Source: a candidate division WS6 bacterium OLB20 | Lineage (GTDB): Bacteria; Patescibacteriota; Dojkabacteria; B142; OLB20 | Direction of reading: 5' to 3' | Length of the DNA: 64,000 nucleotides | Assembly (NCBI GenBank): GCA_001567355.1 | Contig: JYNZ01000001.1 | Span: 5,944 to 69,943, forward strand | Shown here: positions 1 through 64,000 of the stretch, piece by piece | How the letters are laid out: every line of letters begins with the position of its first letter | Numbering within the stretch: the first letter of the stretch is position 1 | The notes under the pieces: generated by a model | Databases searched by the model: none | The model's input: the letters and a program-made list of their open reading frames with translations, nothing else | What the model was told of the DNA's origin: nothing | Program-made: the position numbers and the translations under genes

Positions 1-263
1 CCAGAAGAAGCTGAGGTATTCCAGACTGATGTAGGCGTTGTAATCGGACAGATCAAAACTCTCCAGCTGTCCCTCAGGGATATCGGCAAAAATAGCGGCA
101 AAATCACCCTCAAGGAGGTCATTGTATGACGCTGCGTTGTCCTGATAGTCGGAAAGAATGCGACAAACATCAGTCCCATCAGAAGTCCGATCAGGACCGC
201 AACCAGAACGCTCACCTTGCTGTCAGCCAGATCAACTTTTGTCAGTGTCAGCAGTTTCTTCAT
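1..263 (-). CDS. ABC-2 type transporter permease, partial (runs off window start)
   Basis: Minus-strand reading frame starts at ATG about 261-263 and translates as MKKLLTLTKVDLADSKVSVLVAVLIGLLMGLMFVAFF, which is hydrophobic. It overlaps the stop of the ABC ATPase gene immediately upstream on the same strand, the usual ATPase-permease pairing. Confidence 0.4.
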   Translation of the reverse strand, partial: MKKLLTLTKVDLADSKVSVLVAVLIGLLMGLMFVAFFPTIRTTQRHTMTSLRVILPLFLPISLRDSWRVLICPITTPTSVWNTSASS

Positions 264-1146
264 CGTTTTCATAATAAGCTAGGAACATATCCTCAAGACT
301 CGGTTCGGTTATCCTCAGATCAACAAGCTCGTAGTTGTTCAGGATTTCAAGCAGTGCATTAACATCACCTTTGTAGGTGAGCTGCGCTGAATGGTCAATA
401 AGGGTAAAGTTTTCGACATTCTGCGCACCAAAGTCCTGCGTTTTCGGCTCTCTGCCTTTATAGTGGACCGAGACATTGTAGATATTCTTGCTGCGCAGTT
501 CGCTGATGGTTTCCAGAGAAATCAGTTTACCTTTCTTAATGATTGCTGCACGGTCCGACAGGCGCTGAACTTCTTCCAGCAGATGTGAGGAGAAAAACAC
601 TGTTCCGCCCCGCTGCTTTGTTTCGTCAATCAGTTTGTAAAACTCAAGCTGTAAGAGCGGATCAAGTCCTGATGTCGGTTCGTCAAGTACAAGCAGTAGC
701 GGCAGATGCATAAAGGCCTGAACAATCGCGACCTTCTGCTTGTTACCTTTCGAAAGATTTTTTATCTTTCTGGACTCGTCCAGCTGAAAGCGCTGAAGCA
801 GTTCAGCACGTAATGCCCCCTTTTCTCCACGCACGTCTTCGAGCATGTTAAGAAAATCCCTGACACGGTAGTTGTCATACAAAGCTATCTCTCCGGCAAT
901 GTATCCGACCTCCTTCATAATCTGTGGCCCGTGTTCTACCGGGTTTTTATTCAGCAGGCGCAGCTCTCCGCTGGTAGGGAAGACAAAATTGAGCATACAG
1001 CGGATGGTTGTGGTTTTACCGGCACCGTTGGGGCCAAGAAAGCCAAATACCTCACCTTTATTTACCTCAAGGGTCAGACCCTCTACCGCGTGAACGGCAC
1101 CGTAATATTTATGGAGGTCTTTGATTTGTATTACAGGCTCTGCCAT
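232..1146 (-). CDS. ABC transporter ATP-binding protein
   Basis: Walker A GPNGAGKTT, ABC signature LSKGNKQKV, Walker B LLVLDEPTSGLD and an H-loop are all present in the 304-aa ORF. Confidence 0.9.
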   Translation of the reverse strand: MAEPVIQIKDLHKYYGAVHAVEGLTLEVNKGEVFGFLGPNGAGKTTTIRCMLNFVFPTSGELRLLNKNPVEHGPQIMKEVGYIAGEIALYDNYRVRDFLNMLEDVRGEKGALRAELLQRFQLDESRKIKNLSKGNKQKVAIVQAFMHLPLLLVLDEPTSGLDPLLQLEFYKLIDETKQRGGTVFFSSHLLEEVQRLSDRAAIIKKGKLISLETISELRSKNIYNVSVHYKGREPKTQDFGAQNVENFTLIDHSAQLTYKGDVNALLEILNNYELVDLRITEPSLEDMFLAYYENDEETADTDKS

Positions 1147-1265
1147 ATCGTTATCGTAACACAGAGTCTGCAGCGAGGTTAAGGTATTTTTAACAAAATA
1201 ACTGTATAGACTATGCAGATATTTGTAATTGCGTTAGTATATCCTTTGACATATTACATGGCGCA

Positions 1266-3548
1266 ATGGCGCAAGATGATCTCCTCCAACAACTCCGTGA
1301 TGGAACGCTTAAGCTGCATGCGCTTGAAGAGCATACTGATGCTGTAACTGCCATGCAGGTGCGGCGGCAGTATATTGCGGAGCTCACACAGGTTTCCCCG
1401 GACAGCTTCGGGCACGTTTCTTTTGAACCTGAAAAACTTCGCAACCGCAATATCGAAAATCTGATCGGATCGGTGGATCTTCCGCTGGGCATCGCCGGCC
1501 CGCTTACTGTGAGAGGGGATGCAGCAGACGGCACGTACTATATTCCTATGGCAACGACCGAAGGGACACTTGTGGCAAGCACCTCAAGAGGTGCAAAGGC
1601 GCTGCGCTTGAGCGGAGGTGTATCTGCTGTGTCTGAATACAAAGGAATGACAAGGGCTCCGCTTCTCAGGGTCCCAGGTGTAGGGCGCGGACAGGAGATT
1701 ATTGCATGGATAAAAGAAAATTTCTCACTACTTTCTGATGCAGCAGCACAAACGAGCAGTCATATTAAACTGCTTGACATGACAGCCCATCAGCTGGGCA
1801 GGGAGCTCTGGCTGCGCATGAGCTTTGATACCGATGAGGCAATGGGGATGAATATGGCTACGATCGCATCTCAGGCTATTGCCGATCACATTACAAAAGA
1901 AAACCCGGACGTGACTCTTGTTGCCATCAGCGGTAACCTCTGCGTTGATAAAAAACCATCCGCAATCAACACACTTATGGGCCGGGGTTACCAGGTGCAG
2001 GCAGAGGCGGTTATCCCGGCGTCTGTCGTCGCTGACGTTCTCAATACCACTCCTGATGCAATCGCTGCAGTTAACATTGGCAAGGTCTGGCACGGAGGCG
2101 CGATTGCCGGCACCGCCGGTGCCTTTAATGCTCATTTTGCCAACATAGTGGCTGCAGTCTACGCCGCAACCGGACAGGATCTGGCTCATATAGTCGACGC
2201 CGCACAGGGATATATCACGATGGAAGCGGACGGGGACTCGCTCTATGTAGCACTGACATTGCCAAGTGTACCTGCCGGTACTGTCGGGGGCGGGACATGG
2301 CTGCCTGATCAGGCAGCAGCACGAAAACTCATGACGACAGATACTGAGGGCAAAGAAGCCAGTTCGGCTGTCAAGCAGTCAGCTATCTTCGTCGAAGTTC
2401 TCGCTGCAGCGATACTTGCGGGAGACCTGAGCCTGCATGCTGCAATTGCCGCAGGGCAGCTGAGCGCTGCGCATAAAAAAATTCGGTCAGGGCAAACGCA
2501 CATGAAAGTACCAGCAAATACAGGAATCATTACTTATGGAGCAGCTATCCCGAGACGTCGCATAAAAACTTCTGAAATCGCCCGTGTCTGGGGCAAGGAG
2601 CCTGAGAGCATTGCGCAGGGACTTGGCGTGCTGGAAAAGACAGTTCCTGCAGCAGATGAGGATGCTGCATCACTTGCTGTCCAGGCCGCGCAGTCAGCTG
2701 TCGCAAATGCAGATGGACTGCCGGCAATCGGTGCCATCTATACAGGTTCTGAGAGTCATCCCTATACTGTAAAGTCTACCTCTGCGATTGTGGGTGAGGC
2801 CTTGGGGATAGAGCATTCCTACACCGCAGCCGATACCGAGTTTGCCTGTAAGGCGGGTACTGCAGGTCTCCAGGCAGTACTGGGCCTGACAGGTTCGGGA
2901 ATGATTGAAGCGGGTCTGGCTATCGGCAGTGACACTGCTCAGAGCAGACCGGGTGATGCGCTCGAGTACAGCGCCGGTGCAGCAGCAGCAGCATTTGTCG
3001 TCGGCACGCAGAATGTGATCGCAGATATTCTCTGGACAGCCTCATTTACCTCTGATACACCTGACTTCTGGAGGCGCGAGCACGAGATGTACCCTTCTCA
3101 TGGCGGACGCTTTACCGGCGAGCCGGCATACTTCAGACATGTTACGTCTGCAGTCAAGCTGATTCTGTCGGAGTCAGACATGAACATTGATGACTTTGAT
3201 CATATTGTCTTTCATATGCCCAATGCCCGCTTTCCGCAGAAGGTGGCAAAGGATCTTGGCGTGAGCAGCAGTCAGCTAGCAGCAGGTTTTGTTGTACCCG
3301 AACTTGGCAACTCCTATTCGGCATGTTCTCTGGTTGGACTCGCGTCTGTTCTTGACCAGGCCGGTCCTGATCAGCATATTCTTCTCTGCTCGTACGGATC
3401 CGGCGCCGGGAGCGATGCATTTATCCTGAAAACAACTGCAGGGATCAAAGAATTTGAGAACACACACTCTGTCAGGACACAGATAGATACAAAGCAGTAT
3501 GTCGATTACACCGGCTATATTACTTCAGCTGGAAAGCTCCACTCATGA
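1266..3548 (+). CDS. fusion protein: class I HMG-CoA reductase catalytic domain plus archaeal-type HMG-CoA synthase
   Basis: Single 760-aa ORF. The N-terminal part has HMGR motifs ENLIGSVDLPLGIAGPL, DAMGMNM and GTVGGGT. After a linker of about 14 aa, the C-terminal part starts IITYGAAIPRRRIKTSEIARVWGKEP, the hallmark N-terminus of archaeal HMGS. There is no stop codon between the two domains. Confidence 0.8.
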   Translation: MAQDDLLQQLRDGTLKLHALEEHTDAVTAMQVRRQYIAELTQVSPDSFGHVSFEPEKLRNRNIENLIGSVDLPLGIAGPLTVRGDAADGTYYIPMATTEGTLVASTSRGAKALRLSGGVSAVSEYKGMTRAPLLRVPGVGRGQEIIAWIKENFSLLSDAAAQTSSHIKLLDMTAHQLGRELWLRMSFDTDEAMGMNMATIASQAIADHITKENPDVTLVAISGNLCVDKKPSAINTLMGRGYQVQAEAVIPASVVADVLNTTPDAIAAVNIGKVWHGGAIAGTAGAFNAHFANIVAAVYAATGQDLAHIVDAAQGYITMEADGDSLYVALTLPSVPAGTVGGGTWLPDQAAARKLMTTDTEGKEASSAVKQSAIFVEVLAAAILAGDLSLHAAIAAGQLSAAHKKIRSGQTHMKVPANTGIITYGAAIPRRRIKTSEIARVWGKEPESIAQGLGVLEKTVPAADEDAASLAVQAAQSAVANADGLPAIGAIYTGSESHPYTVKSTSAIVGEALGIEHSYTAADTEFACKAGTAGLQAVLGLTGSGMIEAGLAIGSDTAQSRPGDALEYSAGAAAAAFVVGTQNVIADILWTASFTSDTPDFWRREHEMYPSHGGRFTGEPAYFRHVTSAVKLILSESDMNIDDFDHIVFHMPNARFPQKVAKDLGVSSSQLAAGFVVPELGNSYSACSLVGLASVLDQAGPDQHILLCSYGSGAGSDAFILKTTAGIKEFENTHSVRTQIDTKQYVDYTGYITSAGKLHS

Positions 3549-4684
3549 AGAAAGTGTTTATTGCCGGTGCAGGAATGACAAAATTCGGTGAGCTCTGGGA
3601 GCAGGATCTGCGCAGTCTGATGGTTGCAGCAGCAGCTGACGCATTAGAATCTTCGCGACTCGGAATTGATGAGATTGATGCAATTTATGTAGCCAATATG
3701 GGAGGTTCAAGTTTTGCCGGTCAGGACCATCTGGGATCTCTGCTTGCAACAGAGCTTGGCCACTATGTTCCGGCATACAGGATTGAAGCGGCATGTGCAT
3801 CAGGCGGACTTGCGGTCAATACCGCATGGCATGCCCTCTCGGCAGGACTTTACAGGAATGTTCTTGTTGTCGGAGCCGAAAAAATGAGTGATGTGTCTGG
3901 TGGTGATGTGACAAAGGGTCTGGCACGAGCTGCGGATGATGAATATGAGGCATATTTTGGTGCAACATTCCCATCCCTGTACGCAATGATGGCACGCGCG
4001 TACATGCACGAGCATAATGCAGACCGCTCTGATTTAGCTGCTGTCAGTGTAAAAAACCATAACCATGGATCATTAAACCCGAAGGCACAGTTTCCGCGCG
4101 AAATAACACAGGAGGACGTTCTTAACGCAGCAATGGTCTCTGATCCCCTTGGACTGCTTGATTGTTCGCCTGTCAGTGATGGGGCTGCCGCTGTTGTGCT
4201 CAGCACAAAGGTCACATCTGTCAGGATTGCAGCCAGTCAGGTCAGCACCGGATCGATCAGGCTGCACGACAGGCCGTCTCTGACCAGTATTGATGCAACG
4301 AAGCGTGCCGCTGCAGCTGCATACAAGCAGGCAGGAATATCTGTACCGGATATCAGCCTGGCCGAGGTGCATGACTGCTTCAGCATTGCAGAGCTGATTG
4401 CTCTTGAAGACCTGGGTTTTGCAAAGCCAGGAGATGCTTCTAAGCTGATCAAGGACGGTACGGTGTATCGTGACGGTACAGTCCCGGTAAATACCTCGGG
4501 CGGACTGAAAGCGTGCGGTCATCCGGTAGGGGCCACGGGTGTCAAGCAGATTGTTGAACTGTATGAACAGATAACCGGTGCAGCCGGTAAACGTCAGCTG
4601 AAGAAAGATATCAGCTTCGGTCTGGCCCACAATGTCGGTGGTTCAGGTGGAACTGCAGTTGTTACCATAGTCGAACATGTATAA
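3545..4684 (+). CDS. archaeal-type acetoacetyl-CoA thiolase (thiolase-like, SCP-x type)
   Basis: N-terminus MKKVFIAGAGMTKFGE is typical of this thiolase type, and the active-site Cys region EAACASGG is present. The start overlaps the stop of the upstream fusion gene by 4 nt (ATGA). Confidence 0.8.
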   Translation: MKKVFIAGAGMTKFGELWEQDLRSLMVAAAADALESSRLGIDEIDAIYVANMGGSSFAGQDHLGSLLATELGHYVPAYRIEAACASGGLAVNTAWHALSAGLYRNVLVVGAEKMSDVSGGDVTKGLARAADDEYEAYFGATFPSLYAMMARAYMHEHNADRSDLAAVSVKNHNHGSLNPKAQFPREITQEDVLNAAMVSDPLGLLDCSPVSDGAAAVVLSTKVTSVRIAASQVSTGSIRLHDRPSLTSIDATKRAAAAAYKQAGISVPDISLAEVHDCFSIAELIALEDLGFAKPGDASKLIKDGTVYRDGTVPVNTSGGLKACGHPVGATGVKQIVELYEQITGAAGKRQLKKDISFGLAHNVGGSGGTAVVTIVEHV

Positions 4685-4982
4685 AAAGAGTCCTCCCAAA
4701 ATGTGGCGCAGACAGCGTGAGCGTTATACGCCAAAAAAGGGTGCCAGTCTTGTTACCTGGTCGGTGGTTCATGTCGCTCCGACGGGATTTGAGAAATACC
4801 TGCCCTACGTTATGGGGATAGTCGAATTTGAGGATAAAACAAGGCTGACTGTTCAGATTGTTGATTGTGACCCGCTCTCTCTCGCTGCTGGCATAATGCT
4901 GGAACCCGTCTTCAGACAGGTGTATGCAGACGATGACGATGGAATCCTCCACTATTCTGTAAAGTATCGCCCTTTACAATAG
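4677..4982 (+). CDS. DUF35 OB-fold protein (partner of thiolase and HMGS in archaeal-type mevalonate complexes), short form without Zn ribbon
   Basis: 101-aa ORF with OB-fold-like region GIVEFEDKTRLTVQIVD. It is overlap-coupled to the thiolase gene. No CxxC pairs are present. Confidence 0.55.
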   Translation: MYKKSPPKMWRRQRERYTPKKGASLVTWSVVHVAPTGFEKYLPYVMGIVEFEDKTRLTVQIVDCDPLSLAAGIMLEPVFRQVYADDDDGILHYSVKYRPLQ

Positions 4983-5009
4983 TCAGGTACAAACCTGTCC
5001 CCTGACTGT

Positions 5010-5036
5010 TGACACATATGGCATTGTTGTATAATC
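5010..5036 (+). promoter_or_regulatory. sigma70-like promoter upstream of the atp operon
   Basis: TTGACA, then a spacer of about 15 nt, then TATAAT, located immediately upstream of the first atp-operon ORF. Confidence 0.35.
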
Positions 5037-5039
5037 ACG

Positions 5040-5330
5040 TTGTTAATGCGAAAGGAAGACATGAAAGAAACAAAAGAAGAGCAGCAACGGCGTATGCGGA
5101 ACAGGCTTTACCTTTTTACAATCAAAATGCTGGTATTATTTGCGATACCGGCAGTTATAGCAGCTTTCCTCGGCAGGGCAATTGATGATCATCTCGATTC
5201 CCGTCCCTGGGGTTCGCTAGCAATCCTCGGGCTGTTTTTCATTGGTACGTGGATCGGAGTATTCCTGCTCAATAAGCAGTACGGCATACTCTCGGGAGGT
5301 CAGAACCAAAAAAAACGGTCTGAGGAATAA
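5040..5330 (+). CDS. small membrane protein, AtpI/AtpZ-like (ATP synthase protein I)
   Basis: 96 aa with a basic N-terminus and two predicted transmembrane helices. It is the first gene of the atp operon. Confidence 0.4.
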   Translation: MLMRKEDMKETKEEQQRRMRNRLYLFTIKMLVLFAIPAVIAAFLGRAIDDHLDSRPWGSLAILGLFFIGTWIGVFLLNKQYGILSGGQNQKKRSEE

Positions 5331-5361
5331 TTACTTAGACAACAACAGATTTTTGTGACTC

Positions 5362-6150
5362 ATGGGATCTTTCTTTCAGTACGAATCCGAATTACTGCAG
5401 GTTCAATCCGAGGCAGTATTTTCAATCGGTGAGATAGCCGTAACAAACAGCATGATGTCTGCTCTGCTCGTCACCTTCCTGGTGATCCTGCTCTGTATCT
5501 GGGCATCCACAAGCCTGAAAAAAGCGGCTGTACCGGGCAAATTTCAGCTGGTGGTGGAGACGCTGGTGATGACTGCAATGGGGTTTGTTGACAACATCAC
5601 CGGCGACAGCAGGGTTACCCGCAAGATTTTTCCACTGATTGGAGGGTTGCTTATCTATCTTCTGCTTGCTAATACGTTTCTTGTTATCCCGGGGCTGTCG
5701 TCGCTACAATATGACGGCAAACAGATTTTCAGGCCTACAACTACTGATTTTAATGCGACGTTCGGAATTGCGACTGCAATGCTGATCTTTGTGCATCTGT
5801 TTACAATTATGGAAGGTTCACTGCTTGGATTTATTGGTAAATATATCCGCGTAGGTGAGGTGGTTAAGGGCTTCAGACAGGGCATCGGTCCCGGTATTAT
5901 GTCAATAATTGATCTGTTTATTGGACTCCTCGATATTATTTCCGAGTTCGCCAAGTCATTGTCGCTGTCTCTGAGGTTATTCGGCAACATCTTTGCCGGA
6001 GAGCTTCTGAGCTCAGTGATGATGGGGATCTTCGCAATATTTTTGCCTATCCCGTTCCTGGTTCTGTCGCTGTTTTCCGGCGTCGTCCAGGCAATCGTGT
6101 TTGGCGCACTCACGTCTTCCTACTTCGGCATTGCGCTGAAGGAGGAGTAA
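5362..6150 (+). CDS. atpB: F0F1 ATP synthase subunit a
   Basis: Multi-transmembrane protein with the hallmark LSLSLRLFGNIFAGELL motif containing the essential Arg. Confidence 0.9.
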   Translation: MGSFFQYESELLQVQSEAVFSIGEIAVTNSMMSALLVTFLVILLCIWASTSLKKAAVPGKFQLVVETLVMTAMGFVDNITGDSRVTRKIFPLIGGLLIYLLLANTFLVIPGLSSLQYDGKQIFRPTTTDFNATFGIATAMLIFVHLFTIMEGSLLGFIGKYIRVGEVVKGFRQGIGPGIMSIIDLFIGLLDIISEFAKSLSLSLRLFGNIFAGELLSSVMMGIFAIFLPIPFLVLSLFSGVVQAIVFGALTSSYFGIALKEE

Positions 6151-6174
6151 TTTTATTTTAGTCTGTTTTACATA

Positions 6175-6390
6175 ATGGAACCGGAAACTGCACAGTATCT
6201 GGCAAAGTCACTTACGGTTCTCGGAATGGCTGCAAACGCCATCGCTGAGGGCTGGGTGGTCTCTTCTGCTTTTAAGGCAATCGGAAGAAACCCCAAGCTT
6301 GAAGAGACAATGTTCAGCAAGGTGATTATCTCTGTTGCTCTTGTAGAGTCAACAGCGATTTACTCACTTGTTGCATTCTTCCTGCTCTAG
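6175..6390 (+). CDS. atpE: F0F1 ATP synthase subunit c
   Basis: 71-aa hairpin proteolipid with a conserved carboxylate in helix 2 (VALVESTAIYSLV). Confidence 0.9.
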   Translation: MEPETAQYLAKSLTVLGMAANAIAEGWVVSSAFKAIGRNPKLEETMFSKVIISVALVESTAIYSLVAFFLL

Positions 6391-6398
6391 CATCTAGC

Positions 6399-6432
6399 GG
6401 GTGCTCTGAACTCAGAGCACCCGAAGTTTTTT
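6399..6432 (+). terminator. intrinsic terminator/attenuator hairpin between atpE and atpF
   Basis: Perfect 11-bp stem GGGTGCTCTGA / TCAGAGCACCC with a 2-nt loop, followed by GAAG and a TTTTTT run. Confidence 0.6.
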
Positions 6433-6443
6433 ATTATACGGTT

Positions 6444-6953
6444 ATGGATATACAAGAAGTATTCGGAAAAATAGGGTTTGATGGCAGGATGTTCCTGTTT
6501 AATGTGATCAACTTTCTGGTTGTACTTATATTGCTGCGAAAGTTCTTCTTTAATAAATTGATGGAGGCACTGGATGCACGTCAGGCGAAGATCAATGAAG
6601 GACTTGAAGATGCTGAGCGCTACCGGCATGAGGTCACAATGGCACAACAGCGCAGTGACGAGATCATCAGTGACGCCCGGACAGAAGCAAACACCATCGT
6701 GCTCAAAGCTCAGGAGGAGGCACGAACAGGTGCAGAGGTTATTCTGAGCGATGCCCGTGAGCAGGTCGAAGCTGAGAGAGCAAAGGCAGAAGAACAGATT
6801 GAACTGTCACGCAGGAAGATGATTGCAGATCTGAAGAAAGAAACTGCAGACCTCGCAATCCTTGCAACTGAAAAGATAATCAAGGAGAAGCTTGACAGCA
6901 AGCGCGATCGTGAGATCATCGATGAGTATCTGAGTCAGCTTGATTCAAAATGA
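6444..6953 (+). CDS. atpF: F0F1 ATP synthase subunit b
   Basis: N-terminal transmembrane helix followed by a long charged coiled coil (AERYRHEVTMAQQRSDEII...). Confidence 0.85.
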   Translation: MDIQEVFGKIGFDGRMFLFNVINFLVVLILLRKFFFNKLMEALDARQAKINEGLEDAERYRHEVTMAQQRSDEIISDARTEANTIVLKAQEEARTGAEVILSDAREQVEAERAKAEEQIELSRRKMIADLKKETADLAILATEKIIKEKLDSKRDREIIDEYLSQLDSK

Positions 6954-7228
6954 GATCAGATAGAAAGCATAAACGCAGCAAATACAAACGCAGACAGAAA
7001 CCAGAGGTAATCTCTGTCGTTTCTGCTGTAGAACTTGACGATTCGACACAAAACAGGATTCATGAGTTGTTTGGAGACAACCTGCGTATGGAAGTTACAA
7101 CCGACCCTGAAGTAATCGGAGGGATCGAAATCAGAAAAAGAACTGAACTGTTTGACGGTACGATTGCCGCACAGCTCAAAAAGTTACGACATAAATTGTA
7201 CAATCTTAAAGCATATGGCAGAGACTAA
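6950..7228 (+). CDS. atpH: F0F1 ATP synthase subunit delta, truncated to the C-terminal domain
   Basis: 92-aa ORF. The segment [60 protein letters not shown] matches the C-terminal delta/OSCP motif DPSLIGG...GSVRGRL. The N-terminal helical domain is absent. It is overlap-coupled to atpF and atpA. Confidence 0.6.
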
Positions 7229-8723
7229 AGCGATTGTCAGTTCGCTCAAAAAGGGTATTGAGGAATTTGACACAGACGTATCCCGCGAAGAAGTCGGAGA
7301 GATCGTCGAAGTTAAAGACGGCATTGTAGTGATTGAGGGATTGAAAAATGTCCAGTCACAGGAGATGCTTGCGTTTCCCGGGGGCGTGGCAGGACTGGCA
7401 CTTAATCTGGAAGCCGAGACCGTAGGAGCAATTGTTCTTGGAGATTACACAGGTCTCAAGGAAGGTGATGTTGTCAGAAGAACAGGCAAAATCATGTCCA
7501 TTCCGGTTGGCGAAGCTATGGTAGGACGTGTAATTAATGCGCTTGGACAGTCTATTGATGGTGCTGGAGAGATCGAAACCATGGAAGAAAGTCCGATAGA
7601 GAAGATTGCTCCTGGTGTCATCACCCGTGAACCTGTTGGAGTGCCATTGCAGACTGGCATCAAGGCGATAGACGCGCTCATCCCCATCGGACGCGGTCAG
7701 CGTGAGCTCATCCTGGGTGACCGTCAGACAGGCAAGACTACGATTGCCGTTGACACTATTATCAACCAGAAGGGTCAGGATGTCATCTGCGTATATGTGG
7801 CTATAGGACAGAAAGAATCCAAGGTCGCACGTACTGTAAACATGCTTAAGGATCGAGGTGCTATGGACTACACGACCGTTGTTCTGGCAAGCGCTTCTGA
7901 TCCGGCACCTATGCTTTATCTGGCACCTTATGCGGGAGTCACACTGGCTGAATATTTTGCGGCCAAAGGCAAGGATGTGCTGGTTGTATACGACGACCTG
8001 ACCAAACACGCCTGGGCCTACCGCGAGATGTCGCTGCTGCTGAGACGTCCCCCGGGACGCGAAGCATACCCGGGAGACGTGTTTTACCTTCATTCACGCC
8101 TTCTTGAACGTGCAGCAAATCTGAATGACAACTTTGGAGGCGGTTCAATCACTGCTCTTCCTATCATCGAGACCCAGGCGGGCGATATCTCGGCATACGT
8201 TCCGACCAATGTGATCTCCATCACTGACGGTCAGATTTTTCTCGAGACAAATCTGTTTAACAAAGGTACACGTCCTGCAGTAAATGTCGGTCTCTCGGTA
8301 TCCCGTGTCGGAGGTGCTGCACAGATTAAACCAATGAAAAAAGTTGCAGGTAGTATGAAACTTGACCTGGCTCAGTTCCGCGAGCTCGAGGCATTTGCAC
8401 AGTTTTCAAGTGATCTGGATGCTGACACACGCAAGCGTATCGAGCGTGGCCGGCGCATTACCGAAATGCTCAAACAGCCTCAGTACTCTCCGTTGCCTGT
8501 TGAACAGCAGGTACTGGCAATCTTTGCAGTCAGTAACGGTTATTTTGATGACATGAAGGTTGAGGACATCAAAAAAGCTGAGGCGGATTACGTGAAATTT
8601 ATTGAAGGTACACGCCCTGCTCTGGTTGAAAAAATCAGACAAGGCGAATGGGCAGATGAGATGGTTGAAGAGCTCAAGCAGGCAAGTCAGGAATATATCA
8701 ATAAACAGAAGAAATCTGACTGA
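7215..8723 (+). CDS. atpA: F0F1 ATP synthase subunit alpha
   Basis: Walker [10 protein letters not shown] chose the internal ATG (MAETKAIV...), giving about 502 aa, rather than the ORF-track start at 7152. Confidence 0.9.
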
Positions 8724-9640
8724 TGGCAGTTAATACCAAAGAGATCAAGTCACGCATCAAATCTGTAAAGAACACGAAAAAAATCACTCGTGCAATGCAG
8801 ATGATTGCTGCTGTGAAGATGCGTAAGGCTGTCGAAGCTGCCGTTGCAATGAGAGTATATGCAACACTGGCCTCAGATCTGCTGGAAAATCTCGGGTCAC
8901 AGGGGCTCACCCATCCGATGATGAAGGATAAGAAAGAAGGCCGCAGCCTTATGATACTGGTGACTTCAAACCGTGGGCTGTGTGGCAGCTACAACTCAAA
9001 TGTACTGAAGACAGCTGCAAGGTTAATCGATGAGCAGGAGGAAAAGCCGATCATTATAGCAATCGGTAAAAAGGCCGCTAATTTTGCGCGTAAACGAGGT
9101 CTTGATCTGCAGGCCGTTTATGAGAAGATGAGCGAAAATTTCAGCTTTGAGGATGTGCTGCCGATTACAAGTGAGATTATCAGGCAGTTTACTGCAGGTG
9201 CAGTCAGAAAGGTCGATATTCTCTATACTAACTATGTCTCCGGACTTGTGCAGGAGGTGGCGGGCAAGCAGGTATTGCCGGTGAAACCTGAGCATATTGC
9301 AGAGGTGGTTGCTGATATTCAATCGACTGCAGGTGCTGCTGATGAGACTTCTGATATCGCCGAACGCTATTCACTTGATGAGTATGATTTTGAACCGGGA
9401 AAGCAGGCATTACTCAATTACGTTATTCCTTTACTCGTCGAGGTTCAGGTGTACCATGCGGTGCTCGAGTCTGTTGCCAGTGAACACAGCAGCCGCATGC
9501 TTGCCATGAAGAACGCAACCGAAGCTGCCGGAGAAATGATAGATGACCTGACCCTTGTATTCAATAAGGGCAGACAGGCGGCAATCACGCAGGAGATTGC
9601 AGAAATTACGAGTGGCGCAAACGCGCTTGAACAAGCTTAG
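8723..9640 (+). CDS. atpG: F0F1 ATP synthase subunit gamma
   Basis: N-terminus KEIKSRIKSVKNTKKITRAMQMIAAVKMRKA is characteristic of gamma subunits. Confidence 0.9.
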   Translation: MAVNTKEIKSRIKSVKNTKKITRAMQMIAAVKMRKAVEAAVAMRVYATLASDLLENLGSQGLTHPMMKDKKEGRSLMILVTSNRGLCGSYNSNVLKTAARLIDEQEEKPIIIAIGKKAANFARKRGLDLQAVYEKMSENFSFEDVLPITSEIIRQFTAGAVRKVDILYTNYVSGLVQEVAGKQVLPVKPEHIAEVVADIQSTAGAADETSDIAERYSLDEYDFEPGKQALLNYVIPLLVEVQVYHAVLESVASEHSSRMLAMKNATEAAGEMIDDLTLVFNKGRQAAITQEIAEITSGANALEQA

Positions 9641-9654
9641 TTATTACTTTTTGA

Positions 9655-11061
<1,407 letters not shown>

Positions 11062-11062
11062 T

Positions 11063-11479
11063 ATGGTCCATTTGCAGATCGCTACGCCTGATGGCGTTGC
11101 CTACGAAGACAAGCAGATAGATTTAATCACAATACCGACGGAGTCAGGTGTGATTTCAATCGGTCGTGACCACTATCCTCTTGTCTCGATAGTCACAACA
11201 GGTGAGATCCTGATCCAGAAAGGCGAATACACGGTAGAGCTGGCTGTATCACGCGGCATTGTTGAAATCAGACGCGAAAGCACGGTGTACATTCTTGCTG
11301 ACACTGCCGAACGTGCTGAAGATATAGATATCGAACGCGCAGAAGCTGCCCGCCAGAAAGCCGAGGAGTACATGAAGCAGAAACAGAATCTGGCTGATGT
11401 CGAATTTGCCAGGCTTCAGGCTAAGATCGAAAAAGAGCTTGCCCGCATCCGTGTGGCTCGCAGATACCGAAAGCGCTAA
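11063..11479 (+). CDS. atpC: F0F1 ATP synthase subunit epsilon
   Basis: N-terminal beta-sandwich region plus a C-terminal helical region (AEDIDIERAEAARQKAEEY). Confidence 0.85.
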   Translation: MVHLQIATPDGVAYEDKQIDLITIPTESGVISIGRDHYPLVSIVTTGEILIQKGEYTVELAVSRGIVEIRRESTVYILADTAERAEDIDIERAEAARQKAEEYMKQKQNLADVEFARLQAKIEKELARIRVARRYRKR

Positions 11480-12150
11480 TGCCTTTACTGACAGAACTAT
11501 ACAGGACATTTCTGATCGACTGGGATGGAACACTTGCCAACACAATAGGTGTCTGGCTTGATCTGCTGGTAGAAACGTATGCCGAATATGGAAAATATCC
11601 TGAACCGTCCTTTCTGATGGAAAAGTCCTTTGGTAACTGGGACGCACCAAAGGAATTCGGTATAGAGAATGTCGATGAGTTCAACAGTCATCTGTTTTCA
11701 AAAGTTGATGCAAAATTCTCTACTGCGCCTCTGTTTCCTACCAGTAAACAGCTGCTGAGTGAGCTTAAGCAGCAGCAGAAGCAGCTTGCACTGATCACAT
11801 CAAATGTGAGAAGTGTGATCGATGCAGCGCTGGAACATCATCAGTTAACAGGTGTATTTGATCTGATCATTTCCTCTGATGATGTTTCAGAACACAAGCC
11901 TGATCCTGAAGGAATACACGCAGCGATAAAGGCACTAGGGGCAGAACCTGCATCAACTGTCATGGTCGGAGACAGCTCGAATGATGTGCTCGCAGGTAAG
12001 GCAGCCGGTATTCGGACAGTGCTCCTTTATCCTGATGTTCACCGGCAGATATATTCACCGGGGTATATTGATTCGCTGAACGCAGATCATGTGCTTTCAC
12101 ACCCTGCTGACGTGCTCACCCTGAAGGTTGATGTAACTTCTTCAGCTTGA
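11479..12150 (+). CDS. HAD-superfamily hydrolase (phosphatase/beta-phosphoglucomutase-like)
   Basis: HAD motif I IDWDGTL and motif IV VGDSSNDVLAGKAAG. The start codon overlaps the atpC stop. Confidence 0.7.
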   Translation: MPLLTELYRTFLIDWDGTLANTIGVWLDLLVETYAEYGKYPEPSFLMEKSFGNWDAPKEFGIENVDEFNSHLFSKVDAKFSTAPLFPTSKQLLSELKQQQKQLALITSNVRSVIDAALEHHQLTGVFDLIISSDDVSEHKPDPEGIHAAIKALGAEPASTVMVGDSSNDVLAGKAAGIRTVLLYPDVHRQIYSPGYIDSLNADHVLSHPADVLTLKVDVTSSA

Positions 12151-12197
12151 TTTCATGACATATTGGGAGTACTATCCTGTATGCCAGTCACAAAGCT

Positions 12198-14261
12198 ATG
12201 GAAGCGGATTCGACACACCTCATTTTACAGGCTATTATCGGCATCATTCTTGCTCTCGGGATCGGGAGCATTCTGCGTCAGCTGACAAAAAAGTTCAGTA
12301 TCATCCCCTATCCTGCAGCGCTTCTGTTGCTTGGAATGCTGCTTGGGTCAGCACAGGTCGAGGCTTTTGAGGTTATCCGGCTTACGCCGGCCGTTACCCT
12401 GTTTATCTTTCTGCCTGTTCTTCTGTTTGAGTCAGCCTATAATTTTGAGCTGCGCGAGTTCAGACGCATACTTACTCCCGGAATGCTGCTTGCCACAGCA
12501 GGTGTAATCATCTCCACCTTTATTGTGGCGATTGCACTGCAGGTTTTCTTTGCCATTCCGATTGCCGATGCTCTCATTTTTGCCAGTTTTATCTCTTCGA
12601 CTGATCCTATAGCTGTCATCAGCATCTTTAAACAGGTCGGCGTTCCAAAAAAGCTGCATCTGCTGATCGATGGAGAAAGCTTTCTTAATGATGCGACATC
12701 GATAATCATGTTCAGGTTTATGCTTGCGGCCGTTATCGGTGGTGCATCAGAGTTCTCGCAGATATTTGCCGGTGAGGCACTTGTCGGTGCCGGCATTAAC
12801 TTTGGTGTTGTTCTGGTCGGTGGTGCACTTGTCGGTGCTGTGCTTGGTTTTATCATCTCAGAAGCAATTGCTCTGATTGATAATGACAGTTCAGTTGAAA
12901 TAACACTGACTGTCATTCTTGCAAGCCTGGTATTTATTGTCGGCGAGGAGATCATGCATGTGTCAGGAATCATAGCTGTACTGACAGCCGGACTTGTCGT
13001 CGGTAATTACGGACGCACAAAAGTATCTCCGGAGGTCGTTAAAACTATGGAGCAGGTCTGGGCATTTCTTGTCTTTGTCGTTACCTCGATTATCTTTCTT
13101 CTGCTCGGGTATGAGATCGACATTGCTGGCCTGGTCCGTAACTGGCCGCTGATTGTCAGCGTTGTTGTCATCCTCTACATAGCACGCGCTGTAACGGTGT
13201 ATCTGCTCGGATTTACATATAACGCGTTCAGCTCTGACAGGCTGCCGCTCAAATGGCTGCATGTACTTAACTGGGGGGGCCTTAGAGGCGTCCTGCCGAT
13301 TGTCATCGCCCTGTCTCTCCCGGTTGATTATCGGTATCGCGAACTGTTTATCCAGCTGGTGCTGGGAGCTGTACTGTTCAGCCTTCTGTTTAACGCACTG
13401 ACGATCAGACCCCTGATCGGGCTTCTCAACCTCAACAGCAAAGATGTCAACACAATGATCGAGTCAAGGATCACCGAGATCCTGATCCTGCACAATCTGC
13501 AGGGATACCTGTATAACCTGCGTCAGCTGAATGAGATCAGTCAGGAGGTCTATGCGACGCATGTGCGTGAGATCCGTGACCGCCTGACACAGACCAGCGA
13601 ATCATTAAACAAACTCTGCAGAGAATGTGGAGAGACCGAAGCTCAGAGTGATGTCTTTCTGGAAAAGATCCTGAAACGTTTCTGTCTGCATCTTGAGAAA
13701 GCAGAATACCAGGAGTTATATAAGAGACGGGTTGTAGGCGAAGAACTCTATCTGAGGCTCGTGCATTCCATCGATGATCAGATTGATGCAATCACTCTTG
13801 GCCAGGGCCAGTTTAAACAGGAACGGACAGACATCAGACAGAAGTTTGAGAAGATAAAAAAATCGCGCTACACACTTGGTGGTGTCTGGAGGCGTCTGCG
13901 CGGATGGGATTTTGACGCAATCGTTGCCGAGACCTATGCTTATTATAAGGCTCGTCTGCTTGGAGATGAACGTGTGATTGAAGAGCTGGAGCACTTCAAT
14001 GAGTCAGAACTGAGTGCACTTGGTAAGAACGTGATAGAGAAGGTTTTGACAAAATACCGCCAGCTGCTTGAGTACAACCATGAGACTCTCGCATTTCTGT
14101 TCAGCGAATATCACGACATTGCCATCAGTGTTGAAGAGGAATTTTACAACCGCGAGTCACGTTTTCAGATCAACCGTCTGCTGGAGGAACTGGGTGAAGA
14201 AGGCCTGGTGAGTGAGCAGGTACTCAAGGACTTGCACATGCTCTGGAAGTCAGGCGTGTAG
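12198..14261 (+). CDS. Na+/H+ antiporter, CPA1 (NhaP-type), with a C-terminal cytoplasmic domain
   Basis: CPA1 motifs STDPIAV and GESFLNDA, about 11 transmembrane segments, and a charged soluble C-terminal extension of roughly 280 aa. Confidence 0.75.
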   Translation: MEADSTHLILQAIIGIILALGIGSILRQLTKKFSIIPYPAALLLLGMLLGSAQVEAFEVIRLTPAVTLFIFLPVLLFESAYNFELREFRRILTPGMLLATAGVIISTFIVAIALQVFFAIPIADALIFASFISSTDPIAVISIFKQVGVPKKLHLLIDGESFLNDATSIIMFRFMLAAVIGGASEFSQIFAGEALVGAGINFGVVLVGGALVGAVLGFIISEAIALIDNDSSVEITLTVILASLVFIVGEEIMHVSGIIAVLTAGLVVGNYGRTKVSPEVVKTMEQVWAFLVFVVTSIIFLLLGYEIDIAGLVRNWPLIVSVVVILYIARAVTVYLLGFTYNAFSSDRLPLKWLHVLNWGGLRGVLPIVIALSLPVDYRYRELFIQLVLGAVLFSLLFNALTIRPLIGLLNLNSKDVNTMIESRITEILILHNLQGYLYNLRQLNEISQEVYATHVREIRDRLTQTSESLNKLCRECGETEAQSDVFLEKILKRFCLHLEKAEYQELYKRRVVGEELYLRLVHSIDDQIDAITLGQGQFKQERTDIRQKFEKIKKSRYTLGGVWRRLRGWDFDAIVAETYAYYKARLLGDERVIEELEHFNESELSALGKNVIEKVLTKYRQLLEYNHETLAFLFSEYHDIAISVEEEFYNRESRFQINRLLEELGEEGLVSEQVLKDLHMLWKSGV

Positions 14262-14267
14262 AATTTT

Positions 14268-14756
14268 TCAGTCGTCTGTGGATCGGGAATCCAGCTGATC
14301 CGGGTCCTCGGGATCGGTCTCGAGCATTGTGCAGTACTCATCAAATGGCGCAATACCGCAGGCATGCATTACCTGACGCAACCTGAATTCATCGTTATGC
14401 AGGTGTGGTCCACGGGTCGTGATCCAGCTGGCCATATGATACTTTCTGTGCCTGTCTGCGTCCTGACAGCTCAGCATCAGACTGATCACATAGTTGCTGT
14501 CTTCGGGGTCATTAATGCAGCTGGGATGAAACTCAAGCAGGATAGAGCTGTATCCCTCTGATGCCCGCAGTGCCACCCAGTCAATGATCTGATCAAAGTC
14601 ATCTGTCGCACCATGATAGATATGCTCATGCAGCTGCCCCGCAGATCTCTCCATCAGAGCACCCTCCTCCTTTTGTGCAAGCACCATCGCCTCATACGGT
14701 GTGAGGTCGCGTTCGGGCTGTTTAAATGTCTGTATCTGCTGTACCAGCTGTTCCAT
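14268..14756 (-). CDS. hypothetical protein
   Basis: 162-aa ORF convergent with the antiporter gene. No motif recognised. Confidence 0.4.
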   Translation of the reverse strand: MEQLVQQIQTFKQPERDLTPYEAMVLAQKEEGALMERSAGQLHEHIYHGATDDFDQIIDWVALRASEGYSSILLEFHPSCINDPEDSNYVISLMLSCQDADRHRKYHMASWITTRGPHLHNDEFRLRQVMHACGIAPFDEYCTMLETDPEDPDQLDSRSTDD

Positions 14757-14886
14757 ATATATCTATTATATCAAATATTTCTGTGGATGTGTACTGATGA
14801 CAGTGAGGTGATGCTCCGGGCTGCTGATGCATTGCCAGATACCGCCCGATGAGCATTCTATCTGACTGATGAGATCCGACTTTGCG

Positions 14887-17295
14887 TTATCTTCGGACAG
14901 CTTTGCTGAATAGTGTACCCAGCAGCGGCATTATTCCCGAGTAGATCAGCAGAAGAGACAGAACCAGCTGCCACTGATCTGACACTAACGGTATAAGCTC
15001 GAAGATCTGCTGCAGCTGCGGTGTGTACATGACAAGTACAAAAAACAGTACAGTCAGCGGAGCGATGATCATGATCCTGCGCGGGATGAAGATGCGCTGG
15101 ATAAGATAGCTGCCGGATATGGTAAACAGGTAGTTAACCACCCCGACAAATGTCAGAAACGCAAGTACCATTGTCTGCTGCAGTCTGAGATCATAGTCAT
15201 TCGTGATGGTCATCAGATACAGGGTCAGAACGCCTGCCGGTATACCTGCTGCAGCAAGAAACACCATCAGGTCGCGCAGAAAATGCGGCTCATCTGTATC
15301 ATCTGGTTTTTCAAGAACAATCGCTAATACCGGTATGCTGCCGTTTGTAAATGCGAGCAGAAACAGACCGAGCGGGTAAAACGCAAATGGAAGCCCTAAC
15401 AGCAATGCGCCGATGATAATAATGATTGAATAGGCGTGCCGGGAGATCAGAAGCTGGGCTGACCGCAGCGTGTTGATAAGAATAATTCTGCCCTCAGTAA
15501 CAACATCGGCAAGTTTTGCAATATCATCGTCAAGCAGAATAATATCAGCAATGTTGCGGGTTACATGGGCCCCGCTCCCCATCGCAACACCAAGGTTTGC
15601 CTGTTTGATTGCGAGCGCATCATTGACACCGTCACCGACCATTGCCACATAGCTGCCATCACTCTGCAGTTCTGTGATGATCTGCACTTTCTGCTCCGGA
15701 GAAACGCGGGCAAATACATCAGTGTTTCTCACCAGGTGTGAAAATTCAGCCTGGTTTGCGGATGCTGATGCCAGTTCTTTGCCAGAGGTGATAGTTTTGA
15801 TTTCGCTCAGACCCAGCTGCGCGGTTAGCGCTCTCAAGGTCTCTGGATGGTCACCGGAGATAATGACCGGTTTTACACCCTTGCTGGTGAAATTTTCGAT
15901 TATCCCCCGTGCCCCGGCCCTCAGCCTGTCCTCCATACTGATAAGTGCCAGCGGCTGGTATGGACGTCTGGCATCGGTAAGTTCGGGGTGTCTCACGGGT
16001 CCGGTGTCCCGAAACAGTATGACAAGATTACGCTTACCTTCATGCGCCCGTTCCAGTTCACGTTTCGCAATTCCTGCGGCATCTTCGGGTGACATATACT
16101 CTGTAAGACTTTCCAGCGAGCCGAGCAGCAGCTGAAAACGGTTACCCTTATATGTCAGGTCGATCCCGCTCATTTTTGTTCGCGATGTAAACGGGAGCTG
16201 ATGGTGGATTTCAGCACTTTGCACCTGCCTGCCCAGATGGGCAAACTTTTCTGCAATCGCAGTGATGGTCTTGTTCTGCTCAAGCGTGTGTTCGCAGTAC
16301 AGTGCCGTCAGCACGTCTGCAGGGATCTTGCGTTTGTCGGGTGCGAACGGGAGAAAGTCAGTCATCTTCAGTCTGTTTTCCGTAATCGTTCCCGTTTTAT
16401 CCATGCAAAGATACCTGATGCCTGCGAGAGTTTCGATAGTGCTTGCCTTCTGGACAATGATACGGCGTCTGCCCATACGCACTGCACCAAGAAGAAATGC
16501 GATTGTCAGAGTAAGTACAATACCCTGCGGCACCATTGAGCTGATAACTGATACAACGATGTTTGCCATCTCGACCTGCGTGTATTCATCAAGAAGAACG
16601 TTTCGGACCAGCAGAAACGCAATGATGGCAATCGTAAGGTATGTCAGCGCCTTAAGGATTACGTTTACATGCCGCTGTAATGGTGAGAGGTATGCGACAT
16701 AGGTCTTTGCCTCGCTGGTGATCTTGTTTACAAAGCTCTCCGGTCCGACCCGGGTTGCCGTATAGTATCCCCTGCCTGCAACAATAAATGATCCTGACAG
16801 CAGTGTATCCCCGACCTGCATTGCATTGTAGTCAGACTCGCCGGTCAGGATTGATTCGTCAATCAGCAATGCCTCTGACTCAATGATGTCTCCATCAACG
16901 TAGATATATTTGCCTGATTCGATAACCAGCAGATCGCCAAGCACGATGTCTTCCGGATCGATCTCCTGCTCTTTTCCGTCTCGGACAACGGTAACAGTCT
17001 CCTTGCTGAGCAGCTGAATCTTCTTCAGCGAATCCCTGGCACGGACCTCCTGATAGACAGATACAATGATGTTTGTGACAACGATCAGCGAGATGATGAC
17101 AGCGTCTTTGACTTCGGCATAGACAAACAGAAAAACTACCGAAACAAAAATGATCAGGTTGGGAAGATCAATCAGCGTTCCGGCAATTATCTGCCAGACT
17201 GATTTGGTATCAGGCTGAATGTAGGTGTTTGTGCGTCCCTGCTGGGTAAGTTTATCAACTTCTGCCGTGCTGAGTCCGCGTCTGCTGGTTTTCAT
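14887..17295 (-). CDS. cation-transporting P-type ATPase (P2/P3-like)
   Basis: Phosphorylation motif CMDKTGTITEN, TGES actuator motif, hinge MVGDGVNDALAIKQANLGVAMG, and about 10 transmembrane segments. Confidence 0.9.
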   Translation of the reverse strand: MKTSRRGLSTAEVDKLTQQGRTNTYIQPDTKSVWQIIAGTLIDLPNLIIFVSVVFLFVYAEVKDAVIISLIVVTNIIVSVYQEVRARDSLKKIQLLSKETVTVVRDGKEQEIDPEDIVLGDLLVIESGKYIYVDGDIIESEALLIDESILTGESDYNAMQVGDTLLSGSFIVAGRGYYTATRVGPESFVNKITSEAKTYVAYLSPLQRHVNVILKALTYLTIAIIAFLLVRNVLLDEYTQVEMANIVVSVISSMVPQGIVLTLTIAFLLGAVRMGRRRIIVQKASTIETLAGIRYLCMDKTGTITENRLKMTDFLPFAPDKRKIPADVLTALYCEHTLEQNKTITAIAEKFAHLGRQVQSAEIHHQLPFTSRTKMSGIDLTYKGNRFQLLLGSLESLTEYMSPEDAAGIAKRELERAHEGKRNLVILFRDTGPVRHPELTDARRPYQPLALISMEDRLRAGARGIIENFTSKGVKPVIISGDHPETLRALTAQLGLSEIKTITSGKELASASANQAEFSHLVRNTDVFARVSPEQKVQIITELQSDGSYVAMVGDGVNDALAIKQANLGVAMGSGAHVTRNIADIILLDDDIAKLADVVTEGRIILINTLRSAQLLISRHAYSIIIIIGALLLGLPFAFYPLGLFLLAFTNGSIPVLAIVLEKPDDTDEPHFLRDLMVFLAAAGIPAGVLTLYLMTITNDYDLRLQQTMVLAFLTFVGVVNYLFTISGSYLIQRIFIPRRIMIIAPLTVLFFVLVMYTPQLQQIFELIPLVSDQWQLVLSLLLIYSGIMPLLGTLFSKAVRR

Positions 17296-17349
17296 ACCGC
17301 ACCATTATAGCCTATTTTGAGTGCAGTGTAGCTGTGTTATAATTTTACG

Positions 17350-17691
17350 ATGGACAGTGCAAACCCCTTTGTGCAGCTTGGTCTTCCGCAGAATGCATCT
17401 GTGGCTGAAGTCCGGGCGGCATTCAGGAAGCTGGCAAAACAGAAACACCCTGACAAACGCGGCTCTGACCGCGAGTTTATAGATACCGTAAACGCCTACC
17501 GTCGTGCTGTGGAACTGGCTGCCGAACCTGTTACTGTCAACAGACCGGTAAAAGAGGCTCCCAAGCAGAATCATTCACATGCACAGCGACGCAGGGACAA
17601 TAACTTCAATGCAGTAGTGGATTTCAGAACGTTTCTGATTGCACTCGGCAGTCAGCTGGCATTACTGCTGCTTGCCCGCATCATCTCCTAA
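17350..17691 (+). CDS. J-domain (DnaJ-like) protein with a C-terminal membrane anchor
   Basis: J-domain with an HPD motif (AAFRKLAKQKHPDKRG) and a hydrophobic C-terminal tail. Confidence 0.6.
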   Translation: MDSANPFVQLGLPQNASVAEVRAAFRKLAKQKHPDKRGSDREFIDTVNAYRRAVELAAEPVTVNRPVKEAPKQNHSHAQRRRDNNFNAVVDFRTFLIALGSQLALLLLARIIS

Positions 17692-18335
17692 AACCCCTCT
17701 ATCCTGTACAGGTGCTGATTATGCGCCCGCAGAATAGTTCCATCAATTGCCAGGATCCCTCCGGGAGCGAGCAGATCTGACGCAGCCTGTTTGATGCGTT
17801 CCCGCAGACTCAGCAGACGCCGGTCACGGTTCTGGTCTAAGGCTTCCGCATGTGAGCCTTCTGCAATCATGCGCGCAAACAGTTCTGGAGCCGTACTACC
17901 TCCTCCAAGCAGCCTGTCAGCGATAATGAGCGAAAAGCCGGTTGAAGCTGCCGGCAGCAGCTTCTGGAGTTCATCCAGTGTAGCGTGGTAGCGGCGTTCG
18001 AGAAGCGTAAGAATATCCGCTCTGGCGCCTGAGATCGCGTGGTAGCGTTCCTGTCCAAGATCAAGGCTGCTCTGCCGGGCAGGATCTACATTAACAACGT
18101 AGGCATCACGTAGTAACGCAGCACGCGGCAGCCAGGGGTACCATGACGGCTCGTGATGCGAGATGCCTCCGCCCCCTATTGTCAAAACTGACTTCTCAGA
18201 AGAACGGTCCTCAGTTACCGCCTGCAGCGTATCAAAACGATCAAATGCACTATCCATGAAAGGACCGGCTGGCACACCCGCTTCTCTGCTGTAGCTGTTT
18301 ACAAGTGCCTGCTGTTCGGGAGTGAGCTGATTCAT
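17688..18335 (-). CDS. hypothetical Rossmann-fold protein (spermidine-synthase/methyltransferase-like)
   Basis: Glycine-rich VLTIGGGGIS motif and an acidic beta-2 end YVVNVDP. This is a weak similarity. The likely start is MNQLTPEQQ. Confidence 0.3.
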   Translation of the reverse strand: MNQLTPEQQALVNSYSREAGVPAGPFMDSAFDRFDTLQAVTEDRSSEKSVLTIGGGGISHHEPSWYPWLPRAALLRDAYVVNVDPARQSSLDLGQERYHAISGARADILTLLERRYHATLDELQKLLPAASTGFSLIIADRLLGGGSTAPELFARMIAEGSHAEALDQNRDRRLLSLRERIKQAASDLLAPGGILAIDGTILRAHNQHLYRIEGF

Positions 18336-18412
18336 ATCCTTCAGTATAAGACGCCTGCAGGTCAACCTCAAGCTGAATATATGCTAGGATAAGGTATTCA
18401 TTCAATTAACTT

Positions 18413-18661
18413 ATGCAGTGGACACGAACTGCAGCAAAACTCGAAAAGGAGTTCAGCTTTGAGAACTTTTCCCAGGCGCTGGACTTTGTTGTCGCGGTCG
18501 GAGAGATAGCCGAGGAGATGGGACATCACCCGGATATCCATCTGATCAATTACAGCAATGTGCTGATAGAGACGACAACACATGATGAGGGTAATGCTGT
18601 GACTGACAAGGACGAGCAGCTTGCCGCTGCTGTCGACAGATTGTATGCTGACCGCGGGTAA
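18413..18661 (+). CDS. pterin-4a-carbinolamine dehydratase (PCD/DCoH)
   Basis: Motif E-x3-HHPD-x7-Y...TTHD in an 82-aa ORF. Confidence 0.7.
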   Translation: MQWTRTAAKLEKEFSFENFSQALDFVVAVGEIAEEMGHHPDIHLINYSNVLIETTTHDEGNAVTDKDEQLAAAVDRLYADRG

Positions 18662-18678
18662 CGGCCGGCCGAGATGCT

Positions 18679-19383
18679 TCAGGTGCTGACCGCATGCAAT
18701 ACCTCAGTCACGCTGTAAACTGGTGACAGCATATTCGAATCAAGAACCCTGGCAGCCTGCTGCAGATAGGCTGTTTCTGTCTGGTTATCCTCATTGTAAA
18801 ACACAGAAACCGGTACACCTGCGGCATATGCCAGTTGTGCAGCCTGATGCGTTCCTCCTCCCTTTTTAGCCTCGACAATAACCAGGTGAGAACACATCGC
18901 TACGATCAGCCTGTTACGTTCGATATACAGTCGCTTGTGATACGGAGTACCGGAAGGATACTCGGAGAGCAAAGCCCCCATCTGGCTGATCACGCGCGCA
19001 GTCGACAGGTTGGTTTTGGGACGGATATCGTCCAGCGGTCCCGGCAGGACCGCAATTGCTCTGCCCGCTTTACTTAGCGTCCCTTGCAGCGCAGCGGTGT
19101 CTGATCCGAGAGCAAGTCCCGATACTACTGTTCTTCCCTGCAATGCAAGCCCGGCACCGAGCTGAAATGCAAAATTGCGTCCCTCGATTGTGACGTCCCG
19201 GGATCCTATGATGGCTACCGGGTGCATGTCATTTTCGAGCAGCTCGCCGCTGATAAAGAGCCGGTCCGGTAAAGGTTTTGCTCGTACTGTCCTTCCATCG
19301 GCGCGGTAGGATGCAGGCAGGTTCCGCAGAAAGAGGGTTTGCGGATTCAGGATCTGTTCTGGTGGCCGGATCGGGTTTTCCAT
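18679..19383 (-). CDS. dprA: DNA processing protein DprA/Smf (short form)
   Basis: DprA Rossmann-like motifs GSRD...LALGSDTAA...IAVLPGPLD...LSEYPSGTP...RNRLI...VVEAKKGGGT. Confidence 0.8.
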   Translation of the reverse strand: MENPIRPPEQILNPQTLFLRNLPASYRADGRTVRAKPLPDRLFISGELLENDMHPVAIIGSRDVTIEGRNFAFQLGAGLALQGRTVVSGLALGSDTAALQGTLSKAGRAIAVLPGPLDDIRPKTNLSTARVISQMGALLSEYPSGTPYHKRLYIERNRLIVAMCSHLVIVEAKKGGGTHQAAQLAYAAGVPVSVFYNEDNQTETAYLQQAARVLDSNMLSPVYSVTEVLHAVST

Positions 19384-19413
19384 GGCTGATTATAGCAGTA
19401 TTGCTCCCGAGGT

Positions 19414-19653
19414 CCGACCTCAGGGACACTCCTCAACTACGTATCTTGAGCTGTCGAAAGTGGATTAAATTGCGGTACAAGGATATCCATCAAGAATATG
19501 TGTACAGCGTTGGGCGAAGAATGGACTAATTCAGACCTCTGCAAGCACGATATTGACCGTATTTTGCGTAACAAATGATACGTAATCAGGATTTTGCCCT
19601 TGTGGGTCAATAGGTTTGCGAGTTCTGTAGATAAGATCCGTACCTGAGGTCGG
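19414..19653. repeat. MITE-like element, family 2, copy 1 (about 240 bp with terminal inverted repeats)
   Basis: Begins CCGACCTCAGGGACAC... and ends ...CCTGAGGTCGG (an 11-bp perfect terminal inverted repeat). Its internal sequence is about 80% identical to the copy at 20628. Confidence 0.6.
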
Positions 19654-19665
19654 ATACCGGGTTCG

Positions 19666-20067
19666 TTACGGTTGGTCGCTGCCCAGCAACAATTCTGCGG
19701 CCTTTGACAGCATAATCGCTGCAAGTATGTTTACATGCTGCAGCGCTATAGGGCTGACGATTCGTTCTGCATGCACAGCATGCATAGCGTTTTGAGCCGT
19801 TGTAAAGTCATCCAGTGTAAACGGCTGCTGCTCATGGCTCTCACGCAACGACTGGTACAGTTCTTCGCCCAGTTCTTCAGGGGTCAGTCTGATACCGTAG
19901 ATAACCTGGACAGTCTGTCCCTTGTCGAGCAGCTCTGCAGTCCTGTCTGATTCCATGGCAGTATTATAGCCTGTCAGTAGAGTGATGCAAGGCTTGATGC
20001 GATGCGGATTGTCGATACCCTTGCAGCAGTAAAGCTGGTATAATCCCTCACCATGGAGCAGCCTCAA
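19666..20067 (-). CDS. hypothetical protein
   Basis: 133-aa ORF lying between the two family-2 repeats. Confidence 0.35.
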   Translation of the reverse strand: MRLLHGEGLYQLYCCKGIDNPHRIKPCITLLTGYNTAMESDRTAELLDKGQTVQVIYGIRLTPEELGEELYQSLRESHEQQPFTLDDFTTAQNAMHAVHAERIVSPIALQHVNILAAIMLSKAAELLLGSDQP

Positions 20068-20206
20068 CAGATTGAAACTGTAAAATATCCTTTGCTACCG
20101 GACATTTCGGAGTTGCTGTGTACAAAAGGACATCCGACAGTATACACAGGTAAAATCAGCGGACGACGCATGCTGGTACATTCTGCCGGAGCATCGATAA
20201 GCATTC

Positions 20207-20623
20207 GTGATATCGAGGAGAGCGAGTATCTCTTTCACGCTGCAGCTGCATCGGGAACGTTTTTTGTTCAGTATCAGAACTGCCGGTGACCGGCCGTGGA
20301 TGATCAATGGAAGGCATCCGGACATGCGCGCCGGCTATATGGTAAGAACAGCGTATACACGGTATTGCGATGAGGGACTGGTGAACAGACTTCAGGGACA
20401 GTGGGTTGATGAAGATGACGGTATGCTGACAAACCTTAACGAATTCAAGACCAATATAGCAGCTGGGATGGATGTTTTAACTGCAGCAGAAAACACCTGG
20501 ACGGGACGCCAGGCATACGAACTGAGGTTGCGGCCGGTTTCTATACTTGAGCTTGAATCAGGTCGTGGTGTTCAGGTTACGTTTAAGCCGGATGTAATGC
20601 TGAAGTACGGCAGAAAAGTCTAA
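20207..20623 (+). CDS. hypothetical protein
   Basis: 138-aa ORF whose stop codon is immediately followed by repeat copy 2. Confidence 0.35.
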   Translation: MISRRASISFTLQLHRERFLFSIRTAGDRPWMINGRHPDMRAGYMVRTAYTRYCDEGLVNRLQGQWVDEDDGMLTNLNEFKTNIAAGMDVLTAAENTWTGRQAYELRLRPVSILELESGRGVQVTFKPDVMLKYGRKV

Positions 20624-20627
20624 GGAT

Positions 20628-20875
20628 CCGACCTCAGGGACACACCTCAACTACAGATCTTGACCTGATAAAAGTGAATTAACCTGTGGTGCTGCGATTT
20701 TCAATGATGTGGTAAGAACCGAGTCTCACGAAGAATGGGCGTATTCAGTACTCAATATAACCAGAACTTGTCGATATCTTGCGTAACATTTGTTACGTAA
20801 TCAAGATTTTGCCCTTGTGACACAGTAGATTTGCGAGGTCTGTAGATAAGGTCTGTAGTTGACGTCCGACATCGG
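20628..20875. repeat. MITE-like element, family 2, copy 2
   Basis: CCGACCTCAGGGACACACCTCAACTACAG...CTGTAGTTGACGTCCGACATCGG. The ends are imperfect inverted repeats of each other. The internal palindrome CGTAACATTTGTTACG is shared with copy 1. Confidence 0.6.
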
Positions 20876-20920
20876 AGACATAATGTCTCTTCATGACCTC
20901 CGAATCCTGGAGTCCGGAGC

Positions 20921-21874
20921 TTAGTCGCTGCAGAGCTCACTTGATGTCCCCACGTTTATCCATGACCTGTCATCCTCAGACTTAGCTCCGAGCGCGAATT
21001 CTCCATCCCTGTCAAGGAAATAGCAGTATGCGGTTGAATCTGGAGTTGTTGAGCCCGCAGTGCGGTTACTGCTGTTAAGTGTGACTTCACCTGTTATCCC
21101 GGGGTCGGTGTAGGATTCGTTCCATTCTCCTGAAAAGTTTGCTGTGTCCTCCCCTGTAAAGAAGTACTGATTCTGGGTCAGAACAAGTGCTGTCGGGTAC
21201 GATCCGTTTGTATTAACAAAATCTGCGAGGTCACGTTCCATGTAGCGAAGGATCTCATGTCGTGAGCCGTCTCTGAGGCCGGGCTGCCGTCTTCGAAGCT
21301 CATCGCTGGTATTTTCATAGAGATCTTCAATCTCTGCGTTGCGGTCATCAAGTGCAGCTTCTTCACACGGTGTTGCTGATGTTCCGAAATTGAACCACGA
21401 CCCGTCCTCGAGCCTGAATGCAATTGCATATCCGTCAGAAAGGTATGGGGCAATGCACCATTCGGACTTATTAAGGTCATTCTCATTTGCAAATACACTG
21501 TTAAAATCAAGCTCCTGTGTACCCGAAAGAAAACTTGTATCTGAGTTGACGCTTACTAATCCTTCATCACCTGAGACGGTGATTGTATCGTTGCCGAGAA
21601 CAATTTTTTCAGGGTATGTTCCATACTGCGAGAAATAGTCTGCCATCGCAACGTTTATATCCTGTCCTGCAGCTCTGCGGATTGTATCGCGTGCAGTGTT
21701 CTGAGCCTCATTGATACCAGCGTAAGTCAGTGCAAAGAATGCAATAACAATACAGATACCAAGACAGGTCACAGCAGCAAAGCATCCGATCAGAAGCTTA
21801 AGCAGGTTGCCTGAACCTGATGATGGTGCAGAAGTAACTGAGTTCTCCTGCATGGGTTGGGTTTGCTGGTTCAT
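20921..21874 (-). CDS. hypothetical membrane-anchored or secreted protein
   Basis: N-terminal transmembrane segment LLKLLIGCFAAVTCLGICIVIAFFAL followed by a soluble domain. Confidence 0.45.
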   Translation of the reverse strand: MNQQTQPMQENSVTSAPSSGSGNLLKLLIGCFAAVTCLGICIVIAFFALTYAGINEAQNTARDTIRRAAGQDINVAMADYFSQYGTYPEKIVLGNDTITVSGDEGLVSVNSDTSFLSGTQELDFNSVFANENDLNKSEWCIAPYLSDGYAIAFRLEDGSWFNFGTSATPCEEAALDDRNAEIEDLYENTSDELRRRQPGLRDGSRHEILRYMERDLADFVNTNGSYPTALVLTQNQYFFTGEDTANFSGEWNESYTDPGITGEVTLNSSNRTAGSTTPDSTAYCYFLDRDGEFALGAKSEDDRSWINVGTSSELCSD

Positions 21875-21931
21875 GATGAGTTAAAAAACTATATGACAAT
21901 TAGTACAACGATGTTACAGATACAATAAAGT

Positions 21932-22525
21932 CTAACGCAGACTCTCCTCCCACTCGCTGCTGCGCGAAAGGTCATGTGACTGCAGGATATCGACAAGATC
22001 CTCACGTGTTCTCATTCTGTCTGTATTGGTGACTACTGGGGGAACAGGGTCAATAAAACGGAAGCCGGTTGCTCTGCCCTCAGTATTCAGACGCAGGATA
22101 ACATTATTGGTTTTAAAGTCACCGTGAGCGTAACCGGCCTCATGCAGTTGATCGCGCGCAGTAAAGATCTCGTGCAGCAGTTCTGTCGGTACCTCGTGAC
22201 CGGAGTCTGCATAGTCTGATAGAGTCGGCCCCGGAATATACTCCATGATATAGCCTTTTTTGTCGCTGTCTGTAAATCCGTACATCGCTGGAAACAGCCC
22301 CGGAAATTGTTCGTTCAACTCCAGCAGATAGCTGCCCTGTGTCTCTGCATCAGTGAGAAATTCTAGAAACCCGTCACCTGATGGTTCGTCTATCTGATTA
22401 ACTGTACAGGCAAAGCTGTCCTCTTTGATATAGACCAGTCCGTGCTCCTTGTGTCTTGATACATGTGGCGGCAGCTTCTCGCGACGGAGACGGAATCTGT
22501 CAATTGCATTACCGAAAAAATGCAT
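21932..22525 (-). CDS. protein kinase-like fold protein (Kdo/RIO/aminoglycoside kinase-like)
   Basis: Catalytic-loop-like HGDFKTNNVIL and hinge-like GYIMEYIPG. Confidence 0.4.
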   Translation of the reverse strand: MHFFGNAIDRFRLRREKLPPHVSRHKEHGLVYIKEDSFACTVNQIDEPSGDGFLEFLTDAETQGSYLLELNEQFPGLFPAMYGFTDSDKKGYIMEYIPGPTLSDYADSGHEVPTELLHEIFTARDQLHEAGYAHGDFKTNNVILRLNTEGRATGFRFIDPVPPVVTNTDRMRTREDLVDILQSHDLSRSSEWEESLR

Positions 22526-22640
22526 AGTTGCTGCAAAGCTATGGCCCAGTCTAACAGAGTCTGCGGATGTTCTAAAGCATAATACCCAGAGTTGCAGAAT
22601 AAGTCCTGCACACCAGAGCTATTGTGCATATCACGGGTTT

Positions 22641-24758
22641 TTAGAGCGGATTACTGCGCGAGCGTTTAGTCCGTGCAAACAGAAACAGCAAAAGAAATAT
22701 GGCAGACAGGCTACCGCACAATATACCAAGCAGCACGTGTAATCCCGGCAGTCCTGTTTCATTACCACCATTGTTTGCAATCAGATCTTGTTCTGTCTGG
22801 CTGTCATCGTCCTGTGCTACTGGTGTATCTGTCACCTGGCCCTGTGTAACAGTCGGTCGAAGCGGCTCCGTGTCTTGTGATTCATCATCAGGCATTACTG
22901 TTGCAGTCGGGATCGGACTGCCGTTTTGTGCCGGTCTGTTTGCAGATGATTGTGATGGTGTCACACTCGGGGATGGCGTCGGGCTGGGTGCTCCGATAGC
23001 CGGTTGAGTCGGAGCAACAGTCGTCGGTGAGGGTGTCGGCGTCGGAGTTGGAGTTGCTGTCTGTGTAGCAGTGGGAACAGGTGTTGCTGAAGGGGTCGGC
23101 GTGCCTGTCACTGCTGCAGATGGTGTTACCGTTGGCGTCGCTGTTGCTGTCACCTCCGGCGTTGGTGTCGCAGTCGGCGAAGGTGTCATACTTGGCTCTG
23201 GTGAAGTCTCGGGACTTGGTGTCGGTGACGGTGATTGAGTCGGCGAGGGCGTCACTGTCGGTGTTGTGCTGTTCTCTGCAATGGTAACTGTGCCAACGGG
23301 GTAATAGTTGTCACCGATTGTATTACTCAGATCAAGCTGAATGTTACTACCTGTCCGTCTGTCTTTCATGAATACTGCCAGCTGATACTCACCTGCCGGC
23401 AGGGACAGAGGGACAGACAGATCTGCATCTGTCTGATATTCTGGAGCAGCTGCAGTACTCGGATGAGCAGGCATCCAGGTTTCGATGTCTTCGGCAAGCA
23501 GAGATTCTGTAATCAGGCTGCCGTCTGAGGACAGCAGTCCGGTGTATGCTGCAAAGTTTTGTCCTGTGCGCAGATAGCTTGGTGCAAGTCCGCTGTTATG
23601 CCAGACTGCGCTGACAGAGACTGTTCCACCCTGAGCAACTTCCTGCGAAAACGATCCGCGCTTCACTGTGTAGCGATATCCCAGAGGCTGCATGAGCTGG
23701 CTTATTGTTGCCTTCGGTTCGGCAGATCCGTTTGGATTGTCGTGAACAAGAGATGCATGGGAGAATGCAAGCACATCAGCCACATTCTGTCTGAATGTAG
23801 CGTTGTTCCAGTCGATGGCACAGAGTTCATAGACAACCGGAGCTGCTGCCCAGCGTGTACCAAACGCCTCCTGGATTTCGGGCTGGGTCATATCGGCAGG
23901 TCCTGTCCTGCCCAGACAGTCATGCCTGAATCCGACTGTTGGTGATTTATCAAATGCGTACTTGACAGAATGTCTGATTCCGGCCCAGGGCATAAGCAGT
24001 TGCGTCGAACTGAACCCGGTATGTGAATAGCTCACAGTCACAACCTGTCCTGACTGGTTTTTGCACTGATGGCTGCTGCTTGATCCGCCCAGGAACATGT
24101 CGATCAGCCGCTTTCTGGCATGGCCGTCAAGAGTCGAAGGCGTTGCGGGTGTAGTATCAAACTCGGTAAAGTCATCCTGCCAGCTCCATTCATTAAAGTT
24201 TCCGTACCCGGAGATGTCGATGTAAGCAATATCCGGATTGCCGTCGTAGCGCTGCCTGAGTGCCTGTACCATATCATTCCAGTACTGCTGGTATACGCAA
24301 CTGTGATAGTCGGGCTGGCCGTTGATGATCGGGACTCCTGCCGAGACTGCCCACGAAGGTACCTGATGACCGCCAAATGACTCGCCGCGCATGGTGTAGA
24401 TACGAAACGAAAGCTGTTTGCCCTGCGACCTGGCCTGTGCCAGACGGGTGTCTATCTGGCTGAAATCATATACCCCCTGTGCCGTATTGATTGTCTGCCA
24501 TGAGATATCAGCTCTGTCAGGATACGCCACTGTTTCCGGAAGAATTGATGTATCGGAGCTGTCCATATACTGCCAGCCGATGCCTGGATTGCTTATATAG
24601 CCGCCTCTGGTGGTTACAACCATCTCTCCGGTCAGCGCCTGTGTATCAGAATTCAGAAATCCTGTAGGCAGTAACGATACAATTATAGCACCTGCAGTCA
24701 GCAGAGTCAGTGTGGAAAGCATAAAGATTTTACTTGGTTGTGTAGTAATTCGCTTCAC
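22641..24758 (-). CDS. cell-surface protein: glycoside-hydrolase-like (GH42/DUF4832-like) domain, Pro/Thr/Ser-rich linker and C-terminal transmembrane anchor
   Basis: Signal/transmembrane N-terminus. A TIM-barrel-like region contains WQTINTAQGVYDFSQIDTRLAQARSQGKQLSF. A Pro/Thr/Ser-rich low-complexity tract of about 150 aa follows, then a C-terminal hydrophobic helix and a basic tail RTKRSRS. Confidence 0.55.
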   Translation of the reverse strand: MKRITTQPSKIFMLSTLTLLTAGAIIVSLLPTGFLNSDTQALTGEMVVTTRGGYISNPGIGWQYMDSSDTSILPETVAYPDRADISWQTINTAQGVYDFSQIDTRLAQARSQGKQLSFRIYTMRGESFGGHQVPSWAVSAGVPIINGQPDYHSCVYQQYWNDMVQALRQRYDGNPDIAYIDISGYGNFNEWSWQDDFTEFDTTPATPSTLDGHARKRLIDMFLGGSSSSHQCKNQSGQVVTVSYSHTGFSSTQLLMPWAGIRHSVKYAFDKSPTVGFRHDCLGRTGPADMTQPEIQEAFGTRWAAAPVVYELCAIDWNNATFRQNVADVLAFSHASLVHDNPNGSAEPKATISQLMQPLGYRYTVKRGSFSQEVAQGGTVSVSAVWHNSGLAPSYLRTGQNFAAYTGLLSSDGSLITESLLAEDIETWMPAHPSTAAAPEYQTDADLSVPLSLPAGEYQLAVFMKDRRTGSNIQLDLSNTIGDNYYPVGTVTIAENSTTPTVTPSPTQSPSPTPSPETSPEPSMTPSPTATPTPEVTATATPTVTPSAAVTGTPTPSATPVPTATQTATPTPTPTPSPTTVAPTQPAIGAPSPTPSPSVTPSQSSANRPAQNGSPIPTATVMPDDESQDTEPLRPTVTQGQVTDTPVAQDDDSQTEQDLIANNGGNETGLPGLHVLLGILCGSLSAIFLLLFLFARTKRSRSNPL

Positions 24759-24821
24759 CGGGAAAATTGTTACAGACGTGAAGTATGATTTTAAACAGAA
24801 ATTTCAGCACAGTTTACATCG

Positions 24822-25013
24822 AGACCCACTCTAAAGTACAAGTCTAAAGTATCAGTTTGACGTATTTGCGCTTACAAAGAGGTCTATTTGACCTTAGTAT
24901 CCGGTCATCCTGTAAGTTTCTCCGTTGTTTGTGAAAGGAAAACAGCTGATTTACAGACTCTCCGTTCCAGACCGGTAACCTAGACCTGTACTTTAGAGTG
25001 GGTCTGGTTGCCC
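24822..25013. repeat. MITE-like element, family 1, copy A (25-bp terminal inverted repeats)
   Basis: 5' end AGACCCACTCTAAAGTACAAGTCTA; 3' end TAGACCTGTACTTTAGAGTGGGTCT followed by GGTTGCC. The inverted repeat matches at 24 of 25 positions. Confidence 0.65.
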
Positions 25014-25074
25014 GGGGGCTTTTCGACTGACAGTAAAGAGAATATGATAAGCATATATTATTCTCTCGCTCGCA

Positions 25075-25578
25075 ATGGCAAAACCAACCAGAGATGCACT
25101 GCCGCTGACAATTGCAGTCGCTGTAATCGCCGCTGCAGGAATCGTGCTCGGGTTTATTTTCAATTCACCCGCAACTGCTCTTCTTCTGCTGCTGCCTACT
25201 ATCGCCTACGAAATCTATCGTGTCGAAGGTGACTCAACCAGATACGCTGCCTGGGGTCTGCTGGGTGTTGTGATTGTTGAACTTGCGCTGCTTCTGTTTA
25301 ATGTCACTTTTGACCTGGCATCGTTTTTGAATACTGATTCACAGTACATTCAGGGGTATGAAGTGCCACTGGCAGACATTAAAGTGATAGGACCAATCCT
25401 GCTGGCCATCCTGGCAGTTGTTCTGTTTAAAAATACGCGAGGCAGGTACACTAAAGCACTGTCAGTCGTGATCATTGTTGCAGCGTTTGCGATCGTTTTT
25501 ATGCTCAACCCCGAGATCTTCAATCAGATGCTGCGGGTAGCAGGTCAGGAAGGTGTCCAGCTGTTTAATAATCTCTGA
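25075..25578 (+). CDS. hypothetical integral membrane protein
   Basis: 167 aa with 4-5 hydrophobic helices. Confidence 0.45.
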   Translation: MAKPTRDALPLTIAVAVIAAAGIVLGFIFNSPATALLLLLPTIAYEIYRVEGDSTRYAAWGLLGVVIVELALLLFNVTFDLASFLNTDSQYIQGYEVPLADIKVIGPILLAILAVVLFKNTRGRYTKALSVVIIVAAFAIVFMLNPEIFNQMLRVAGQEGVQLFNNL

Positions 25579-25617
25579 TTCTTCTCAGCATCAGCTGGAT
25601 ATAGAAAAATAGTTCTG

Positions 25618-26631
25618 TTAACTCTCCGGCAGGGTCTGTTGTGTGTATTCGGTTTCAGAGATAAGTCCAAATGCCTCAAGGCCCTCACGCGCAAGATCTT
25701 CGCGAATATTGTAGACAATAAAATACGGTACAAGTTCGCGAAACACATCTTTGTCGCTTGTGATTCTGAAACGCTCTGCTGTCTTCAGATACATTTTGTG
25801 ACCTCGAGCTCTCCTGATAAGCGGAACACTCTTTGTGACATTCTCAGCAAACAGATGGACCGCACTGCCTGCCTGAAACAATGGTATTGCTGTCGCAAAT
25901 GCCAGAAAACTGATTACAGTGAACTGCTGGATCATTGCGCTAAGCACTGCACCTGTAAGAAGTATGAAGAATGCAGTTTTCAACACAGCATCTCTGACTG
26001 TCACCGGATTGAATCGGTAGTAACCGCCTTGTACCAGAGACTCCGAGACGATCCCCGCTGCTGCGCCCGAATAGTCAGTATAGATAAAAGTTTGAATATG
26101 TCTGTTTGGCGAAGTACGGACAGAATGCACACTTCTTGACAGCGTTTCCAGATAGCGGTTAAATCCTCCTGCCTGGACATAGAGTTGTTCAAGTCTGTTT
26201 TCTGTTTCATCTAGCGCTGAGTCAGGATGCAAACGTCTGTAGATAAAGTGTGCTGCAAGATCCTTATTTGTAAGATGTCCATCCATAAGTGCACCAAGCT
26301 GATAAAACCTGGCCTCACCTGTCAGGCGGAATTCGGGTGTAATGACAGTCCTGTTTAATTGCAGATTTCTGTATACAGATCTGGCAGCGATGAGTGCGAT
26401 CAGAACCGCAGAACAGACACCATTGATCAGAACAAGCAGCAACCATTCGGGGCCGGACAACAATGTAACCATGCTCAGCAAAGCACTAAAAATGATTGCA
26501 ACAAACGGGCGCAAGAGAACATGTCTGCCGTTGTATGATCTCAGGAAGAGATTAACAAACGCGCCTGCAAACACTACGGTAATAGCGATAAAAGCTGTCA
26601 CAATCTGGGCTAAAGAGGTCTCGTCTGTCAT
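25618..26631 (-). CDS. hypothetical integral membrane protein
   Basis: 337 aa with multiple transmembrane helices. No motif recognised. Confidence 0.45.
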   Translation of the reverse strand: MTDETSLAQIVTAFIAITVVFAGAFVNLFLRSYNGRHVLLRPFVAIIFSALLSMVTLLSGPEWLLLVLINGVCSAVLIALIAARSVYRNLQLNRTVITPEFRLTGEARFYQLGALMDGHLTNKDLAAHFIYRRLHPDSALDETENRLEQLYVQAGGFNRYLETLSRSVHSVRTSPNRHIQTFIYTDYSGAAAGIVSESLVQGGYYRFNPVTVRDAVLKTAFFILLTGAVLSAMIQQFTVISFLAFATAIPLFQAGSAVHLFAENVTKSVPLIRRARGHKMYLKTAERFRITSDKDVFRELVPYFIVYNIREDLAREGLEAFGLISETEYTQQTLPES

Positions 26632-26728
26632 TCAGAACGAATTCGTCAGGATAACATGATTATGGTACCAGATGCTTCGGCAATCCGCCACCTGGATGAT
26701 ATAATAGATATAGTAGTCAATATTCGCT

Positions 26729-27304
26729 ATGTCCGAGCAACTATGGTCGCCACAACATGACAGTCTGTATCAGCTGTTTCTGCATGACAGAGAAGCGGTT
26801 CCTGCATGGATCAGACTCCTGTCTTCAACACAGAATGCATTCGTAGAGCAGACTGAGAGTCTGGCAGTCATGCCGCTTGGCAGTCTGGATGTCAGCGGTG
26901 TCAATTATTCAGCCGCTGTAGAAGTTCGACATAATCAGATTGGAGTTTTGTCTGAATCTGTTCATCTGCGCCTGCAGCGTGATCAGTTGACGGGTTATGT
27001 GCACTACAGATTCACCCGTTTTCCAGAAGTGGATGACTTTACTGTGTCTGCACACGGCGACGTTGACCGAACTATTGCAATGCTCCGTCATGCAGACCCC
27101 ATGGGATTTGATATGCTGGATATGGAATTTGCAGAGCGGGTATTCCCTGGTATGGCTTCTGCTTTGGGTCTTCCGGTTGAGCATCTTATTGCAACAGGTT
27201 ACATGTGGCTTGATGATCCTGAGCGGTTGAAGCCGATTGAAGCACGTGGCTATGTACCCAGAGATGCTCAGGGTAACCAGTTACACCGACGCGTCTGGAG
27301 GTAA
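26729..27304 (+). CDS. hypothetical protein
   Basis: 191-aa ORF ending a few bases before repeat copy B. Confidence 0.4.
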   Translation: MSEQLWSPQHDSLYQLFLHDREAVPAWIRLLSSTQNAFVEQTESLAVMPLGSLDVSGVNYSAAVEVRHNQIGVLSESVHLRLQRDQLTGYVHYRFTRFPEVDDFTVSAHGDVDRTIAMLRHADPMGFDMLDMEFAERVFPGMASALGLPVEHLIATGYMWLDDPERLKPIEARGYVPRDAQGNQLHRRVWR

Positions 27305-27308
27305 GATT

Positions 27309-27522
27309 TAGACCCGCTCTAAGATTTAGACCAGCTCTAACGTACAAGTCTGAAGTATCAGTCTGGTGTGTTTGTACCTAAAAAGAGGAGTTTGTAGACG
27401 TGCGGACCGGGTCATTTTTTTGCTTTTTCCCCTGTTTCCGTAAGAGAAATACCTGTGATTTATGTTATCACCTGGCCAGACCTGCAGCTCAGACTTGTAC
27501 GTTAGGGCGGGTCTGGTTGCCG
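27309..27522. repeat. MITE-like element, family 1, copy B
   Basis: AGACCCGCTCTAAGATTT-AGACCAGCTCTAACGTACAAGTCTG ... CAGACTTGTACGTTAGGGCGGGTCT followed by GGTTGCC. The 5' inverted-repeat half is partly duplicated. Confidence 0.65.
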
Positions 27523-28187
27523 GCGAGGAATGCTTTTGCGCTGGCCAGAAAGTGCTGCATATCCATATCCGCAATCGTTTCAAACGATCCGTAGTCACGT
27601 GAAGAGATCACGCCAAGCGTCTGTTTAATCTCATGATGGTAGTCTGATTTACCGGCCAGTATTCTGCCGACCACCTGTGTTGCCCCGGGGACGCCCCAGC
27701 AGACAGGCAGCGCCATCGGGTAGCAAACCATCAGCTCGCTGTTTCTGATCTGGCCATGCAGGTTCTGTTCGTACGCGCTGCGTCGTGCCACGACAGCTCC
27801 TGACAGCCATGCCCAGTAGGTATCTGTTGTGATGATTTTGCCAGCTCCTGAGAGCATTCCAAGCAACTGGTTTACATTTTCAGGGTACAGGACACCTTCC
27901 TGTTTTGCTGCATCGGGTGTAAACAGGTGTTCATCCGTGATAATGACCGACCCGGGCTTTAACGCCTGCATCTGGCGTGATTGCGGTCTAGTAAAGCGTT
28001 TGAGAGCAATTGATCCTGACTCGAGGACTGCGCCGTCTGCAACTGCAGCAGCATATTCGTTGCGGTAGTGTTCGACCAGTTCGGGATTGTATTCTGCCAT
28101 CGGACCTTCAGTGTCCTTAAGCAGAAACGGTCCGTGCTGCATCAGGTAGTGATACTCGGCAGGGTTGTGGCCAAACAGGTCAATCAT
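27489..28187 (-). CDS. hypothetical protein
   Basis: 232-aa ORF. Its 3' end overlaps the terminal inverted repeat of repeat copy B. Confidence 0.4.
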   Translation of the reverse strand: MIDLFGHNPAEYHYLMQHGPFLLKDTEGPMAEYNPELVEHYRNEYAAAVADGAVLESGSIALKRFTRPQSRQMQALKPGSVIITDEHLFTPDAAKQEGVLYPENVNQLLGMLSGAGKIITTDTYWAWLSGAVVARRSAYEQNLHGQIRNSELMVCYPMALPVCWGVPGATQVVGRILAGKSDYHHEIKQTLGVISSRDYGSFETIADMDMQHFLASAKAFLAGNQTRPNVQV

Positions 28188-28561
28188 CCAGCCAGGTGGC
28201 TTGAGTAAAAGTGGTACTGCTGTGTCCTGCTTTTGTAGCGCGAATGTGACCTGTCGATTGCTGCTGTGACCGAAAAGATATTTGCGGTACCGTCCGCCTC
28301 GTGCACAAGATGCTGGTTGACCTCCTCGATCTCGGCAAATGTCAGTGGTGTCTCAATACCCATCTGTGCGTGTCTGGCAACTGCCAGTCCGGTTGCAACA
28401 GCTGATCTGATCAGCAGGTTATCCCCGTGTTTTGAATGCGGCTGTCCCTGTGACTGGCCGGAGAATGCAGGTTTGATGGAAATGAAGCCTCCCTGCTCGA
28501 TTGTGGAGAGCAGATCGGTGGTCAGGCTGAGTTGTTCTGGTGTAAATGCACGTTGTTCCAT
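28184..28561 (-). CDS. hypothetical protein
   Basis: 125 aa, overlap-coupled by 4 nt to the downstream gene. Confidence 0.4.
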   Translation of the reverse strand: MEQRAFTPEQLSLTTDLLSTIEQGGFISIKPAFSGQSQGQPHSKHGDNLLIRSAVATGLAVARHAQMGIETPLTFAEIEEVNQHLVHEADGTANIFSVTAAIDRSHSRYKSRTQQYHFYSSHLAG

Positions 28562-28593
28562 GACCTTTTATTATATCATGGGTATTAATCATT

Positions 28594-28784
28594 AGACCCG
28601 TTCTAATGTGCAGGTCTGATGTATCAGTTCAGGGTATTTTTGCCTGCTGACAGGGGGATTTTGACTACCGGAGCGGTCGGTGTTCAGGTTTTCCAGTGGT
28701 TTTATGAGTGGAAATCACAGTTTTTTCGTCAGTTTTGACGAAACCTGCAGGTTAGAGTTGTGGGTTAGAGCGGGTCTAGTTGCT
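28594..28784. repeat. MITE-like element, family 1, copy C (degenerate)
   Basis: AGACCCGTTCTAATGTGCAGGTCTG ... GTTAGAGTTGTGGGTTAGAGCGGGTCT followed by AGTTGCT. The 3' inverted-repeat half is duplicated. Confidence 0.6.
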
Positions 28785-28849
28785 CCCCTGGTAGCTCCAG
28801 TATCTGGCATTTAGCGAATAATTAATGTGTTAGTGATAACATTGTATTT

Positions 28850-29462
28850 ATGCCACTAGTTATCTCTCCAGACGATATCAAAACCCGCATAGAAGGATAC
28901 GATCCCAGACGATCAGAACTGGTTCATCGGCATTCTGTCAGGATCGCAAATAAAAAAATTCTCAGATGCCTTGAAAGACAATGCCTATACGAATGTAATA
29001 CTGCTAGCTTGCGGTGCTGCCTCGGGAAAAAGCGAATATCTCGAATATGCTCTATCAAACGTCAATTCGATCATATATGACAGTACGCTCTCGGCACTCG
29101 ATGCTGCAAAGATCAAGGTTCGCAACTCACTCAAAAAGAAAAAGAACGTAAAACTGGTTTGTGTGATTCCTGATTCGCTGTATCGTTCTTTTCTGGCGTT
29201 CATTAACAGAGAGCGTCAGTACCCGGTCAAGCGTTTCTTTGCTACTCATGCCGGCTGCAGATCGGTCGTGCTGACGTTATTATCCCGCTATCCGGAAATT
29301 GAAATTGAGATTATTGAAAGTTATACTGAAGATAGTAAAATCAGGTTCCGCAGGAAGGAATTTGCAAACAGAATTGAGGTTGCAGACTATTTACAGGGAC
29401 TGCAAATGACTTCAAATCAGATAGAAAAACAGATACAGGAACATATCAGCAATGAAATCTAA
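28850..29462 (+). pseudogene. zeta-toxin-like P-loop kinase, frameshifted at an A7 tract
   Basis: Two ORFs (28850-29080 and 28971-29462) lie in different frames. The second carries Walker A ILLACGAASGKSE. An A7 homopolymer at about 28952-28958 sits at the junction. Confidence 0.45.
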
Positions 29463-29682
29463 AATCGCACAATACAACAAAGCACTGGAAAAGGGACGCT
29501 CTACCAGACATGTGTTTAGCAGAGGAGGCGCCTGGGTTGTTAAGAAAGCGAGTGCTACAAAAGCTTCGCGCGTTGTTGACACTAAAAAGGAAGCTGTTGC
29601 GCTAGCAAGAAAAATGAGCAAACGCACCAATTCGCGTCTGGTGATTCACAGCAAAGACGGGAGGATAGTTAGTGTTGAGTAG
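29452..29682 (+). CDS. DUF2188-family small protein
   Basis: HVFSRGGAWVVKKASATKASRVVDTKKEAVALARKMSKRTNSRLVIHSKDGRI matches the DUF2188 pattern. Confidence 0.55.
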   Translation: MKSKIAQYNKALEKGRSTRHVFSRGGAWVVKKASATKASRVVDTKKEAVALARKMSKRTNSRLVIHSKDGRIVSVE

Positions 29683-29730
29683 GACTGCCGTGTTGCAGAG
29701 ATGCTACTATAAAACAGTTACCCTCCTGAT

Positions 29731-30225
29731 GTGGCGCATGCAAAATACATAGTTGCTGATCTTCTTTCGGTAGATGCCGATGTACTCGTAAATTCTGCCA
29801 ACCGCAGTCTGCTGGCAGGCTCTGGTGTGTGCGGTCAGATATTTACAGTAGCAGGTAAACAACAGCTTGAAGCAGAGTGTCTGAGAATACTACAAGACCG
29901 TGGAGTGAGGTTTCTTGGGGACGGGACATCAGTCATGACCGGCGCATATAACCTGCCGTTTCAGGCAATCATTCATTCGATAACACCCAAGAATCATGTC
30001 GGTGACATCACAAAGGTGTACGACTGCTATCACTCTGCTATGCAACTGGCCATTGCTAACGGATATCAATCGATTGTGTTTCCTTTGCTCGGGACGGGAG
30101 TAAATAACATACCCGCTGAGTATTCAGGGGAACAGGCGATCAGGGCTGTAGATGCTGTTGGTGATATTTTGACAGTGTATTTTTGTTCAAGAGATGCGAG
30201 TCTGGTTGAACTGTTTCGTGGATAG
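29731..30225 (+). CDS. Macro-domain protein (ADP-ribose binding or processing)
   Basis: VNSANRSLLAGSGVCGQI...GTSVMTGAYNLPFQAIIHSITP...SIVFPLLGTGVNNIP are typical macro-domain motifs. Confidence 0.75.
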   Translation: MAHAKYIVADLLSVDADVLVNSANRSLLAGSGVCGQIFTVAGKQQLEAECLRILQDRGVRFLGDGTSVMTGAYNLPFQAIIHSITPKNHVGDITKVYDCYHSAMQLAIANGYQSIVFPLLGTGVNNIPAEYSGEQAIRAVDAVGDILTVYFCSRDASLVELFRG

Positions 30226-30516
30226 AGTCTCGTAGATGCGTGGCAGACAATATACCATCAAACTGCCTTTTTCCCGTTTTGTTATCTGCCTGCGGATCTG
30301 GTCAGCTGACGTCAGTGCTCGACTGCATCCTTGTTAGAGAGTTTACTGCTCGAGCTGGAGAAATCAGCAGGACCAGTATCCCCAGCTACAAGATATGGTC
30401 AGATATACAGTTATCCATGAACAAACATAACATGCTGGAATACTGAAAATGGATACTTTGGCTATGGTGAGGATTTTTCAGTTTCTGGTTGATTTATGCG
30501 GTCTGTAAAACTATAG

Positions 30517-30846
30517 CTAGCTGATCCACCTACCCACCTGATCACAACTCACGACCTTGTCATCCTTATCAAACTCTACAATCCAGGTACCGCCGTCGCC
30601 GGCCAGTGGTCCTGCATGACAGCCAAATTCAATCTGATACCTTTTCTCGGATAACTTATGTGCTTTGATGTAGTGACCGTACACTGCCTCATCGGTGATT
30701 CCGAAGGGTGAGGAGTGTTTGGTGAATAGCTCTTTGATGGATTTACCCTCCTTTAGGTGATCCTGGGCAAGTTGGACGGCAAGGCAGCTGCCTGGAGAGG
30801 CTGCGTTTAAGAAGTTTACTACTTGTTTGTCTGAAAGTTTTGGCAA
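30517..30846 (-). CDS. hypothetical protein
   Basis: 109-aa ORF, last gene of the co-directional cluster and abutting the HAD gene by 1 nt. Confidence 0.4.
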   Translation of the reverse strand: MPKLSDKQVVNFLNAASPGSCLAVQLAQDHLKEGKSIKELFTKHSSPFGITDEAVYGHYIKAHKLSEKRYQIEFGCHAGPLAGDGGTWIVEFDKDDKVVSCDQVGRWIS

Positions 30847-31455
30847 TTAAGTATCTATTCTCTCTGTTACATACGATTTAAATTCATCGAGATTTGTGTA
30901 CAGGAATGCATCAAAGCCAAGTTGCTTTAGTGCTTCGACATTAACCTCATGGTCATCGCTCATCAGGATTTCGTTTGGTTTAAGGTCGAGTCGGCTTGCA
31001 AGTGTTTGAAATATTTGCGGTGAGGGTTTTGTTATCCCTTCTTCATAGGAGGTAACGATGACATCAAAGCTTGCTGACAGGTTGAATCTTTCTTTCAGGC
31101 TTTCAAAGCGGTCGGGGAAGTTGTTAGTGCAAATAGCAGTCTTGATACCTTGATCACGAAGTGTTTCCACAAAACTTACAGTATCCGGATTTGTGTTATA
31201 ACTGCTGATCAATAGTTCTACAAGTTCTTCTCTAGTTGCGTCTATCTCCCAGGTTGAGATTGCATAGTTCCAATACTCCTCACTGCTTATCACCCCACAT
31301 TTGTACCTTTGCATCTCCTCACTCTTAAGGTAGACGTCAACGATGTCCTGTTTTGAAAGCCCATACTTATTGACCAGAGAACTTATGTAGGTTTCTGTAC
31401 CACCTTCAAAATAGACTCCGTCCAGGTCAAATACGACTGCTTTGATTTCGGCCAT
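30847..31455 (-). CDS. HAD-superfamily hydrolase
   Basis: Motif I VVFDLDGV, a cap domain, and motif IV-like LMSDDHEVN. Confidence 0.7.
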   Translation of the reverse strand: MAEIKAVVFDLDGVYFEGGTETYISSLVNKYGLSKQDIVDVYLKSEEMQRYKCGVISSEEYWNYAISTWEIDATREELVELLISSYNTNPDTVSFVETLRDQGIKTAICTNNFPDRFESLKERFNLSASFDVIVTSYEEGITKPSPQIFQTLASRLDLKPNEILMSDDHEVNVEALKQLGFDAFLYTNLDEFKSYVTERIDT

Positions 31456-31463
31456 TAAATTGG

Positions 31464-31841
31464 TTAATTAGATAATATTTCAAGTATCGCTTCGACTTGT
31501 CTTGCGTCAAGCACCATCTCCGGGTACAACCCATGTCGGTACTTTTTGATGATGTGTTGAATCTTTGCAAAAGGGATGGTCTTTGTGTCTTCAGTCTCAG
31601 CAAACTTGATCTGTGAGGTAAAACCGCCTTTCCATGCACCCTTTTCGACTGGGTTACCTGGTTCACCATCAGGTTTTAGTGGTCCTGTGATCTCAAAGGT
31701 GCTTGTGTTGTATAAAAACAAGATGTCGTCTGATTGTATTTTGGAGACGTGACCCCAGAGACCTGGCTCTTCACCAAGGAGCATGCGCTCGTATACTTCT
31801 GGTTTGGTTTTGGCTGTGCAGCGGAAGATGTATCCGGTCAT
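31464..31841 (-). CDS. PUA-like beta-barrel protein (DCD/EVE-type)
   Basis: GYIFRCTAKTKPEVYERMLLG, ILFLYNTSTFEITGP and EKGAWKGG parallel the DCD-domain motifs FGYIFMCN...LFG, LFLYNYST...HGI and AWE. Confidence 0.45.
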   Translation of the reverse strand: MTGYIFRCTAKTKPEVYERMLLGEEPGLWGHVSKIQSDDILFLYNTSTFEITGPLKPDGEPGNPVEKGAWKGGFTSQIKFAETEDTKTIPFAKIQHIIKKYRHGLYPEMVLDARQVEAILEILSN

Positions 31842-32443
31842 TCTAGTTTGTCTCCATAATGATTCTTTTTCAGTTGTCTTATCTTTACTCTTAATGCATT
31901 CACTCTACGATCATTTTCAGGTAGGATTTGAGATTTCTTCTTGAAAAACAGATGTAATGGTATATATGCGACCGCAAATCCAATGATTGTACTTATGTAT
32001 ATGTGAATTTGGAGAACGTTTGAAAGAATGAGAGATGAAGACATGAGTATAAGGAAAAACGCAAGACTAAGCAGCTTCGTTAACCATGTATTCAACTTCT
32101 CTTCTTTATATTTTGTCTTACCTGCATGCTCTAGAAACTCTTCTATGGAATACGAATCAAAACTAAAGTCACCTGCCCAAGTTGTAAAATGGTATGTGTA
32201 AACTCTTCCTTCGTGATAAGCATAACGTAGCTTATAGATGTTAAACAAATCCATTGCTTCAGTAATAAGTTTTTTTTGATCTAGAGAAAATCTTGCGTCA
32301 AATGATTCGTGGGGTAATTCATCCCAAAACATGAACTCTAGACCGTTTTCCTTACAGAAAGAACGAAACTGAGGTACAACAACATTGTTGTTTAATGATT
32401 TCTTTTCTTCCTGCCAACTTTCAAAATCCTGCATGATATACAC
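31838..32443 (-). CDS. hypothetical protein with C-terminal transmembrane helices
   Basis: 201 aa, overlapping the downstream DCD-like gene by 4 nt. Confidence 0.4.
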   Translation of the reverse strand: MYIMQDFESWQEEKKSLNNNVVVPQFRSFCKENGLEFMFWDELPHESFDARFSLDQKKLITEAMDLFNIYKLRYAYHEGRVYTYHFTTWAGDFSFDSYSIEEFLEHAGKTKYKEEKLNTWLTKLLSLAFFLILMSSSLILSNVLQIHIYISTIIGFAVAYIPLHLFFKKKSQILPENDRRVNALRVKIRQLKKNHYGDKLE

Positions 32444-32487
32444 ATTAATCTATCTACTTGCCCCCACCCGTAATCCCAAAAAACCTC

Positions 32488-35400
32488 TCAAAAGAACCTT
32501 GTCAGCTTCTCGAGAATCGTCTCTCTACTCTTGGCACGTTCCTGATTTGGAGTAAAGCGAGACTTGGGTGGCATGACCTTTGTCAGTGCAGTACCTGATG
32601 TCGTTAGACCACCATCACGAAAGGCACTCTCGATGTATTTATACGTTGCCTCTTTGTTCAGGTTTTCTTCGTTAATAATCTGCTCCAGTTCTTCTATCTT
32701 CTTTTTTTCGACATATTTGTGCCACTCGGTGTCAACTGCTGCTTGAGAATCCAGTGACAGAATAAACTGATTGATCAAGTCTTTTTTGTTGCGTAGTTCA
32801 ACACTGGAGTCGATAGCCTTGTTAATGTCCACCAGAATCTCTTTATCTTTGGTATGACTGTCATGATACTGTTTGATCAGCCTTAGAATATAGTCAATGT
32901 TTATTTCGACCTGTTTGATCAGTTCCATCTCAAACACCAGGTCATCATTGATGTTTTCCTTCTCGCCCTTATCTTTGTCGCGGAACTCGTTGTAGAGGTC
33001 GATGTACATGCTGTGATAATCCTGCACGTCCCTTGGTGACAGGATTTCGTTACCTGCAAACTCGTCAAATGTGACAAGAATATTGCGGACACGCAGAATT
33101 TTTCCGTACAGCTTAATAAAGTCCTTCTGGTGTTGTTCACCTTCGATGCGCTCACCAATGGGGTACTCGGCAATAAGCTGTTCGATCAAATCTTTGTAGC
33201 CGGGTACATCCTTGCCTTCATCCGTGTAGCCTTCGTAGTAGTCCTTGTATGGTTTAAGCAGTACGATTCCGCTTGCCTCTTTATCGCCAAACAGGGCGAT
33301 TGCCTCGTTTGTCTTACCCTCCAGATTGCGGAAGCAGACGATATTACCAAATGTTTTTACACTGTTAAGGATGCGGTTGGTGCGTGAGTATGCCTGTAAT
33401 AATCCATGCATGCGCAGGTTTTTATCAACCCACAGCGTGTTAAGAGTTGTGGCGTCAAAGCCTGTTAAAAACATGTTAACAACGATCAGAATATCAACCT
33501 CAGTTTTTTTGACACGTTCGCTGACGTCTTTATAGTAGTTCTGGAACTTATCTGAGGAGGTATCATACGATGTGCCGAACTGATTATTGTAGTCTTTGAT
33601 TGCATTCTCTAAAAAGTCACGTGAGCTGGCATCCAGTCCGCTGGTATCCTCTGAATTTTCATCGATCATACCGTCCAGGTCTTCGTCGTTAACTCCAAAG
33701 CTGTATATCAGGGCAAGTTTGAGCTGTTTGTCGCTGGGTAGACCTTCAAGCTGTCGCTTAAACTCAGCGTAGTACTTTTTGGCTGCATCAATGGAGGATA
33801 CGGCAAAGATTGAGTTAAAGCCTGCCAGTCTGCGATCTTGAATTTTGTAGTAACTGTTGCGTTTGGTCTTTTGATCAAAATGCTCTCGGATGTAGGTAAC
33901 AATATTTGCCAGTCGCTCGGGGGACTCAAGTGCCGCTGCGCGGTCAATGTCGTTTACCTGCTCGTCTTCGATATCTTCTGCCTCGCGCACGGTCGAGACG
34001 TAGTCGACCTTAAAGGGCAACACATTTTTGTCATTGATGGCATCAACGATGGTATAGGTATGCAGTTTGTCTCCAAAAGCCTGCTGCGTAGTTTTAAAGT
34101 CCGGTCTGCCACCTGATGAGGCATTGACTGCAAAAATTGGTGTGCCGGTAAAGCCAAACAGATGGTAGTTGTTAAATGCTTTGGTGATGGCGGCATGCAT
34201 ACTGCCAAACTGTGATCTGTGACATTCGTCAAAAATCAGCACGACATGTCCATCAAACAGTGTGTGCCCACTGTTACGGCTAATAAACCTGTCCAGCTTT
34301 TGAATAGTCGTGATGATAATACGGGCGTTTGGGTCTTCTAGCTGCTTTTTAAGTATCTTTGTTGAGGTATTACTGTTGGCTGCTCCTTCCTCAAATTTGT
34401 CGTATTCCTTCATGGTCTGGTAGTCCAGGTCTTTACGGTCAACGACAAATACGACCTTGTCGACATCAGGCAGTTTGCTGGCAAGCTGAGCTGTTTTAAA
34501 ACTGGTCAGCGTTTTACCAGAACCTGTGGTGTGCCAGATGTAGCCACCTGCCTCGACTGTACCTGTTTTTTTGTAGTTGGTGCTGACCTCGATGCGGTTA
34601 AGGATGCGTTCTGTAGCGACAATCTGATAGGGTCGCATCACCAGAAGCTGCTGTTCGGAGGTAAATACACAGTAACGTGTCAAAATTCGCAGCAGTGAAT
34701 GTTTGGCAAAAAACGTCTTGGCAAAGTCGATCAGGTCAGTAATCGGTTTGTTGGTGGCATCTGCCCACCAGCTTGTGAACTCAAAACTGTTGCTGGTACG
34801 TCTGCCCTTTTTGGCTTTAGCAGAGCTGGTGCTGTCTTTAATGTGCTGCTTGCGGGTGGTGTTACTGTAGTACTTGGTATGTGTACCGTTTGAGATGACA
34901 AATATCTGCACGTACTCAAACAGTCCGGATTCTGCCCAAAAGCTGTCACGCTGGTAGCGGTTGATCTGATTAAATGCCTCCTGGATTGCCACACCTCGGC
35001 GCTTAAGCTCAATATGCACCAGTGGCAGACCGTTTACCAGCACGGTTACATCATAGCGATTGGTATAGTTGCCTTTATCTGTTGAGTACTGATTGATAAC
35101 CTGCAGGGTATTATCATGAATGTTTTCTTTGCTCAGCAGGTAGATGTTTTTACTTGTGCCGTCATCCCGTTTTAGTGTTTTGATGTAGTCCTCCTGGATT
35201 GTGGCAGTTTTTTCGGCAATGCTCTGGTTTGAGTTGGCAATCTCAGTACCAAAAAAGTGCTGCCATTCGTTATCACTAAAGGTGTAATCATTAAGCTTCT
35301 CAAGTTGGGTGCGCAGGTTAGCTTTCAGGTCTTCAGAGGTTGTGATATTTAAGTACTCATAGGCCTGTGACTCTAACTGCTTAATAAATGCTTGCTCCAG

Positions 35401-35508
35401 CTCTGCCTCGCTTTGATAGTGTTCTGCTCTTTTTGTATCACGGGTGTATTCTGCCACAACTGTGCTTTGGTTACTTTCAATGACCAGGTTGTACTTGGGG
35501 TCAGACAT
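32488..35508 (-). CDS. hsdR: Type I restriction enzyme R subunit
   Basis: Helicase motif I HTTGSGKTLTS, motif II LIFDECHRSQFG, and a nuclease region upstream. 1006 aa. Confidence 0.9.
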   Translation of the reverse strand: MSDPKYNLVIESNQSTVVAEYTRDTKRAEHYQSEAELEQAFIKQLESQAYEYLNITTSEDLKANLRTQLEKLNDYTFSDNEWQHFFGTEIANSNQSIAEKTATIQEDYIKTLKRDDGTSKNIYLLSKENIHDNTLQVINQYSTDKGNYTNRYDVTVLVNGLPLVHIELKRRGVAIQEAFNQINRYQRDSFWAESGLFEYVQIFVISNGTHTKYYSNTTRKQHIKDSTSSAKAKKGRRTSNSFEFTSWWADATNKPITDLIDFAKTFFAKHSLLRILTRYCVFTSEQQLLVMRPYQIVATERILNRIEVSTNYKKTGTVEAGGYIWHTTGSGKTLTSFKTAQLASKLPDVDKVVFVVDRKDLDYQTMKEYDKFEEGAANSNTSTKILKKQLEDPNARIIITTIQKLDRFISRNSGHTLFDGHVVLIFDECHRSQFGSMHAAITKAFNNYHLFGFTGTPIFAVNASSGGRPDFKTTQQAFGDKLHTYTIVDAINDKNVLPFKVDYVSTVREAEDIEDEQVNDIDRAAALESPERLANIVTYIREHFDQKTKRNSYYKIQDRRLAGFNSIFAVSSIDAAKKYYAEFKRQLEGLPSDKQLKLALIYSFGVNDEDLDGMIDENSEDTSGLDASSRDFLENAIKDYNNQFGTSYDTSSDKFQNYYKDVSERVKKTEVDILIVVNMFLTGFDATTLNTLWVDKNLRMHGLLQAYSRTNRILNSVKTFGNIVCFRNLEGKTNEAIALFGDKEASGIVLLKPYKDYYEGYTDEGKDVPGYKDLIEQLIAEYPIGERIEGEQHQKDFIKLYGKILRVRNILVTFDEFAGNEILSPRDVQDYHSMYIDLYNEFRDKDKGEKENINDDLVFEMELIKQVEINIDYILRLIKQYHDSHTKDKEILVDINKAIDSSVELRNKKDLINQFILSLDSQAAVDTEWHKYVEKKKIEELEQIINEENLNKEATYKYIESAFRDGGLTTSGTALTKVMPPKSRFTPNQERAKSRETILEKLTRFF

Positions 35509-35534
35509 CAGTATGGCGTGTAAGTGTTAAATAA

Positions 35535-36768
35535 TCATGAAGTCTTGAGTTCTTTAAAGGTAAGCAGTTTGTTGCGGTAGTACTCGTATTGTTTGCGCCG
35601 AGCGTTGAGCTCGGCAGGGAGACCGACGGTTAAATCGGTAGTTAATCTATTGAAACGATCCAATACATCAACTATTTTTTCTTGTTCTTCTTTTGTTGGA
35701 ATGGGAATTTTGGCTTTTCCAATCCATTTTGAATGTATTGATGAGATCTTTGCCGTTCGTATATGTCTCCTTATCTGCATGCGAAACTTTTTTCGTTTGT
35801 AAGAAGTACGATACGTATTTCGGATTTAGTTTATGTGTAAAAATGAAGCAAGCATCATGAACAACTATATCCTGCTCACCAAGCCAAGCAACTCCACCAC
35901 CAATGTCCTCAATTGTCTCGCCAGCTGCGACAATCACAACATCACCGTGCTTTGCAACACGAAGCCTGTTTGCTAGAGTCTCGGGTAGAAAAGAGATTGC
36001 ATCAGTTGCCCATGCACCATAGTGTGTGTACATTTCCCCATAATGAATACATGGTTGTCCTGTATCGACGATGTCGTCCTTTACAAATCTCTTGCCACGA
36101 GTAAACATACCTACTTCATCGAGTGGTTTACATGGTGACTTTTCAAGTACGTACAAATCTTCTAAGAAATACTCATACTGCTTCCTCCTCGCCTCCAGCT
36201 CTGCCTCCAGCTCTGCCTCCAATTGTGTGAACTTGTCGAGGATGCTGACAATCTCCTGCTGGACTGCGAGGGGTGGGAGGGGGATTTTGAAGCTTCTAAT
36301 CATCTCCAGATTTAATCCTCCCCTTGTACCATCACCCGAGGAGATGGTCCGAAGCTGTTGGTACTGGGTAGATAAGAAGTGATAAAGAAAATCACTATCA
36401 AGTCTTTCGTTAGGAATGATTGAGCAGAGAGACTGATTTGTACATAATTCAATTCGTGTTCTAGCGACAAGTCCTCTTGTCTTGCCCTGTCCTGCAAGCG
36501 CAATCACTACAGTGTAAGGAGGCACTAGTTTTGTACTACATGAATCATATCCTACTTGTGTGATTTTTTTGTCGGTTTCAAATATCGTTTTCTTATTAAC
36601 TTCTCCTGAACTCATCCAAGGAATTGTTCCGTTCTCCCAGAATTCTGTCACCTTTGATCTAGGAGTTGCACCTGCTAAGCATTCGGCAACTTCTTCAATG
36701 AATACAAATTCGACTCCTTCAGGGCATTTCTCGGCAATCAATTGTTCGAGTTTGGATTGGTGGTTCAT
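35535..36768 (-). pseudogene. hsdS: Type I restriction-modification specificity subunit, frameshifted near the C-terminal conserved region
   Basis: The 366-aa ORF holds target-recognition domain 1, the central conserved region IPLPPLAVQQEIVSILDKFTQLEAEL and target-recognition domain 2. The C-terminal conserved region (IPIPTKEEQEKIVDVLDRFNRL) is in another frame, in an 81-aa ORF. A T6 run at about 35788-35793 lies in the junction zone. Confidence 0.75.
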
Positions 36769-37289
36769 GGTGTAATCTGTTCAATAATTGTGTCAAATTC
36801 GATTGGCTCTTGGTATTGTCTCCCAGCGGGAAGAATAACTTTGAATGCAAATTGATAGTTAAGTCTCTCGTCATTTATATATGCTTGTAACTTTTCACTA
36901 TCATCAATAGTAGAGCTGGATTTCTTAGCTTCGATTACTGCTAGGTTGTTACTTGTTCCGCGATGGTGAATAATAATATCAGGGTATACAGACACACCGC
37001 CGTCCAAAATGTCTTGTAGAAACTTTCTTCGTTTATCTGTTGGCGCTGATTCTAATTTGCTAAGTACTTCTTCTTGCTTTTCACTCCACAGTTGCACTAA
37101 CTTACCCTCACCTAAGGTTCTGTTATATTCGCAATCTACATTCCAGTCTGGAAGCAATTGTTGCAAATACTCTGCAAGTTTATGAGTGATGCTGCGTTCA
37201 CTAGCATCTACCTGTAGTAGAAGACCGTCTCGAGCTAGAAGCGTTTGGTATGCAGTAATGATTTTTGCTTTTAATGGGTCAGCAGTCAT
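36765..37289 (-). CDS. hypothetical PD-(D/E)xK nuclease-fold protein
   Basis: VYPDIIIHH...LAVIEAKK gives the hhhD...ExK spacing. It lies between the ATPase gene and hsdS on the same strand with 1-4 nt gaps. Confidence 0.4.
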   Translation of the reverse strand: MTADPLKAKIITAYQTLLARDGLLLQVDASERSITHKLAEYLQQLLPDWNVDCEYNRTLGEGKLVQLWSEKQEEVLSKLESAPTDKRRKFLQDILDGGVSVYPDIIIHHRGTSNNLAVIEAKKSSSTIDDSEKLQAYINDERLNYQFAFKVILPAGRQYQEPIEFDTIIEQITP

Positions 37290-37290
37290 G

Positions 37291-39875
37291 TTAGTTTAGA
37301 TTTAATTTCTGCATTCGTTTCTTCAGTGCAGCATCTCCACCTTCAAGAATATTCACCATGTCATCTTGTATTTGCTTCAGTTCAATTCCTCCGTTGTGAT
37401 ACTTGAGGGTATTGTTTTCGTTTTCTGCAACTATCACATTTTCCGAATCAGTCAGGAGTAGTAGGTTAGCGCTATGTGTAGCCACAATCACTTGACGTTT
37501 TTCCTTTTGAGTTAGTAGAAGCCTTCTTAGGTCATTTGAAATACCAGAGACATCAATATCATTCTCTGGCTGGTCAATAATTATCGGATATCTACTTTTT
37601 GACAGATTGAAGACAAGATCTAAAAGTGCCATTGCTTTTTGTCCACCAGTCATGTTTTCAAAATCTATCAATTCTTCTCCCTGCTGATATTTCACAGATT
37701 TTGTGAAATCGATATCGTATCTGCAGCTCAACAACGTCACTAACGCGCTTTCTATATCACCACCTGTTGTCTTCAACCTTGCCTTATCTGAACCAGTAAT
37801 AACGTCCTCAATAATCTGAATCAGCTCGTCCTTTCGAAAATCTCGTTTCTCATCAATAAACTTTCTGAAACGTTCCCCAGATCTTCCGTCAATGAATACA
37901 TCAAAGAAAGTACGTTTATAATCATCTACACCGTAACTAACCGTAAAATCAAATGTTATAAAAGCGAATTCATCAAATGCATTTTTGAGTGTTTCAACTA
38001 TTCCATCGATTTTTTTCTCAAAAGATAGGTATAAATCCGCCGTTTCAGTAATTATTTTATTCAGCTCAAGAGTTGATTTATTGATAAATTTTTCCAGTTT
38101 CTCTATTTCTTTTCTCTCTTCAATTAATATGTTTATTTCCTTTAGAATCTTCTCAATGGTTGTATTTTGTTGTAATTTCGATGTTATCGGGATTAGCTTT
38201 CTTTTCTAAGATGTCTTTCTTTTCTTTTTTTGGCTTGAGTCTCAGTCATTAGTTCTGCAAATAGAGAGTTCAGATAGACCTTAATTTCTTGATTAGATAG
38301 TTTCTCAATCTGTTTTTCAATTAACTCTAGCGTTGTATGAGATAATCCAGAGAACGCTTCGTCGTCAACTGTAATGAAACTCATCTCTTCTCTGCTATTT
38401 ATGTTCGCAATAATTCTAATATCTTGCTCTAACAATTTTATCTCTTTGCTAAGAGATTCTATCTCTGAAGAATATTCTGTTTGATTTTTGATATCCTCAT
38501 CACTTATCGCGACCTTACCAAGCTTATTAATTTCTTCTTGCTTAAGCTTTATTGCTTCTTCTTTATCTATTACTTTTCCAAGAGGTTTTAATTGACGAGT
38601 GGTGTCAACAATCTGTTTTTGCATACTTAAAGCCTCCTTTAGTTTTGCATGAATTTTAAGTTCTATTGAGTTAACCATCTCGGATTTACTTACATCTGCA
38701 TTCTTGAATATCTCGTTATTGAAGAGGCGATCCCTAAGTAACTGATCTCGCTTATCGTATTCCCTACCATCTTCATAGGTGATAGTTGATAGGTAGTTCT
38801 GAGGTATATACTCAACATATTTATTTTCGGAACTATTGTCAGACCATTGAATCGCAAAGTCTTTCAATTTGTGAATTTCTTTAACATCGGGTTGTACTTG
38901 TTCACGAAGCACGTCGTAAGCAATATGTTTAAGTAACACGGACTTACCTGCACCACGTTTCCCAATAACAGAATTCATATCCCTGTTAAAGTACAACGTG
39001 CGGGTTTCGCCATCTTGGTTGTACTCTATTTTGTTGATAAATAGTTCAGGAGATGAGTTTTTGCTTTCAGATGGAGCTCTATCTTGTATCAACACTCTGT
39101 TTTTATAGTCAACAACGGCTTGTCTCAGTGTCTCAAAGCAAGAATCTCCTTTTACCCATGTAAATTTCTTTCCAATTTGATCTAAACTGTGAGCGTCACT
39201 ACTTTGGAATATAGCTTTGGTGGTTAGTGGCTTTTCTACGTCTTCTCCTGTCCAGAATTTTATGTCGTCACTTATGTTTGCAACCTTGTTTGAAGAGTGA
39301 ATGACAAAATCAGAGTCTTTAGTGAGCGATTCATACATTATTGAACTTCTGGAATTCCCTTTGCCTCTGGACAACATTCCAACAAGTACCTTACCTCTAA
39401 GATTAGAAAGTGCATCATCACCTAACGTATTAGTCACATCTTTAAACTCAACTACAGCAATCTTTTTCTCATCTATTGATGTAGCTGCACTGAGCATTTT
39501 ATGACTGCCTGAAACAGAGCAGTTTAACTTTGTAAGAAAAGGGTCAATATCTTGCTTAGTCAATTCATTCGAAAAAACAAGATGGAGATCACAGCAATCA
39601 TCCTCTTTATTCGTATAAGTAAGCCGGAGCTCTAAGTTTAAGAAAACTACAATGCCAACTTTTTCAAGTTTATCTTTCAAACCCCAATCGTCGTCACTAA
39701 AATTGAAGTAGTTAGTTAGACCAACTACTTCTAAATTCTCGTCTTTGATTTTCTGTACATATTCATCCATAGATGAAGATGAAAAAGCATTCTCTAGTGA
39801 AGTATGGAACGAATGTAAGTGTAAATCCCACTTTTTCCATTCTGAACCTCGATTGATTTTTTTGTCGCTTTCCAT
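37291..39875 (-). pseudogene. PHP-domain plus ABC/SMC-like ATPase (Ppl-like defense protein), single frameshift at an A7 tract
   Basis: N-terminal PHP motifs WDLHLHS, CDLHLVF and SSDAHS. Walker A GKRGAGKS, then a long coiled coil. The reading frame stays open across 38193-38205 in a second frame, which continues to the ABC signature MTGGQKA, Walker B IIIDQPENDID and H-loop VATHS. The A7 tract is at about 38225-38231. Confidence 0.6.
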
Positions 39876-39876
39876 A

Positions 39877-41456
39877 TTATTTGTCCTCAATATCCCTGAC
39901 AATCTCATCTATCGCCACCCGCAACTCCTGCTGCTTTTTTACAATCTGCTCAATCTCTTTGTTGAGTTCCTTGATATCAATCACCTCACGGGTATCCTCT
40001 GCTTCAACATAGGTTGAAACACTGATTGTGTAGTCGTTTTCTGCAATCTCTTTGTTGTCCACCAGTCTGACAAAGTACTCTTCGTCTGTGCGGTTTACGT
40101 ATGCATCCAGAATTTTTATACGGTGAGGTTCGCTGAGTTTGTTTTTATTGCCGCTGCGTACAAACTGCTCTGAGGCATCAATAAACAGGGTTTTGTTATC
40201 TTTTTTACTCTTTTTAAGCACGATGATGCAGGTGGCAATGGTCACACCAAAAACAGGTCAGGTGGCAACTGGATTACCGCATCAACGTAGTTGTTATCAA
40301 TCAAGTACTTGCGTATCTTTTTTTCTGCACCGCCTCGGTACAGTACGCCCGGGAACTCAACAATGGCTGCTGTTCCACTGGTAGATAGCCACGAAAGCAT
40401 GTGCATGGTAAAAGCCAGGTCCGCTTTGCTTTTTGGTGCAAGTACTCCTGCCGGTGAAAATCTGGGGTCGTTAATGAGTAGCGGGTTGGCATCACCCTCC
40501 CACTTAATTGAATATGGCGGATTGGAGACAATAGCGTCAAATGGTTCGTCATCCCAGTGTTTAGGGTCAGTCAGCGTATCTCCGTGTGCTATGTCAAACT
40601 TTTCGTAGTTGATGTCATGCAAAAACATGTTGATACGACAGAGGTTATAGGTAGTCAAGTTGATCTCCTGCCCAAAAAAGCCCTGTCGCACGTTGTCTTT
40701 ACCCAGCACCTTGGCAAACTTGAGCAGTAGCGAACCTGATCCACAGGCAGGGTCATAGACTTTGTTTACTGACGTTTTGCCAACTGTAGTGATTTCTGCC
40801 AGTAGTTCACTGACCTCCTGCGGGGTAAAAAACTCACCTCCGGACTTACCTGCGTTAGATGCGTACATGCTCATCAGGTACTCATAGGCATCACCAAAGG
40901 CATCTATCGAGTTATCTGCATAATTACCAATCTTTAGACCTGCTACTGCCTCCATCAGGCTGGTGAGCTTTTTGTTGCGTTTTTCGACTGTATTTCCGAG
41001 CTTTCCTGAGCTCACATCAATATCATCAAACAGTCCCTTAAAGTCATCCTCGCTGTCTGCACCATTGGCAGAGCCCTCAATATTATTGAATATCTTCTCT
41101 AGTGTTTCGTTAAGATCGGGATCGTTTTTGGCACGTTTAACGACATTGGTAAACAATTCGCTGGGCAGGATATAAAAGCCCTTTTCTTTAACGGTGTCTG
41201 CCCTGCCGTATTCGGCGTCTTTGTCTGCGAGTGTGGCGTAGTCAAAGTCTTTGTTGCCTGCGCGCTGTTCTTCTTTATTGATGAACTCGGTCAGGTTTTC
41301 GCTGATAAAGCGGTAAAACAACATACCAAGCACGTACTGCTTAAAATCCCAGCCATCAACGCTACCACGCAGGTCATTGGCAATCTGCCAGATGGCGCGG
41401 TGTAGTTCTGAGCGTTCCTGGTCTTTGGTTACGGTTTTAGTATTTAACTTTGCCAT
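39877..41456 (-). pseudogene. hsdM: Type I restriction-modification DNA methyltransferase subunit, frameshifted
   Basis: HsdM N-terminal domain ([14 protein letters not shown]) and catalytic SNPPYS. The ORF ends ...QLPPDLFLV*, and the next ORF continues TIATCIIVLKK...LFIDAS. Canonical QLPPxLFFGTxIATCI would be restored by one extra T in the CTGTTTTTGGTG run (plus-strand A5 at about 40249-40253). Confidence 0.85.
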
Positions 41457-41625
41457 AGTTCTTCTGATTAATATTAAACTTGTTGCGACCGATATTCGAT
41501 CCAGAATAAAATAATGATGCACAATCACTATTTACGGTTATCATTTTTCCCATGAAGATGTCTGGACTACTTCTGTTTTGATTATACATCCAGTAAGTGA
41601 ACTAAATAACCCTCAAATATTGCTG

Positions 41626-42288
41626 CTAAGTATTTTTCAGGTAAGACTTGTAGTTTTCGATGAGTAATTGAGAATCTTCGATATAAGCAATCTCGGGTTC
41701 AAAACTGGATGTGTGAATGCTTCCTTTAGAAAGTTGTGCCTGAGTATCAAGAATGCTCATGACAAGAAGTTGCACAATATACAAACCGTAAGAGTACCAG
41801 AACAAGCGATCCCTATCTATAGCGCGTAATGTGTATGGATTCATATGAACCACACCTGATAGGACTTTATAATCGTTTTCGTAAATCTTTAAACGACTCT
41901 TTGCTGACATTTCATAAGCACTAGGTATTTTTACCCTAACGCTTGATTTGCTGGCTAGGGGATACTTCTTTCCAGTCAGTAGTTCATAATCTAATCTTTC
42001 CATAGCATTCATCAGTTCTTCGGGATCTTGCGAACTTATTGCTGCTTCAACTTGCCAGAATAGCTCGAGCAAAGATCGTATTGCGATCAAGCAATATTTT
42101 TTGTTTCTTTGGGCAAGGATGTTACTGCATAAAGCATCGAACTCTTTAAGGAGTCGATTTATTTTTAGGTCGGTTACAGACTTGGGTTTACTGATCTGAT
42201 ATTTACTTAAGACTATACCCCGACGAATATTTGCCCTGAATTGACCTATGAATGTATTAAGATTAATGCTCTGGGATATCGAAGTCAT
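41626..42288 (-). CDS. hypothetical protein (first gene of the restriction-modification island, upstream of hsdM)
   Basis: 220 aa, AT-rich codon usage like the rest of the island. No motif recognised. Confidence 0.4.
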   Translation of the reverse strand: MTSISQSINLNTFIGQFRANIRRGIVLSKYQISKPKSVTDLKINRLLKEFDALCSNILAQRNKKYCLIAIRSLLELFWQVEAAISSQDPEELMNAMERLDYELLTGKKYPLASKSSVRVKIPSAYEMSAKSRLKIYENDYKVLSGVVHMNPYTLRAIDRDRLFWYSYGLYIVQLLVMSILDTQAQLSKGSIHTSSFEPEIAYIEDSQLLIENYKSYLKNT

Positions 42289-42499
42289 CTCATTATTCTT
42301 TGTATACCGTGTTAACTCCTTCGTGTTCCCTGTCGAATCGGCAGTTATGTAAACTAGGGCCGTTGAAGCTTGAAGCCACTGTTTTTTCTAAGAGTCGTAT
42401 TGTGCTGTTACTATATCCGATCCAGCCCCAAAAGTTAACACCCTCCGCCTTGCACGCCAGCCCAACCAGGCATACTATAAAAGCATAGCAATCTCACCA

Positions 42500-42973
42500 A
42501 TGACCTCAGAACACACAACAAAACCCAGACTCTCAACCATAGCAAAAATCCTGCTGCTCACACTCCCTCCCACCCTTTCACTAATCCAGCATCTCGATCC
42601 GTTTGGCCTTAACCCGAATCCTTTTGTCATCATCTTTGCCCACTGGCTGCTCTGGACCGGATTCTATTACATCTGTGCCATTGTTATATGGAAACTTATC
42701 AGCAGCAGACCACCACAGGTTGGATCAGCTGGTACAGATGACGAATCCGGGCATCAGGAGGATACGACACAAACAGACGGCTTTAACGCCTGGTATGAGA
42801 TGAAACGCGGGTTTTTTATCTACTGGGGCTTCTTCTTTGGTGCTCTGGTAACAGGCATAACCGTACTGATAGTTGCTTCCATACTGTCTGCTACGTTCCT
42901 CTGGCGTCTGAATGTTGAATGGGAGGGCTATCAGGAATACAGACAGCTGCAGCAAACTGATCGGGGCAGATAA
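42500..42973 (+). CDS. hypothetical membrane protein
   Basis: 157 aa with 3-4 transmembrane helices. Confidence 0.4.
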   Translation: MTSEHTTKPRLSTIAKILLLTLPPTLSLIQHLDPFGLNPNPFVIIFAHWLLWTGFYYICAIVIWKLISSRPPQVGSAGTDDESGHQEDTTQTDGFNAWYEMKRGFFIYWGFFFGALVTGITVLIVASILSATFLWRLNVEWEGYQEYRQLQQTDRGR

Positions 42974-43071
42974 TTGGATACATATGATCCGGTTACCAGA
43001 AACTGCCTGCTGTTGTCAGGCACAAGTCAGGATCAGCAAACCCGATACTCAGTGACAGACATAACATGTAA

Positions 43072-45131
43072 CTACGAATATGTTATCCCGCGTCCCCAGT
43101 ACTCAATAAATCCGGGCTGTACCTGCAATCCGTCCCTGCCATGTCTCAGTCCTGCCTCTATACGTGTAACGACAATGTCTGCAAGCTCCTCGGGGGTCTG
43201 TGCCTGTCGCAATTCCTGCGAATCAGCCCAGTACGGCAGCGTGTTTGCAAGTACAGAGATGACGGCCGACTGATCAGAACCGGGGTACAGCTGCTGCATA
43301 AGCGCTCCTGTTTTACCGGTAAGGGTGTATAAAAAGTCTGACAGCAGGGATACGCGATCAGCGCGGGACTGCTCAATATACTCGGGGTAATCTGACCAGA
43401 TCAGTTGTCTGTACTCAGGATGCGCCCTGGTCAGAATGCTTGTGCTGCTGAGAAACTTATTGACAGACCTGATCAGTGGTATAGACACAGGGGTGATCTC
43501 AAGAGGCTCCTGTGCTGATTCTCGATTGCTCTGAGCCTGCAGGGTCTCCTCAAGCAGAGACAATTCGGAAGGACCCACCAGTCCATCACTTGCAAGTGGT
43601 CGCTCATTAAACCTAATCAACAGCCTTACGGCCTCATCTGTCAGTCGTTTTGATACCGGATCGAGCAGAATATTAAACGACTCACTGTTTATCTGTTTTC
43701 CCTGCTTAGCATAGGCAGCAATCATGCGGTTGACGTAGTCGGGATCCTCTGTAACAAAGTGCTCGTGCAAACCAACCATGTAAAGCGGGTCACCAAAATA
43801 CCACGATCCGAGCATGGTTGTCGCAGTCTCTACCTCACGCCTGATGGCTGTGACAGGATCGGTTTTTAACTCGTCGATAACTCCGGCACGCCGCTCAGGT
43901 AAAACCGGCAGCATTACCCGCTTCTGCTCTGCAATCAGCAGAAAATCCTCAGGTGACTGCCGGGCGATCTTTTGCAGGAGGTCTACAAGCTTCTGTTCAT
44001 CCTGAAGTAACGCGTATTCTACAACCTCATCGCGGGTTATCCAGCCCTCCCTCATCATCGCCTGCATCCAGCGAACCAGGGTGGCGTATCCGATAGTTGA
44101 TGTGACATCCTTTGGCGGGTCAAAATAATCCAGATTCTCCTGCTCACAGATCGCTATCAGTGTAGTCATGTCAGTAAGCGCCTCATTCATCAGATGTGAA
44201 AAATCATCTCGTGCGTTATGCTCGGTCACCTGAAAATGCGTGCGTTCATGTGCGTCAACGTGCTGCAGCTTTCTTCTGATAGCCTCAACAGGCAATCCGG
44301 GATCAAACACCGCAAATGCGATTGGCAATCCTGTAACAGGATCGGTCCCTGCAGCAATCCCTGATGCCGGAAGCCCGGAATACCATCATTTGCTCCTACC
44401 TCTGAGATGTTACTCAGCGGCGCAGATCGCTTCAGACTGCTGACGAGGTAGACATTCTGGTTTAAATCGCTGTTTACGGGGAGTCCCAGACGCTGTCTCT
44501 CCTTCTTTAACCATTCACGGTGTGATGCAGCCTTATCCTGCATATAGCTGAGCGCCTCCTCGTATACTTTGGAATGCGTTTCACCCAGATATGGTGACGT
44601 AGACAGAAGCAGTTCAACAGTCATGTTATAAAAATCCTGATGCCTGCCACCGTGTGCCTGTGTGGGCGGATCCGGTGGTTCAGGAGTTGTGTCTTCAAAC
44701 AGCGTATCCTCTATATCTCCAGTGAAAAAGTGCTGCAAAGCCCCGGTACTTGAATACGGTCCACTCACCCACTCTGTGCCTTGACTGTGGGGGCCGATTA
44801 CACGGACAAACATCTCGCTGTCTGGATTTGCGCCGGACTCCAACAGTCGCTTGTATGCTGCAGCATAAACACTTTGTATGTGTATATGACTGCTCACAAG
44901 TTCCTCCTCAAAAAATGAATCCGGAAGCATATCAGTCACAAGTGCTGCAAACTGTCTGGAACGTTCCAGAAATATCGCGGGAGGTCTTGTCTCTGGATTG
45001 TCAATCTGCTGCTGCAGACTTTCGTCGAGTTCATAGGACCGCTGCACAGGTTCTGACAGCTGTGATTCATATCTGGCCGTAAGCCGGGGATATAAGAGAC
45101 CTATCTCTGAATACGCCGAATCTGTTTCCAT
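43072..45131 (-). CDS. hypothetical protein, present as two overlapping ORFs (301 aa and 418 aa) that may be one frameshifted gene
   Basis: The ORFs 44226-45131 and 43072-44328 are co-directional and overlap by about 100 nt in different frames. No domain recognised. Confidence 0.35.
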
Positions 45132-45195
45132 GAATGTGATGCTTTGCTGACAGCCGGAAGTAGATACACGACTGTCTCAGAAATAATAGCCTGTA

Positions 45196-45594
45196 TTGCA
45201 GGCATTATACAAAGTGCAGCAGGCACGTGCTATACTCACCCCCATGAAACCAGAAACCGTAGAAGCGCTGGTCGTCAACATCCGCAACCATCCCGACACC
45301 GGCCAGACAACAGAGTTTACACCTAAGACAGCTGCGTGCCCGGCGGACTGCTACCTGCTTGAAAAACGCCATTACAACGGGACAACATATAATACCTGCG
45401 CACTGGCACGGGCTGTGATCACAGCTTCAGCACGTGTGCTGGGTAACAGACACCTGTACACCGAGCGCGAACGTATCCCGGGTGAGCTGCTTGATTGCCC
45501 TGTGGGCGTGATGCTTGAGCAGGACGCGATCATCATCCCCAACGCCTCAGATCCGGAAGTCGGGATTGAGCTGCGTCTGCGCAGCAGACTGTAA
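45196..45594 (+). CDS. hypothetical protein
   Basis: 132-aa ORF. Confidence 0.3.
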   Translation: MQALYKVQQARAILTPMKPETVEALVVNIRNHPDTGQTTEFTPKTAACPADCYLLEKRHYNGTTYNTCALARAVITASARVLGNRHLYTERERIPGELLDCPVGVMLEQDAIIIPNASDPEVGIELRLRSRL

Positions 45595-45610
45595 TATCCC
45601 AGCTAACTGA

Positions 45611-45880
45611 CTAGAAGATATCAAATATCTCCGACAGGAATGACTCACGCTTGCGCGGCCTGTTTCTGTCAGAGCCTCCACGGTAGTCGTCGTCATCGTC
45701 ACCACCGATACGTGGTGCATTCTCATCACCGTAACTGTCATTTTGTTTTACTGCGGCAAGCAGCTTTTCCAGCTCGCCTTTATCAAGCCAGACACCACCT
45801 GAGACAGGACAGTATTCGATCTCGATACCAAATTTGGTGATCTTTTTCATCTCAACTTCTGGGTGCAGTGGACTCTTCAT
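45611..45880 (-). CDS. zinc-ribbon (zf-TFIIB-like) small protein with an acidic tail
   Basis: YCPVSGGVWLDKGELEKL matches the C-x2-C...WLD-GEL zinc-ribbon pattern. The C-terminal half is Asp-rich. Confidence 0.4.
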   Translation of the reverse strand: MKSPLHPEVEMKKITKFGIEIEYCPVSGGVWLDKGELEKLLAAVKQNDSYGDENAPRIGGDDDDDYRGGSDRNRPRKRESFLSEIFDIF

Positions 45881-46697
45881 CGCGATCTGAATAACAAGTA
45901 ATTACTGAAGACGTATTATTATGTGTGTCCGGGTGTACATCTGATTGCATATCATCCGGAGTCACGTCCGTCTGAGGCAGCAGTGCAGATCCGATCTGTT
46001 CCCGTGTCAGACGGGCAAGATTCATGGCGTTTCTGACCAGCAGCACAGGACCGGCCGGGCGGTCATCCGGACTGCGGTCGCTGCGGTCAAACATGTCATA
46101 GAGCAGATGCAGCTGACCGGTTGCTGGAAACGTGTAGCACCCGAGAATTACAGGAGATGTGATATAGAATCCGCCGCGTATCTGCGTAATGCCTGAGGGA
46201 ACAGAAGGTGTAGCGCTGAGTTTGTTTTGCTTGATCAGAACAGGGTGCTCATGCGTATACTCCGAAAAGCCATGTGTACCTTTGAGCAGCAGACGGGTTA
46301 CCAGCCGTTCCTGGGACGGAATCAGATTCTGATAGGCAAGGCCGTTCCAGCCTTTGTCCGGGAATGCGCCCTCTGCATCAGGACAGTAAGGGCTTTGTGC
46401 CTGTGAATGATCTCTAAGCAGCGAGTAGCCTACAGTAAAGACGTCCGCACCGATCTTGGCTGCGGGATCAAAATCCTCAAATTCATAGCTGGTGTCTGCA
46501 TGCCAGCCCAACTGAACAGCTGACGCTGCAAACGCGTTATCTCTGCTGACATGCTTCCAGGTAAACAGTGGCCACAAATCTGCAAAGTCAAATACAGGGA
46601 CACCAAGTTCAGGATGTGCCCCTCGCACAATCGATGCTAACAGCTCAGAAAACTTTTTCTGAGTGATACGTTCGAGAACAGAATCTCCCAGCTCCAT
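45852..46697 (-). CDS. hypothetical protein, paralog of the ORF at 57567-58286
   Basis: Shared C-terminal block FYITSPVILGCY...LLYDMFDRSDRSPDDRPAGPVLLVR versus FITSPVIIGCY...PVYDLFDRPHRPAHDRPAGPVLLIR. Confidence 0.45.
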   Translation of the reverse strand: MELGDSVLERITQKKFSELLASIVRGAHPELGVPVFDFADLWPLFTWKHVSRDNAFAASAVQLGWHADTSYEFEDFDPAAKIGADVFTVGYSLLRDHSQAQSPYCPDAEGAFPDKGWNGLAYQNLIPSQERLVTRLLLKGTHGFSEYTHEHPVLIKQNKLSATPSVPSGITQIRGGFYITSPVILGCYTFPATGQLHLLYDMFDRSDRSPDDRPAGPVLLVRNAMNLARLTREQIGSALLPQTDVTPDDMQSDVHPDTHNNTSSVITCYSDRDEESTAPRS

Positions 46698-46759
46698 TTG
46701 TATATACTAACTATATACATTGTAGCATGAATATTATGATATAATACAGGTATATAGCA

Positions 46760-47854
46760 TTGATCATCATGGAACTTAACACACTGCACAGACCGGACGC
46801 ACAGCGTATCGTCACCCACGAACCCCATAAGGGTATGGAGTTAAAGACGATTGCTGAGCCGCTAAGCGGACCCGAACAGATAGAGGAGCTTATCCCCGGC
46901 TTTAGTGAGGCATATTCAGACGCACTAAACCGTGTCGGTCCTCTTGTTTACTCTGATCCGGGATTTGTCCACCCGGCGCTGTTCTTCTGTGACGATGCCG
47001 GTTTTAACAGATATCTCGGCCGCGCACTTGCAGATTCAAATTCGCCTACGGCAGAAGGAGGACCGGGTAACCTGGTCTACTCAGGACATGAGAACGCGAT
47101 TTACATCCGCAGAAATGCGTTTGCCAATCGTGTAAAAAAAGGAGGATGGGACAGAGAGTTTATGGTCAGGGGAATTGTCGAAGAGATGCTGCATGCAGGT
47201 TCAACATTCGTTTCTCCGGACGGTACCGGCATGCGTGTCGGTTTTTATACAGTGCAGGCTGATGGTGCCAGGATTGTTGATTCGTCCCGACGACTGGAAG
47301 GCGGTCTGTATGCATGGCACACAGAAGCAATGACACCTGAAGAACTGGCTGAATACGGTGATGTTGACGAATACAGAGGTCAGGTTGAAGACCCTCTGCA
47401 GATTGCATTTACAGAACATGTCACCTCACTACTTGGCGCAATGCTGTTTGATGCGCAGCCGTATAACAAGGAAGGTGACAGAGTATCATTTTCGATCAGA
47501 CTGGCAGACGGGCTTGCAATGGGCGTGGGATCGTTCCGCAAGGAACACCTGCGTGCTATGTACTCATTCTCAGACATGACATTTGAACAGCGACTCTATG
47601 CAACACTGCAGGCAGGAACATTGCCCGCATTTAAAGATTTTATGATTGATCCGCTGAATAAACTGAAGTATAAGCATTTCAAGCGACTGTCACAGCAGCT
47701 CAAACACACCAGCGGACAACCGATTTCGCTTAATGACATCCAGAATAAAATGATTCCGTCGCTTGTGACAGCATACGGATACATGGGCAACAAAATCATG
47801 ATGGTCACCGACCGGACCATATTTACCGACGTCATGCACAGGCGAACGAGATAG
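46760..47854 (+). CDS. hypothetical protein
   Basis: 364-aa ORF. No motif recognised. Confidence 0.45.
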   Translation: MIIMELNTLHRPDAQRIVTHEPHKGMELKTIAEPLSGPEQIEELIPGFSEAYSDALNRVGPLVYSDPGFVHPALFFCDDAGFNRYLGRALADSNSPTAEGGPGNLVYSGHENAIYIRRNAFANRVKKGGWDREFMVRGIVEEMLHAGSTFVSPDGTGMRVGFYTVQADGARIVDSSRRLEGGLYAWHTEAMTPEELAEYGDVDEYRGQVEDPLQIAFTEHVTSLLGAMLFDAQPYNKEGDRVSFSIRLADGLAMGVGSFRKEHLRAMYSFSDMTFEQRLYATLQAGTLPAFKDFMIDPLNKLKYKHFKRLSQQLKHTSGQPISLNDIQNKMIPSLVTAYGYMGNKIMMVTDRTIFTDVMHRRTR

Positions 47855-47905
47855 CATGCCCGCGTAACAGCCTATGATACAATCCATTCAATACTACGGA
47901 TATAC

Positions 47906-49099
47906 ATGGACCAGATTGACCGCACCGCTTTTCTGACAGATTTTATCCTTAACAAGGATGCTCTGACACGCGCAGACAGACAGCGGCTGGTCGGCGAGCT
48001 GTATACATATGCCGAACTGTACAATCTTGAGGGGATCAGCAGGCCAGAACGTCTTCTGGCACTTGAAAGCGGCTCCAGCTTTGCAGCTGTCTCAGATATC
48101 GGCGGCAGCGTTCATGCTCTTGAGATCGCTCACCTCGATGTCTATTTCTCAGGACGCGCACCCTACCTGCTTGCAGGCCTTGATGCCAGTAAAGATATAC
48201 GGCTTCACTCTCCCCTGTTCTATCGCATGATCGGTCACCATGTTATCCCTGTGCAGAACCAGTTTCCGGGTATTAATCCTGATGTGCATACGATGCTTGA
48301 AGAACTGACAGGAAAACAGATTGCACCAGGCTATGACACCGGCCACCATGGCGCAGGTCAGTGCCGCAGGGGTGAATTGTCCAGAACCGGTGGCGTGATC
48401 ACCTGGGATGCCCTGCATTTTCCGGACCAGTGGAATCTGTTCAACCTGCACGAGACGATGAATGTCTGGTTTGAGGGTGACAGTTTTTACCAGGAGGTAA
48501 AACTGACGAACACAAACGACCATCCGATTCCGGTTTCATTGCTGCATCACCCCTACTTTGTCAATCCGGCAGCTTCTCTTGACGGTGCACGTGTTGATCT
48601 GGTTTCAACCCGCAACAAAAAGCGCAAGCTGCTCTTTGACCTGGGACGTTACGTCTCAGACGGTGAACAGCGGTTTAACGGCATCCCTGTGCTGGAACGT
48701 GATCAGGAGCTTGCGTTTACCCGCAGTGATGGCACCGAGCTCAGGCTTGGCTACTACGGGGACTATGACCAGACAACGGGAGGCATCCAGATATTTTCAA
48801 ACGGACCGACAAATGAACGTCTGCTTGCTGACTTTGCAGCCAAGCATGAACTGCACCGCAAGCGCAGAGCAGCAATGCATACGCTTCTGACCGGGCTGGG
48901 CTTTGAACATTCCGACCCTGCAGCTGATGATATGGAAGATTTTACCCGTACTCAGCAGCAGCTGAACGGCCTCACCTCTGTCTGCATTGAGGTCAACACT
49001 TCAGGCGGCAACATCTATGCCGACGAAGACAGCGGTGCTGTGATCCTGCAGCCTGGGGAGTCACGGCGGTACGGGTACAGGGTGCGGCGGGAGTCGTGA
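47906..49099 (+). CDS. aldose-1-epimerase (galactose mutarotase)-like fold protein
   Basis: VKLTNTNDHPIPVSLLHHPYFVNPA resembles the mutarotase HPYFN region. It is a paralog of 51252-52274; both end ...L(Q/K)PGE(S/L)RRYG. Confidence 0.4.
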   Translation: MDQIDRTAFLTDFILNKDALTRADRQRLVGELYTYAELYNLEGISRPERLLALESGSSFAAVSDIGGSVHALEIAHLDVYFSGRAPYLLAGLDASKDIRLHSPLFYRMIGHHVIPVQNQFPGINPDVHTMLEELTGKQIAPGYDTGHHGAGQCRRGELSRTGGVITWDALHFPDQWNLFNLHETMNVWFEGDSFYQEVKLTNTNDHPIPVSLLHHPYFVNPAASLDGARVDLVSTRNKKRKLLFDLGRYVSDGEQRFNGIPVLERDQELAFTRSDGTELRLGYYGDYDQTTGGIQIFSNGPTNERLLADFAAKHELHRKRRAAMHTLLTGLGFEHSDPAADDMEDFTRTQQQLNGLTSVCIEVNTSGGNIYADEDSGAVILQPGESRRYGYRVRRES

Positions 49100-49112
49100 C
49101 GTTGTCCCGATA

Positions 49113-50080
49113 TTAGAGATACTTCTTGAGTTTCGTAAACAGCGCCTCATCAATCTCGATTTCACCCGACTCCATAGCTGCAATGCGCTTTTTTTCTGAT
49201 CGTTCTCCGGGATAAAACAGCTCCGTGTCAGAGTTCTGCTTGTAGGCAGTGATGATCTGCTCTGTCTGTTCATCCAGAAACTCATGCCCTGCAAACTTTG
49301 ACGGGTCAAGTGCTATCAGCAGACTGCCGTAATCGCAGTCAGTATCGTTTTGTGCATAGACACTGCCTGCGAGAGACCCCGCCAGGATCTGGATCATAAG
49401 CGCAAGCCCGGCACCTTTATAGGATCCGTCAAAACTTGTCACATAACCCTCCTTGGCAGCTGACGGATCAGTTGTCGGATTACCCTGCTGTCAAAAGCGT
49501 GTCCGTCTTTAAGCGGACTTCCGCTGATTTCGTGCGCGACAAGATCACCCCAGGTATATGATGCAGTACTCATATCAAGTGTAATGCTGCTTTGCCGGTA
49601 CGGCAGTGATATAGCCAGGGGGTTGGTCCCAAACACCGGACGTCTGCTCCCCGCCGGGGCAAGTCCCGGGTCGGCCGACGAAAACATTATCCCTGCAAAG
49701 CCTTTGCTGGCAAGCGCAGATGTGTAGTATCCGATCGGACCGCTTGAGTTGTCAGTGTTGTACACAGCAACAGCTGCCATGCCGTGCTCGCGTGCAGTCA
49801 GTTCTGCCTCGCGTAGTGCAATGCTGCAGGCATACATCGAATTATTGCGTCTGCCGTCCACCCGGACGGTTGTTGCTGAGGTATGTTCTACAGCAGGTTT
49901 ATCTGCCGTGGGGTCACGTTCGATCCTCCAGCCAAACAGTTTAGGCAGCCCCTGCGAACTGCCGGACAGCGCACCGTAGAGGATCACGTCTCCGATCGCA
50001 CCGCGTTCCTCCAGAGAATATCCGTATGACGCAAGCACCGCATCAATCACCTGTTGTGTTTGGGGAATAGTGATCTTCAT
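49113..50080 (-). pseudogene. Ldh_2 family (malate/L-lactate/ureidoglycolate dehydrogenase-like) oxidoreductase, frameshifted
   Basis: The 213-aa ORF carries PVFGTNPLAISLP...DMSTAS. The 109-aa ORF carries GSYKGAGLALMIQILAGSLAG. The frame-2 read-through GNPTTDP matches the family consensus. One extra G in the AGCAGGG run would join the two frames. Confidence 0.7.
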
Positions 50081-50817
50081 GACAGGGTTGTAAGGCTCAT
50101 GCCGCCATCGATGGTCAGAATCTCGCCGCAGACCGAGTCGCTTTGTGCCAGATACATGATTGCATCTGCAACTTCTGCCGGCTCAATCCAGCGCTTTGTC
50201 AGATGGTCCGCAGCATGCTTCTCAAGCGTCGAATGGTCCATCTCGCCCCACATCGGTGTCAGGGTTTTGCCTGGCGCAACAGAATTGACAAGAATATCGG
50301 GCGCCAGATGTTTGGCCAGGTTTTTCATGAACGAATCAAGTGCGGCCTTCATTGCCGAGTAGGCAATCGCTGAGGGTCTTCCGTGACCTGGCCGTCCATG
50401 CACTGACGAGACAAATATTATTCTGCCCTGCTGCATCAGCGGGCGTAAAGCATTTGTGACCCTGACCTGTGCAAGAAAATTGACTTCAAAGATGTCTCTG
50501 AATGCATCCAGATTATCGGGGCTGTCATCCTCGCTGAATATTCCTGCATTATTTATCAGAACGTCAATCCGGCCGTATTCGTGCTTCACAGCAGCAACAA
50601 GTCCTTCTACATCGCTGTCGGAAGTGATATCTGCCTTAATACTTACGCAGCTCACACCTGCTGCCTGTGCAGCCTGTTCTACATCCTTCGCGCCTGTGCG
50701 GTCACTGCTGTAGGTGATGGCAATATCAGCGCCAGCCTTGATAAACGCCAGTGCAGCTGCTTTTCCGATACCTTTTGAACCGCCTGTTATCAGCACCCGG
50801 GACCCTTTGATCTGCAT
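50077..50817 (-). CDS. SDR-family oxidoreductase
   Basis: TGGSKGIG Rossmann motif, NNAG, and catalytic YSAMKAAL. Confidence 0.85.
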   Translation of the reverse strand: MQIKGSRVLITGGSKGIGKAAALAFIKAGADIAITYSSDRTGAKDVEQAAQAAGVSCVSIKADITSDSDVEGLVAAVKHEYGRIDVLINNAGIFSEDDSPDNLDAFRDIFEVNFLAQVRVTNALRPLMQQGRIIFVSSVHGRPGHGRPSAIAYSAMKAALDSFMKNLAKHLAPDILVNSVAPGKTLTPMWGEMDHSTLEKHAADHLTKRWIEPAEVADAIMYLAQSDSVCGEILTIDGGMSLTTLS

Positions 50818-50911
50818 ACTGTTTGAGAGCTATGCACAACTCTAGCATGCTCGGCAGGGGTTAGTCTATCTGCAGAAATGTGATATACTATAAGTTATAT
50901 AGAAATGATAT

Positions 50912-51205
50912 ATGAGCGAACGTGTAACCACTTCTGCACCAAAATTTACCCGCAATGACAGTGGAACAGTCATCGTTGCCGGTGCACAGTTTGTCGAATG
51001 CCCGCAATCCTGTATTTTTCAGATGCAGTCAGAGCGCGGCAACACGTGTATGCTGCTGGAACTCGGTCTTGCGAGGGCCGTTGGCGTTATGCTGGCACGA
51101 CCGGATCTGACAGAGCAGCTGCAGCGCTGCCCCGGACCTTCGGAAGCCGGAATGATTGACTGTCCTGCGGGTGTCGGCTTTTATGACGGAAACCTTTTTT
51201 CTTAA
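50912..51205 (+). CDS. hypothetical protein
   Basis: 97-aa ORF upstream of the epimerase-like paralog. Confidence 0.3.
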   Translation: MSERVTTSAPKFTRNDSGTVIVAGAQFVECPQSCIFQMQSERGNTCMLLELGLARAVGVMLARPDLTEQLQRCPGPSEAGMIDCPAGVGFYDGNLFS

Positions 51206-51251
51206 TCCTGACGTCCTGCGCAGCAGTGACGATCACGTAACATAATCAGCA

Positions 51252-52274
51252 ATGGAGCAACTGCACACAATCACACCCGAATCACCTGCATTAAAACATG
51301 TTCTGATCCGCGGACGCAGCCCGCAGTACTCGGCACTGATATCAAGTCAGGGAGCTGGTACGCCCCGGGCAGTGACGCTTGCAGGGTATCCACTCATGCC
51401 GATGGGACCTGCTCCTGTTGAAGATCCTAAAGGTGACAGAGGCGAGATGCGGATGTTCAGCCACCTGATGATGTTTCCGGGCGGTTCAAACGGTCCGTTT
51501 ATGCCTGCTGATGCAGATTTTGTGGAAGACAAGACCGGAGTCAGGTTTTATCCGTTTCAGAAACACGGCCGGGCGGGCATGCGACCGCACGGCTTCACCC
51601 AGACGATTGATGCTACTGGCGGTCATGGGACCCCCTCGGCAGCCGAGTTTGAGCTTCGTTTTCCCGGCAGTGACGAGTATATCTGGCCGTTTCATCTTTC
51701 TCAGAAGCATTCATGGATTGAAGACGGTACAGCCTATCGCAGAGAGATCACAGTCACAAACACCGGCACTGATCCGATGTTTCTTAACCTCGGGTTGCAT
51801 GACTTTCTGGGTGTGCAGCCGGACCAAATGCGTGCCATCCGGGTAACAGAAGCCGTATCAGGCAGAGAACTCTTCAGCTTTGCAAACTACAACAGACCGG
51901 ATGATGAGCACGAACAGCCGGCATACGAGTATATGCACGTGCATCTTGGCGATGACGCTCCGGTGTTTGAGTATCAGCTGGATGGAGACTTCCGCGATGT
52001 CACATTTAACTCGTGGACTGACATGATCGGCTCATATGGACCGGCAATTATCAATACGCTTATCGATCAGCAGATTGCACGGTATCCGGATGCAGCCTAC
52101 TACTTTGAGGCCAACAGGGATGGTATCGTTGCCTACTATCAGAATGTAATTTCCTACGCATGCCCGGTTGAGGTTGCAGTCCCGCACTTTGGCGCTGCAT
52201 ACCGGCATGACAGGGCAGTTGTTCTGAAGCCGGGTGAGCTGCGCAGGTACGGTGTGACGATTCGCGCAGTGTGA
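51252..52274 (+). CDS. aldose-epimerase-like fold protein (paralog of 47906-49099)
   Basis: ITVTNTGTDPMFLNLGLHDFLG and the C-terminal VVLKPGELRRYGVTIR align with the paralog. Confidence 0.4.
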   Translation: MEQLHTITPESPALKHVLIRGRSPQYSALISSQGAGTPRAVTLAGYPLMPMGPAPVEDPKGDRGEMRMFSHLMMFPGGSNGPFMPADADFVEDKTGVRFYPFQKHGRAGMRPHGFTQTIDATGGHGTPSAAEFELRFPGSDEYIWPFHLSQKHSWIEDGTAYRREITVTNTGTDPMFLNLGLHDFLGVQPDQMRAIRVTEAVSGRELFSFANYNRPDDEHEQPAYEYMHVHLGDDAPVFEYQLDGDFRDVTFNSWTDMIGSYGPAIINTLIDQQIARYPDAAYYFEANRDGIVAYYQNVISYACPVEVAVPHFGAAYRHDRAVVLKPGELRRYGVTIRAV

Positions 52275-52588
52275 TCTGGATCCGAGAAACGTTCAAACAT
52301 ACACTTCTAAAGTACACTTCTCGCAATTGTACTGTGCAACTAATATTCCCGTGGTGGTTCTAGCCGGTTTGTGATTGCTGTCTCCTTAATTTCCGGCAAA
52401 GTCATGATGGGTTTTTGACCTGTGAAAGACCATAAATTTACTGCAAACACCGACTCTCGCTTGCAAATCAGGACAGTCATTACAAAAGGCACTAGTGTTA
52501 CAGTATTCTCTTAATCTGCTATTCGCATCTATGGTTTTATCCCGTTCTCGGATTTGCTAGGATGACGTAATCAGTCACTACGCAGATT

Positions 52589-53302
52589 ATGCAAATCGGA
52601 CCATCCACAGGTATGTACTACAAACTCAACGGAAACGAACGGATTGTTGAATCGTTTCTGTCAGCTGTACAGTACGCCCGGGGCGCCATTGAAATACAGT
52701 TTGGTACGGCTTTTGTCAGTCACGCAGAGGACCTGATGCAGCATGCCGATGCGATCAGGGATATCCCTTACCGTTCGCTGCATGCACCCAACCTGAAGGG
52801 TATTCATTACAGTGATAATCCCGAGGCACACAGAGTTCTTGCCCTGATAGAACAAATGACGGAGGTTTTTGACCTGCACACGGTAAACTTTCATCCTGAT
52901 GTTATTGACGACTTCAGCGTCTTTTCTGCTTACCCGGGCATCCCGTATGCTTTCGAAAACATGGATCCTGACAAGTCCTTCGGTCAGAGTGTTGAAGATA
53001 TGGAGACGGTATTTGAGCAGATGCCGGAGGCGGGGATCGTGATCGACCTGCAGCACTGCTTCGTGAATGACCGCTCCATGCAGCTTGCGACTGATCTCCA
53101 CAAACACTTTGCCGACCGGCTGCGTCATTATCATGTGAGCGGTTACACGCCTGAGCTTGTTCATGCGGTTTTGTGTCGTACTCAGCAGGATTCTGTTCTT
53201 GATGCAGCAGTCGCTGATGTGCCGGTAGTCCTTGAAGGGATTGCAGAAGAGGCAGATGATGTCTCTGCGGAGATGGCTTACGTGACAGAACACATGGGCT
53301 GA
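52589..53302 (+). CDS. hypothetical protein (possible TIM-barrel sugar-phosphate isomerase/epimerase-like)
   Basis: 237-aa ORF. The antisense 210-aa ORF is Cys/Arg-rich and looks like noise. Only weak similarity to the xylose-isomerase-like fold. Confidence 0.35.
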   Translation: MQIGPSTGMYYKLNGNERIVESFLSAVQYARGAIEIQFGTAFVSHAEDLMQHADAIRDIPYRSLHAPNLKGIHYSDNPEAHRVLALIEQMTEVFDLHTVNFHPDVIDDFSVFSAYPGIPYAFENMDPDKSFGQSVEDMETVFEQMPEAGIVIDLQHCFVNDRSMQLATDLHKHFADRLRHYHVSGYTPELVHAVLCRTQQDSVLDAAVADVPVVLEGIAEEADDVSAEMAYVTEHMG

Positions 53303-53364
53303 CCGGATTTGCTAGTTACCATCTCTGCTGTATTTGCTATAATCTTTCTATCACTTCACTGATC

Positions 53365-54293
53365 ATGAGCAAGCTGACGTCGCCAGTTCTGCCCTTTTTC
53401 CTTTTTGCCGCACTGTTCGGTTTTACATTTCTGGGGCTTACACTCTGGGATCAGACTTCTGCTCAGAGCGGACCGGTAAGGGTTAAGATCACGCCGGTTG
53501 TCAGTTTTTCAGAAGATATCAGTGACTGTCTCAAACCAGGCAGTCTGCGAGCTCTGATTACTGACCCTGCTCAGGATACTACCCTGCCGCAGAATTCGAT
53601 CACAGTCACAGGTGCAGTTGAGAATGATTGCGCTCCTCTGTTTGCTGACAAAGAACATTCAACAACCGTGCAGTGGTTTGTGGATGGGAACCTGCAGGAC
53701 GAAAGTTCGTTCTCCCTGAACCTGGACGATCTGCCGCGGGAGATCATACGGTCCGGCTGCTGACTGCTCTCACTGTTGCCGGTTTCGGGACACTGACAGA
53801 TGATGCGGAACGTACACTGACTGTTGAAGGTGCGGTCGAAGGTGCAGCGACAGCGCGTCCGACTCAGACAGCGACACCAGCTGCTACAAAGCCTAAGGCG
53901 ACTGCAACAAATACACCCACACCTACTCCCTCACCAACCCGGCTGCCTGCAAACAAGGTTCCGCAGGCGCAGATTACTTCACCTGCAAACAAATCGACAC
54001 ATGACGTTAATCAGAGTGACAGAGGCGGGTGGTATGTAAACGTGAGTTTTAGAGGCGAAGGGTTTGATTCTGAAGACGGTAATCTGTCCGGGGATTCGCT
54101 GCGCTGGTTCTATCAGAGAACCGGAGGCAAGAAGCTTCCATTTGGCTCAGGTACAAGTGCTGTCGCAAAACTCTATACAGGTGAGGCCTGCACGACAACA
54201 ACATACACAATCTTCCTGGAAGCGACTGACTCCAGCGGTGCCACCGGCGTTAAAACAATCGGCGTTAATATCAGAAGCATCTGCATTTACTGA
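53365..54293 (+). CDS. secreted hypothetical protein, probably one gene split by a frameshift near 53740
   Basis: The first ORF has a signal peptide (MSKLTSPVLPFFLFAALFGFTFLG). The second ORF continues in another frame with a Thr/Pro-rich linker and a beta-rich domain. Confidence 0.4.
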
Positions 54294-55042
54294 TGAAAAA
54301 GATCCTCATTCCAATAAGCATTATCCTCGGCATCGCCGCAGGTGTCTTTATGTTTGCTGCATCACGCGGTCAAGCAGAGGCAGACAACGGTTTTTCGCTT
54401 GTTCGCGAGGCCGGCTCTGTCAGGTACAAAGAGTCAGCGGATCAGGATTATGCGGATATGCCTGCTGACGAGATCTCACTGCCGGCCGGATCGTTTGTAC
54501 AGACAAGCGAGGGAGCGTTTGCCCGCATCTTCCTGCCTGACAATTCACTGATTTCGCTCAGCGAAAACACAGAAGTGCAGGTTGTCTGGGATGACAGCAC
54601 CGTGAGCATCCAGCAACTCGTCGGCAAGACCTGGAACCGGGTTCAGTCGGTCACCAGCGGTGGCGAGTTTACCGTGGAGACCCCCTCTGCTGTAGCTGCT
54701 GTGCGCGGTACGATCTTTGGAGTGGATGTGATTGACAGTGAAACATCTGTCTATGTTACTGAGGGTGATGTCGATGTAACACGGTTCCTTCTGCGCGAAG
54801 GTGTCAAACGTCCTGATCAGACAATCTCGCTTACGGGTAACGAACATGCGGATGTGCTGCCTGAAGGCCAGCTGCAGAAACGCCCTGTCAGAGATGACGA
54901 AAAGACACGTCTGTGGTTCAGACGCAACAGGGCAATCGATCAGATATTCGAACGGCTTCGCAGCGAGGATCCGGTAAACCTGAGACGCCGTCTCATGCTT
55001 GAGCTGTCGGATTTCGAGGCACGGGGGAGAAATGCGTTTTGA
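54293..55042 (+). CDS. FecR-domain protein (membrane-anchored)
   Basis: N-terminal transmembrane segment. FecR-like block SLPAGSFVQTSEGAFARIFLPDNSLISL...AAVRGTIFGVDV. Confidence 0.55.
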   Translation: MKKILIPISIILGIAAGVFMFAASRGQAEADNGFSLVREAGSVRYKESADQDYADMPADEISLPAGSFVQTSEGAFARIFLPDNSLISLSENTEVQVVWDDSTVSIQQLVGKTWNRVQSVTSGGEFTVETPSAVAAVRGTIFGVDVIDSETSVYVTEGDVDVTRFLLREGVKRPDQTISLTGNEHADVLPEGQLQKRPVRDDEKTRLWFRRNRAIDQIFERLRSEDPVNLRRRLMLELSDFEARGRNAF

Positions 55043-55315
55043 CAGTAAAGAAAATGATCCTGTGGCGATGGATCTTGAAACACTGACAGAACGGCTGAAA
55101 CCAGTTGCAGATATTGTAAATCTGGACGAACGCTCCTGCCAGCGGAACAGTTCTGAGGACTACCGTGCGGCTGCAGAGCTTCTGAATGAATACAGCGATA
55201 ACGTCGAAAACTACAACCGTCTCAATGATGTTCTTGTCACCATGTCCCGCGTCTGTGAGGACAGCATGATCACCGAACAGGAGACCGAAGAGATCCGTAC
55301 TGTTAGCAGATTCAA

Positions 55316-57263
55316 TTGAAAGCCGCACGCTTTCCTCTAAACCGCTACTCGGCACTGGTTGCGATTATCAGTCTGATGGTGTTTTTCACATCGTTCATTG
55401 GTTTTCTCAATGCGACGAACAACATTTTTCTGGATGCGCTGCAGGGCGAGAATGATGTCCGCAGCGAAATTGTTATTGTGGGGATCGATGATGCCTCACT
55501 TGCTGAGATTGGAAGCTGGCCCTGGGACAGAAGCGTTTTTGCCGATGTTATCGGAACAGTTATTACGCAGGATCCCGGTGTGATCGGGATTGATGTTCTT
55601 TTTCTGGAAGAACGCAGCGGAGACGATGAGCTTATGGCAGTACTGGAACGTTCGCCTGTCCCTGTCGTGTTCGGCAGCAAATTGGACGGAGAGAACGTTC
55701 TCGCATCTGTGTTTGATTCACCCCGCGGATTTGTGAACTTTGACCAGGATGCAGACGGAAAGATCAGAAAGACGCTTCCCTGGAGGCAGACTGCCGAGAG
55801 CTGCGAGCTCTCATTTTCTCTTGCGGTGATGCGTGAATATCTCAGGCTGACGGACAGCAGCGGTCTGTGTTCTGAGACTGTAGAGCTGCGCAGCAACAGC
55901 TTTGCGGTAGAACCGGACGGCCTTTCCTTCGCTTACTCCCGTCACCCGTTCCGTTATGTTTCAATAGCTGACGTGTACAACGGTACAGTCGACCCTGAGA
56001 CATTTACTAATGCAATTGTTCTGATCGGTTCCACTGCAGTCGATCTGCGTTCCAACCTCAATGATAATTTCACCGGCGTTCTTGGCAATTCACTCCCCGG
56101 AGTCGAAATACATGCCAATATCATCAACAGTTATCTTACTGGCAGTTTTTACCGGCAACCTCCTGTTGCCTTTGTTGCGGTGTCAATATTGCTCGTGACC
56201 TATGCGATCGCGTGGGCGGACTTCAGGTATAAGCGCATCTTTACAGGAACGGCATTGCTTGTTGCTGCACTTGCCGTTAACTTTGCAGTCAGTATTATGC
56301 TGTTCCAGTTCGGCTGGCAGAATTGCTTCATTCAGGTTCTGCTGGCGCTACTTGCAGCATTCATCTCGTCAATAATCATCAAGTATACGCTGCAGGACCG
56401 TGAAGCGCGTTTTGTAAAAAAAAGTGTTCTACCGTTATCTTAACGAACCGCTCCTGAACATTCTGATCGAGGATACAAGCCGTCTGAGTCTTGGTGGCGA
56501 GAGCCGCGACATGAGCGTGCTCTTCTCAGATATCCGCGGTTTTACGTCTATCTCCGAAAAAATGTCTTCACGTGAGCTGATCACGATGGTCAACGACTAT
56601 CTGCACTTTATGACAGACATCATACTCAGCAAAAATGGTACGATTGACAAATATATCGGAGACGCCATCATGGCGTTCTGGAACGCTCCGGTTGATGATG
56701 CACAGCATGCGATCAATGCTGTTCTTGCCGCGCTCACAATGCAGGAACGCCTCGAAATCTTTAACCGCGACTACCCGCAATACCCAGAGATCGCAATCGG
56801 TATCGGTATTAATTCAGGTGATATGACCGTCGGCAATGTCGGTGGCGAACAGCGCTTTGACTACACCGTTCTTGGCGATAACGTCAACCTTGGATCACGC
56901 CTTGAGGGGCTGACCAAAAAGTACGGTGTTACCTGCATCGTTTCTGAGTCGACGAAAAAAGCTGCAGAGAAGCAGGTGCACGACGACTCTGTCCTGTTTC
57001 GTCTGATAGACAACGTGATCGTAAAAGGGCGGGAGAAGCCGATCCGGATTTATCAGCCGCTTCGTAATACCCCCAAAAATAAACAGCTGCTTAGCGATTT
57101 CAGCAAAGCATATGATCGGTACTGCAGCGGCGACTTTACCAGGGCGGCAAAGCTTTTGCAAATCATTGATGACCCTGTAGCCAGGCTCTACGAAGAGCGG
57201 ATTCGAGAGATCGGTGAGCCGCCTGGGGATTGGACTAGTGTCTGGGAGTGGACTGAGAAATAG
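55316..57263 (+). pseudogene. CHASE2-sensor class III adenylate/guanylate cyclase, frameshifted at an A8 tract
   Basis: CHASE2 motifs IVIVGIDDASLAEIGSWPWDRSVFADVIG and IGIDVLFLE, then a transmembrane region. The cyclase domain (VLFSDIRGFTSISE...KYIGDAIMAFWNAP...VLGDNVNLGSRLE) is in the next frame. The junction FVKK|VFYRYL is restored if A8 at about 56416-56423 is read as A7. Confidence 0.75.
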
Positions 57264-57566
57264 TCCACCCGAGAAACGTTCAAAACTACACTTCTGGAAT
57301 ACACTTCTGATTTTGAATTGCTCGATCTCATTGAGACACAGGAAGATGCTGACATAATGTTTGTCGGACAATATCAGGACTTTTCTAAATTTCGGCTAAA
57401 TTCCAAAAGAATTCTATAGTATCCCCGACTCTACGAATGTTTGCGTTCTCTGGATAAATAACAATATCAATGCATCTTCTACTAGACTGTCCCAGAATGC
57501 ATCATTCATCAAATCCGGAAGACTATTCAGAACGAAGTTTAATAGTGCTTTGCTGAAGCGTTCTCG

Positions 57567-58286
57567 TCAGCTTCTCCGCTTCAGCTGCCGTGCCAGTACA
57601 GCCTGCGTAAACGGCATCAGGTTTTCTGCTGCACGGATGAGGAGAACGGGTCCGGCGGGTCTGTCGTGAGCTGGCCTATGTGGCCTGTCAAACAGATCAT
57701 ATACCGGCTTGACCCCCCGCGAGTCGTAATAGCAGCCGATAATGACCGGTGAGGTAATGAACCATGAATCAGCGATTTTTGTAATACCTGTTTCATTCGT
57801 TGACTGCAGCAGCTTCCACTGGGTTTTGAAGATTACATTCCCCTCACCGGTCCGGGTAAAAACACGAGCTGTCTGGTTATACTTGAAGTAGCGGTGAGTA
57901 CTTACTGCTGTGTTTACCTCCAGTTCAGGACTGGTGGACAGCTGGTTCCACCCGGGTTCGGACAGTTTTCCTTCGGCAGCACTGCAGTAGGGTGACAATG
58001 TTGAATCGCCAAACGGTAATGTGTAGTAGATGGAACTTGCACTGGTTAATCCAAGTGACTCGTCGGTTACATTCATATGAGCGCCCCGGGCCTCACTGCG
58101 TCGGCGGTTTATAGCCGTCCGGTATAGATCGAGCCCAAACAACTGTTCTTCGGTCAGAACCGGAACTTCAAGAAACTTATCCAGCTGGCTGCTTCTGATC
58201 ATATCACTGATCCTGAACTGCGAGACTGTCTCTGTTACTGATACGCCGTATTCCATGATGATTTTTCTGATATATACATTATACAA
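57567..58286 (-). CDS. hypothetical protein, paralog of 45852-46697
   Basis: See the shared C-terminal block listed for 45852-46697. Confidence 0.45.
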   Translation of the reverse strand: MYNVYIRKIIMEYGVSVTETVSQFRISDMIRSSQLDKFLEVPVLTEEQLFGLDLYRTAINRRRSEARGAHMNVTDESLGLTSASSIYYTLPFGDSTLSPYCSAAEGKLSEPGWNQLSTSPELEVNTAVSTHRYFKYNQTARVFTRTGEGNVIFKTQWKLLQSTNETGITKIADSWFITSPVIIGCYYDSRGVKPVYDLFDRPHRPAHDRPAGPVLLIRAAENLMPFTQAVLARQLKRRS

Positions 58287-58365
58287 TATTCGGTCCGAAC
58301 CCCATGCAGCTTGTTACCTTGTCTCAGCTCTGCAACAATAGGTAATATCTCTTACGCACTAAGCT

Positions 58366-58737
58366 ATGCTTGCAGACGCTCCTGTACATCCAAGTTTTTC
58401 CAGCAATGATCTTGATGCCGCAAAGACGTTTTATTCAGACAGACTGGGATTGAAAGTCATTCACGAGGGAGACGGTTTTCTGGTTTTGGCAACACCTGGC
58501 GGACAGTTTATGGTCTACCACAAGGACAACCATAAACCGGCAACGTTTACAGTACTTAATTTTGAAGTCGATGATATCCGTGAGGCTGCATCTGCTCTGG
58601 CAGAGGCCGGGATTGTATTTGAGCAGTACGAAGAGTTCGGTACGGATAAACTGGGAATTTCAGAGATGGGTGATACTAGGATGGCCTGGTTTACTGATCC
58701 TGCCGGCAATATTCATGCGCTGATGCAAAAGGTTTAG
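58366..58737 (+). CDS. VOC/glyoxalase-bleomycin resistance family protein
   Basis: FYSDRLGLKVIHEGDGF...WFTDPAGNIHALMQ in a 123-aa ORF. Confidence 0.8.
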   Translation: MLADAPVHPSFSSNDLDAAKTFYSDRLGLKVIHEGDGFLVLATPGGQFMVYHKDNHKPATFTVLNFEVDDIREAASALAEAGIVFEQYEEFGTDKLGISEMGDTRMAWFTDPAGNIHALMQKV

Positions 58738-59077
58738 CTTTCGACGGGGTACTTTACTGCGTTCTTACGCATCTTGCGTTCGATAGCTTCGAGCAGTGGA
58801 ATGTCACAATCCCCTGCGAAATAGATCAGATACATGGCTATGTCAGCCAGATCATCTGCCACTTCCTCGCGTTTTAGCCGGGCCAGCTCTGTGCTTTCGG
58901 CTTCATCAATCCACTGGAAATGTTCCAGCAGTTCGTTTGCTTCAAGTGATATCGAGATCGCCAGAATTTCGGATTGTGGTATCTGGTCCAGTCACGCTGA
59001 TCTCTGAAAATAAGAAGTTCGCGAACGAGTGTATCGAGATTTTTCATACAGCAAGTATATGCTTGTGGTGCAGTCAA
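58734..59077 (-). pseudogene. MazG-like nucleotide pyrophosphohydrolase (small all-alpha NTP-PPase), frameshifted
   Basis: N-terminal frame MKNLDTLVRELLIFRDQRDW. The downstream frame reads ILAISISLEANELLEHFQWIDEAESTELARLKREEVADDLADIAMYLIYFAGDCDIPLLEAIERKMRKN. An A3/A4 run at the junction would restore ...YHNPKILAIS... Confidence 0.55.
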
Positions 59078-59084
59078 TGTCCAG

Positions 59085-60779
59085 TCAGGTAGAGATCTGT
59101 AGCTGATACTTTCTCAGGTCACGTTCCCGCAGGGGATCAAATACTGACGGATCATCCTTTTTTAACAGACGGGCAAGACTTTTGCCTGCAAGTTCATACG
59201 GTCTGGCAACATAATCGGCTCCAGCCCTGTAGAGATCGGCAACATCCTCCTCATACTGTGCTGTGATGATCACCTTTGCCTTTGGGTTCTGATTCTTGAC
59301 GCTTCTTGTCAGGATAATATTGTCTTCAAAATCCGGCATAGTCGAAAGCACTACAGAGGCATAAGAGATCCTTGCGGCCTCCTGAATTGACGGATCCGCG
59401 ATATCACCAAATACAACGGTGTACCCGTCTGCATCAAGCTGCGATGTCAGATCAGGATTAAAATCTGCAACCACCAGCCTGTCTTTGTGGTTACCAAGCG
59501 CATTGATCAGTGTTCTGCCGACACGGTGTGCTCCGACTACGATGATGTGGTTCTTCATCTCTCCGGCATTGCCAAGTGTGCGTTCACTGGGTTTGCTCTT
59601 TTCAAATACTCCCAGTGCAACCTGCAGCAAGGTATAAAGCCGGTCCCCATTCATGATTGCATAGGTCGACAGCGTAAACGTGATAATGCCCACTAATGTA
59701 ACGGTGGACACGACAGAGTCAGGAACATGCCCGATCCTGTTCCCGAGAAAGATCACAATCAGACTGAACTCGGAAATCTGAGCTACGGTGAGCCCTGCCA
59801 GAAACGAAGTCCGTTTGCGGTATCCGAGTAATCCCAGCAGTACCATCACGATAAACGGGTTGCCAAGCAGTACAAATAATGACAGGAGAATCGCTACAGG
59901 CAACACAGCAACAGCATCGGTGAACACAAGGTTCATACCGAGCAGTACAAAAAAGATGACAATAAAAAAGTCACGCAGCGAACGTATTCTGGCGACAATC
60001 TGTGTTGATTCAATGGAATTTGCCAGCGCAAGTCCTGCCAGAAAACCGCCGATCTCGATCGAGAAGCCGATAAAATCGCTGCTGGCAAAGGCTGATAATC
60101 CGAATGCAAGCGCCAGACTGACAAGAAACAAGACCTCCTGCGAATGTGCCAGCACATGTACAAGCCGCGGAAAGAAGATATTGCTTAAGAATACTGTCAG
60201 CAGAAACAGCGCAGCAGCCTTAAGCAGGATAAGTACTATCTCAAGAAGACCGGGCATCTCGCCACCACCGTTGCTGAGACTGGACAGCAATATGAGTGCA
60301 ATGATTGCAAAAAAGTCCTGCACGAGCAGAAAACCGACTGAGATTTTACCGTACAGACTGCTCAGGTCTTTTTTATCAGACAGAAGCTTAACTATGACGA
60401 TAGTGCTGCTGAATGTCAGTGCAATGCAAAGATATAATGCAGCAACCGGCTCAATACCAAGCAGGATTGCAAGTCCAAAGCCGATAACTGAGGTAAAGAC
60501 TATCTGCCCTACTCCTGTGATCAGGGCAACCTTTCCAACAGAGCGCAGTTCGCCAAGCTTAAGTTCAAGTCCGAGCATAAACAGAAGCAGTGTGATCCCA
60601 ATCTCAGAAAGCGATGTTAGTGATTCATGGTTTTCTATCGCATACAGTCCGAGCGGACCGAGTATGATACCTGTCAGAATGTAAGCCAGTATTGCCGGCT
60701 GTTTTAGCATGCGGAATATGATAGCCAGAATAGCCGCAAGACATATGATGATTGTGAGATCAAAGAATACTCCGTGCAT
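59085..60779 (-). CDS. CPA2-family monovalent cation:H+ antiporter with C-terminal TrkA-N/RCK domain (Kef-type)
   Basis: About 12 transmembrane helices in the N-terminal exchanger domain. C-terminal Rossmann region IIVVGAHRVGRTLINAL...VVADFNPD. Confidence 0.85.
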   Translation of the reverse strand: MHGVFFDLTIIICLAAILAIIFRMLKQPAILAYILTGIILGPLGLYAIENHESLTSLSEIGITLLLFMLGLELKLGELRSVGKVALITGVGQIVFTSVIGFGLAILLGIEPVAALYLCIALTFSSTIVIVKLLSDKKDLSSLYGKISVGFLLVQDFFAIIALILLSSLSNGGGEMPGLLEIVLILLKAAALFLLTVFLSNIFFPRLVHVLAHSQEVLFLVSLALAFGLSAFASSDFIGFSIEIGGFLAGLALANSIESTQIVARIRSLRDFFIVIFFVLLGMNLVFTDAVAVLPVAILLSLFVLLGNPFIVMVLLGLLGYRKRTSFLAGLTVAQISEFSLIVIFLGNRIGHVPDSVVSTVTLVGIITFTLSTYAIMNGDRLYTLLQVALGVFEKSKPSERTLGNAGEMKNHIIVVGAHRVGRTLINALGNHKDRLVVADFNPDLTSQLDADGYTVVFGDIADPSIQEAARISYASVVLSTMPDFEDNIILTRSVKNQNPKAKVIITAQYEEDVADLYRAGADYVARPYELAGKSLARLLKKDDPSVFDPLRERDLRKYQLQIST

Positions 60780-60829
60780 ACGTCACACTATACCTGTCTG
60801 ACCTGCACCGGGCAAGAATCCTGATCGCG

Positions 60830-61660
60830 TTATGAGAAGGCAAGCTTATACGCTATCGCACATCTCTTCAGCATAAAAGGGATTGTGCCATAGCTGAACG
60901 GACAGCCGATTTGATGGTAGTTATTTCCTGTCTCGTGTTCAGCTGTAACTTTGGCAATCAGTTCTTCAGCTTCTGCAGACAGTGTGTATACCGGTTTTTC
61001 TTCAGGTATCCTGGATACAATCGAAATAGAAAATGCATTGAGAATCCGTAAGTTCTCAAGAACATCATTGATCGAATGTTTTTCAAGAGACGCCAGCTGA
61101 TACACCGCGCCTGCAGACAAAGCAAGAGATTCACCAAGGAGGTGCTGCTGAGAGTGTTCGCCAAGGTCTCTGAATATGCCCTCGGAGATCAGGCGCAGTG
61201 CAGCACCGGCAGTTGAAGACCCGTTAAAAATCTGTTCTTTTGCGCTGAATAAATACTCAATTCCTTCAATGTGACTGATATGCCGTGACGCAGCCTCTAG
61301 CTTTGAGGTGAGCTGACCGCCGGTATTATCTTCACCGTAGTGATTTTGCAGATAATCTGCAAGCATGAGCTCAAGATTGGTTATAACACGGTCTATCAAG
61401 ACATCTCCGTTTACTGACATTTGTCGCAGATGATCAGTGCTCATCTCAACTGCAGGCTGACCCCAGCCAACAGTATAGATTCCGGTACTGTTTATCGGGA
61501 ACACTCGCGAAAGTCCGCTACTGATTCCTTTGCTTACCGCGCCAAAAAGACCATATTCGTGCTCCTTGGCCAGACCGTGGTCATCCGGGCTGTATCCGGA
61601 TTCTCGCGATACTGCGAGTTTCGTGAGATAAATAATTGTTTGCTGAACATCGTATTCCAT
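60830..61660 (-). CDS. hypothetical protein
   Basis: 276-aa ORF. No motif recognised. Confidence 0.45.
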   Translation of the reverse strand: MEYDVQQTIIYLTKLAVSRESGYSPDDHGLAKEHEYGLFGAVSKGISSGLSRVFPINSTGIYTVGWGQPAVEMSTDHLRQMSVNGDVLIDRVITNLELMLADYLQNHYGEDNTGGQLTSKLEAASRHISHIEGIEYLFSAKEQIFNGSSTAGAALRLISEGIFRDLGEHSQQHLLGESLALSAGAVYQLASLEKHSINDVLENLRILNAFSISIVSRIPEEKPVYTLSAEAEELIAKVTAEHETGNNYHQIGCPFSYGTIPFMLKRCAIAYKLAFS

Positions 61661-61697
61661 TATATAATTATAATATATTATCTCGCCGTTACAAAGC

Positions 61698-62756
61698 GTG
61701 GCGGAGTCCAGTCTCGATATTCATCGAAATCTATCGCAACCCGACAAAATTCGTCGGCATCTGAAGCAGATACCTGTTCTGCTGACACGGGTCGGTAGCT
61801 GGCGACATCTTATGCGTCAGACAATTAATCAGTTCTTTCCGCAGGCGGCACGTGAGACATTCCTCTATCATTTTAAACAGGACTATGAGGGCTTTAACGG
61901 CACCTTCAGAGTATTTTCTGCTGAAGAAAACGGCAAACCCGAGATAATCGCGTTTCTTCGCGAGTTCTCTAAAGTCGAACGGGTTATCCCTGCATTTGCC
62001 AGCCATTCTCACAGCTATGCGCCTGCTCTTGAAATCTACCGTAATTTGTCAGCAGTAATGCAGCAACGCGGAATCTACGATCGTTTTGAAAGACCATATG
62101 CAATCGGAGGAAGCACATCAGTCGATGAGACGCTTCTTCTGAACAACGGCTTTTCGTATCGGGCAAACACAGGGGAGTTGATCGATATGCCGGCAACCGC
62201 CTCCAACAAAGGTGGCATAGCATTTATGCACGATGGAGCACGACTGTTTACGGCATCGGAAGCCCGGGATGTAAGGGATGACGCTGCAGTTGATCTGATA
62301 ACCGGTACATCACTGGCGTTTGATGCCAGTTCCGGCGAGAAAATGAGCACCGAAGAGCTCTGGGTCAAAGCACTGTCTGTGTGTGACGCAAACGGCTACT
62401 GGAGCAGTGATAACTCAATGTTCGGTTTTCTTACGCAGAGTGATGACGGATTCAGATACTACAATGTACATTTTGACCCCAACCACCTCAGTCACTTTCA
62501 GAGGGAGATTGACGGTATGTTCGATTGTGCCGGCACTCCCGTGCAGCAGCGCTTTATGCTGGAGCGCGCACATACTGTTCTTGCTGTCAGACTTCTGCTG
62601 GAGCATCTGCAGCATCAGGCATCAGGAGACTCCAAGGTTGTTGCACTTGAAGAGAACTATGCGATCAAACCCCGCCATGTCGACGACATCGGCAGGTATC
62701 TGGACGAGGAAATCATTTATCCTGCTGAACTGCTTCTCTATCCGGCTCGACGTTAG
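61698..62756 (+). CDS. hypothetical protein
   Basis: 352-aa ORF. No motif recognised. Confidence 0.45.
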   Translation: MAESSLDIHRNLSQPDKIRRHLKQIPVLLTRVGSWRHLMRQTINQFFPQAARETFLYHFKQDYEGFNGTFRVFSAEENGKPEIIAFLREFSKVERVIPAFASHSHSYAPALEIYRNLSAVMQQRGIYDRFERPYAIGGSTSVDETLLLNNGFSYRANTGELIDMPATASNKGGIAFMHDGARLFTASEARDVRDDAAVDLITGTSLAFDASSGEKMSTEELWVKALSVCDANGYWSSDNSMFGFLTQSDDGFRYYNVHFDPNHLSHFQREIDGMFDCAGTPVQQRFMLERAHTVLAVRLLLEHLQHQASGDSKVVALEENYAIKPRHVDDIGRYLDEEIIYPAELLLYPARR

Positions 62757-63581
62757 AATGGTGCAAAGTCAGGACTGACGATGCGGTCTCCGCGATCAAG
62801 GTTGCTGATCTGTTCAAGTTCATCATCTGTTAAGACAACCTCCAGACTGGCAAAATTTTCACGGATGTGATCCTCACTGGAGCTCCTGGGGATTGCCACG
62901 ATACCCATCTGCCTGATCCGCCTGGGCAGGAGTGCAGTTGTGCGCGGCTGCAATCTCAGTCACAGCTTCGAGTTTCAGGTCATCTCCCTGTCCGATGGGC
63001 GAGTACGCTGTCACGGTTATCCCACTGGCTTTACAGTAATCGACAAGATCCTTCTGAAACAGTGTCGGATGCAACTCGAACTGGTTATTGCTGATGACAA
63101 CATCGTCCGGAATTGAAGCTCTAAGCTCTTGTAGCAGCTCAATCGTAAAGTTGGAAACACCGCAGTGCCGTATCAGACCTTCTGTCTTAAGTTCATGCAT
63201 CGCTGTAAGAGCTGCTGCATGATCAAGATCACTGTTAGGCCAGTGAATCAGCAGCAGATCAAGATAGTCTGCCTGTAATTCGTCCAGAAATCTGTGAGTG
63301 CTGTCCTTAAGCGTCTGCGGTTCAAGGTCATCACGCCAGACTTTGCTGGTGACAAAGAGATCGGAACGATCAAGACCGCTGTTACGAATGGCTGCTCCAG
63401 TTTCTGCGTGATTGCCGTATACGTCCGCAGTGTCAATATGCCGGTAGCCGGCCTCAAGAGCAATCTCTACAGCCTGTCTGCAGACCTGGCCTTTCAGCTT
63501 CCATGTTCCAAATCCAAGTGCTGGTATTGTTTTATTTTCGATTGCTATCGTGTCCATTGTTCTGCTGTAAATATTATACAT
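62753..63581 (-). pseudogene. aldo/keto reductase (2,5-diketo-D-gluconate reductase-like), frameshifted near the C-terminus
   Basis: AKR motifs GFGTWKL, IDTADVYGNH and LLLIHWP. The C-terminal conserved stretch MGIVAIPRSSSEDHIRENF is in a different frame (66-aa ORF 62753-62953). Confidence 0.75.
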
Positions 63582-63626
63582 ACTTCAGCGAGTACCTGCA
63601 GTGCAAATCACAACAGATGCTCTGGA

Positions 63627-64000
63627 TTATTCTTTCTCTTTGACAATCCCGCCCGCTCTGCTGACAAGGTCAGCCAGCTCTTCAAACTCGGTCGGTTTAA
63701 GATGAAACCGCATAAATCTGACAGACGGAATCCATACCTTGTAATGCTCAGGCCTGTCGCCTGCAATCCCCTGCTCGACTGAATAGACCACCTCTTTGCC
63801 GTTAAGGTCGGTCAGTTCCAGTTTACGCCTCGGAAACCGGGCCAGAAAGGTATTAATTAATGCTGCGACAACAACAAAAATCAGTACACTCGAAAAAAAT
63901 AACCAGAATAAATGTGGTAGTATCCGGGTACTGCACCGTAAGAAGTAATCCGAGCGTTACAAGAAACGAGGCAAGCATCAGAACTGCATACACGATATCA
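63627..64000 (-). CDS. membrane protein with bacterial PH-like C-terminal domain, partial (runs off window end), frameshifted at an A7 tract
   Basis: My own minus-strand translation gives DIVYAVLMLASFLVTLGLLLTVQYPD...FILVIFF, then, in another frame after the A7 run at about 63893-63899, SSVLIFVVVAALINTFLARFPRRKLELTDLNGKEVVYSVEQGIAGDRPEHYKVWIPSVRFMRFHLKPTEFEELADLVSRAGGIVKEKE*. Confidence 0.4.

Follow-up and report, generated by a model that had tools for sequence, protein, structure and literature searches.

Among the closest described systems is the Methanothermococcus complex of thiolase, HMG-CoA synthase (HMGS) and a DUF35 protein (PDB 6ESQ; 2018, cited in PMC12960953 and PMC6996347). HMGS depends on a catalytic E-C-H-N tetrad (E82/C114/H238/N270 in the archaeal enzyme), and the active-site motifs of the HMGS and thiolase families have been defined experimentally (PMC12960953). 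Zn binding is common to all structurally characterised DUF35 proteins, and in 6ET9 DUF35 makes contact with the thiolase through a cleft lying between its Zn ribbon and its OB domain (PMC6996347). The PhlABC and MucABC Friedel-Crafts acetyltransferases (PDB 5M3K, 9SKH) are homologous and share the three-protein architecture; they keep the Zn ribbon, and both the HMGS tetrad and the HDxF motif have been lost (PMC12960953). Mevalonate genes also occur in CPR bacteria including Dojkabacteria, where archaeal-type AACT, HMGS and class I HMG-CoA reductase (HMGR-I) are clustered and form CPR-specific clades (Hoshino and Gaucher, 2018; PMC6107057); the text of that study mentions DUF35 0 times and describes no HMGR-HMGS fusion.

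Several proteins join members of this pathway on one chain. Among archaea, Lokiarchaeota have a DUF35-HMGS fusion with both Zn ribbon and OB (MCK5587973.1-like; 506 aa), and Aenigmarchaeota have one with the OB only (MCD6274473.1-like; 453 aa), the Zn ribbon missing as in the DUF35 protein described below. N-terminal additions to HMGS are thus tolerated in nature, and the N-terminus of archaeal-type HMGS accepts an extra domain, although the domain added is a scaffold and not a reductase. Two reverse-order proteins in the representative library (P0234, 791 aa; P0260, 759 aa) carry the same two activities as the fusion reported here, with a class I reductase, but run from HMGS to HMGR, use a bacterial/eukaryotic HMGS (PF01154 + PF08540) and are singletons. 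Enterococcus faecalis MvaE, attributed to Hedl et al. in 2002, is reportedly a dual-function thiolase/HMG-CoA reductase and, like the present fusion, a natural bacterial join of two upper-mevalonate enzymes. It is said to differ in joining steps 1 and 3, with a thiolase II, a class II reductase at the C-terminus and no DUF35 partner.

The OLB20 locus and its relatives

The window (the whole 64-kb stretch of DNA that was analysed) belongs to candidate division WS6 (Dojkabacteria) bacterium OLB20, an uncultured, ultra-small organism. It encodes, in order, a class I HMGR-HMGS fusion, a thiolase of archaeal type and a DUF35 protein reduced to the OB domain (Table 1). The genes are overlap-coupled, as a sequence-only reading of this DNA had stated: the stop codon of the fusion and the start codon of the thiolase share an ATGA (3545-3548), and the thiolase stop and DUF35 start overlap by 8 nt. 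We consider the locus very probably a CPR/Patescibacteria “upper mevalonate” operon in which two genes have been fused and whose DUF35 ribbon was lost in the CPR lineage. It has the order HMGR, HMGS, thiolase and ribbon-less DUF35, its HMGR and HMGS fall in the CPR clade, and it fits fully in the CPR set of Hoshino and Gaucher (2018; PMC6107057).

Table 1. Features of the upper mevalonate locus, in window coordinates
Feature	Coordinates	Strand	Remarks
Conserved 17-nt element ATGGCGCAATGGCGCAA (ATGGCGCA twice)	1258..1274	+	Head of operon; HMGR starts at its second ATG (1266)
Fused ORF HMGR-HMGS	1266..3548	+	760 aa; identical DNA in three assemblies
HMG-CoA reductase domain, residues 1-412	1266..2501	+	PF00368; catalytic E64, K229, D305, H403
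Fusion junction CAC (His412) / ATG (Met413)	2499..2504	+	In relatives, site of a stop codon or overlapping start
HMG-CoA synthase domain, residues 413-760	2502..3548	+	NF003274, TIGR00748; tetrad E496, C528, H650, N682
Thiolase ORF (archaeal/CPR-type acetoacetyl-CoA thiolase)	3545..4684	+	379 aa
DUF35 scaffold homologue ORF	4677..4982	+	101 aa
Putative operon boundary	4983..5033	+	Hairpin GTCAGG...CCTGAC, then TTGACA, 15 nt, TG-TATAAT ahead of ATP synthase genes; read directly from sequence

L003, a complete 1.17-Mb Candidatus Dojkabacteria genome (CP129475; HMGR WKZ28179.1), was used for comparison. Its neighbourhood matches that of the window: an opposite-strand ABC transporter, the four mevalonate genes (HMGR, HMGS, thiolase and a 103-aa ribbon-less DUF35), ATP synthase genes and a P-type ATPase. 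Its proteins share 52% (HMGR), 67% (HMGS), 65% (thiolase) and 59% (DUF35) identity with those of the window. Unlike in the window, L003 encodes HMGR and HMGS separately, in different frames (+1) with a 14-nt overlap; the corresponding overlap is 14 nt in the L109 locus and ATGA in L110. Three Dojkabacteria lineages (the window, L003 at 9993-10009 and L110 at 466-482), whose HMGR proteins are only ~50% identical, share the operon-head 17-nt element ATGGCGCAATGGCGCAA letter for letter. The L110 copy lies entirely upstream of the start codon, and the element is therefore conserved as nucleic acid. At the other end of the operon, the TTGACA/TATAAT site in the putative boundary was not listed by the promoter consensus scan because its spacer is 15 nt and the scan required 16-18 nt. 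None of the 50 window genes has a Shine-Dalgarno motif upstream. Downstream mevalonate genes (mevalonate kinase, phosphomevalonate kinase or decarboxylase, IDI/IPK) were absent from the Pfam results for the 64-kb window and from the 10 kb on either side of the L003 locus.

The sequence-only reading had presented the module as archaeal-style in a bacterium. It is no oddity here: the arrangement is the normal one in CPR, vertically inherited, present in ~100 CPR-type loci and published in 2018. Its call of archaeal-type enzymes was sound, as the best solved homologues are chains of 6ESQ (6esq_I, 6esq_A and 6esq_E) and the archaeal HMGR 6HR7. Neighbour-joining (NJ) trees of each domain place both HMGR and HMGS in the CPR clade with other Dojkabacteria, apart from the archaeal sequences. 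Bootstrap values for the split of CPR-type from archaeal sequences were 98/100 (HMGS) and 64/100 (HMGR), and the window HMGR grouped with Dojkabacteria in 100/100 replicates. The NJ phylogeny also agrees with that of Hoshino and Gaucher (2018; PMC6107057).

The fusion junction

The in-frame fusion proposed from the sequence is real: the 760-aa ORF has no stop or frame change and its catalytic residues are intact. The junction reads CAA ACG CAC (His412, 2499-2501) ATG (Met413, 2502-2504) AAA GTA. The exact 760-aa protein is in NCBI as KXK27566.1 (candidate division WS6 bacterium OLB20), and the same protein is encoded on independently assembled Logan contigs from runs SRR29904086 and SRR29904084; these contigs match the window DNA with 100% identity along 10.6 kb and 9.3 kb. 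Since the NCBI MAG and the two independent Logan assemblies agree on every base of the junction, it is not an assembly error. The proposed linker of about 14 aa did not survive comparison with relatives; it is the space left between the boundaries of the two profiles. HMGR relatives that stand alone end near the junction (give or take a few residues) and standalone HMGS relatives start at the Met equivalent to Met413, so that the natural HMGR C-terminus abuts the HMGS start. The fusion has no dedicated or designed linker.

The fusion is a singleton, unique to the OLB20 genome among the loci and databases searched. No other was found among 31 GTDB loci and 76 metagenome loci with HMGR immediately or closely upstream of HMGS, all of which keep the stop, and no other HMGR-then-archaeal-HMGS fusion was present in 5.8 billion clustered proteins or in 1.84 billion representatives. 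At 23 loci the genes stand just one stop codon short of fusion. That these remain unfused while the fusion itself is a singleton suggests that joining the two enzymes is not generally advantageous, and it may be neutral or mildly harmful.

Enzymes of the module

In the reductase half, residues 30-406 match PF00368 (HMG-CoA_red; E 1e-109; 367 bits, cutoff 27) and the archaeal HMGR 6HR7 (6hr7_A) is the best solved homologue (8e-89). The ENxIG, DKKP, GQD and AH motifs are retained in the alignment to human HMGR. The catalytic residues E64 (in IENLIG), K229 (in DKKP), D305 (in GQD) and H403 (in AAH) align with human 2q1l and archaeal 6hr7; their human counterparts are E559, K691, D767 and H866. 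By its profile matches this half is clearly assigned to class I (NADPH-type): it scores 381 bits with the NCBIfam equivalog TIGR00533, which is under that model's trusted cutoff of 441.8, and only 52 bits with TIGR00532, the class II model. The synthase half matches the archaeal HMGS equivalogs over residues 418-758 (NF003274, 466 bits, cutoff 244; TIGR00748, 420 bits, cutoff 353), and the bacterial HMGS model TIGR01835 reaches 119 bits against a cutoff of 360. It matches 6esq_I at 1e-113 with the tetrad aligned. The thiolase passes NF004720 (475 bits, cutoff 420), falls under the cutoff of the narrower equivalog NF053570 (441 bits, cutoff 600) and matches 6esq_A at 1.4e-96 with its motifs aligned: Cys84 in CxS, His276 in HDCF (the HDxF motif) and His326 in GHP (the GHx motif). 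These features assign it to the archaeal-type (SCP2-like) acetoacetyl-CoA thiolases.

The DUF35 protein has an N-terminal W-R helix and an OB fold. It matches PF01796 (the OB domain, OB_ChsH2_C) alone (residues 22-80; 54 bits, cutoff 27); of the rubredoxin-like, four-Cys Zn ribbon that DUF35 scaffolds carry at the N-terminus (zf-ChsH2), it has neither a PF12172 match nor a CxxC. Against 6esq_E (4e-15), chain residues 15-47 are cleanly absent, and aligning the protein with 21 CPR and 8 archaeal partners leaves a clean gap of 32-33 residues. The protein had been described as unusually short and lacking CxxC: both features were borne out, but neither is unusual, as the same 32-33 residues are missing from all 22 of the CPR lineages examined. 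Their DUF35 proteins are 98-103 aa without CxxC, and the archaeal partners have two CxxC and a length of 129-140 aa. The annotated start gives 93 aa; L003 and L168 share the MYKKS... that begins at ATG 4677, and the 101-aa start is therefore preferred.

Set against 6ESQ, the locus thus has all three subunits as best solved homologues, keeps the catalytic Cys/His, the E-C-H-N tetrad and HDxF/GHx, and has its genes adjacent. It differs in lacking the Zn ribbon of DUF35 and in carrying a complete HMGR at the N-terminus of HMGS.

Alternative explanations

One base separates the fused state from the ATGA overlap and the fusion was seen in the OLB20 genome alone, as would be expected if a sequencing or assembly artefact (for example a one-base indel) had joined genes that are really separate and overlap as in relatives. 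Three assemblies from different data sets have identical DNA over 9-10 kb, however, and the context ACGCACATGAAA is not a homopolymer, which makes an artefact very unlikely. The long ORF might also be translated mainly as two proteins, with an internal start at Met413 giving free HMGS and the fusion polypeptide being minor. Met413 is the ancestral HMGS start, and in a genome without Shine-Dalgarno motifs the choice of start would be independent of them; but no stop lies ahead of Met413, so termination-reinitiation coupling cannot operate, and the consensus scan gave no promoter-like site just upstream of 2502. We regard this as improbable. A weightier alternative, to which we give a substantial though less than even chance, is that a real fusion arose recently in one population through a chance change of frame and is of no consequence or mildly harmful, its halves acting as if separate without HMG-CoA being channelled to the reductase. 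Its singleton status among ~100 loci and in two large protein searches, the many CPR loci that are one stop codon from fusion and still unfused, and a junction without linker all favour it. On the other hand, every catalytic residue is kept in both halves, the fusion is not a transient variant, since separate sequencing runs give the sequence of the GenBank MAG record unchanged, and even a neutral fusion imposes proximity and 1:1 stoichiometry.

The remaining alternatives concern the module as a whole. Recent transfer from an archaeon into a bacterium is highly improbable. The best named matches of the HMGR half in a word-indexed search were Thermoproteota and other archaea at 44-46% identity, but that search missed the nearest relatives, Dojkabacteria proteins that are 52-67% identical and come from a syntenic locus; both domains lie in the CPR clade, and the G+C of the module (0.48-0.53) is unremarkable beside the window-wide range of 0.35-0.54. 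Bacterial HMGS/ACAT/DUF35 loci often encode PhlABC/MucABC-type acyltransferases (PMC12960953), and the NCBI product name of the ORF is “PQB biosynthetic 3-oxoacyl-ACP synthase III”, so these genes could in principle be a repurposed acyltransferase of that type or a PqsD-like synthase rather than a mevalonate set. This is scarcely credible: the synthase carries a fused HMGR, and its matches to PhlA (5m3k, 5e-56) and PqsD (3h76, 4e-16) compare with 1e-113 for archaeal HMGS. Membership of the PhlABC/MucABC group was rejected because the HMGS tetrad and the thiolase HDxF motif, lost in those enzymes, are both present; with its missing ribbon, the window is their opposite on all three counts.

Origin and possible consequences of the fusion

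The fusion seems to stem from a simple change of frame where stop and start codons overlapped ancestrally. In the ancestral state the HMGR stop would have overlapped the HMGS start in a different frame (by ATGA or 14 nt), and a small indel just before the ATG would take the stop out of frame and let reading run into Met413. One inserted base, for example, could turn CA-ATGA into CAC-ATGA, and no linker would be made.

In the proposed pathway, the thiolase would convert two acetyl-CoA to acetoacetyl-CoA, HMGS would add a third acetyl-CoA to give HMG-CoA, and HMGR would reduce HMG-CoA with a nicotinamide cofactor to mevalonate. The co-encoded thiolase, HMGS and DUF35 have intact active-site motifs, and by analogy with the archaeal 6ESQ complex we infer that they assemble and channel acetoacetyl-CoA. 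The thiolase-contacting cleft of 6ET9 lies between Zn ribbon and OB domain, so assembly without the ribbon is here only assumed. If the tethered HMGR is active, the fusion would fix HMGR:HMGS stoichiometry at 1:1 and co-localise the third step, and channelling of that step (HMG-CoA to the reductase) is plausible. The fusion may also remove the need for a translation restart at HMGS in a genome without Shine-Dalgarno motifs. The catalytic His403 lies in the C-terminal segment, 9 residues before the junction. Work on 6HR7 reportedly found that the C-terminal segment of class I HMGR closes over the active site; with no linker present, the tether could therefore hinder closure.

Uniqueness and a simple frame change at a stop/start overlap together weaken the case for a selected three-step channelling device. 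The OLB20 locus is a genuine variant, seen only once, of an operon already known, with two enzymes joined by a small frame change. Archaeal-type upper mevalonate genes were already known in CPR, and what sets OLB20 apart is the in-frame HMGR-HMGS fusion.

The operon and its fused gene

The mevalonate-entry locus consists of three overlapping ORFs, and an ORF call placed all three where the sequence-only reading had put them, on the forward strand (see table). The first joins a class I HMG-CoA reductase (HMGR) domain (residues 30-406, E 1e-109, Pfam) to a full archaeal-type HMG-CoA synthase (HMGS; residues 418-758, NCBIfam). The HMGS part scores 466 bits with NF003274 (cutoff 244) and 420 bits with TIGR00748 (cutoff 353), and just 119 bits against a cutoff of 360 with the bacterial mvaS model TIGR01835; a class II reductase model gives just 52 bits on the HMGR part. 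The second ORF belongs to the archaeal/SCP2-like thiolase subfamily (NF004720, 475 bits against a cutoff of 420), and the sole match of the third is the OB half of DUF35 (PF01796). The fusion stop and thiolase start overlap as ATGA, and the thiolase stop and DUF35 start overlap by 8 nt. Thiolase, HMGS, HMGR and OB scaffold are all intact and are encoded by a three-gene, transcription-coupled unit.

Positions of features in the window and in related Dojkabacteria loci
Feature	Position	Strand	Basis or context
HMGR-HMGS fusion ORF, 760 aa	1266..3548	+	ORF call
Thiolase ORF, 379 aa	3545..4684	+	ORF call
DUF35 ORF, 101 aa	4677..4982	+	ORF call
17-nt element, window	1258-1274		sequence identity
17-nt element, L003	9993-10009		sequence identity
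17-nt element, L110	466-482		sequence identity
hsdR	32488-35508		type I restriction-modification island
hsdS	35668-36768		type I restriction-modification island
hsdM, split in two overlapping ORFs	40242-41528, 39877-40245		type I restriction-modification island

At the junction the DNA reads CAA ACG CAC ATG AAA GTA, with His412 at 2499-2501 and Met413 at 2502-2504, and the surrounding stretch inside 2480-2520 includes ACGCACATGAAA. Neither a stop nor a frame change was found across 2499-2504: the frame runs uninterrupted through His412 and Met413, as had been claimed. The claimed linker of about 14 aa fared differently. Standalone HMGR proteins end at about fusion residue 412, give or take a few residues (AHEKFGRGGRHENK or AHAKLGRRGQ, each followed by the stop), and the first Met of standalone HMGS corresponds to residue 413. 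Since the HMGR tail and the HMGS start are both natural at the junction, no linker has been added; the "14 aa" are just the two natural tails.

A sequencing or assembly error that had joined two separate genes is very improbable. The same 760-aa protein occurs on Logan contigs from runs SRR29904086 and SRR29904084, which were assembled independently and which match the window DNA at 100% identity across 10,605 and 9,309 bases, and the local junction sequence contains no homopolymer. The organism is also present in a third run, SRR29904083. The fusion is thus real and reproducible. GenBank holds the exact protein as KXK27566.1 (candidate division WS6 bacterium OLB20), under the incorrect NCBI product name "PQB biosynthetic 3-oxoacyl-ACP synthase III".

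Catalytic residues and ancestry

The closest solved structures bear out the description of these enzymes as archaeal-type. Three of the best homologues are chains of 6ESQ, the thiolase/HMGS/DUF35 complex of Methanothermococcus thermolithotrophicus (HMGS, 6esq_I, 1e-113; thiolase, 6esq_A, 1.4e-96; DUF35, 6esq_E, 4e-15), and the fourth is the archaeal class I reductase 6hr7_A (8e-89). HMGR keeps its catalytic residues E64 (IENLIG), K229 (DKKP), D305 (GQD) and H403; HMGS keeps the E-C-H-N tetrad (E496, C528, H650, N682); and the thiolase keeps the CxS cysteine C84, H276 of HDCF and H326 of GHP. A 2026 study found the HMGS and thiolase motifs essential for HMG-CoA formation and lost in the PhlABC/MucABC acetyltransferases, which derive from this complex (PMC12960953). 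The window proteins, unlike those acetyltransferases, have all of them, so the chemistry encoded at the locus runs from acetyl-CoA to mevalonate. The intact motifs likewise rule out a secondary-metabolite acylase and a PqsD-like enzyme. Mevalonate kinase, decarboxylase, IDI, IPK and prenyltransferase were absent from the window's other ORFs of at least 70 aa (Pfam), and no downstream mevalonate gene lies within 10 kb of the corresponding locus (L003) in the complete genome of another Dojkabacteria member.

The sequence-only reading had described an archaeal-style module in a bacterium and left the archaeal or bacterial origin of each domain to phylogeny. Such a module is already known: archaeal-type AACT, HMGS and HMGR-I were described by Hoshino and Gaucher (2018) in CPR, with Dojkabacteria named, as CPR-specific clades and gene clusters for which vertical inheritance was argued (PMC6107057). 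Neighbour-joining (NJ) trees, one each for HMGS and HMGR sequences taken from the loci, agree with that set. The CPR-type and archaeal sequences split with bootstraps of 98/100 (HMGS) and 64/100 (HMGR), and in both trees the window falls in the CPR-type clade with the Dojkabacteria loci L003, L109, L110 and L111 (100/100 for HMGR). Recent transfer from archaea is unsupported, since the NJ trees and the published work both put the module in the CPR clade. Seven loci from TPA GTDB MAGs labelled uncultured Gammaproteobacteria or Pseudomonadales (L010, L013, L015, L062, L069, L073, L086) also nest within the CPR clade in both trees. Their HMGR-HMGS-thiolase operon is of the CPR type and, where checked, its DUF35 lacks the ribbon; these labels are probably wrong.

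Distribution and origin of the fusion

An exhaustive search of 1.84 billion representatives gave relatives at 53% identity for both HMGR (P0121) and HMGS (P0124), closer than those from a word-indexed search with the full fusion. P0121 is WKZ28179.1, from the complete 1.17-Mb Candidatus Dojkabacteria genome CP129475 that contains L003. The word-indexed search had missed this nearest HMGR, so its archaeal best matches were misleading. L003 is syntenic with the window: an opposite-strand ABC transporter is followed by HMGR, HMGS, thiolase and a 103-aa DUF35, then by a small ORF, an F1Fo ATP synthase operon and a P-type ATPase. Its HMGR and HMGS are separate genes, whereas those of the window are fused: HMGR ends in RHENK and a stop at 11242, and HMGS begins with the ATG at 11229, in the +1 frame, so that the two genes overlap by 14 nt.

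No other fusion of HMGR followed by archaeal HMGS was found in the word-indexed or the exhaustive protein search. The latter did not return the query, and further fusions could hide under single-domain cluster representatives; for this reason scans of GTDB and metagenome loci were added. In GTDB species representatives, HMGR lies directly 5' of HMGS at 31 CPR-type loci (among them Roizman-, Davies- and Levybacteria, Peri-/Peregrinibacteria, Parcubacteria, Paceibacterota, Saccharibacteria and several MAGs labelled Gammaproteobacteria), and the metagenome scan yielded 76 more; the two genes are separate ORFs in every one. At 23 loci they are split by no more than one in-frame stop. Readthrough or recoding of these stops is rejected, because TAA, TAG and TGA all occur among them and their frequency (about 21%) is near chance expectation. 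A junction-spanning search (residues 341-480) gave no match, not returning the query's own database entry either, and is therefore uninformative. The DUF35 protein search returned itself and one 73%-identical relative, whose 3.1-kb contig ends before the junction. No description of a natural HMGS-HMGR fusion was found in a literature search. The fusion is a new variant but an isolated one, confined to one genome, and not a conserved innovation.

Other domain arrangements were seen in the searches. Bacterial/eukaryotic-type HMGS precedes HMGR, the reverse order, in P0234 (791 aa) and P0260 (759 aa); HMGR precedes a GHMP kinase in P0160 (815 aa) and follows Sua5/YrdC in P0151 (626 aa). DUF35 sits at the HMGS N-terminus in Lokiarchaeota (P0162/P0292) and, as the OB domain only, in 453-aa proteins of Aenigmarchaeota (P0266/P0278), and the latter imply that Zn-ribbon loss is not confined to CPR. 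Among archaeal loci, HMGR lies 3.7-6.7 kb downstream of HMGS in most; in one from Bathyarchaeia (L052, 6028-8291) HMGS is followed by HMGR after about 24 nt, the reverse of the CPR order.

The stop/start overlaps of the nearest relatives suggest a short path to the fusion. The overlap is CAA TGA / ATG A in L110 and 14 nt in L003 and L109. In an L110-like ancestor, insertion of one base (CA-ATGA to CAC-ATGA) would have put the stop out of frame and let reading continue into the ATG; at 52-67% identity, the sequences have diverged too far for the actual event to be reconstructed.

A DUF35 scaffold without the zinc ribbon

In the window DUF35, residues 8-18 correspond to 4-14 of 6ESQ chain E and residues 19-100 to 48-128, and the segment missing in between is exactly the Zn ribbon. 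The earlier description of a short, ribbon-less protein therefore stands, but not its description as unusual: in 22 of 22 CPR lineages examined, the DUF35 protein encoded after the thiolase is 98-103 aa long and has no CxxC. Archaeal partners have 129-140 aa and, in most, two CxxC motifs. An alignment of the 22 CPR-type proteins (window included) with eight archaeal ones shows one clean gap of 32-33 columns, conserved on both sides (the N-terminal W-R helix and the OB fold). The MYKKS N-terminus shared by the DUF35 proteins of the window, L003 and L168 favours the start at 4677, which gives 101 aa, rather than the annotated one, which gives 93 aa. Structurally characterised DUF35 proteins all bind zinc, and in 6ET9 the cleft between the two DUF35 domains contacts the thiolase (PMC6996347). 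No compensating indel of more than 2 residues was found clade-wide in the CPR thiolase. A literature search found no paper linking DUF35 and CPR, and the ribbon-less scaffold appears to be an undescribed, clade-level feature.

Start-site signals and neighbouring features

Shine-Dalgarno-like motifs occur in the 18 bases before the start in 0 of 50 window ORFs of at least 150 aa. Loss of such a motif after the fusion (GGAGG precedes the L003 HMGS, with none in the window) is accordingly uninformative. Several of these ORFs (14887-17295, 18679-19383 and 60830-61660 among them) have TATAAT-like boxes just 6-10 nt upstream of the ATG, a spacing suggestive of leaderless or very-short-leader mRNAs.

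Three Dojkabacteria lineages, the HMGR proteins of which are just about 50% identical, share at the operon head an identical 17-nt element, ATGGCGCAATGGCGCAA (a repeat of ATGGCGCA); it is absent in L111 and the other CPR loci. Its second ATG is the HMGR start codon (MAQ...) in the window and L003. The L110 copy lies wholly upstream of the start (ATG 485), which argues for conservation as nucleic acid, and the element could be an operator or 5' leader signal. Several Microgenomates/Parcubacteria loci (L008, L009, L020, L044, L051 and L069) have the string (C)GAATGATTT in common where HMGR starts or close by; it may simply reflect a conserved N-terminus (M-I-F/L) or be another start-site signal.

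Directly 3' of the DUF35 stop (4983-5033) is a hairpin, GTCAGG...CCTGAC, followed by TTGACA, 15 nt, TG-TATAAT, and then the small ORF and ATP synthase operon. The arrangement resembles a terminator/promoter boundary separating the mevalonate operon from the ATP synthase operon; a consensus promoter scan omitted the site because of its 15-nt spacer. Further along, a type I restriction-modification island (32488-41528) lies in the lowest-G+C part of the window (0.35-0.44), with AAA/ABC-like ATPase ORFs between its hsd genes.

Proposed mechanism and significance

In the mevalonate pathway the thiolase step runs uphill thermodynamically, and archaea overcome this by channelling acetoacetyl-CoA within the thiolase/HMGS/DUF35 complex. 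We infer that here the thiolase and the HMGS part would likewise assemble on DUF35 and pass acetoacetyl-CoA via a shared CoA site. The reductase would then be carried on the N-terminus of every HMGS subunit, giving 1:1 stoichiometry and proximity for HMG-CoA, and synthesis of the fused HMGS would be free of translational restart, in a genome where none of the 50 genes examined has a Shine-Dalgarno motif. The natural DUF35-HMGS fusions show that an additional domain can be accommodated at the HMGS N-terminus. Two points argue against a selected role for the fusion: it is a singleton though one mutation away in many lineages, and the catalytic His403 lies 9 residues before the junction, on the C-terminal segment that is mobile in class I reductases.

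The identification as a whole is held with good confidence, and a fused protein that is fully functional in a complex is somewhat favoured. Real three-step channelling is doubtful. Equally tentative is the proposal that the reductase is built into the thiolase/HMGS/DUF35 assembly, so that one particle would take acetyl-CoA to mevalonate on a minimal, zinc-free DUF35 evolved in CPR. If true, it would amount to a naturally occurring three-enzyme mevalonate metabolon with a second, ribbon-independent mode of assembly. A natural reductase-tethering protein would offer a template for compact acetyl-CoA-to-mevalonate modules and a test of whether covalent fusion improves flux. The ribbon-less scaffold is the more broadly useful finding: the ribbon is half of the thiolase-binding cleft in every DUF35 structure solved, and its absence in all CPR versions examined indicates which part of the scaffold is dispensable. 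It also provides a sequence marker for telling CPR-type operons from archaeal-type ones, and it merits structural follow-up.

Follow-up and report, generated by a model that had tools for sequence, protein, structure and literature searches.

Diverged hairpin repeats in direct orientation bracket small orphan gene modules in a candidate division WS6 (Dojkabacteria) bacterium

MITE-like repeats have been described in several bacterial groups, such as ERIC/IRU in enterobacteria, Correia/NEMIS and NIME/dRS3 in Neisseria, and YPAL in Yersinia. Repeats of the ERIC, Correia and NIME type are non-coding sequences of 100-300 bp, whose terminal inverted repeats fold into a long hairpin; they are found only in intergenic positions, often touching gene ends, carry no internal transposase and, when paired, can flank genes and act as borders of recombination or mobilisation. 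Classical MITEs are dispersed and randomly oriented. The pdif (XerC/D) modules of Acinetobacter plasmids and MITE-bounded composite units consist of 1-3 genes between short recombination sites of alternating orientation. In integrons, a cassette usually contains one promoterless ORF pointing toward its attC site, and an array without an integrase is known as a CALIN, for which an IntI encoded nearby is not required. An attC site folds into an imperfect hairpin in which one arm has extrahelical bases and the R and L boxes are separated by a central spacer that stays unpaired; the AAC/GTT triplet is described as the sole sequence that every attC site has in common (PMC5027507).

We analyzed a 64-kb window (the whole stretch of DNA considered here) from the candidate division WS6 (Dojkabacteria) bacterium OLB20, for which the closest relative sampled shares about 54% identity in a flanking protein. 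The window contains three diverged non-coding hairpin repeats of about 190 bases each, all on the + strand, at the places where the original prediction had located three copies in the same orientation. These repeats (family 1) and the gene modules between them are as follows:

24822-25012, + strand: copy A; arms at 24822-24845 and 24982-25005, tail GGTTGCC at 25006-25012; lies between the start of a DUF4832 gene (- strand) and the start of the gene for a 167-aa protein (+ strand).
25075-27304, mixed strands: module 1, between copies A and B; two membrane proteins, of 167 aa (+) and 337 aa (-), and a protein of 191 aa (+).
27302-27521, + strand: copy B (also delimited as 27310/27328-27521); arms at 27328-27351 and 27491-27514, tail at 27515-27521; its left end begins at the stop codon of the gene for the 191-aa protein (+ strand).
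27489-28561, - strand: module 2, between copies B and C; 125-aa and 232-aa ORFs, overlapping by ATGA.
28594-28784, + strand: copy C; arms at 28594-28617 and 28754-28777, tail AGTTGCT at 28778-28784; flanked by the start of the 125-aa gene (- strand) and by a zeta-toxin-like gene with a frameshift (+ strand).

The repeat family is real, and its motifs are not those expected by chance. In fact, a 24-mer consensus of the arm matched five arms at three mismatches or fewer, as compared to 0.00 expected in shuffles, and the right end followed by GGTTGCC gave three matches with respect to 0 expected; the sixth arm, on the left of copy C, was recovered by the repeat search and the covariance model. 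Each element is 191-212 nt long and is built of 24-bp near-perfect inverted arms on either side of a variable core of about 105 nt, followed by a conserved GGTTGCC tail, which is present on the right-arm side only and makes the element asymmetric. This inverted repeat and its tail agree with what had been predicted, and the repeat can be followed further, imperfectly, to about 40 nt per arm. The arms are complementary at 23 of 24 positions in copy A (with an imperfect extension to 24859 and 24968) and match at 22 of 24 in copy B; in copy C, 17/24 positions are identical in DNA, and all five transition differences give G-T/G-U pairs on the + strand. No reading frame is conserved, any frame being interrupted by indels, which measure 1-2 nt in the core. 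The similarity between copies A and B runs on for about 30 nt beyond GGTTGCC. The internal sequence AAGTATCAGTYTG and the AAAGAGG box, previously attributed to the whole family, are common to copies A and B only, whereas copy C has ATGTATCAGTTCA and GACAGGG instead. Similarly, partial duplications of an arm had been proposed for copies B and C. The left end of copy B does carry a true 18-bp tandem duplication (27302-27319 and 27320-27337), but the GTTAGAG of copy C is not specific to that copy, since the arms of all copies are tandem 13-nt sub-repeats with the core TACANNTCT.

The three copies are 59-70% identical overall, with much higher values in the arms (79-88%) than in the core segments (33-66%), and show no mosaic pattern of similarity along their length. 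The copies are old and, because they are so diverged, any movement they underwent must be ancient. Within copies A and B the two arms are more alike (23/24 and 22/24) than same-side arms of different elements (20-21/24). Changes on both sides were found in nine pairs, as compared to 5.0 ± 1.6 in shuffles, and the covariation score (0.317 vs. 0.218) was reached in none of 500 shuffles, slid controls giving 0.07-0.11. The complementarity of the arms has been kept through changes on both sides, and hairpin-templated repair of quasi-palindromes, rather than selection, could be the source of these compensatory changes. With respect to shuffles, the folding z-scores of the elements range from -5.0 to -7.6 and are alike on both strands; this speaks for a symmetric palindrome in DNA, not for a single RNA strand.

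The predicted placement of the copies between small modules of hypothetical and membrane proteins was confirmed. The modules measure 1-2.3 kb, have the GC content of the host and encode proteins that, when checked, turned out to be orphans or near-orphans, the remainder having no family match. None of the module 1 proteins matched Pfam, PADLOC or PHROGs; the 191-aa protein is an orphan, and the 337-aa protein has two homologues only (47% and 37%), neither of which adjoins an element. As regards module 2, no homologue of the 232-aa protein was found among 5.8 billion proteins and its structure prediction is uninformative (pLDDT 33); the last 11 codons and the stop codon of this - strand ORF are encoded by the right arm of copy B. 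A low-GC type I restriction-modification island lies nearby. The last copy does not abut it as had been supposed: hsdR is at 32488, 3.7 kb from copy C, and the drop in GC begins only near 30 kb.

In the window, family 1 has three copies within 4 kb and none in the other 60 kb. A second family, and a weaker third, are also present:

19406-19661, + strand: family 2 copy a; 35-nt inverted arms TCCGACCTCAGG...CCTGAGGTCGGA with a 186-nt core (z -3.8).
20620-20878, + strand: family 2 copy b; 1214 bp downstream of copy a and in direct orientation, with 73% identity to it.
52279 and 57266, direct orientation: family 3, a weaker pair that brackets an operon.

Family 2 has the architecture of family 1 with a different sequence, and brackets another small module 5 kb from family 1. 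Its copy a sits between dprA and the small-ORF module, whereas copy b begins at the stop codon of a + strand ORF and contains the tandem 13-nt units GGTCTGTAGATAA and GGTCTGTAGTTGA in its right arm. Along the window the elements follow the order F2 F2 F1 F1 F1 F3 F3, all direct, and four of the seven left ends begin 0-8 nt past a stop codon.

Compared with the known systems, family 1 looks like a new addition to the well-known miniature palindromic repeats, and not like integron sites or a known RNA. It shares with MITEs and ERIC-type repeats the small size, the absence of coding capacity and the terminal inverted repeats that form a long hairpin. The proposal that the elements are MITEs holds for these traits but not for target-site duplications, none of which was seen by inspection of the flanks of any copy with any choice of boundary (A, ...ACATCG / GGTTGCCCGG; B, ...AGATTT / GGTTGCCGGC; C, ...TCATT / AGTTGCTCCC); short duplications could have been lost from old insertions. 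Within the 64 kb, family 1 also differs from classical MITEs in its very few copies, clustered and in one orientation, and from MITE-like repeats in that its copies are far from near-identical and have arms of 13-nt tandem sub-repeats and a tail conserved on one side. In the window we found no transposase, and no autonomous element, sharing these ends. Membership in ERIC, REP or BIME was rejected, as copy A gave no match at E ≤ 0.01 in a sensitive blastn search of 5,426 complete E. coli genomes; neither was there any sequence similarity of family 1 to the E. coli genomes, plasmids or phages searched. A search for copies and empty sites in the rest of the genome and in relatives had been suggested. 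Neither exact-pattern scans of collections of genomes, metagenomes and viruses nor BLASTN and Rfam searches gave a relative beyond the three copies in the window, and hence no empty site, copy-number variation or sign of mobility came to light; for OLB20 itself, the copy count refers to the 64-kb window. Nothing resembling family 1 is present at the syntenic locus of OLB21. With respect to pdif modules, each family 1 module likewise has a right arm at one end and the following left arm at the other, the two being mutually inverted. On the other hand, the arms are not 28-bp XerC/D sites, and the locus offers no Xer-type recombinase, plasmid context or evidence of module movement.

On this basis, the explanation that we tentatively prefer, with a probability somewhat below even, is that these are MITE-like palindromic repeats specific to the lineage, which work as hairpin sites at the level of DNA and bracket accessory modules. 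Small accessory gene modules are indeed flanked on either side by copies of the same family, which stand in direct orientation. The functional form would be a hairpin or cruciform in DNA, possibly recognised by a transposase or recombinase acting in trans and encoded outside the window. The copies may have spread locally, and the direct repeats would serve as portable sites of recombination or homology, through which the bracketed modules may be gained and lost.

An unlikely alternative is that the hairpins are structure-specific recombination sites of a cassette system that is integron-like without being an integron, each hairpin being the att site of a module and the recombinase being encoded elsewhere, as in a CALIN-like locus. 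As in attC arrays and CALINs, imperfect hairpins in the same orientation separate short, mostly orphan gene cassettes of 1-2.3 kb, here beside a defence island, and structure is conserved beyond sequence. The asymmetry given by the one-sided tail, the four left ends close to stop codons and the lack of target-site duplications are all consistent with such a system; moreover, six of the seven transition differences between the 24-nt arms yield G-T pairs on the + strand (one-sided p ~0.06), as would follow from the folding of a single DNA strand. Copy B does contain two motifs that resemble R boxes, CTCTAAC and GTTAGRG, which had suggested integron attC sites. However, the attC identity itself does not hold. 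AAC/GTT is present on both arms only in copy B, the triplet site reading CTCTAAA / TTTAGAG in copy A and TTCTAAT on the left of copy C, so that the position covaries as A-T, C-G and T-G. The lower 24-bp stem is paired throughout (one mismatch in copy A, two in copy B), with neither an unpaired central spacer nor bulged or extrahelical bases, and the would-be R box lies 8 bp inside the stem, with eight further paired bases outside it. The length of 191-212 nt also sets the elements apart, and the modules hold two or three genes in mixed orientation (+, -, + in module 1; two ORFs on the strand opposite to the elements in module 2). A search for a nearby integrase or transposase had been suggested as well; the ORFs tested over the 64 kb contained no recombinase (tyrosine or serine), transposase or Phage_integrase domain, those shorter than about 150 aa being partly covered. 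The same features argue against a non-integron cassette system, as does the absence of presence/absence variation among the sampled contigs. The array is identical in every contig recovered from SRA runs and in the NCBI record.

It is improbable that the copies are paralogous structured RNAs of the + strand, either small RNAs or cis-acting hairpins that RNase III would process and that would keep adjacent transcripts uncoupled. Folding is more stable for the + strand than for the - strand in copies B (-78.5 vs. -66.8 kcal/mol) and C (-81.2 vs. -52.0 kcal/mol), with many G-U pairs, and covariation extends over the long stem and two inner helices; the covariance model also scores 192-206 bits on the + strand as compared to 12-53 on the - strand, a result that is partly circular, the model having been built on the + strand. 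The suggestion of a structured RNA with a long terminal stem did not receive specific support, considering that the composition-controlled z-scores are similar on both strands and that the core without arms is barely above shuffles (z from +0.3 to -3.1 over both strands, mostly near -1). Rfam 15 gave no match at the gathering threshold in the whole window, nor any up to E = 10 between 24700 and 28900. Neither promoter-like nor terminator-like signals were found with the copies, and these show no consistent relation to a gene, because the gaps holding them are divergent for A and C and convergent for B. The lack of anything similar at the syntenic locus of OLB21 is a further point against RNAs.

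Even less probable is a functionless local duplication of an intergenic palindrome, now decaying. The original prediction had held that the lack of further copies, flanking duplications and conserved structure would favour such an origin. In agreement with it, the copies are clustered, highly diverged and without relatives in the collections searched, and no flanking duplications were seen; conversely, conservation is much stronger in the arms than in the core, and no copy has lost an arm or the tail. The maintained complementarity of the arms, together with an independent second family of the same design, argues against a meaningless local duplication, and a segmental duplication did not take place, because the sequences between the copies are unrelated to one another. 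Least probable of all, serial integration of islands at one attachment site, each bringing a copy of the target (att-cargo-att-cargo-att), would explain direct repeats that part unrelated cargo beside the low-GC island, but is at odds with the absence of any tRNA or tmRNA gene and of an integrase, with modules of 1-2.3 kb at host GC content, with three full-length copies having both arms, unlike partial att duplications, and with the lack of mosaic similarity.

Genomes are tiny in the Candidate Phyla Radiation and, to our knowledge, little has been established about the ways in which its bacteria acquire and discard accessory genes. Orphan modules beside a defence island are bracketed here by hairpin repeats of two or three families, and therefore this locus is a concrete place to ask about repeat-guided module exchange. 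There is a small chance that WS6/Dojkabacteria possess a previously undescribed cassette system, in which long hairpins with arms of 13-nt sub-repeats would be att sites for a non-IntI recombinase and small orphan or defence-linked modules would be stockpiled and exchanged; if so, bacteria of this radiation would have a functional counterpart of integrons. If the elements are merely decayed MITE-like repeats, the finding is an ordinary one, that is another lineage-specific repeat family. In practical terms, the locus is a defined target for follow-up at the level of reads and whole genomes. Finally, when the arm profiles of family 1 were compared with the window, the ends of families 2 and 3 were among the best non-self matches.

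We observed, both by direct reading of the sequence (24600-29000) and with the repeat finder, three copies of the element (A, B and C, hereafter family 1), all in the same orientation as had been reported in the original prediction. When the whole window was compared with itself, a second family became apparent, and a third, weaker pair is also present.

Repeats of the three families in the window
24822-25012, family 1 copy A (sequence reading, repeat finder)
27328-27521, family 1 copy B, its left end duplicated in tandem (18 bp) from 27302
28594-28784, family 1 copy C (sequence reading, repeat finder)
19406-19661 and 20620-20878, family 2 copies in direct orientation, 73% identical (self-comparison)
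about 52279-52556 and 57266-57570, family 3 pair, weaker (left ends and short terminal inverted repeats)

The feature is real. Five arms matched the consensus AGACCCGCTCTAACGTACAAGTCT with at most 3 mismatches, as compared to 0.00 expected from shuffles, and the right end followed by GGTTGCC gave 3 matches versus 0 expected. A covariance model derived from A, B and C recovered only these copies in the 64-kb window, as did nhmmer profiles. The inverted repeat is near perfect over 24 nt, with an imperfect extension to about 40 nt, and the central stretch of about 105 nt is not palindromic. All arms include 13-nt units in tandem, whose core is TACANNTCT; the apparent duplication of GTTAGAG in C is C's version of this sub-repeat. 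Of the internal boxes described as shared by the family, AAGTATCAGTYTG and AAAGAGG are common to A and B, but not to C. A small ORF within the element was discarded, its frame being broken by indels.

Overall identity is 70% between A and B, 63% between B and C, and 59% between A and C, with the 24-nt arms more similar between copies than the core segments (79-88% vs. 33-66%). In A and B, the two arms of the same element are closer to each other (23 of 24 positions and 22 of 24, respectively) than are same-side arms of different elements (20-21 of 24). In the consensus structure of the three copies, 88% of the cells are paired. Changes on both sides affected 9 pairs with respect to 5.0 ± 1.6 in shuffles, 9 of 500 of which reached this number, and the covariation score was 0.317 as compared to 0.218 in shuffles (none of 500 reached 0.317) and to 0.07-0.11 in slid controls. 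Coming from three sequences only, these figures are supportive rather than conclusive with regard to a maintained complementarity of the arms, which could derive from selection for the hairpin or from hairpin-templated correction of quasi-palindromes.

Family 2 has the same architecture as family 1, with 35-nt inverted arms (TCCGACCTCAGG...CCTGAGGTCGGA) and fold z-scores of -3.8 and -1.6. A 960-bp module, made up of small ORFs without annotation, is bracketed by its copies just past dprA. The family 3 copies have in common a 40-nt left end (CCGAGAAACGTTCAAA..TACACTTCT..TACACTTCT) and a 9-13-bp terminal inverted repeat, and nothing more; they start 6-8 nt past a stop codon, are not significant as hairpins and bracket a FecR-CHASE2-adenylate/guanylate cyclase operon. 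Identity between the two left ends is 88%, and with the left arm of A it is 63%, in register. When the arm profiles of family 1 were used, family 2 and family 3 ends were among the best non-self matches, in register, each of them individually non-significant (E 0.8-8.6). Along the window the copies are arranged as F2 F2 F1 F1 F1 F3 F3, all direct; of 210 possible orderings, just 6 are family-contiguous. The other long intergenic gaps of the window contain no such repeats. Repeat-finder families D1 and D3 are unrelated to the hairpin elements and correspond to a degenerate repeat (23022-23259, period 6-18 nt, GTCGGNGTTG...) that encodes a low-complexity linker inside the DUF4832 gene.

The proteins bracketed by family 1 (167, 337 and 191 aa between A and B; 125 and 232 aa between B and C) are orphans or near-orphans. 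For the 337-aa protein, only two homologues were found, on two different contigs, PDB sequence searches with the 232-aa and 191-aa proteins gave nothing useful, and the predicted structure of the 232-aa protein, with a pLDDT of 33, was uninformative. The left end of copy B starts at the stop codon of the 191-aa gene, and the 232-aa ORF takes its last 11 codons and its stop from the right arm of this copy.

We tentatively favour the reading that these are lineage-specific, DNA-level hairpin repeats, which would be recognised in trans and would serve accessory modules as portable borders for recombination. In sequence the family is new, and its general kind is known; the mechanism is a proposal. 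Anatomically, the elements match MITE-like palindromic intergenic repeats, and to this extent the suggestion that the elements could be MITEs stands. However, unlike classical MITEs, the copies are clustered and uniformly direct, their arms are conserved above the core, modules are bracketed by copies of the same family, and sequence inspection, a check proposed in the original prediction, revealed no target-site duplications around the copies whichever boundary was chosen. These features leave room for a role in site-specific recombination. IS200/IS605-type or REP elements were rejected because the flanking tetranucleotide is not conserved and the arms are 110 nt apart, and a diversity-generating retroelement or retron because of the absence of a reverse transcriptase and the intergenic position of the copies.

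The bracketed modules would also suit a cassette system with a recombinase other than IntI, which we consider unlikely. The original prediction had suggested looking for an integrase or transposase; of the ORFs tested over the length of the window, none matched an integrase, recombinase or transposase in Pfam, NCBIfam, PADLOC or PHROGs. The resemblance to attC sites that it had pointed out failed on triplet, stem and module make-up. Among attC sites, the AAC/GTT triplet is described as the one stretch that all of them conserve (PMC5027507), whereas the corresponding triplet is AAA/TTT in A and AAT in the left arm of C. In addition, the lower stem of family 1 has neither an unpaired spacer nor bulged bases, and the modules are multi-gene and of mixed orientation.

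That the copies give rise to RNAs from the + strand is rather improbable, although in B and C the predicted folding of this strand is more stable than that of the - strand. The z-scores with respect to each sequence's own dinucleotide shuffles are alike (-5.7 to -7.6 for the + strand and -5.0 to -6.7 for the - strand), and the 136-139 nt left when the 24-nt arms are removed (stem extension and core) are barely structured (z of +0.3 to -1.1 in A and B, -2.6 and -3.1 in C). For this reason, the raw asymmetry is taken to reflect a + strand rich in G+T (up to 65%, in C). Transition differences are placed so as to form G-T/G-U pairs on the + strand in 6 out of 7 cases in the 24-nt arms, and in about 10 out of 14 when the extended stem is included, a suggestive bias that is not significant (one-sided p ~0.06-0.09). 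No promoter-like or terminator-like signals were found to accompany the three copies, and the gene gaps they occupy are divergent for A and C and convergent for B, which does not favour an RNA gene or a cis-regulatory RNA. An outward promoter within the element was rejected, since a consistent -35/-10 pair is lacking. Rfam gave no match at gathering threshold and none up to E = 10 over the region, and 6S, SRP or Y RNA were dismissed as being without Rfam signal. Thus, the structured RNA with a long terminal stem is not favoured.

A functionless local duplication, towards which a lack of further copies and of conserved structure or flanking duplications had been expected to point, is improbable, considering that the arms are more similar between copies than the cores. 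No copy beyond A, B and C was found in the collections searched. Pattern scans used only positions invariant in the three copies and required an exact match at 19-27 specified positions, and the genome collection did not include OLB20 itself, so that absence means not found at this sensitivity. The left pattern gave no matches in genome and viral contigs, the right pattern none in metagenome and viral contigs, a looser left pattern none in metagenomes, and the gapped two-arm pattern and the family 2 patterns (n = 2) none in viral contigs. The 19-base right-end pattern, for which a few chance matches are expected in the genome collection, had a sole match there, in a GC-rich Oscillochloris coding sequence with no left arm, which was attributed to chance. 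No matches were obtained by sensitive blastn in plasmids, phages or E. coli genomes. When searched with the covariance model, the syntenic locus of OLB21 (L004), another DUF4832 locus (L005) and the two contigs with 337-aa homologues all gave no copy, and L004, L005 and L008 contain no long inverted-repeat elements. Nothing relevant was found in the literature on OLB20, integrons in Patescibacteria or MITEs in the Candidate Phyla Radiation.

Scars of serial integration are the least probable explanation. The GC content of the modules equals that of the host, whereas the type I restriction-modification island further right is low in GC, and the window has no tRNA or tmRNA gene that could be an integration target. 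Empty sites, proposed as a check, were not seen among the contigs to which look-ups of window proteins led, nor were variants: the locus was recovered from three SRA runs, in two contigs that, read as DNA, match the window at 100% identity and in a third that shares its gene order.

NCBI lists the module proteins, together with the DUF4832 protein that flanks them, under candidate division WS6 bacterium OLB20, a Candidate Phyla Radiation member (Dojkabacteria), on a contig of 71,887 bp. The best homologue of the DUF4832 protein, in OLB21, is only 54% identical, indicating that no close relative has been sampled. With respect to the window at 5-25 kb, gene order is maintained in OLB21 (JYPD01000030.1) as ATP synthase - P-type ATPase - DnaJ - DUF4832; in OLB20 the DnaJ-DUF4832 interval is about 5 kb and includes dprA and the family 2 repeats with their module.

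Copy C, said to abut the restriction-modification island, is in fact 3.7 kb away from hsdR, and the GC drop begins near 30 kb. Directly right of C, a zeta-toxin-like P-loop gene is divided between two overlapping frames (28850-29080 and 28971-29462, within 28850-29462), and is probably a frameshifted pseudogene or the result of a sequencing error. Between C and the restriction-modification system, a small defence-flavoured cluster (29452-31841) encodes a DUF2188 protein matching the PADLOC candidate PDC-S16, a Macro domain protein, a HAD hydrolase and a protein with a Dev_Cell_Death (DCD) domain, which is mainly a plant domain. The low-GC (35-44%) type I island (32488-41528) is interrupted between hsdS (35668-36768) and hsdM (40242-41528) by a 571-aa protein with ABC-ATPase/PHP/STAND-like matches and a 161-aa AAA_21/SMC-like fragment. 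Since it extends no further than profile position 219 of 311, the hsdM ORF may be truncated. Near the left end of the window, this Candidate Phyla Radiation bacterium has mevalonate-pathway genes (1266-4684): HMG-CoA reductase and an archaeal-type HMG-CoA synthase are fused in one 760-aa ORF, which is followed by an archaeal-type thiolase, with a bacterial F-type ATP synthase operon adjoining.

What the first reader, a model, noticed from the sequence alone, without database searches (positions are those of the whole stretch)
30517..32443. Tightly coupled four-gene tail after hsdR: membrane protein, DCD/EVE-like PUA-fold protein, HAD hydrolase and a small protein
Directly downstream of hsdR, on the same strand and with 1-9 nt spacers or overlaps, lie four genes. 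These are a 201-aa protein with C-terminal transmembrane helices, a 125-aa protein whose motifs (YIFRCT...LLG, LFLYN...ITG, AWKGG) parallel the DCD/EVE branch of the PUA fold (readers of modified nucleic acid), a HAD phosphatase and a 109-aa protein. PUA-like readers together with small-molecule phosphatases recur in DNA-modification and modification-dependent restriction contexts. An operonic link to a Type I restriction-modification system is unusual and may be a modification-sensing or nucleotide-processing add-on.
Basis: partly seen in the sequence, partly recalled or inferred. Interest (0 to 1): 0.6.

Follow-up and report, generated by a model that had tools for sequence, protein, structure and literature searches.

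The report
Modified-base reader tailing Type I restriction operon
Behind a Type I restriction-modification operon of an uncultured Dojkabacteria (CPR) genome sits a small DCD/EVE-like "modified-base reader" gene that recurs at that position in related genomes, while the membrane protein, HAD phosphatase and orphan gene around it are interchangeable cargo, so there is no conserved four-gene module.

Summary
The four minus-strand ORFs exist at the stated coordinates, in candidate division WS6/Dojkabacteria bacterium OLB20. The domain calls hold. Gene 2 is a full-length Pfam DCD domain (E = 1e-14) and models as a PUA-like EVE/YTH fold. Gene 3 is an intact HAD-IA phosphatase. Gene 1 is a two-TM membrane protein. 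Gene 4 is a coding-like orphan.

Only the DCD gene is linked to restriction-modification. In 9 informative related CPR loci, 8 have it as the last conserved gene after hsdR, and the ninth has it after an N6-methyltransferase plus S subunit. These loci span three HsdR lineages (78%, 45% and 27% identity to the window's). The DCD tree disagrees with the HsdR tree, which indicates repeated capture.

None of these loci holds a relative of gene 1, the HAD or gene 4. Close HAD relatives and gene-1 relatives lie elsewhere without DCD or hsdR. In sister elements the slots either side of DCD hold unrelated genes, including autonomous defence reverse transcriptases.

DCD/EVE association with Type I systems was already reported from comparative genomics (Bell, Wolf and Koonin 2020). 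This is therefore a new CPR member of a known, experimentally untested kind. A PUA-Cal-HAD-like DCD+HAD effector pair is not supported.

The parts
32488..35508 (-). hsdR, Type I restriction subunit (1006 aa; HSDR_N, SWI2_SNF2/ResIII, T1R_D3-like, EcoR124_C)
   Evidence: Pfam. It is 77-78% identical to the HsdR of loci L007, L010, L041, L043 and L045, which also carry DCD.
31838..32434 (-). Gene 1 (slot X): 198-aa membrane protein. It has a conserved N-terminal domain of about 105 aa (PxYRxFCxxNxLxFHFWDELP ... EAMxLFN), a two-TM helical hairpin and a C-terminal RLxxLR helix. The family is uncharacterised and is not a conserved DCD partner.
   Evidence: There are 70 clusters at E <= 1e-3 in the exhaustive search; alignment. 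The AF2 model has pLDDT 92.5 and no PDB fold match. Its 20 metagenome loci carry no detectable relative of the window's hsdR, DCD or HAD and have variable neighbours.
31464..31841 (-). Gene 2: stand-alone 125-aa DCD-domain protein with a PUA-like EVE/YTH-type fold. It is the one conserved accessory gene at the 3' end of the Type I R-M operon.
   Evidence: Pfam PF10539, E = 1.1e-14. AF2 pLDDT 82.5. Foldseek hits are VcaM4I EVE-HNH, YTH domains and the Pyrococcus horikoshii protein PH1033 (TMq 0.74). There are 19 homologues at about 50% identity, those with a source name being CPR. The position after hsdR recurs.
30847..31455 (-). Gene 3 (slot Y): 202-aa HAD-IA phosphatase with a C1 cap, related to the N-terminal phosphatase domain of epoxide hydrolase. 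Catalytic motifs are intact. It is not a conserved DCD partner.
   Evidence: Pfam, NCBIfam and PDB sequence matches; motifs. About 40 relatives at 48-70% identity are all about 200 aa. Four sampled loci lie in contexts with no adjacent R-M gene and no DCD.
30517..30846 (-). Gene 4: 109-aa orphan ORF. Its TTG start follows the HAD stop codon directly, in the same frame.
   Evidence: The only match among 5.8 billion proteins is itself. No family hits. Codon usage is coding-like. HAD relatives are not longer, so it is not a lost fusion.
35535..36768 (-). hsdS, specificity subunit, split into 366-aa and 81-aa ORFs by a frameshift near an A6 run
   Evidence: Methylase_S hits on both pieces. tblastn with L010 HsdS changes frame.
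36765..37289 (-). PD-Lambda-3_A-like defence gene embedded in the operon
   Evidence: PADLOC PDLC03986, E = 4e-28.
37291..39908 (-). TrlF/Ppl-like PHP + ABC-type ATPase defence gene embedded in the operon, split by frameshifts
   Evidence: NCBIfam NF045780 on both pieces, E = 1e-67 and 3e-40. PADLOC Ppl. Pfam PHP and ABC_tran.
39877..41528 (-). hsdM, N6-adenine methyltransferase subunit, split at a T5 run
   Evidence: HsdM_N and N6_Mtase hits. The single-ORF L007 HsdM (82% identity) aligns across two frames of the window.

Best explanation
The segment is the 3' tail of a Type I R-M operon. The operon's HsdR has an EcoR124-like C-terminus. It sits on a low-GC defence island of about 14 kb (roughly 28.5-42.4 kb) in Dojkabacteria bacterium OLB20.

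One of the four tail genes, the 125-aa DCD protein, is a genuine and recurrent accessory of Type I R-M operons in CPR bacteria. It is a stand-alone PUA-like domain of the EVE/YTH/DCD kind, a fold that in characterised relatives holds a flipped-out modified base in a pocket.

Inferred mechanism: the DCD protein reads a base modification. The most plausible target is N6-methyladenine, the mark written by the N6_Mtase-type HsdM that accompanies it in every locus. A foreign modification is the alternative. It then passes that readout to the R-M complex. This could extend HsdR restriction to modified DNA that escapes classical Type I restriction (the Bell-Wolf-Koonin proposal), or it could report methylation state.

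The other three genes are cargo. They occupy two variable slots, X between hsdR and DCD and Y after DCD. In sister elements these slots hold unrelated genes, some of them self-sufficient defence genes. Gene 1 is a member of a widespread uncharacterised membrane-protein family found in variable islands. Gene 3 is an ordinary HAD-IA phosphatase of a family found without R-M or DCD. Gene 4 is a lineage-specific orphan.

Shown: domain identities, fold, recurrence of DCD after hsdR, and non-conservation of the other three. Inferred: ligand, partner and effect on restriction.
For: DCD identity and fold:
- Pfam PF10539 is matched above threshold and over the full length.
- The model has pLDDT 82.5.
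- The best PDB folds are the EVE-HNH modification-dependent endonuclease VcaM4I, the m6A-reading YTH domains and PH1033, with probabilities 0.99-1.0 and TMq up to 0.74.

Recurrence:
- In 9 informative loci besides the window, DCD follows hsdR on the same strand in 8.
- In L002 and L014 it is 20-21 nt after hsdR. In L005 it is 26 nt after an extra N6-MTase that follows hsdR. In L007, L010, L041, L043 and L045 one variable gene intervenes.
- In the ninth locus (L001) it follows an N6-MTase plus S subunit.

Independence of lineage:
- The HsdRs fall into three groups: 77-78%, 45-46% and 27% identity to the window's. The last has a different C-terminal domain, T1RH-like_C.
- L014's DCD is 73-74% identical to the L007-group DCDs although the HsdRs are only 25-28% identical. 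The same linkage therefore arose more than once.

DCD needs no X or Y partner:
- L002, L005 and L014 have no X gene.

X and Y are cargo:
- X proteins are mutually unrelated.
- L043 has a DRT UG14-like reverse transcriptase in X and a retron-type RT-DUF3800 in Y. PADLOC lists RT-DUF3800 as a single-gene system.
- The same operons carry other inserted defence genes: AbiEii, OLD-like, AAA_13, and TrlF plus PD-Lambda-3.

No relatives of the other three genes:
- There is no HAD, gene-1 or gene-4 relative in any DCD locus.

Literature:
- A DCD/EVE association with Type I systems, and its predicted role in reading modified DNA, is published (PMC7641849).
Against: - No biochemical evidence exists for any prokaryotic DCD protein. 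Ligand, partner and effect are inferred.
- The conserved pocket residues (for example W70, Y44, F74, which are invariant) could not be mapped onto the model.
- The tight packing (4-nt overlap with gene 1, 8-nt spacer to the HAD) is also what a functional module would show.
- Several X and Y proteins have no recognisable function, so a DCD-dependent role for some of them cannot be excluded.
- The sample is small (about 20 proteins, 9 informative loci). Six of the ten HsdRs, counting the window's, belong to one related element family, and all loci are metagenome assemblies.
- hsdM and hsdS are split by frameshifts here. If these are real, the system is decaying.
Confidence: 0.62

Rival explanations
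1. One reading: DCD, the HAD and perhaps the membrane protein form a modification-sensing, nucleotide-processing abortive-infection add-on that works like PUA-Cal-HAD. DCD would sense a methylated nucleotide released when methylated DNA is degraded. The HAD would then dephosphorylate (d)NTPs, and the membrane protein would act as a second effector.
For: - The genes are on the same strand and tightly packed (4-nt overlap, 8-nt spacer), with no terminator-like site.
- There is a precedent: a PUA-like sensor plus a C1-cap HAD phosphatase that converts dATP to dADP on sensing m6-dAMP, and PUA-like domains of that family are found embedded in R-M operons with N6-adenine MTases (PMC12871103).
- The HAD here is also a C1-cap type with intact catalytic motifs.
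- The slots next to DCD are always filled by something effector-like in the L007-type elements.
Against: - 0 of 9 DCD loci carry a HAD or a gene-1 relative.
- HAD relatives at 59-69% identity have no adjacent R-M gene and no DCD.
- In PUA-Cal-HAD systems the HAD is tied to a Calcineurin-CE or MazG effector. No such domain is found in any island ORF.
- The HAD has no significant PADLOC hit.
- DCD occurs without any X or Y gene in L002, L005 and L014.
Confidence: 0.12
2. DCD has no functional tie to restriction. It is a backbone or passenger gene of mobile defence islands (for example the serine-recombinase elements) that happens to sit beside Type I operons.
For: - L007, L041 and L045 share 95-97% identical serine recombinases two genes downstream of DCD.
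- All loci look like variable islands packed with defence cargo.
- L008 shows DCD followed by Fic and recombinases.
Against: - DCD keeps the same position directly after hsdR or an MTase in loci without the recombinase (window, L002, L005, L014) and with three unrelated HsdR lineages.
- The DCD and HsdR trees are incongruent, which implies repeated placement at the same spot.
- An R-M methyltransferase gene is seen upstream in eight of the nine informative loci. L045 starts inside hsdS, so its hsdM is out of view.
Confidence: 0.1
3. DCD is a regulator or RNA reader rather than a DNA-restriction specificity factor. It might be a YTH-like reader of methylated RNA, or a factor that controls R-M expression or restriction alleviation.
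For: - Many of the best fold matches are YTH domains that read m6A in RNA.
- Eukaryotic DCD proteins are predicted RNA binders.
- It is a small stand-alone protein at the operon end.
Against: - The top fold hit (VcaM4I) reads modified DNA, as does the YTH-McrB fusion described in the literature.
- No HTH or other regulatory domain is present.
- There is no direct evidence either way.
Confidence: 0.1

Closest known systems
EVE/DCD-domain genes associated with Type I restriction systems (Bell, Wolf and Koonin, BMC Biol 2020, PMC7641849)
   Same: - A PUA-like DCD domain encoded in a Type I R-M operon.
- Predicted to read modified bases and to contribute to restriction.
   Different: - That survey describes prokaryotic DCD as rare and mostly in archaea and hyperthermophilic bacteria. 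CPR/Dojkabacteria names do not occur in the supplementary files held.
- Here the protein is a stand-alone 125-aa domain, not fused to a methyltransferase, a PD-(D/E)XK nuclease or McrB.
- New here: the fixed position after hsdR across three HsdR lineages, and the variable flanking slots.
- Neither study has experimental support.
PUA-Cal-HAD anti-phage system (Zhang et al., bioRxiv 2026, PMC12871103)
   Same: - A PUA-like domain and a C1-cap HAD phosphatase are encoded side by side.
- PUA-like domains of that family also occur in R-M operons with N6-adenine MTases.
   Different: - There is no Calcineurin-CE or MazG effector here.
- The PUA-like domain is a separate protein of the DCD family.
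- The HAD is not co-conserved with it.
- No filament or dNTP-depletion evidence exists.
Modification-dependent (Type IV) restriction enzymes with PUA-like readers: VcaM4I (EVE-HNH) and YTH-McrB
   Same: VcaM4I and YTH domains are the best structural matches.
   Different: Here it is a separate small protein next to a classical modification-blocked Type I system.
PrrC anticodon nuclease embedded in the EcoprrI Type I locus
   Same: An accessory gene housed inside a Type I R-M operon, whose activity is coupled to the R-M complex.
   Different: - PrrC is an ABC-ATPase-type anticodon nuclease, not a PUA-like reader.
- Coupling of DCD to HsdR is only inferred.
Plant DCD (development and cell death / N-rich) proteins, Pfam PF10539
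   Same: - Same Pfam family, with a full-length match.
- The LFLYN and (P)AQ(I/V)(R/K)F-type motifs are shared. The motif names are from my own knowledge.
   Different: - The plant proteins are eukaryotic, multi-domain and stress- or cell-death-associated.
- No R-M context.

Membership tests
DCD domain (Pfam PF10539, Dev_Cell_Death) | Profile match above the curated gathering score, over the whole domain | tested here: met
   54.7 bits against a cut-off of 27.8, E = 1.1e-14. Residues 3-122 match profile positions 2-125 of 126. All 19 homologues carry the same precomputed Pfam call.
DCD domain (Pfam PF10539, Dev_Cell_Death) | Conserved family motifs (N-terminal IF.C...LFG/LLG, LFL(F/Y)N, PAQ(V/I)) | tested here: met
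   The protein has YIFRC at 4, LLGEE at 21, LFLYN at 41 and SQIKF at 76 (FPAQIRF in homologues). These positions are invariant or nearly invariant in alignment A2. The motif definitions come from my own knowledge of the family.
PUA-like superfamily (EVE/YTH/ASCH-type pseudo-barrel) | Beta-barrel fold with structural similarity to solved EVE or YTH domains | tested here: met
   AF2 pLDDT 82.5, pTM 0.79. Foldseek PDB hits: VcaM4I E = 1e-4; YTHDC2 E = 3e-4; PH1033 E = 8.5e-4 with TMq 0.74. There is no sequence-level PDB hit.
PUA-like superfamily (EVE/YTH/ASCH-type pseudo-barrel) | Binding of a modified base in an aromatic pocket | not testable with these tools
   Invariant aromatic residues exist (Y44, W70, F74, F80). 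Model coordinates could not be inspected, and binding needs experiment.
Type I restriction-modification system | HsdR with nuclease N-domain, SF2 motor and C-terminal domain | tested here: met
   HSDR_N, SWI2_SNF2/ResIII, T1R_D3-like and EcoR124_C all match with E <= 1e-39, in an intact 1006-aa ORF.
Type I restriction-modification system | Intact HsdM and HsdS genes | tested here: inconclusive
   Both are present with the right domains, but each is split by a frameshift at a homopolymer run. The genome was sequenced on IonTorrent, which its authors state is prone to frameshift errors (PMC4821891).
PUA-Cal-HAD defence system | [quoted passage not shown] | tested here: not met
   No metallophosphatase, calcineurin or MazG hit appears in any ORF listed for the 28.1-42.3 kb stretch (Pfam; NCBIfam). 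DCD is a single-domain 125-aa protein.
PUA-Cal-HAD defence system | HAD phosphatase co-conserved with the PUA-like gene | tested here: not met
   No HAD relative is found in the DCD loci fetched. No DCD relative is found in 4 HAD loci.
HAD superfamily, subfamily IA | Four catalytic motifs and a C1 cap; profile match | tested here: met
   PF00702 E = 3.9e-23 and PF13419 E = 1.7e-16. TIGR01509 scores 55.2 bits against a cut-off of 29.4. The sequence has DLDG at 10, CTNN at 109, TKPS at 142 and SDDH at 166. No equivalog-level model reaches its cut-off, so the substrate is unknown.
Known anti-phage systems (PADLOC 2.0) | Any of the four tail genes matching a defence-system model | tested here: not met
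   Genes 1, 2 and 4 have no hits. The HAD has only a chance-level hit to RmrA (E = 0.019).

The most novel reading that the evidence does not exclude
The DCD protein may be a sensor hub rather than a mere specificity factor. Appended to Type I R-M operons of CPR mobile elements, it would read the methylation state or modified nucleotides. It would then license whichever effector sits in the two tightly coupled, freely swappable slots beside it. In this window those are a membrane protein and a HAD phosphatase; elsewhere they include proteins carrying an RNxxxH (HEPN-type) motif and reverse transcriptases. That would make a modular second-line abortive-infection layer wired to restriction-modification, combining the logic of PrrC/EcoprrI with that of PUA-Cal-HAD.
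Probability: 0.13. Interest if true: 0.7.

Novelty: new member of a known kind. Interest (0 to 1): 0.38.

Why it matters
- How a separate PUA-like reader would cooperate with a classical Type I enzyme is unknown, because that enzyme is blocked, not triggered, by methylation. No prokaryotic DCD protein has been studied experimentally.
- The CPR loci give a compact test case: hsdMSR plus one 125-aa gene, sometimes with nothing else (L002, L014).
- The repeated capture of DCD by unrelated HsdR lineages argues that the link is functional.
- If DCD lets Type I systems see modified phage DNA, or reports methylation state, it would add a fourth subunit class to the best-studied R-M type.
- The analysis also removes a tempting but unsupported reading, a DCD+HAD nucleotide-depletion module.
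- It shows that these operons have insertion slots that collect defence cargo.

Tried and rejected
1. Gene 4 as a lost C-terminal part of the HAD, or a read-through product. Rejected: about 40 HAD relatives are all about 200 aa, and gene 4 has no homologue.
2. Gene 1 as a homologue of the proteins between hsdR and DCD in L001, L007 and L010. Rejected by alignment and BLASTP.
3. A search for a conserved partner of gene 1. Its 20 metagenome loci have variable neighbours: TPR, NT5C, Schlafen/AlbA_2, AAA_14, Fic, EcoRI methylase, AbiJ, PDDEXK_2, T5orf172 and PRiA4_ORF3.
4. A fold match for gene 1. No PDB hit had E < 1.
5. Sequence-level PDB relatives of DCD. None was found with the single sequence or the profile.
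6. DCD and gene-1 relatives in IMG/VR viral contigs, PLSDB plasmids and INPHARED phages. None was found.
7. Island ends. No tRNA, no convincing flanking direct repeats and no Rfam family were found in 27-44 kb.
8. Shared right-hand neighbours between the window and the DCD loci (zeta-like, DUF2188, Macro). None was found.
10. HEPN assignment of some X and Y proteins rests only on RNxxxH motifs and one weak BLASTP hit. Pfam, PADLOC and PHROGs gave nothing, so it is left as a lead.
11. Bell et al.'s supplementary files held here do not mention WS6, OLB20 or Dojkabacteria.
Full report
**Source and observation**

The window comes from candidate division WS6 (Dojkabacteria, CPR) bacterium OLB20. 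The 125-aa, 202-aa and 109-aa proteins each match a database entry from that genome at 100% identity.

The ORF list shows hsdR at 35508..32488 on the minus strand. It is followed by ORFs at 32443..31838, 31841..31464, 31455..30847 and 30846..30517.

Two small corrections apply. Gene 1 most likely starts at the ATG at 32434 (198 aa), as in the database copy P0107. That makes the hsdR-to-gene-1 gap 53 nt. The other junctions are a 4-nt ATGA overlap, an 8-nt spacer, and a TTG directly after the HAD stop codon. No minus-strand terminator-like site lies in the tail, and promoter-like sites are not enriched. Co-transcription is therefore plausible but untested.

**What the four genes are**

- **Gene 2 (DCD).** It matches Pfam Dev_Cell_Death (PF10539) over its whole length, at E = 1.1e-14 and 54.7 bits against a cut-off of 27.8. 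An AlphaFold2 model built on 16 homologues has pLDDT 82.5. By Foldseek it resembles the EVE-HNH modification-dependent endonuclease VcaM4I, many m6A-reading YTH domains, and the Pyrococcus horikoshii protein PH1033 (TMq 0.74).
- **Gene 3 (HAD).** It is a HAD-IA phosphatase (PF00702, E = 4e-23; TIGR01509 above its cut-off) with all four catalytic motifs. No equivalog model reaches its cut-off, so the substrate is unknown. Its best solved relatives are generic, such as the N-terminal phosphatase domain of epoxide hydrolase and beta-phosphoglucomutase.
- **Gene 1.** It has no Pfam, NCBIfam, PADLOC or PHROG hit. It nevertheless belongs to a real family: 70 representative clusters at E <= 1e-3. Members share a conserved N-terminal domain of about 105 aa, a two-TM hairpin and a C-terminal helix. 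The model is confident (pLDDT 92.5) but has no PDB fold match.
- **Gene 4.** It has no homologue other than itself among 5.8 billion proteins. Its codon usage is coding-like in frame (+0.235 per codon, as for known genes) and not out of frame. It is probably a real orphan gene.

**Surroundings**

The operon reads as follows on the minus strand:
- hsdM (split)
- a TrlF/Ppl-like PHP + ABC ATPase (split)
- a PD-Lambda-3_A-like gene
- hsdS (split)
- hsdR
- the four tail genes

Convergent genes for a zeta-toxin-like kinase (split), DUF2188 and a Macro domain follow.

The stretch from about 28.5 to 42.4 kb has lower GC (0.35-0.46) than the flanks (0.47-0.53). The tail therefore lies inside an island, not at its edge. 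No tRNA, flanking repeat or Rfam family marks the ends.

All four frameshifts sit in or near homopolymer-rich sequence. The OLB genomes were sequenced on IonTorrent PGM, and their authors report persistent frameshifts (PMC4821891). The breaks are probably sequencing errors.

**Conservation test for DCD**

The DCD protein has 19 homologues at about 50% identity, 80-127 aa long. Those that carry a source name come from Dojkabacteria or Woesebacteria, and the genome scan adds a Saccharibacteria fragment. I recovered their genomic context in 9 informative loci.

| Locus | Arrangement around DCD |
|---|---|
| L002 | 21 nt after hsdR |
| L014 | 20 nt after hsdR |
| L005 | 26 nt after an extra N6-MTase that follows hsdR |
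| L007, L010, L041, L043, L045 | one variable gene lies between hsdR and DCD |
| L001 | follows an N6-MTase, an S subunit and a Panacea-type toxin-antitoxin pair |

The HsdRs form three lineages, at 77-78%, 45-46% and 27% identity to the window's. The last carries a different C-terminal domain.

The DCD tree does not follow the HsdR tree. L014's DCD is 73-74% identical to the L007-group DCDs, while the HsdRs are 25-28% identical. Within the L007 group, HsdR is 93-97% identical but DCD only 73-85%. The same gene was therefore placed at the same spot behind hsdR more than once, and it evolves faster than the enzyme. This is the strongest argument here for a functional link between DCD and Type I R-M.

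**Conservation test for the other three genes**

tblastn with gene 1, the HAD and gene 4 found nothing in any DCD locus.

HAD relatives at 59-69% identity lie among DUF4287, DUF1801, OmdA, NUDIX or flavodoxin-like genes. None has DCD or hsdR beside it, although L019 and L020 carry an MmeI-type R-M methyltransferase about 4 kb away on the opposite strand.

Twenty metagenome loci with gene-1 relatives have variable neighbours typical of mobile or defence islands: Fic, AbiJ, Schlafen/AlbA_2, EcoRI methylase, PDDEXK_2, T5orf172 and PRiA4_ORF3. tblastn found no relative of the window's hsdR, DCD or HAD in them.

In the sister elements L007, L041, L043 and L045 the layout is hsdM-hsdS-hsdR-X-DCD-Y. 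In L007, L041 and L045 this is followed by a serine recombinase that is 95-97% identical among the three; the L043 contig ends soon after Y. X and Y are tightly packed, with overlaps of 1-11 nt or a 3-nt spacer, but they are not homologous between elements. In L043, X is a DRT UG14-like reverse transcriptase and Y is a retron-type RT-DUF3800. PADLOC lists RT-DUF3800 as a single-gene system.

The window's gene 1 and HAD occupy these same X and Y slots. Together with the AbiEii, OLD-like, AAA_13, TrlF and PD-Lambda-3 genes inserted at other junctions of these operons, the simplest reading is that every junction of the operon collects independent cargo. DCD is the only conserved extra gene.

**Mechanism**

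Shown: DCD is a PUA-like domain, and it is linked to Type I R-M with N6_Mtase-type HsdM.

Inferred from the characterised relatives (VcaM4I for modified cytosine in DNA, YTH for m6A): it holds a modified base in a pocket. Invariant aromatic residues that could form the pocket are Y44, W70 and F74.

The most likely role is the one proposed for EVE- and DCD-associated Type I systems. Reading the operon's own m6A mark is the alternative. Neither can be decided here.

**The PUA-Cal-HAD comparison**

A 2026 preprint shows a PUA-like sensor of m6-dAMP working with a C1-cap HAD phosphatase (PMC12871103). This makes a DCD+HAD pair tempting.

In those systems, however, the HAD is tied to a Calcineurin-CE or MazG effector. 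No such domain is present in the island. The HAD and DCD are also not co-conserved. I give this rival 0.12.

**Novelty and verdict**

The DCD/EVE link to Type I systems is published comparative genomics. CPR names do not occur in the main text or in the supplementary files held. No experimental work on a prokaryotic DCD protein turned up.

The finding is a new CPR member of a known, untested kind. Two additions come from this analysis: repeated capture behind unrelated HsdRs, and variable cargo slots on both sides of DCD.

The four-gene module is not supported. Interest is moderate at 0.38.

Noticed in passing
window 40242-40245 (hsdM), about 35780 (hsdS), 37776-38193 (TrlF-like), 28850-29462 (zeta-like): Four genes in about 13 kb are split by frameshifts in or near homopolymer-rich sequence. 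The genome was sequenced on IonTorrent PGM, whose persistent frameshifts the authors mention, so these are probably sequencing errors rather than pseudogenes.
   Followed up: partly
window 36765-39908 (-): A TrlF/Ppl-like PHP + ABC ATPase and a PD-Lambda-3_A-like gene are embedded between hsdM and hsdS. The operon itself acts as a defence island.
   Followed up: partly
window 28850-30225 (+): A convergent trio: a zeta-toxin-like P-loop kinase, DUF2188 and a Macro domain protein. This may be a toxin-antitoxin or ADP-ribose-related module at the island's other side.
   Followed up: no
L007 4289-10380; L041 2740-8868; L043 2958-9656; L045 678-6916: A family of CPR mobile elements with the layout hsdM-hsdS-hsdR-X-DCD-Y. 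In L007, L041 and L045 this is followed by a serine recombinase that is 95-97% identical among the three; the L043 contig ends soon after Y. X and Y differ completely between elements and overlap DCD by a few bases. L007 also has a terminase-like gene upstream.
   Followed up: partly
L043 6081-7595 and 7968-9656: DCD is flanked on both sides by defence-type reverse transcriptases: a DRT UG14-like RT upstream and a retron-type RT-DUF3800 downstream.
   Followed up: partly
L014 6858-10375 compared with L007, L041, L043 and L045: The DCD and HsdR phylogenies are incongruent. DCD is 73-74% identical where HsdR is 25-28% identical and has a different C-terminal domain, which implies transfer of DCD between unrelated Type I operons.
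   Followed up: yes
window 31838-32434; loci L021-L040: Gene 1 defines an unannotated membrane-protein family (70 clusters at 50% identity, many from marine and other metagenomes). It has a confident predicted structure and no PDB fold match. One relative (L021) is followed by an NT5C 5'-deoxynucleotidase.
   Followed up: partly
L007 7360-8004 and 8374-9024; L041 6745-7518; L045 4910-5560: Several X and Y proteins carry RNxxxH or RNxxxxH motifs (RNGIAH, RNGLAH, RNKVIQH) of the HEPN RNase type. No profile library confirms this.
   Followed up: partly
L002 8445-8585; L005 8446-8583: A conserved 45-46-aa lysine- and glutamate-rich ORF (89% identity) follows DCD in the two loci that lack X and Y genes.
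   Followed up: no
L014 2800-6850: The HsdS of this locus carries an inserted DUF559 endonuclease-like domain. It is followed by a 782-aa AAA_13 ATPase before hsdR.
   Followed up: no
L001 7076-8004: A SocA_Panacea-domain gene and a 140-aa protein with a weak Gp49/HigB-like hit lie between the S subunit and DCD, probably a Panacea-type toxin-antitoxin pair.
   Followed up: no

Follow-up and report, generated by a model that had tools for sequence, protein, structure and literature searches.

In the candidate division WS6 bacterium OLB20 (Dojkabacteria), the hsdM-hsdS gap of a Type I restriction-modification (R-M) operon holds two genes that are, with a probability of roughly 0.7, unrelated cargo, each moving independently of the other. 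One encodes a TrlF-family PHP-ATPase and the other a small PD-lambda-3A-family nuclease-like protein. We read them as two separate passengers rather than as a new two-gene system because each gene was found without the other in all 171 related loci examined.

Organization of the Type I R-M operon

All features described here lie on the minus strand of the window (the whole stretch of 64,000 nucleotides that was analysed), where the operon runs hsdM, large cargo gene, small cargo gene, hsdS and hsdR. The gene hsdM (39877..41528, with a probable true start at the ATG at 41456) encodes a Type I methyltransferase with the Pfam domains HsdM_N and N6_Mtase on both of its fragments and a PADLOC MTase_I match of 343 bits. 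The specificity gene hsdS (35535..36768) carries Methylase_S on both fragments and is recognized by PADLOC as Specificity_I, and the restriction gene hsdR (32488..35508) is intact, encoding 1006 aa with HSDR_N, SWI2_SNF2, T1R_D3-like and C-terminal EcoR124_C domains and matching PADLOC REase_I with 1168 bits. The occurrence of hsdM, hsdS and hsdR together in one operon identifies a Type I R-M system by Pfam and PADLOC, and both the gene order and the R-M setting are those given in the preliminary description.

The cargo consists of the large gene (37291..39875; ~862 aa once a single frameshift is repaired) and the small gene (36765..37289; 174 aa). The junctions hsdM/large, large/small and small/hsdS measure +1, +1 and −4 nt, the last being a start-stop overlap (ATGA). 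Gaps of 4 nt or less, earlier described for the whole operon, thus hold at these three junctions, while hsdS and hsdR are 26 nt apart. The GC contents of the two cargo genes (0.352 and 0.390) are lower than the 0.449 of hsdM and hsdR. The 1-nt gap and shared orientation make co-expression and functional interplay of the two cargo genes possible at this single locus.

The large protein

Motifs and structure prediction agree that the large protein combines a PHP domain with an ABC/SMC-like ATPase, and every motif first noticed in it was recovered (WDLHLHS, DLHLVF, SSDAH, GKRGAGKS, MTGGQKA and YPIIIDQPE). The PHP domain spans residues ~1-265 (39083..39875) and contains the invariant residues H19, H21, E82, H98, D227 and H229. 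It is followed by the Walker A motif GKRGAGKS (residues 305-312; 38940..38963), in which G305, G310, K311 and S312 are invariant, and by a helical, coiled-coil insert between the ATPase lobes (residues ~373-630, approximately 37992..38759; DSSP assigns helices over 373-629 of the AF2 model). The ABC signature TGGQK (37636-37650; M743 and G746 invariant) and Walker B motif IIIDQPE (37564-37584; D769, Q770, P771 and E772 invariant) complete the ATPase. Foldseek matches are the heads with coiled coils of SMC, JetC, Rad50, MukB and RecN.

The frameshift-repaired protein scores 385.6 bits against the NCBIfam TrlF model NF045780 (cut-off 350; E 7.7e-115), with residues 9-859 aligned to positions 1-943 of 944, and its N-terminal part has the PHP phosphoesterase fold with the conserved His/Asp metal ligands that characterize the family. 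By these profile matches the large protein is a member of the TrlF family, a sister family of Ppl. Membership in Ppl itself, to which the protein had been likened, was rejected: it reaches 112.9 bits against NF042955, where the cut-off is 1000 (E 1e-32, best stretch 433-858), and the PADLOC Ppl model PDLC02208 matches best over 694-858 only (E 9.2e-29). Ppl therefore stands as a reasonable relative but not as the family. The protein also falls below the cut-off of the NCBIfam Spaf_1101 model. PADLOC matches to MADS (mad3), AriA, AbiLi and HEC-01A were set aside as generic ABC-ATPase similarity.

The small protein

The 174-aa protein is classified by PADLOC and fold comparison only. Pfam and NCBIfam searches with it gave no match, and a profile search of PDB sequences gave nothing meaningful. 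The PADLOC model PD-Lambda-3_A matches with E 4.1e-28 (96.3 bits), which places in a named family a protein for which the preliminary description had given none. Structure prediction bears out the PD-(D/E)xK fold proposed there: the core is restriction-endonuclease-like (alpha-beta-beta-beta-alpha-beta), with the catalytic-type residues D104 (36978-36980) and E120-x-K122 (36924-36932). In 31 sequences, P103-D104, E120-A-K122, E31, D52 and E54 are invariant. On this basis the small protein is a minimal PD-(D/E)xK nuclease-like member of the PD-lambda-3A family.

Distribution of the two cargo genes

The two genes had been proposed to form an ATPase-plus-nuclease module, and their distribution does not bear this out. 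No relative of the large protein was found by tblastn or profile HMM in any of the 80 best of 340 genomic loci matching the small gene, many of them on short contigs, and no small-protein relative occurred in the 80 best of >574 metagenomic loci with a TrlF-like gene, where many contigs were likewise short. The homologues closest to the large protein (68-75% identity) were examined in 6 distinct contexts, and the small gene was missing from all of them; the large gene was likewise missing from all 5 contig loci with P0004-P0006, the three nearest homologues of the small protein that were examined. Every sample thus gave the absence of co-occurrence that the proposal itself had named as counting against a pair.

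Operons orthologous to the one in the window (hsdM 77-81% and hsdR 59-79% identical) show the same independence at close range. The small gene stands alone in the order hsdM-small-hsdS-hsdR in seven of them (L002, L004, L007, L009, L018, L020 and L170), follows RhuM in hsdM-RhuM-small-hsdS (L001) or a 219-aa gene in hsdM-[219 aa]-small-hsdS (L171 and L172), and precedes an ABC ATPase in hsdM-small-[AAA_21+DUF4435]-hsdS (L168 and L169). Found on its own directly in front of hsdS in orthologous operons, the small gene is therefore a recurrent resident of this operon family, either as a stand-alone embedded nuclease or as an R-M accessory. The small gene is missing from L164, which reads large-hsdS-hsdR, and from L173, which reads hsdM-RhuM-hsdM fragment-large-hsdS. 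The cargo of these operons varies among RhuM, Fic/DUF1612, DUF1016/YhcG, ABC-DUF4435 and TrlF-like genes. Defence genes embedded in Type I R-M, BREX and DISARM loci are already documented, and the hsdM-hsdS gap is, as first suggested, a hot spot for accessory defence genes. ABC-ATPase genes adjoin the small gene in two ways, TrlF-like in the window and AAA_21-DUF4435 in L168 and L169, which could hint at a loose affinity of the small gene for ATPases.

Family-wide, we found HsdS, BrxL, assorted methylases and GmrSD upstream of the large gene, and downstream either TrlG-like AlbA_2/HATPase_c_4 proteins or HsdR; other close homologues follow an EcoRI-type methylase and a GmrSD_N/HNH gene. Of the scored neighbours directly downstream of the small gene, 19 of 52 carry Methylase_S, and of those directly upstream, 12 of 55 carry N6_Mtase. 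In 20 of the 80 loci hsd genes (hsdM and hsdS/hsdR) flank the small gene on both sides, in Actinomycetes, CPR, Chloroflexota and Archaea, while about two thirds of the 80 have no hsd gene nearby.

Alternative explanations

A single two-gene defence system, i.e., a Ppl/TrlF variant with a nuclease partner of its own in the manner of Septu, PARIS, Gabija or HEC-02, would account for the shared strand and 1-nt gap, and HEC-02 already gives a validated case of an ABC ATPase with a separate PD-(D/E)xK (NERD) protein. The small protein matches HEC-02B marginally (E 0.0016, 16.4 bits), the large protein's matches to HEC-01A and AriA are faint, and HEC-02A is not among the latter's PADLOC matches. Since the partners never co-occurred in the 80 + 80 sampled loci or in the context of any close homologue, either gene occupies the same slot singly in orthologous operons, and the large protein already has a predicted nuclease domain of its own in PHP, we regard such a system as very improbable. 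A rather unlikely reading, although a better one, makes the small protein a functional accessory of this Type I R-M family (an extra nuclease, a sentinel on R-M inhibition, or a regulator that works together with HsdS or HsdM) and leaves the TrlF-like gene as independent cargo. Its position between or beside hsd genes in several phyla and Archaea, its retention while the cargo around it varies, its ATGA overlap with hsdS in the window and the two copies flanking hsdS in L004 speak for this role; the many loci that lack hsd genes, the presence of the family in a PD-lambda-3 trio by BREX on enterobacterial plasmids, and the orthologous operons without the small gene (L164 and L173) speak against it. 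The wider proposal that PD-lambda-3A-like mini-nucleases are an unrecognized, widespread Type I R-M accessory, placed just before hsdS in lineages from Actinomycetes and CPR bacteria to methanogenic archaea and acting with the R-M complex, for example as an additional nuclease or as a sentinel set off by anti-restriction, and that the same module was recruited into PD-lambda-3, is a speculative one that we consider unlikely.

The two-passenger reading must also be set against decay, since three of the five genes within ~6 kb (the large gene, hsdM and hsdS) carry a one-base shift at a homopolymer. In hsdM the shift falls at ~40245 in a T5 run (ctgtttttggtg), where T6 would restore a 14-residue protein stretch. 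In the large gene one base is apparently missing from an A-run (gaaagc; 38196..38199): tblastn of P0121 places residues 1-559 in frame −3 up to 38199, with residues 560-859 continuing from 38196 in frame −2, and an added A yields RKEKLIPITSK where homologues read EKELVPITEK. Unrepaired, the gene is split into the ORFs 38193..39908 and 37291..37776-plus, and the NCBI annotation has merely a 525-aa fragment; the ~860 aa first reported are reached after the one-base repair and are not a single open frame as given. Two shifts in this gene (frames 0 to 1 to 2) were considered and rejected, as the tblastn alignment of P0121 needs a single one. In hsdS the frame changes in an A-rich stretch (~35735-35780), as seen in the sequence and by tblastn of the HsdS proteins of L002 and L007.

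We take the source bin to come from an IonTorrent metagenome study, a link drawn from the OLB naming, and this apparent origin makes sequencing error probable. The study presumed to be the source reports persistent IonTorrent frameshifts, which its authors state they corrected; that the shifts are still present, and that so many genes are hit, would suit a decaying pseudogene cluster in which neither R-M nor cargo is functional. We consider this improbable, because each of the three shifts is a single base in a homopolymer run, the signature of IonTorrent error, the frames are otherwise clean with no further stops and 63-80% identity to intact homologues over the whole length, and both hsdR and the small gene are uninterrupted. 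IonTorrent homopolymer errors are the most likely cause of all three frameshifts.

Comparison with known systems

The nearest described relative of the large protein is TrlF of the Photorhabdus laumondii trlR-trlF-trlG locus, which has the same N-terminal PHP domain (annotated as histidinol phosphatase) and ABC-type ATPase. The trl genes adjoin Type I hsdM genes on the Yersinia plasmid pYR3, and the temperature-restriction phenotype of Photorhabdus was mapped to trlG, not trlF. A domain search, and for TrlG-like proteins a tblastn search with all family-member neighbours, found no TrlG (AlbA_2/HATPase_c_4) or TrlR partner in the window. TrlG-like (AlbA_2) genes made up 5 of 57 scored downstream neighbours of TrlF-like genes family-wide, and TrlG and TrlR are features of the Photorhabdus locus, not of the TrlF protein-family model. 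Ppl likewise joins PHP and ABC ATPase in a single polypeptide from a single gene (PMC11482910), and its HMM similarity to the large protein is significant but partial and mainly in the C-terminal ATPase lobe; the two probably share a working logic.

PD-lambda-3, a validated abortive-infection system with three genes from E. coli ECOR28 (Vassallo et al. 2022), has an AbiJ_NTD3 and Hypoth_Ymh/HEPN protein as component B and a beta-propeller as component C (PMC9519451, supplement). Its component A is matched in the window, but B and C are absent and the matching gene is flanked by the TrlF-like gene and hsdS; the window's PD-lambda-3A subfamily also differs from PD-lambda-3 in a helical insert of ~25 aa. 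The canonical A-B-C trio occurs on the E. coli plasmid p22Q34-1, beside BREX (L179). HEC-02, Septu, PARIS and Gabija have an ATPase head of the same ABC/SMC class as the large protein, and AriA, which Foldseek also finds, matches its sequence best among solved structures (E 2.5e-8); the large protein, whose PHP domain is fused N-terminally, has no conserved HNH, TOPRIM or NERD partner. PrrC, the Rlo genes and TgvAB (see the 'guilt-by-embedding' work of Payne et al. 2024) similarly sit closely packed and in the same orientation within an hsd operon. The accessible parts of the embedded-defence literature, including that work, do not name the TrlF-like or PD-lambda-3A families as embedded cargo.

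The TrlF-like protein may be a self-contained ATP-gated nuclease, in which the ATPase heads and coiled coil would detect a phage cue or a nucleic-acid structure, with the cutting of phosphodiester bonds left to the PHP domain. Such a scheme has been proposed for Ppl and follows the logic of the fused ABC-nuclease defences OLD and HEC-04. With a predicted nuclease domain built in, the large protein needs no nuclease partner. Both cargo proteins may be active nucleases with an anti-phage function, and they may back up the R-M system.

Implications

What looks like a tidy ATPase-plus-nuclease pair is most probably two unrelated passengers and does not warrant an entry as a new two-gene defence system. 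The hsdM-hsdS gap is a slot with high cargo turnover, so close packing within an R-M operon says little about whether two genes work together. The PD-lambda-3A mini-nuclease recurs singly, directly upstream of hsdS, in many phyla. Candidate-phyla bacteria commonly carry TrlF-family PHP-ATPases, which lie consistently beside methylase systems (Type I, II and III R-M and BREX). This neighbourhood supports a role in defence for the family, for which temperature restriction in Photorhabdus is the only phenotype published.

Results

The Type I restriction-modification (R-M) operon runs on the minus strand from hsdM (41528..39877) through a gene for a PHP phosphoesterase joined to an SMC/Rad50-like ABC ATPase (39875..37291; the large gene) and a gene for a 174-aa PD-(D/E)xK protein (37289..36765; the small gene) to hsdS (36768..35535) and, as the last of the five genes, hsdR (35508..32488). 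The identities of hsdM, hsdS and hsdR are unambiguous by Pfam and PADLOC, with HsdR scoring 1168 bits against REase_I and carrying a C-terminal EcoR124_C domain. A preliminary description gave gaps of 4 nt or less throughout, which holds for hsdM/large, large/small and small/hsdS (+1, +1 and -4 nt) but not for hsdS-hsdR, where the spacing is 26 nt. The GC contents of the two cargo genes (0.352 and 0.390) are below those of hsdM plus hsdR (0.449) and the whole window (0.479), which fits horizontally exchanged cassettes.

As sequenced, the large gene is not one ORF: its frame 0 is closed by a stop at 38193, beyond which the coding sequence continues in another frame. In a tblastn with the closest homologue, the alignment of residues 1–559 runs to 38199 and that of residues 560–859 resumes at 38196 in the next frame, so one base is missing in an A-run. 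The single protein of about 860 aa proposed previously is thus recovered after a one-base repair (~862 aa) but is split in the given sequence, and the NCBI record annotates just a 525-aa fragment. Two further breaks occur, in hsdM at a T5 run (~40245), where T6 would restore the canonical sequence (14 residues, not shown), and in hsdS within an A-rich stretch (~35735-35780). All three shifts (that of the large gene at ~38197) are single-base, lie at homopolymers and fall within ~6 kb of one operon. They could be genuine, reflecting real pseudogenisation of the locus; however, the frames are otherwise clean, with 63–80% identity to intact homologues, and single-base shifts at homopolymers in such frames are most simply explained as sequencing errors, leaving pseudogenisation improbable. 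The 174-aa protein is 100% identical to a hypothetical protein of candidate division WS6 bacterium OLB20, and the OLB bins presumably derive from the Olburgen anammox study, which used IonTorrent data. The methods of the Olburgen study mention "persistent frameshifts, common in IonTorrent data", and the pattern fits such errors left over after the authors' correction step.

Judged by its profile scores, the large protein is a TrlF-family member, sister to Ppl and Spaf_1101. The repaired protein is colinear with many full-length homologues (855–865 aa, 63–75% identity), and those with a named source come mostly from Patescibacteria/CPR bins. It passes the NCBIfam TrlF cut-off over its full length (385.6 bits; cut-off 350) and falls below those for Spaf_1101 (150.9 bits; cut-off 475) and Ppl (112.9 bits; cut-off 1000); the PADLOC Ppl match (E 9e-29) is strongest over the C-terminal ATPase lobe. 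The likeness to Ppl, an uncharacterised single-gene ATPase-PHP defence (PMC11482910), therefore extends to architecture and probably to working logic, but not to membership. Invariant residues comprise the PHP-type ligands (H19, H21, E82, H98, D227, H229), Walker A (G305-S312), the ABC signature (M743-G746), Walker B with the D-loop (D769-E772, D774), and Q359 and H802. The family name comes from the Photorhabdus "temperature restriction locus" trlR-trlF-trlG, in which the selected mutations all mapped to trlG rather than to trlF; unlike that locus, where trlG stands beside trlF, the window contains no TrlG-like gene. Five homologues of ~920 aa (P0149, P0154, P0160, P0179, P0200) match the window protein at 66–72% identity across the three-quarters that form the ATPase (alignments A4, A7) and at only ~30%, with extra inserts, in the N-terminal PHP domain, a difference suggesting that PHP modules have been exchanged between family members. 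Another homologue (P0193, 1030 aa, 46% identity) has a RhuM domain (PF13310); as called, this gene would join two kinds of cargo often embedded among hsd genes, or it could be a gene-calling artefact.

The small protein had no match in Pfam or NCBIfam and matched PADLOC PD-Lambda-3_A with an E-value of 4.1e-28. Its family comprises 1498 proteins at E<=1e-3, usually of 150–178 aa, whose invariant residues (E31, D52, E54, P103-D104, E120-x-K122) fit a PD-(D/E)xK site. PD-lambda-3 is a validated three-gene abortive-infection system in which A is small and nuclease-like, B combines AbiJ_NTD3 with Hypoth_Ymh/HEPN, and C is a beta-propeller (supplement of PMC9519451). In contrast to this A-B-C trio, the window holds an A-family protein only, and components B and C are absent from it. 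A canonical PD-lambda-3-like trio was found on the E. coli plasmid p22Q34-1 (NZ_ON934556.1, 43741-46499), consisting of a 159-aa hypothetical protein, a TIGR02391/Ymh protein and a 477-aa "restriction endonuclease". This trio lies downstream of BREX pglZ-brxL on the IncHI1B conjugative plasmid, with an IS903B element in between.

The large and small genes had been proposed to form a paired ATPase-plus-nuclease module, and the neighbourhoods of their homologues speak against it. In a one-genome-per-species scan for the small gene, relatives of the large protein were found in none of the best 80 of 340 loci, fetched with flanks of up to 10 kb (tblastn, E<=1e-4; profile HMM of 26 members); the sole HMM match was a marginal generic ABC downstream of an hsdR. 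Conversely, a metagenome scan for the large gene gave no small-protein relatives in the best 80 of >574 loci (tblastn; HMM E<=1), nor was the small gene present in any of the six distinct contexts of the closest large-protein homologues. These comprised hsdM-RhuM-hsdM fragment-large-hsdS (P0121, 75%), large-hsdS-hsdR with an hsdR 77% identical to that of the window (P0123, 74%), an EcoRI-type methylase followed by a GmrSD_N/HNH gene and then by the large gene (P0124, 73%; P0122, 73%; P0129, 68%), and a locus without adjacent R-M genes (P0135, 69%). The closest small-protein homologues examined (P0004-P0006, 51–54%) had no large gene nearby and belong to the same operon family (hsdM and hsdR ~79% identical), arranged as HTH-hsdM-small-hsdS-hsdR, HTH-hsdM-small-[AAA_21+DUF4435]-hsdS-hsdR or HTH-hsdM-[219 aa]-small-hsdS-hsdR. 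Orthologous operons thus bear either gene without the other, and in all samples taken small-protein homologues never co-occurred with PHP-ATPases.

The small gene is recurrently embedded among hsd genes in diverse lineages. Its direct downstream neighbour is HsdS in 19 of 52 scorable loci and its direct upstream neighbour HsdM in 12 of 55; other upstream neighbours are typical hsd-embedded cargo (Fic/DUF1612, RhuM, DUF1016/YhcG, ORF6N) and once, as in PD-lambda-3, a Hypoth_Ymh protein. By tblastn, hsd genes flank it on both sides in 20, and on at least one side in 26, of the best 80 of 340 loci; lineages with an hsd-flanked copy include Actinomycetes, Peregrinibacteria, Chloroflexota and methanogenic archaea. 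One Actinomycetes bin has two copies (L004, 10001-10447 and 11621-12019) in the order hsdM-small-hsdS-small-hsdR. In two orthologous operons (L168:3817-5316 and L169:2874-4373), a 499-aa OLD-like ABC ATPase (AAA_21 + DUF4435) lies between the small gene and hsdS, a second ABC ATPase adjoining the small nuclease, on the side opposite to that in the window. The large family has HsdS (5), BrxL (4), assorted methylases and GmrSD_N upstream, and TrlG-like AlbA_2/HATPase_c_4 (5 and 4), HsdR-type helicases and GmrSD_N downstream. The closest large-protein homologue lies in a locus where part of the hsdM C-terminus occurs a second time, between RhuM and the TrlF-like gene (L173:2045-2326). This extra copy shares 52% identity with residues 31-121 of the C-terminal hsdM fragment in the window and resembles a scar left when cassettes were exchanged through recombination at the hsdM 3' end.

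Further genes surround the operon. The genes directly downstream of hsdR encode a 201-aa protein without family match (31838-32443, minus strand) and, with an overlap of 4 nt, a 125-aa DCD-domain protein (31464-31841, minus strand; PF10539, E 1e-14). DCD/EVE domains are described in one paper as modified-base binding modules, and the pair may be further R-M-linked cargo. A stand-alone Macro-domain protein (29731-30225, plus strand; PF01661, E 4e-23) lies ~2 kb from the operon. In the closest orthologous operons (L168-L172), a 68-aa HTH_3/HTH_31 gene directly adjoins hsdM upstream; at this position the window has an unrelated 220-aa ORF without family match (41626-42288). RptR is reportedly, from a 2025 paper, a repressor of R-M systems. 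Beyond lies a block of ORFs of 132–418 aa with raised GC (42500-47854; about 0.50), the four largest of which had no Pfam or PADLOC match; two on the same strand (43072-44328 and 44226-45131) overlap by ~100 nt and may be another frameshifted gene.

Discussion

The large and small genes are best read as separate passengers, each carried independently at an established hot spot, and not as one system. The preliminary description, which allowed for a new variant, was right to place them in such a hot spot: one survey counts 17,432 genes of 3,231 families embedded in Type I R-M, BREX and DISARM loci, and PrrC and the Campylobacter rlo genes are cited as earlier descriptions of embedding in Type I R-M. 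A PD-(D/E)xK protein partnering an ABC ATPase as a separate polypeptide is also already known, from HEC-02. With both proteins in named families (TrlF and PD-lambda-3A), embedding documented and HEC-02 known, the genes had been correctly described and their grouping mistaken; the pair as a unit was not borne out.

From the folds, families and distributions established here, we infer how each protein may work. By analogy, the likeliest role of the TrlF-like protein would be a self-contained, ATP-gated nuclease responding to a phage-derived signal or DNA structure. It would need no separate effector, since a candidate nuclease (PHP) and an SMC/Rad50-like ATPase share one chain. Such a model was proposed for Ppl and is also the general one for defences in which an effector is fused to, or associated with, an ABC ATPase. 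The small protein is a minimal nuclease-like domain kept directly before hsdS as other cargo turns over, and with this persistence it may be a nuclease that acts autonomously from within the operon or one that assists the R-M complex; the accessory role is judged improbable, at roughly one in four or five. Defence genes placed within R-M operons are generally taken to complement or back up R-M defence, as shown for TgvAB in a Vibrio cholerae Type I operon, and by analogy the cargo here may have such a role. Two leads emerge: the preference of the PD-lambda-3A mini-nuclease for the slot just ahead of hsdS, and the association of TrlF, an uncharacterised family, with R-M and BREX systems.
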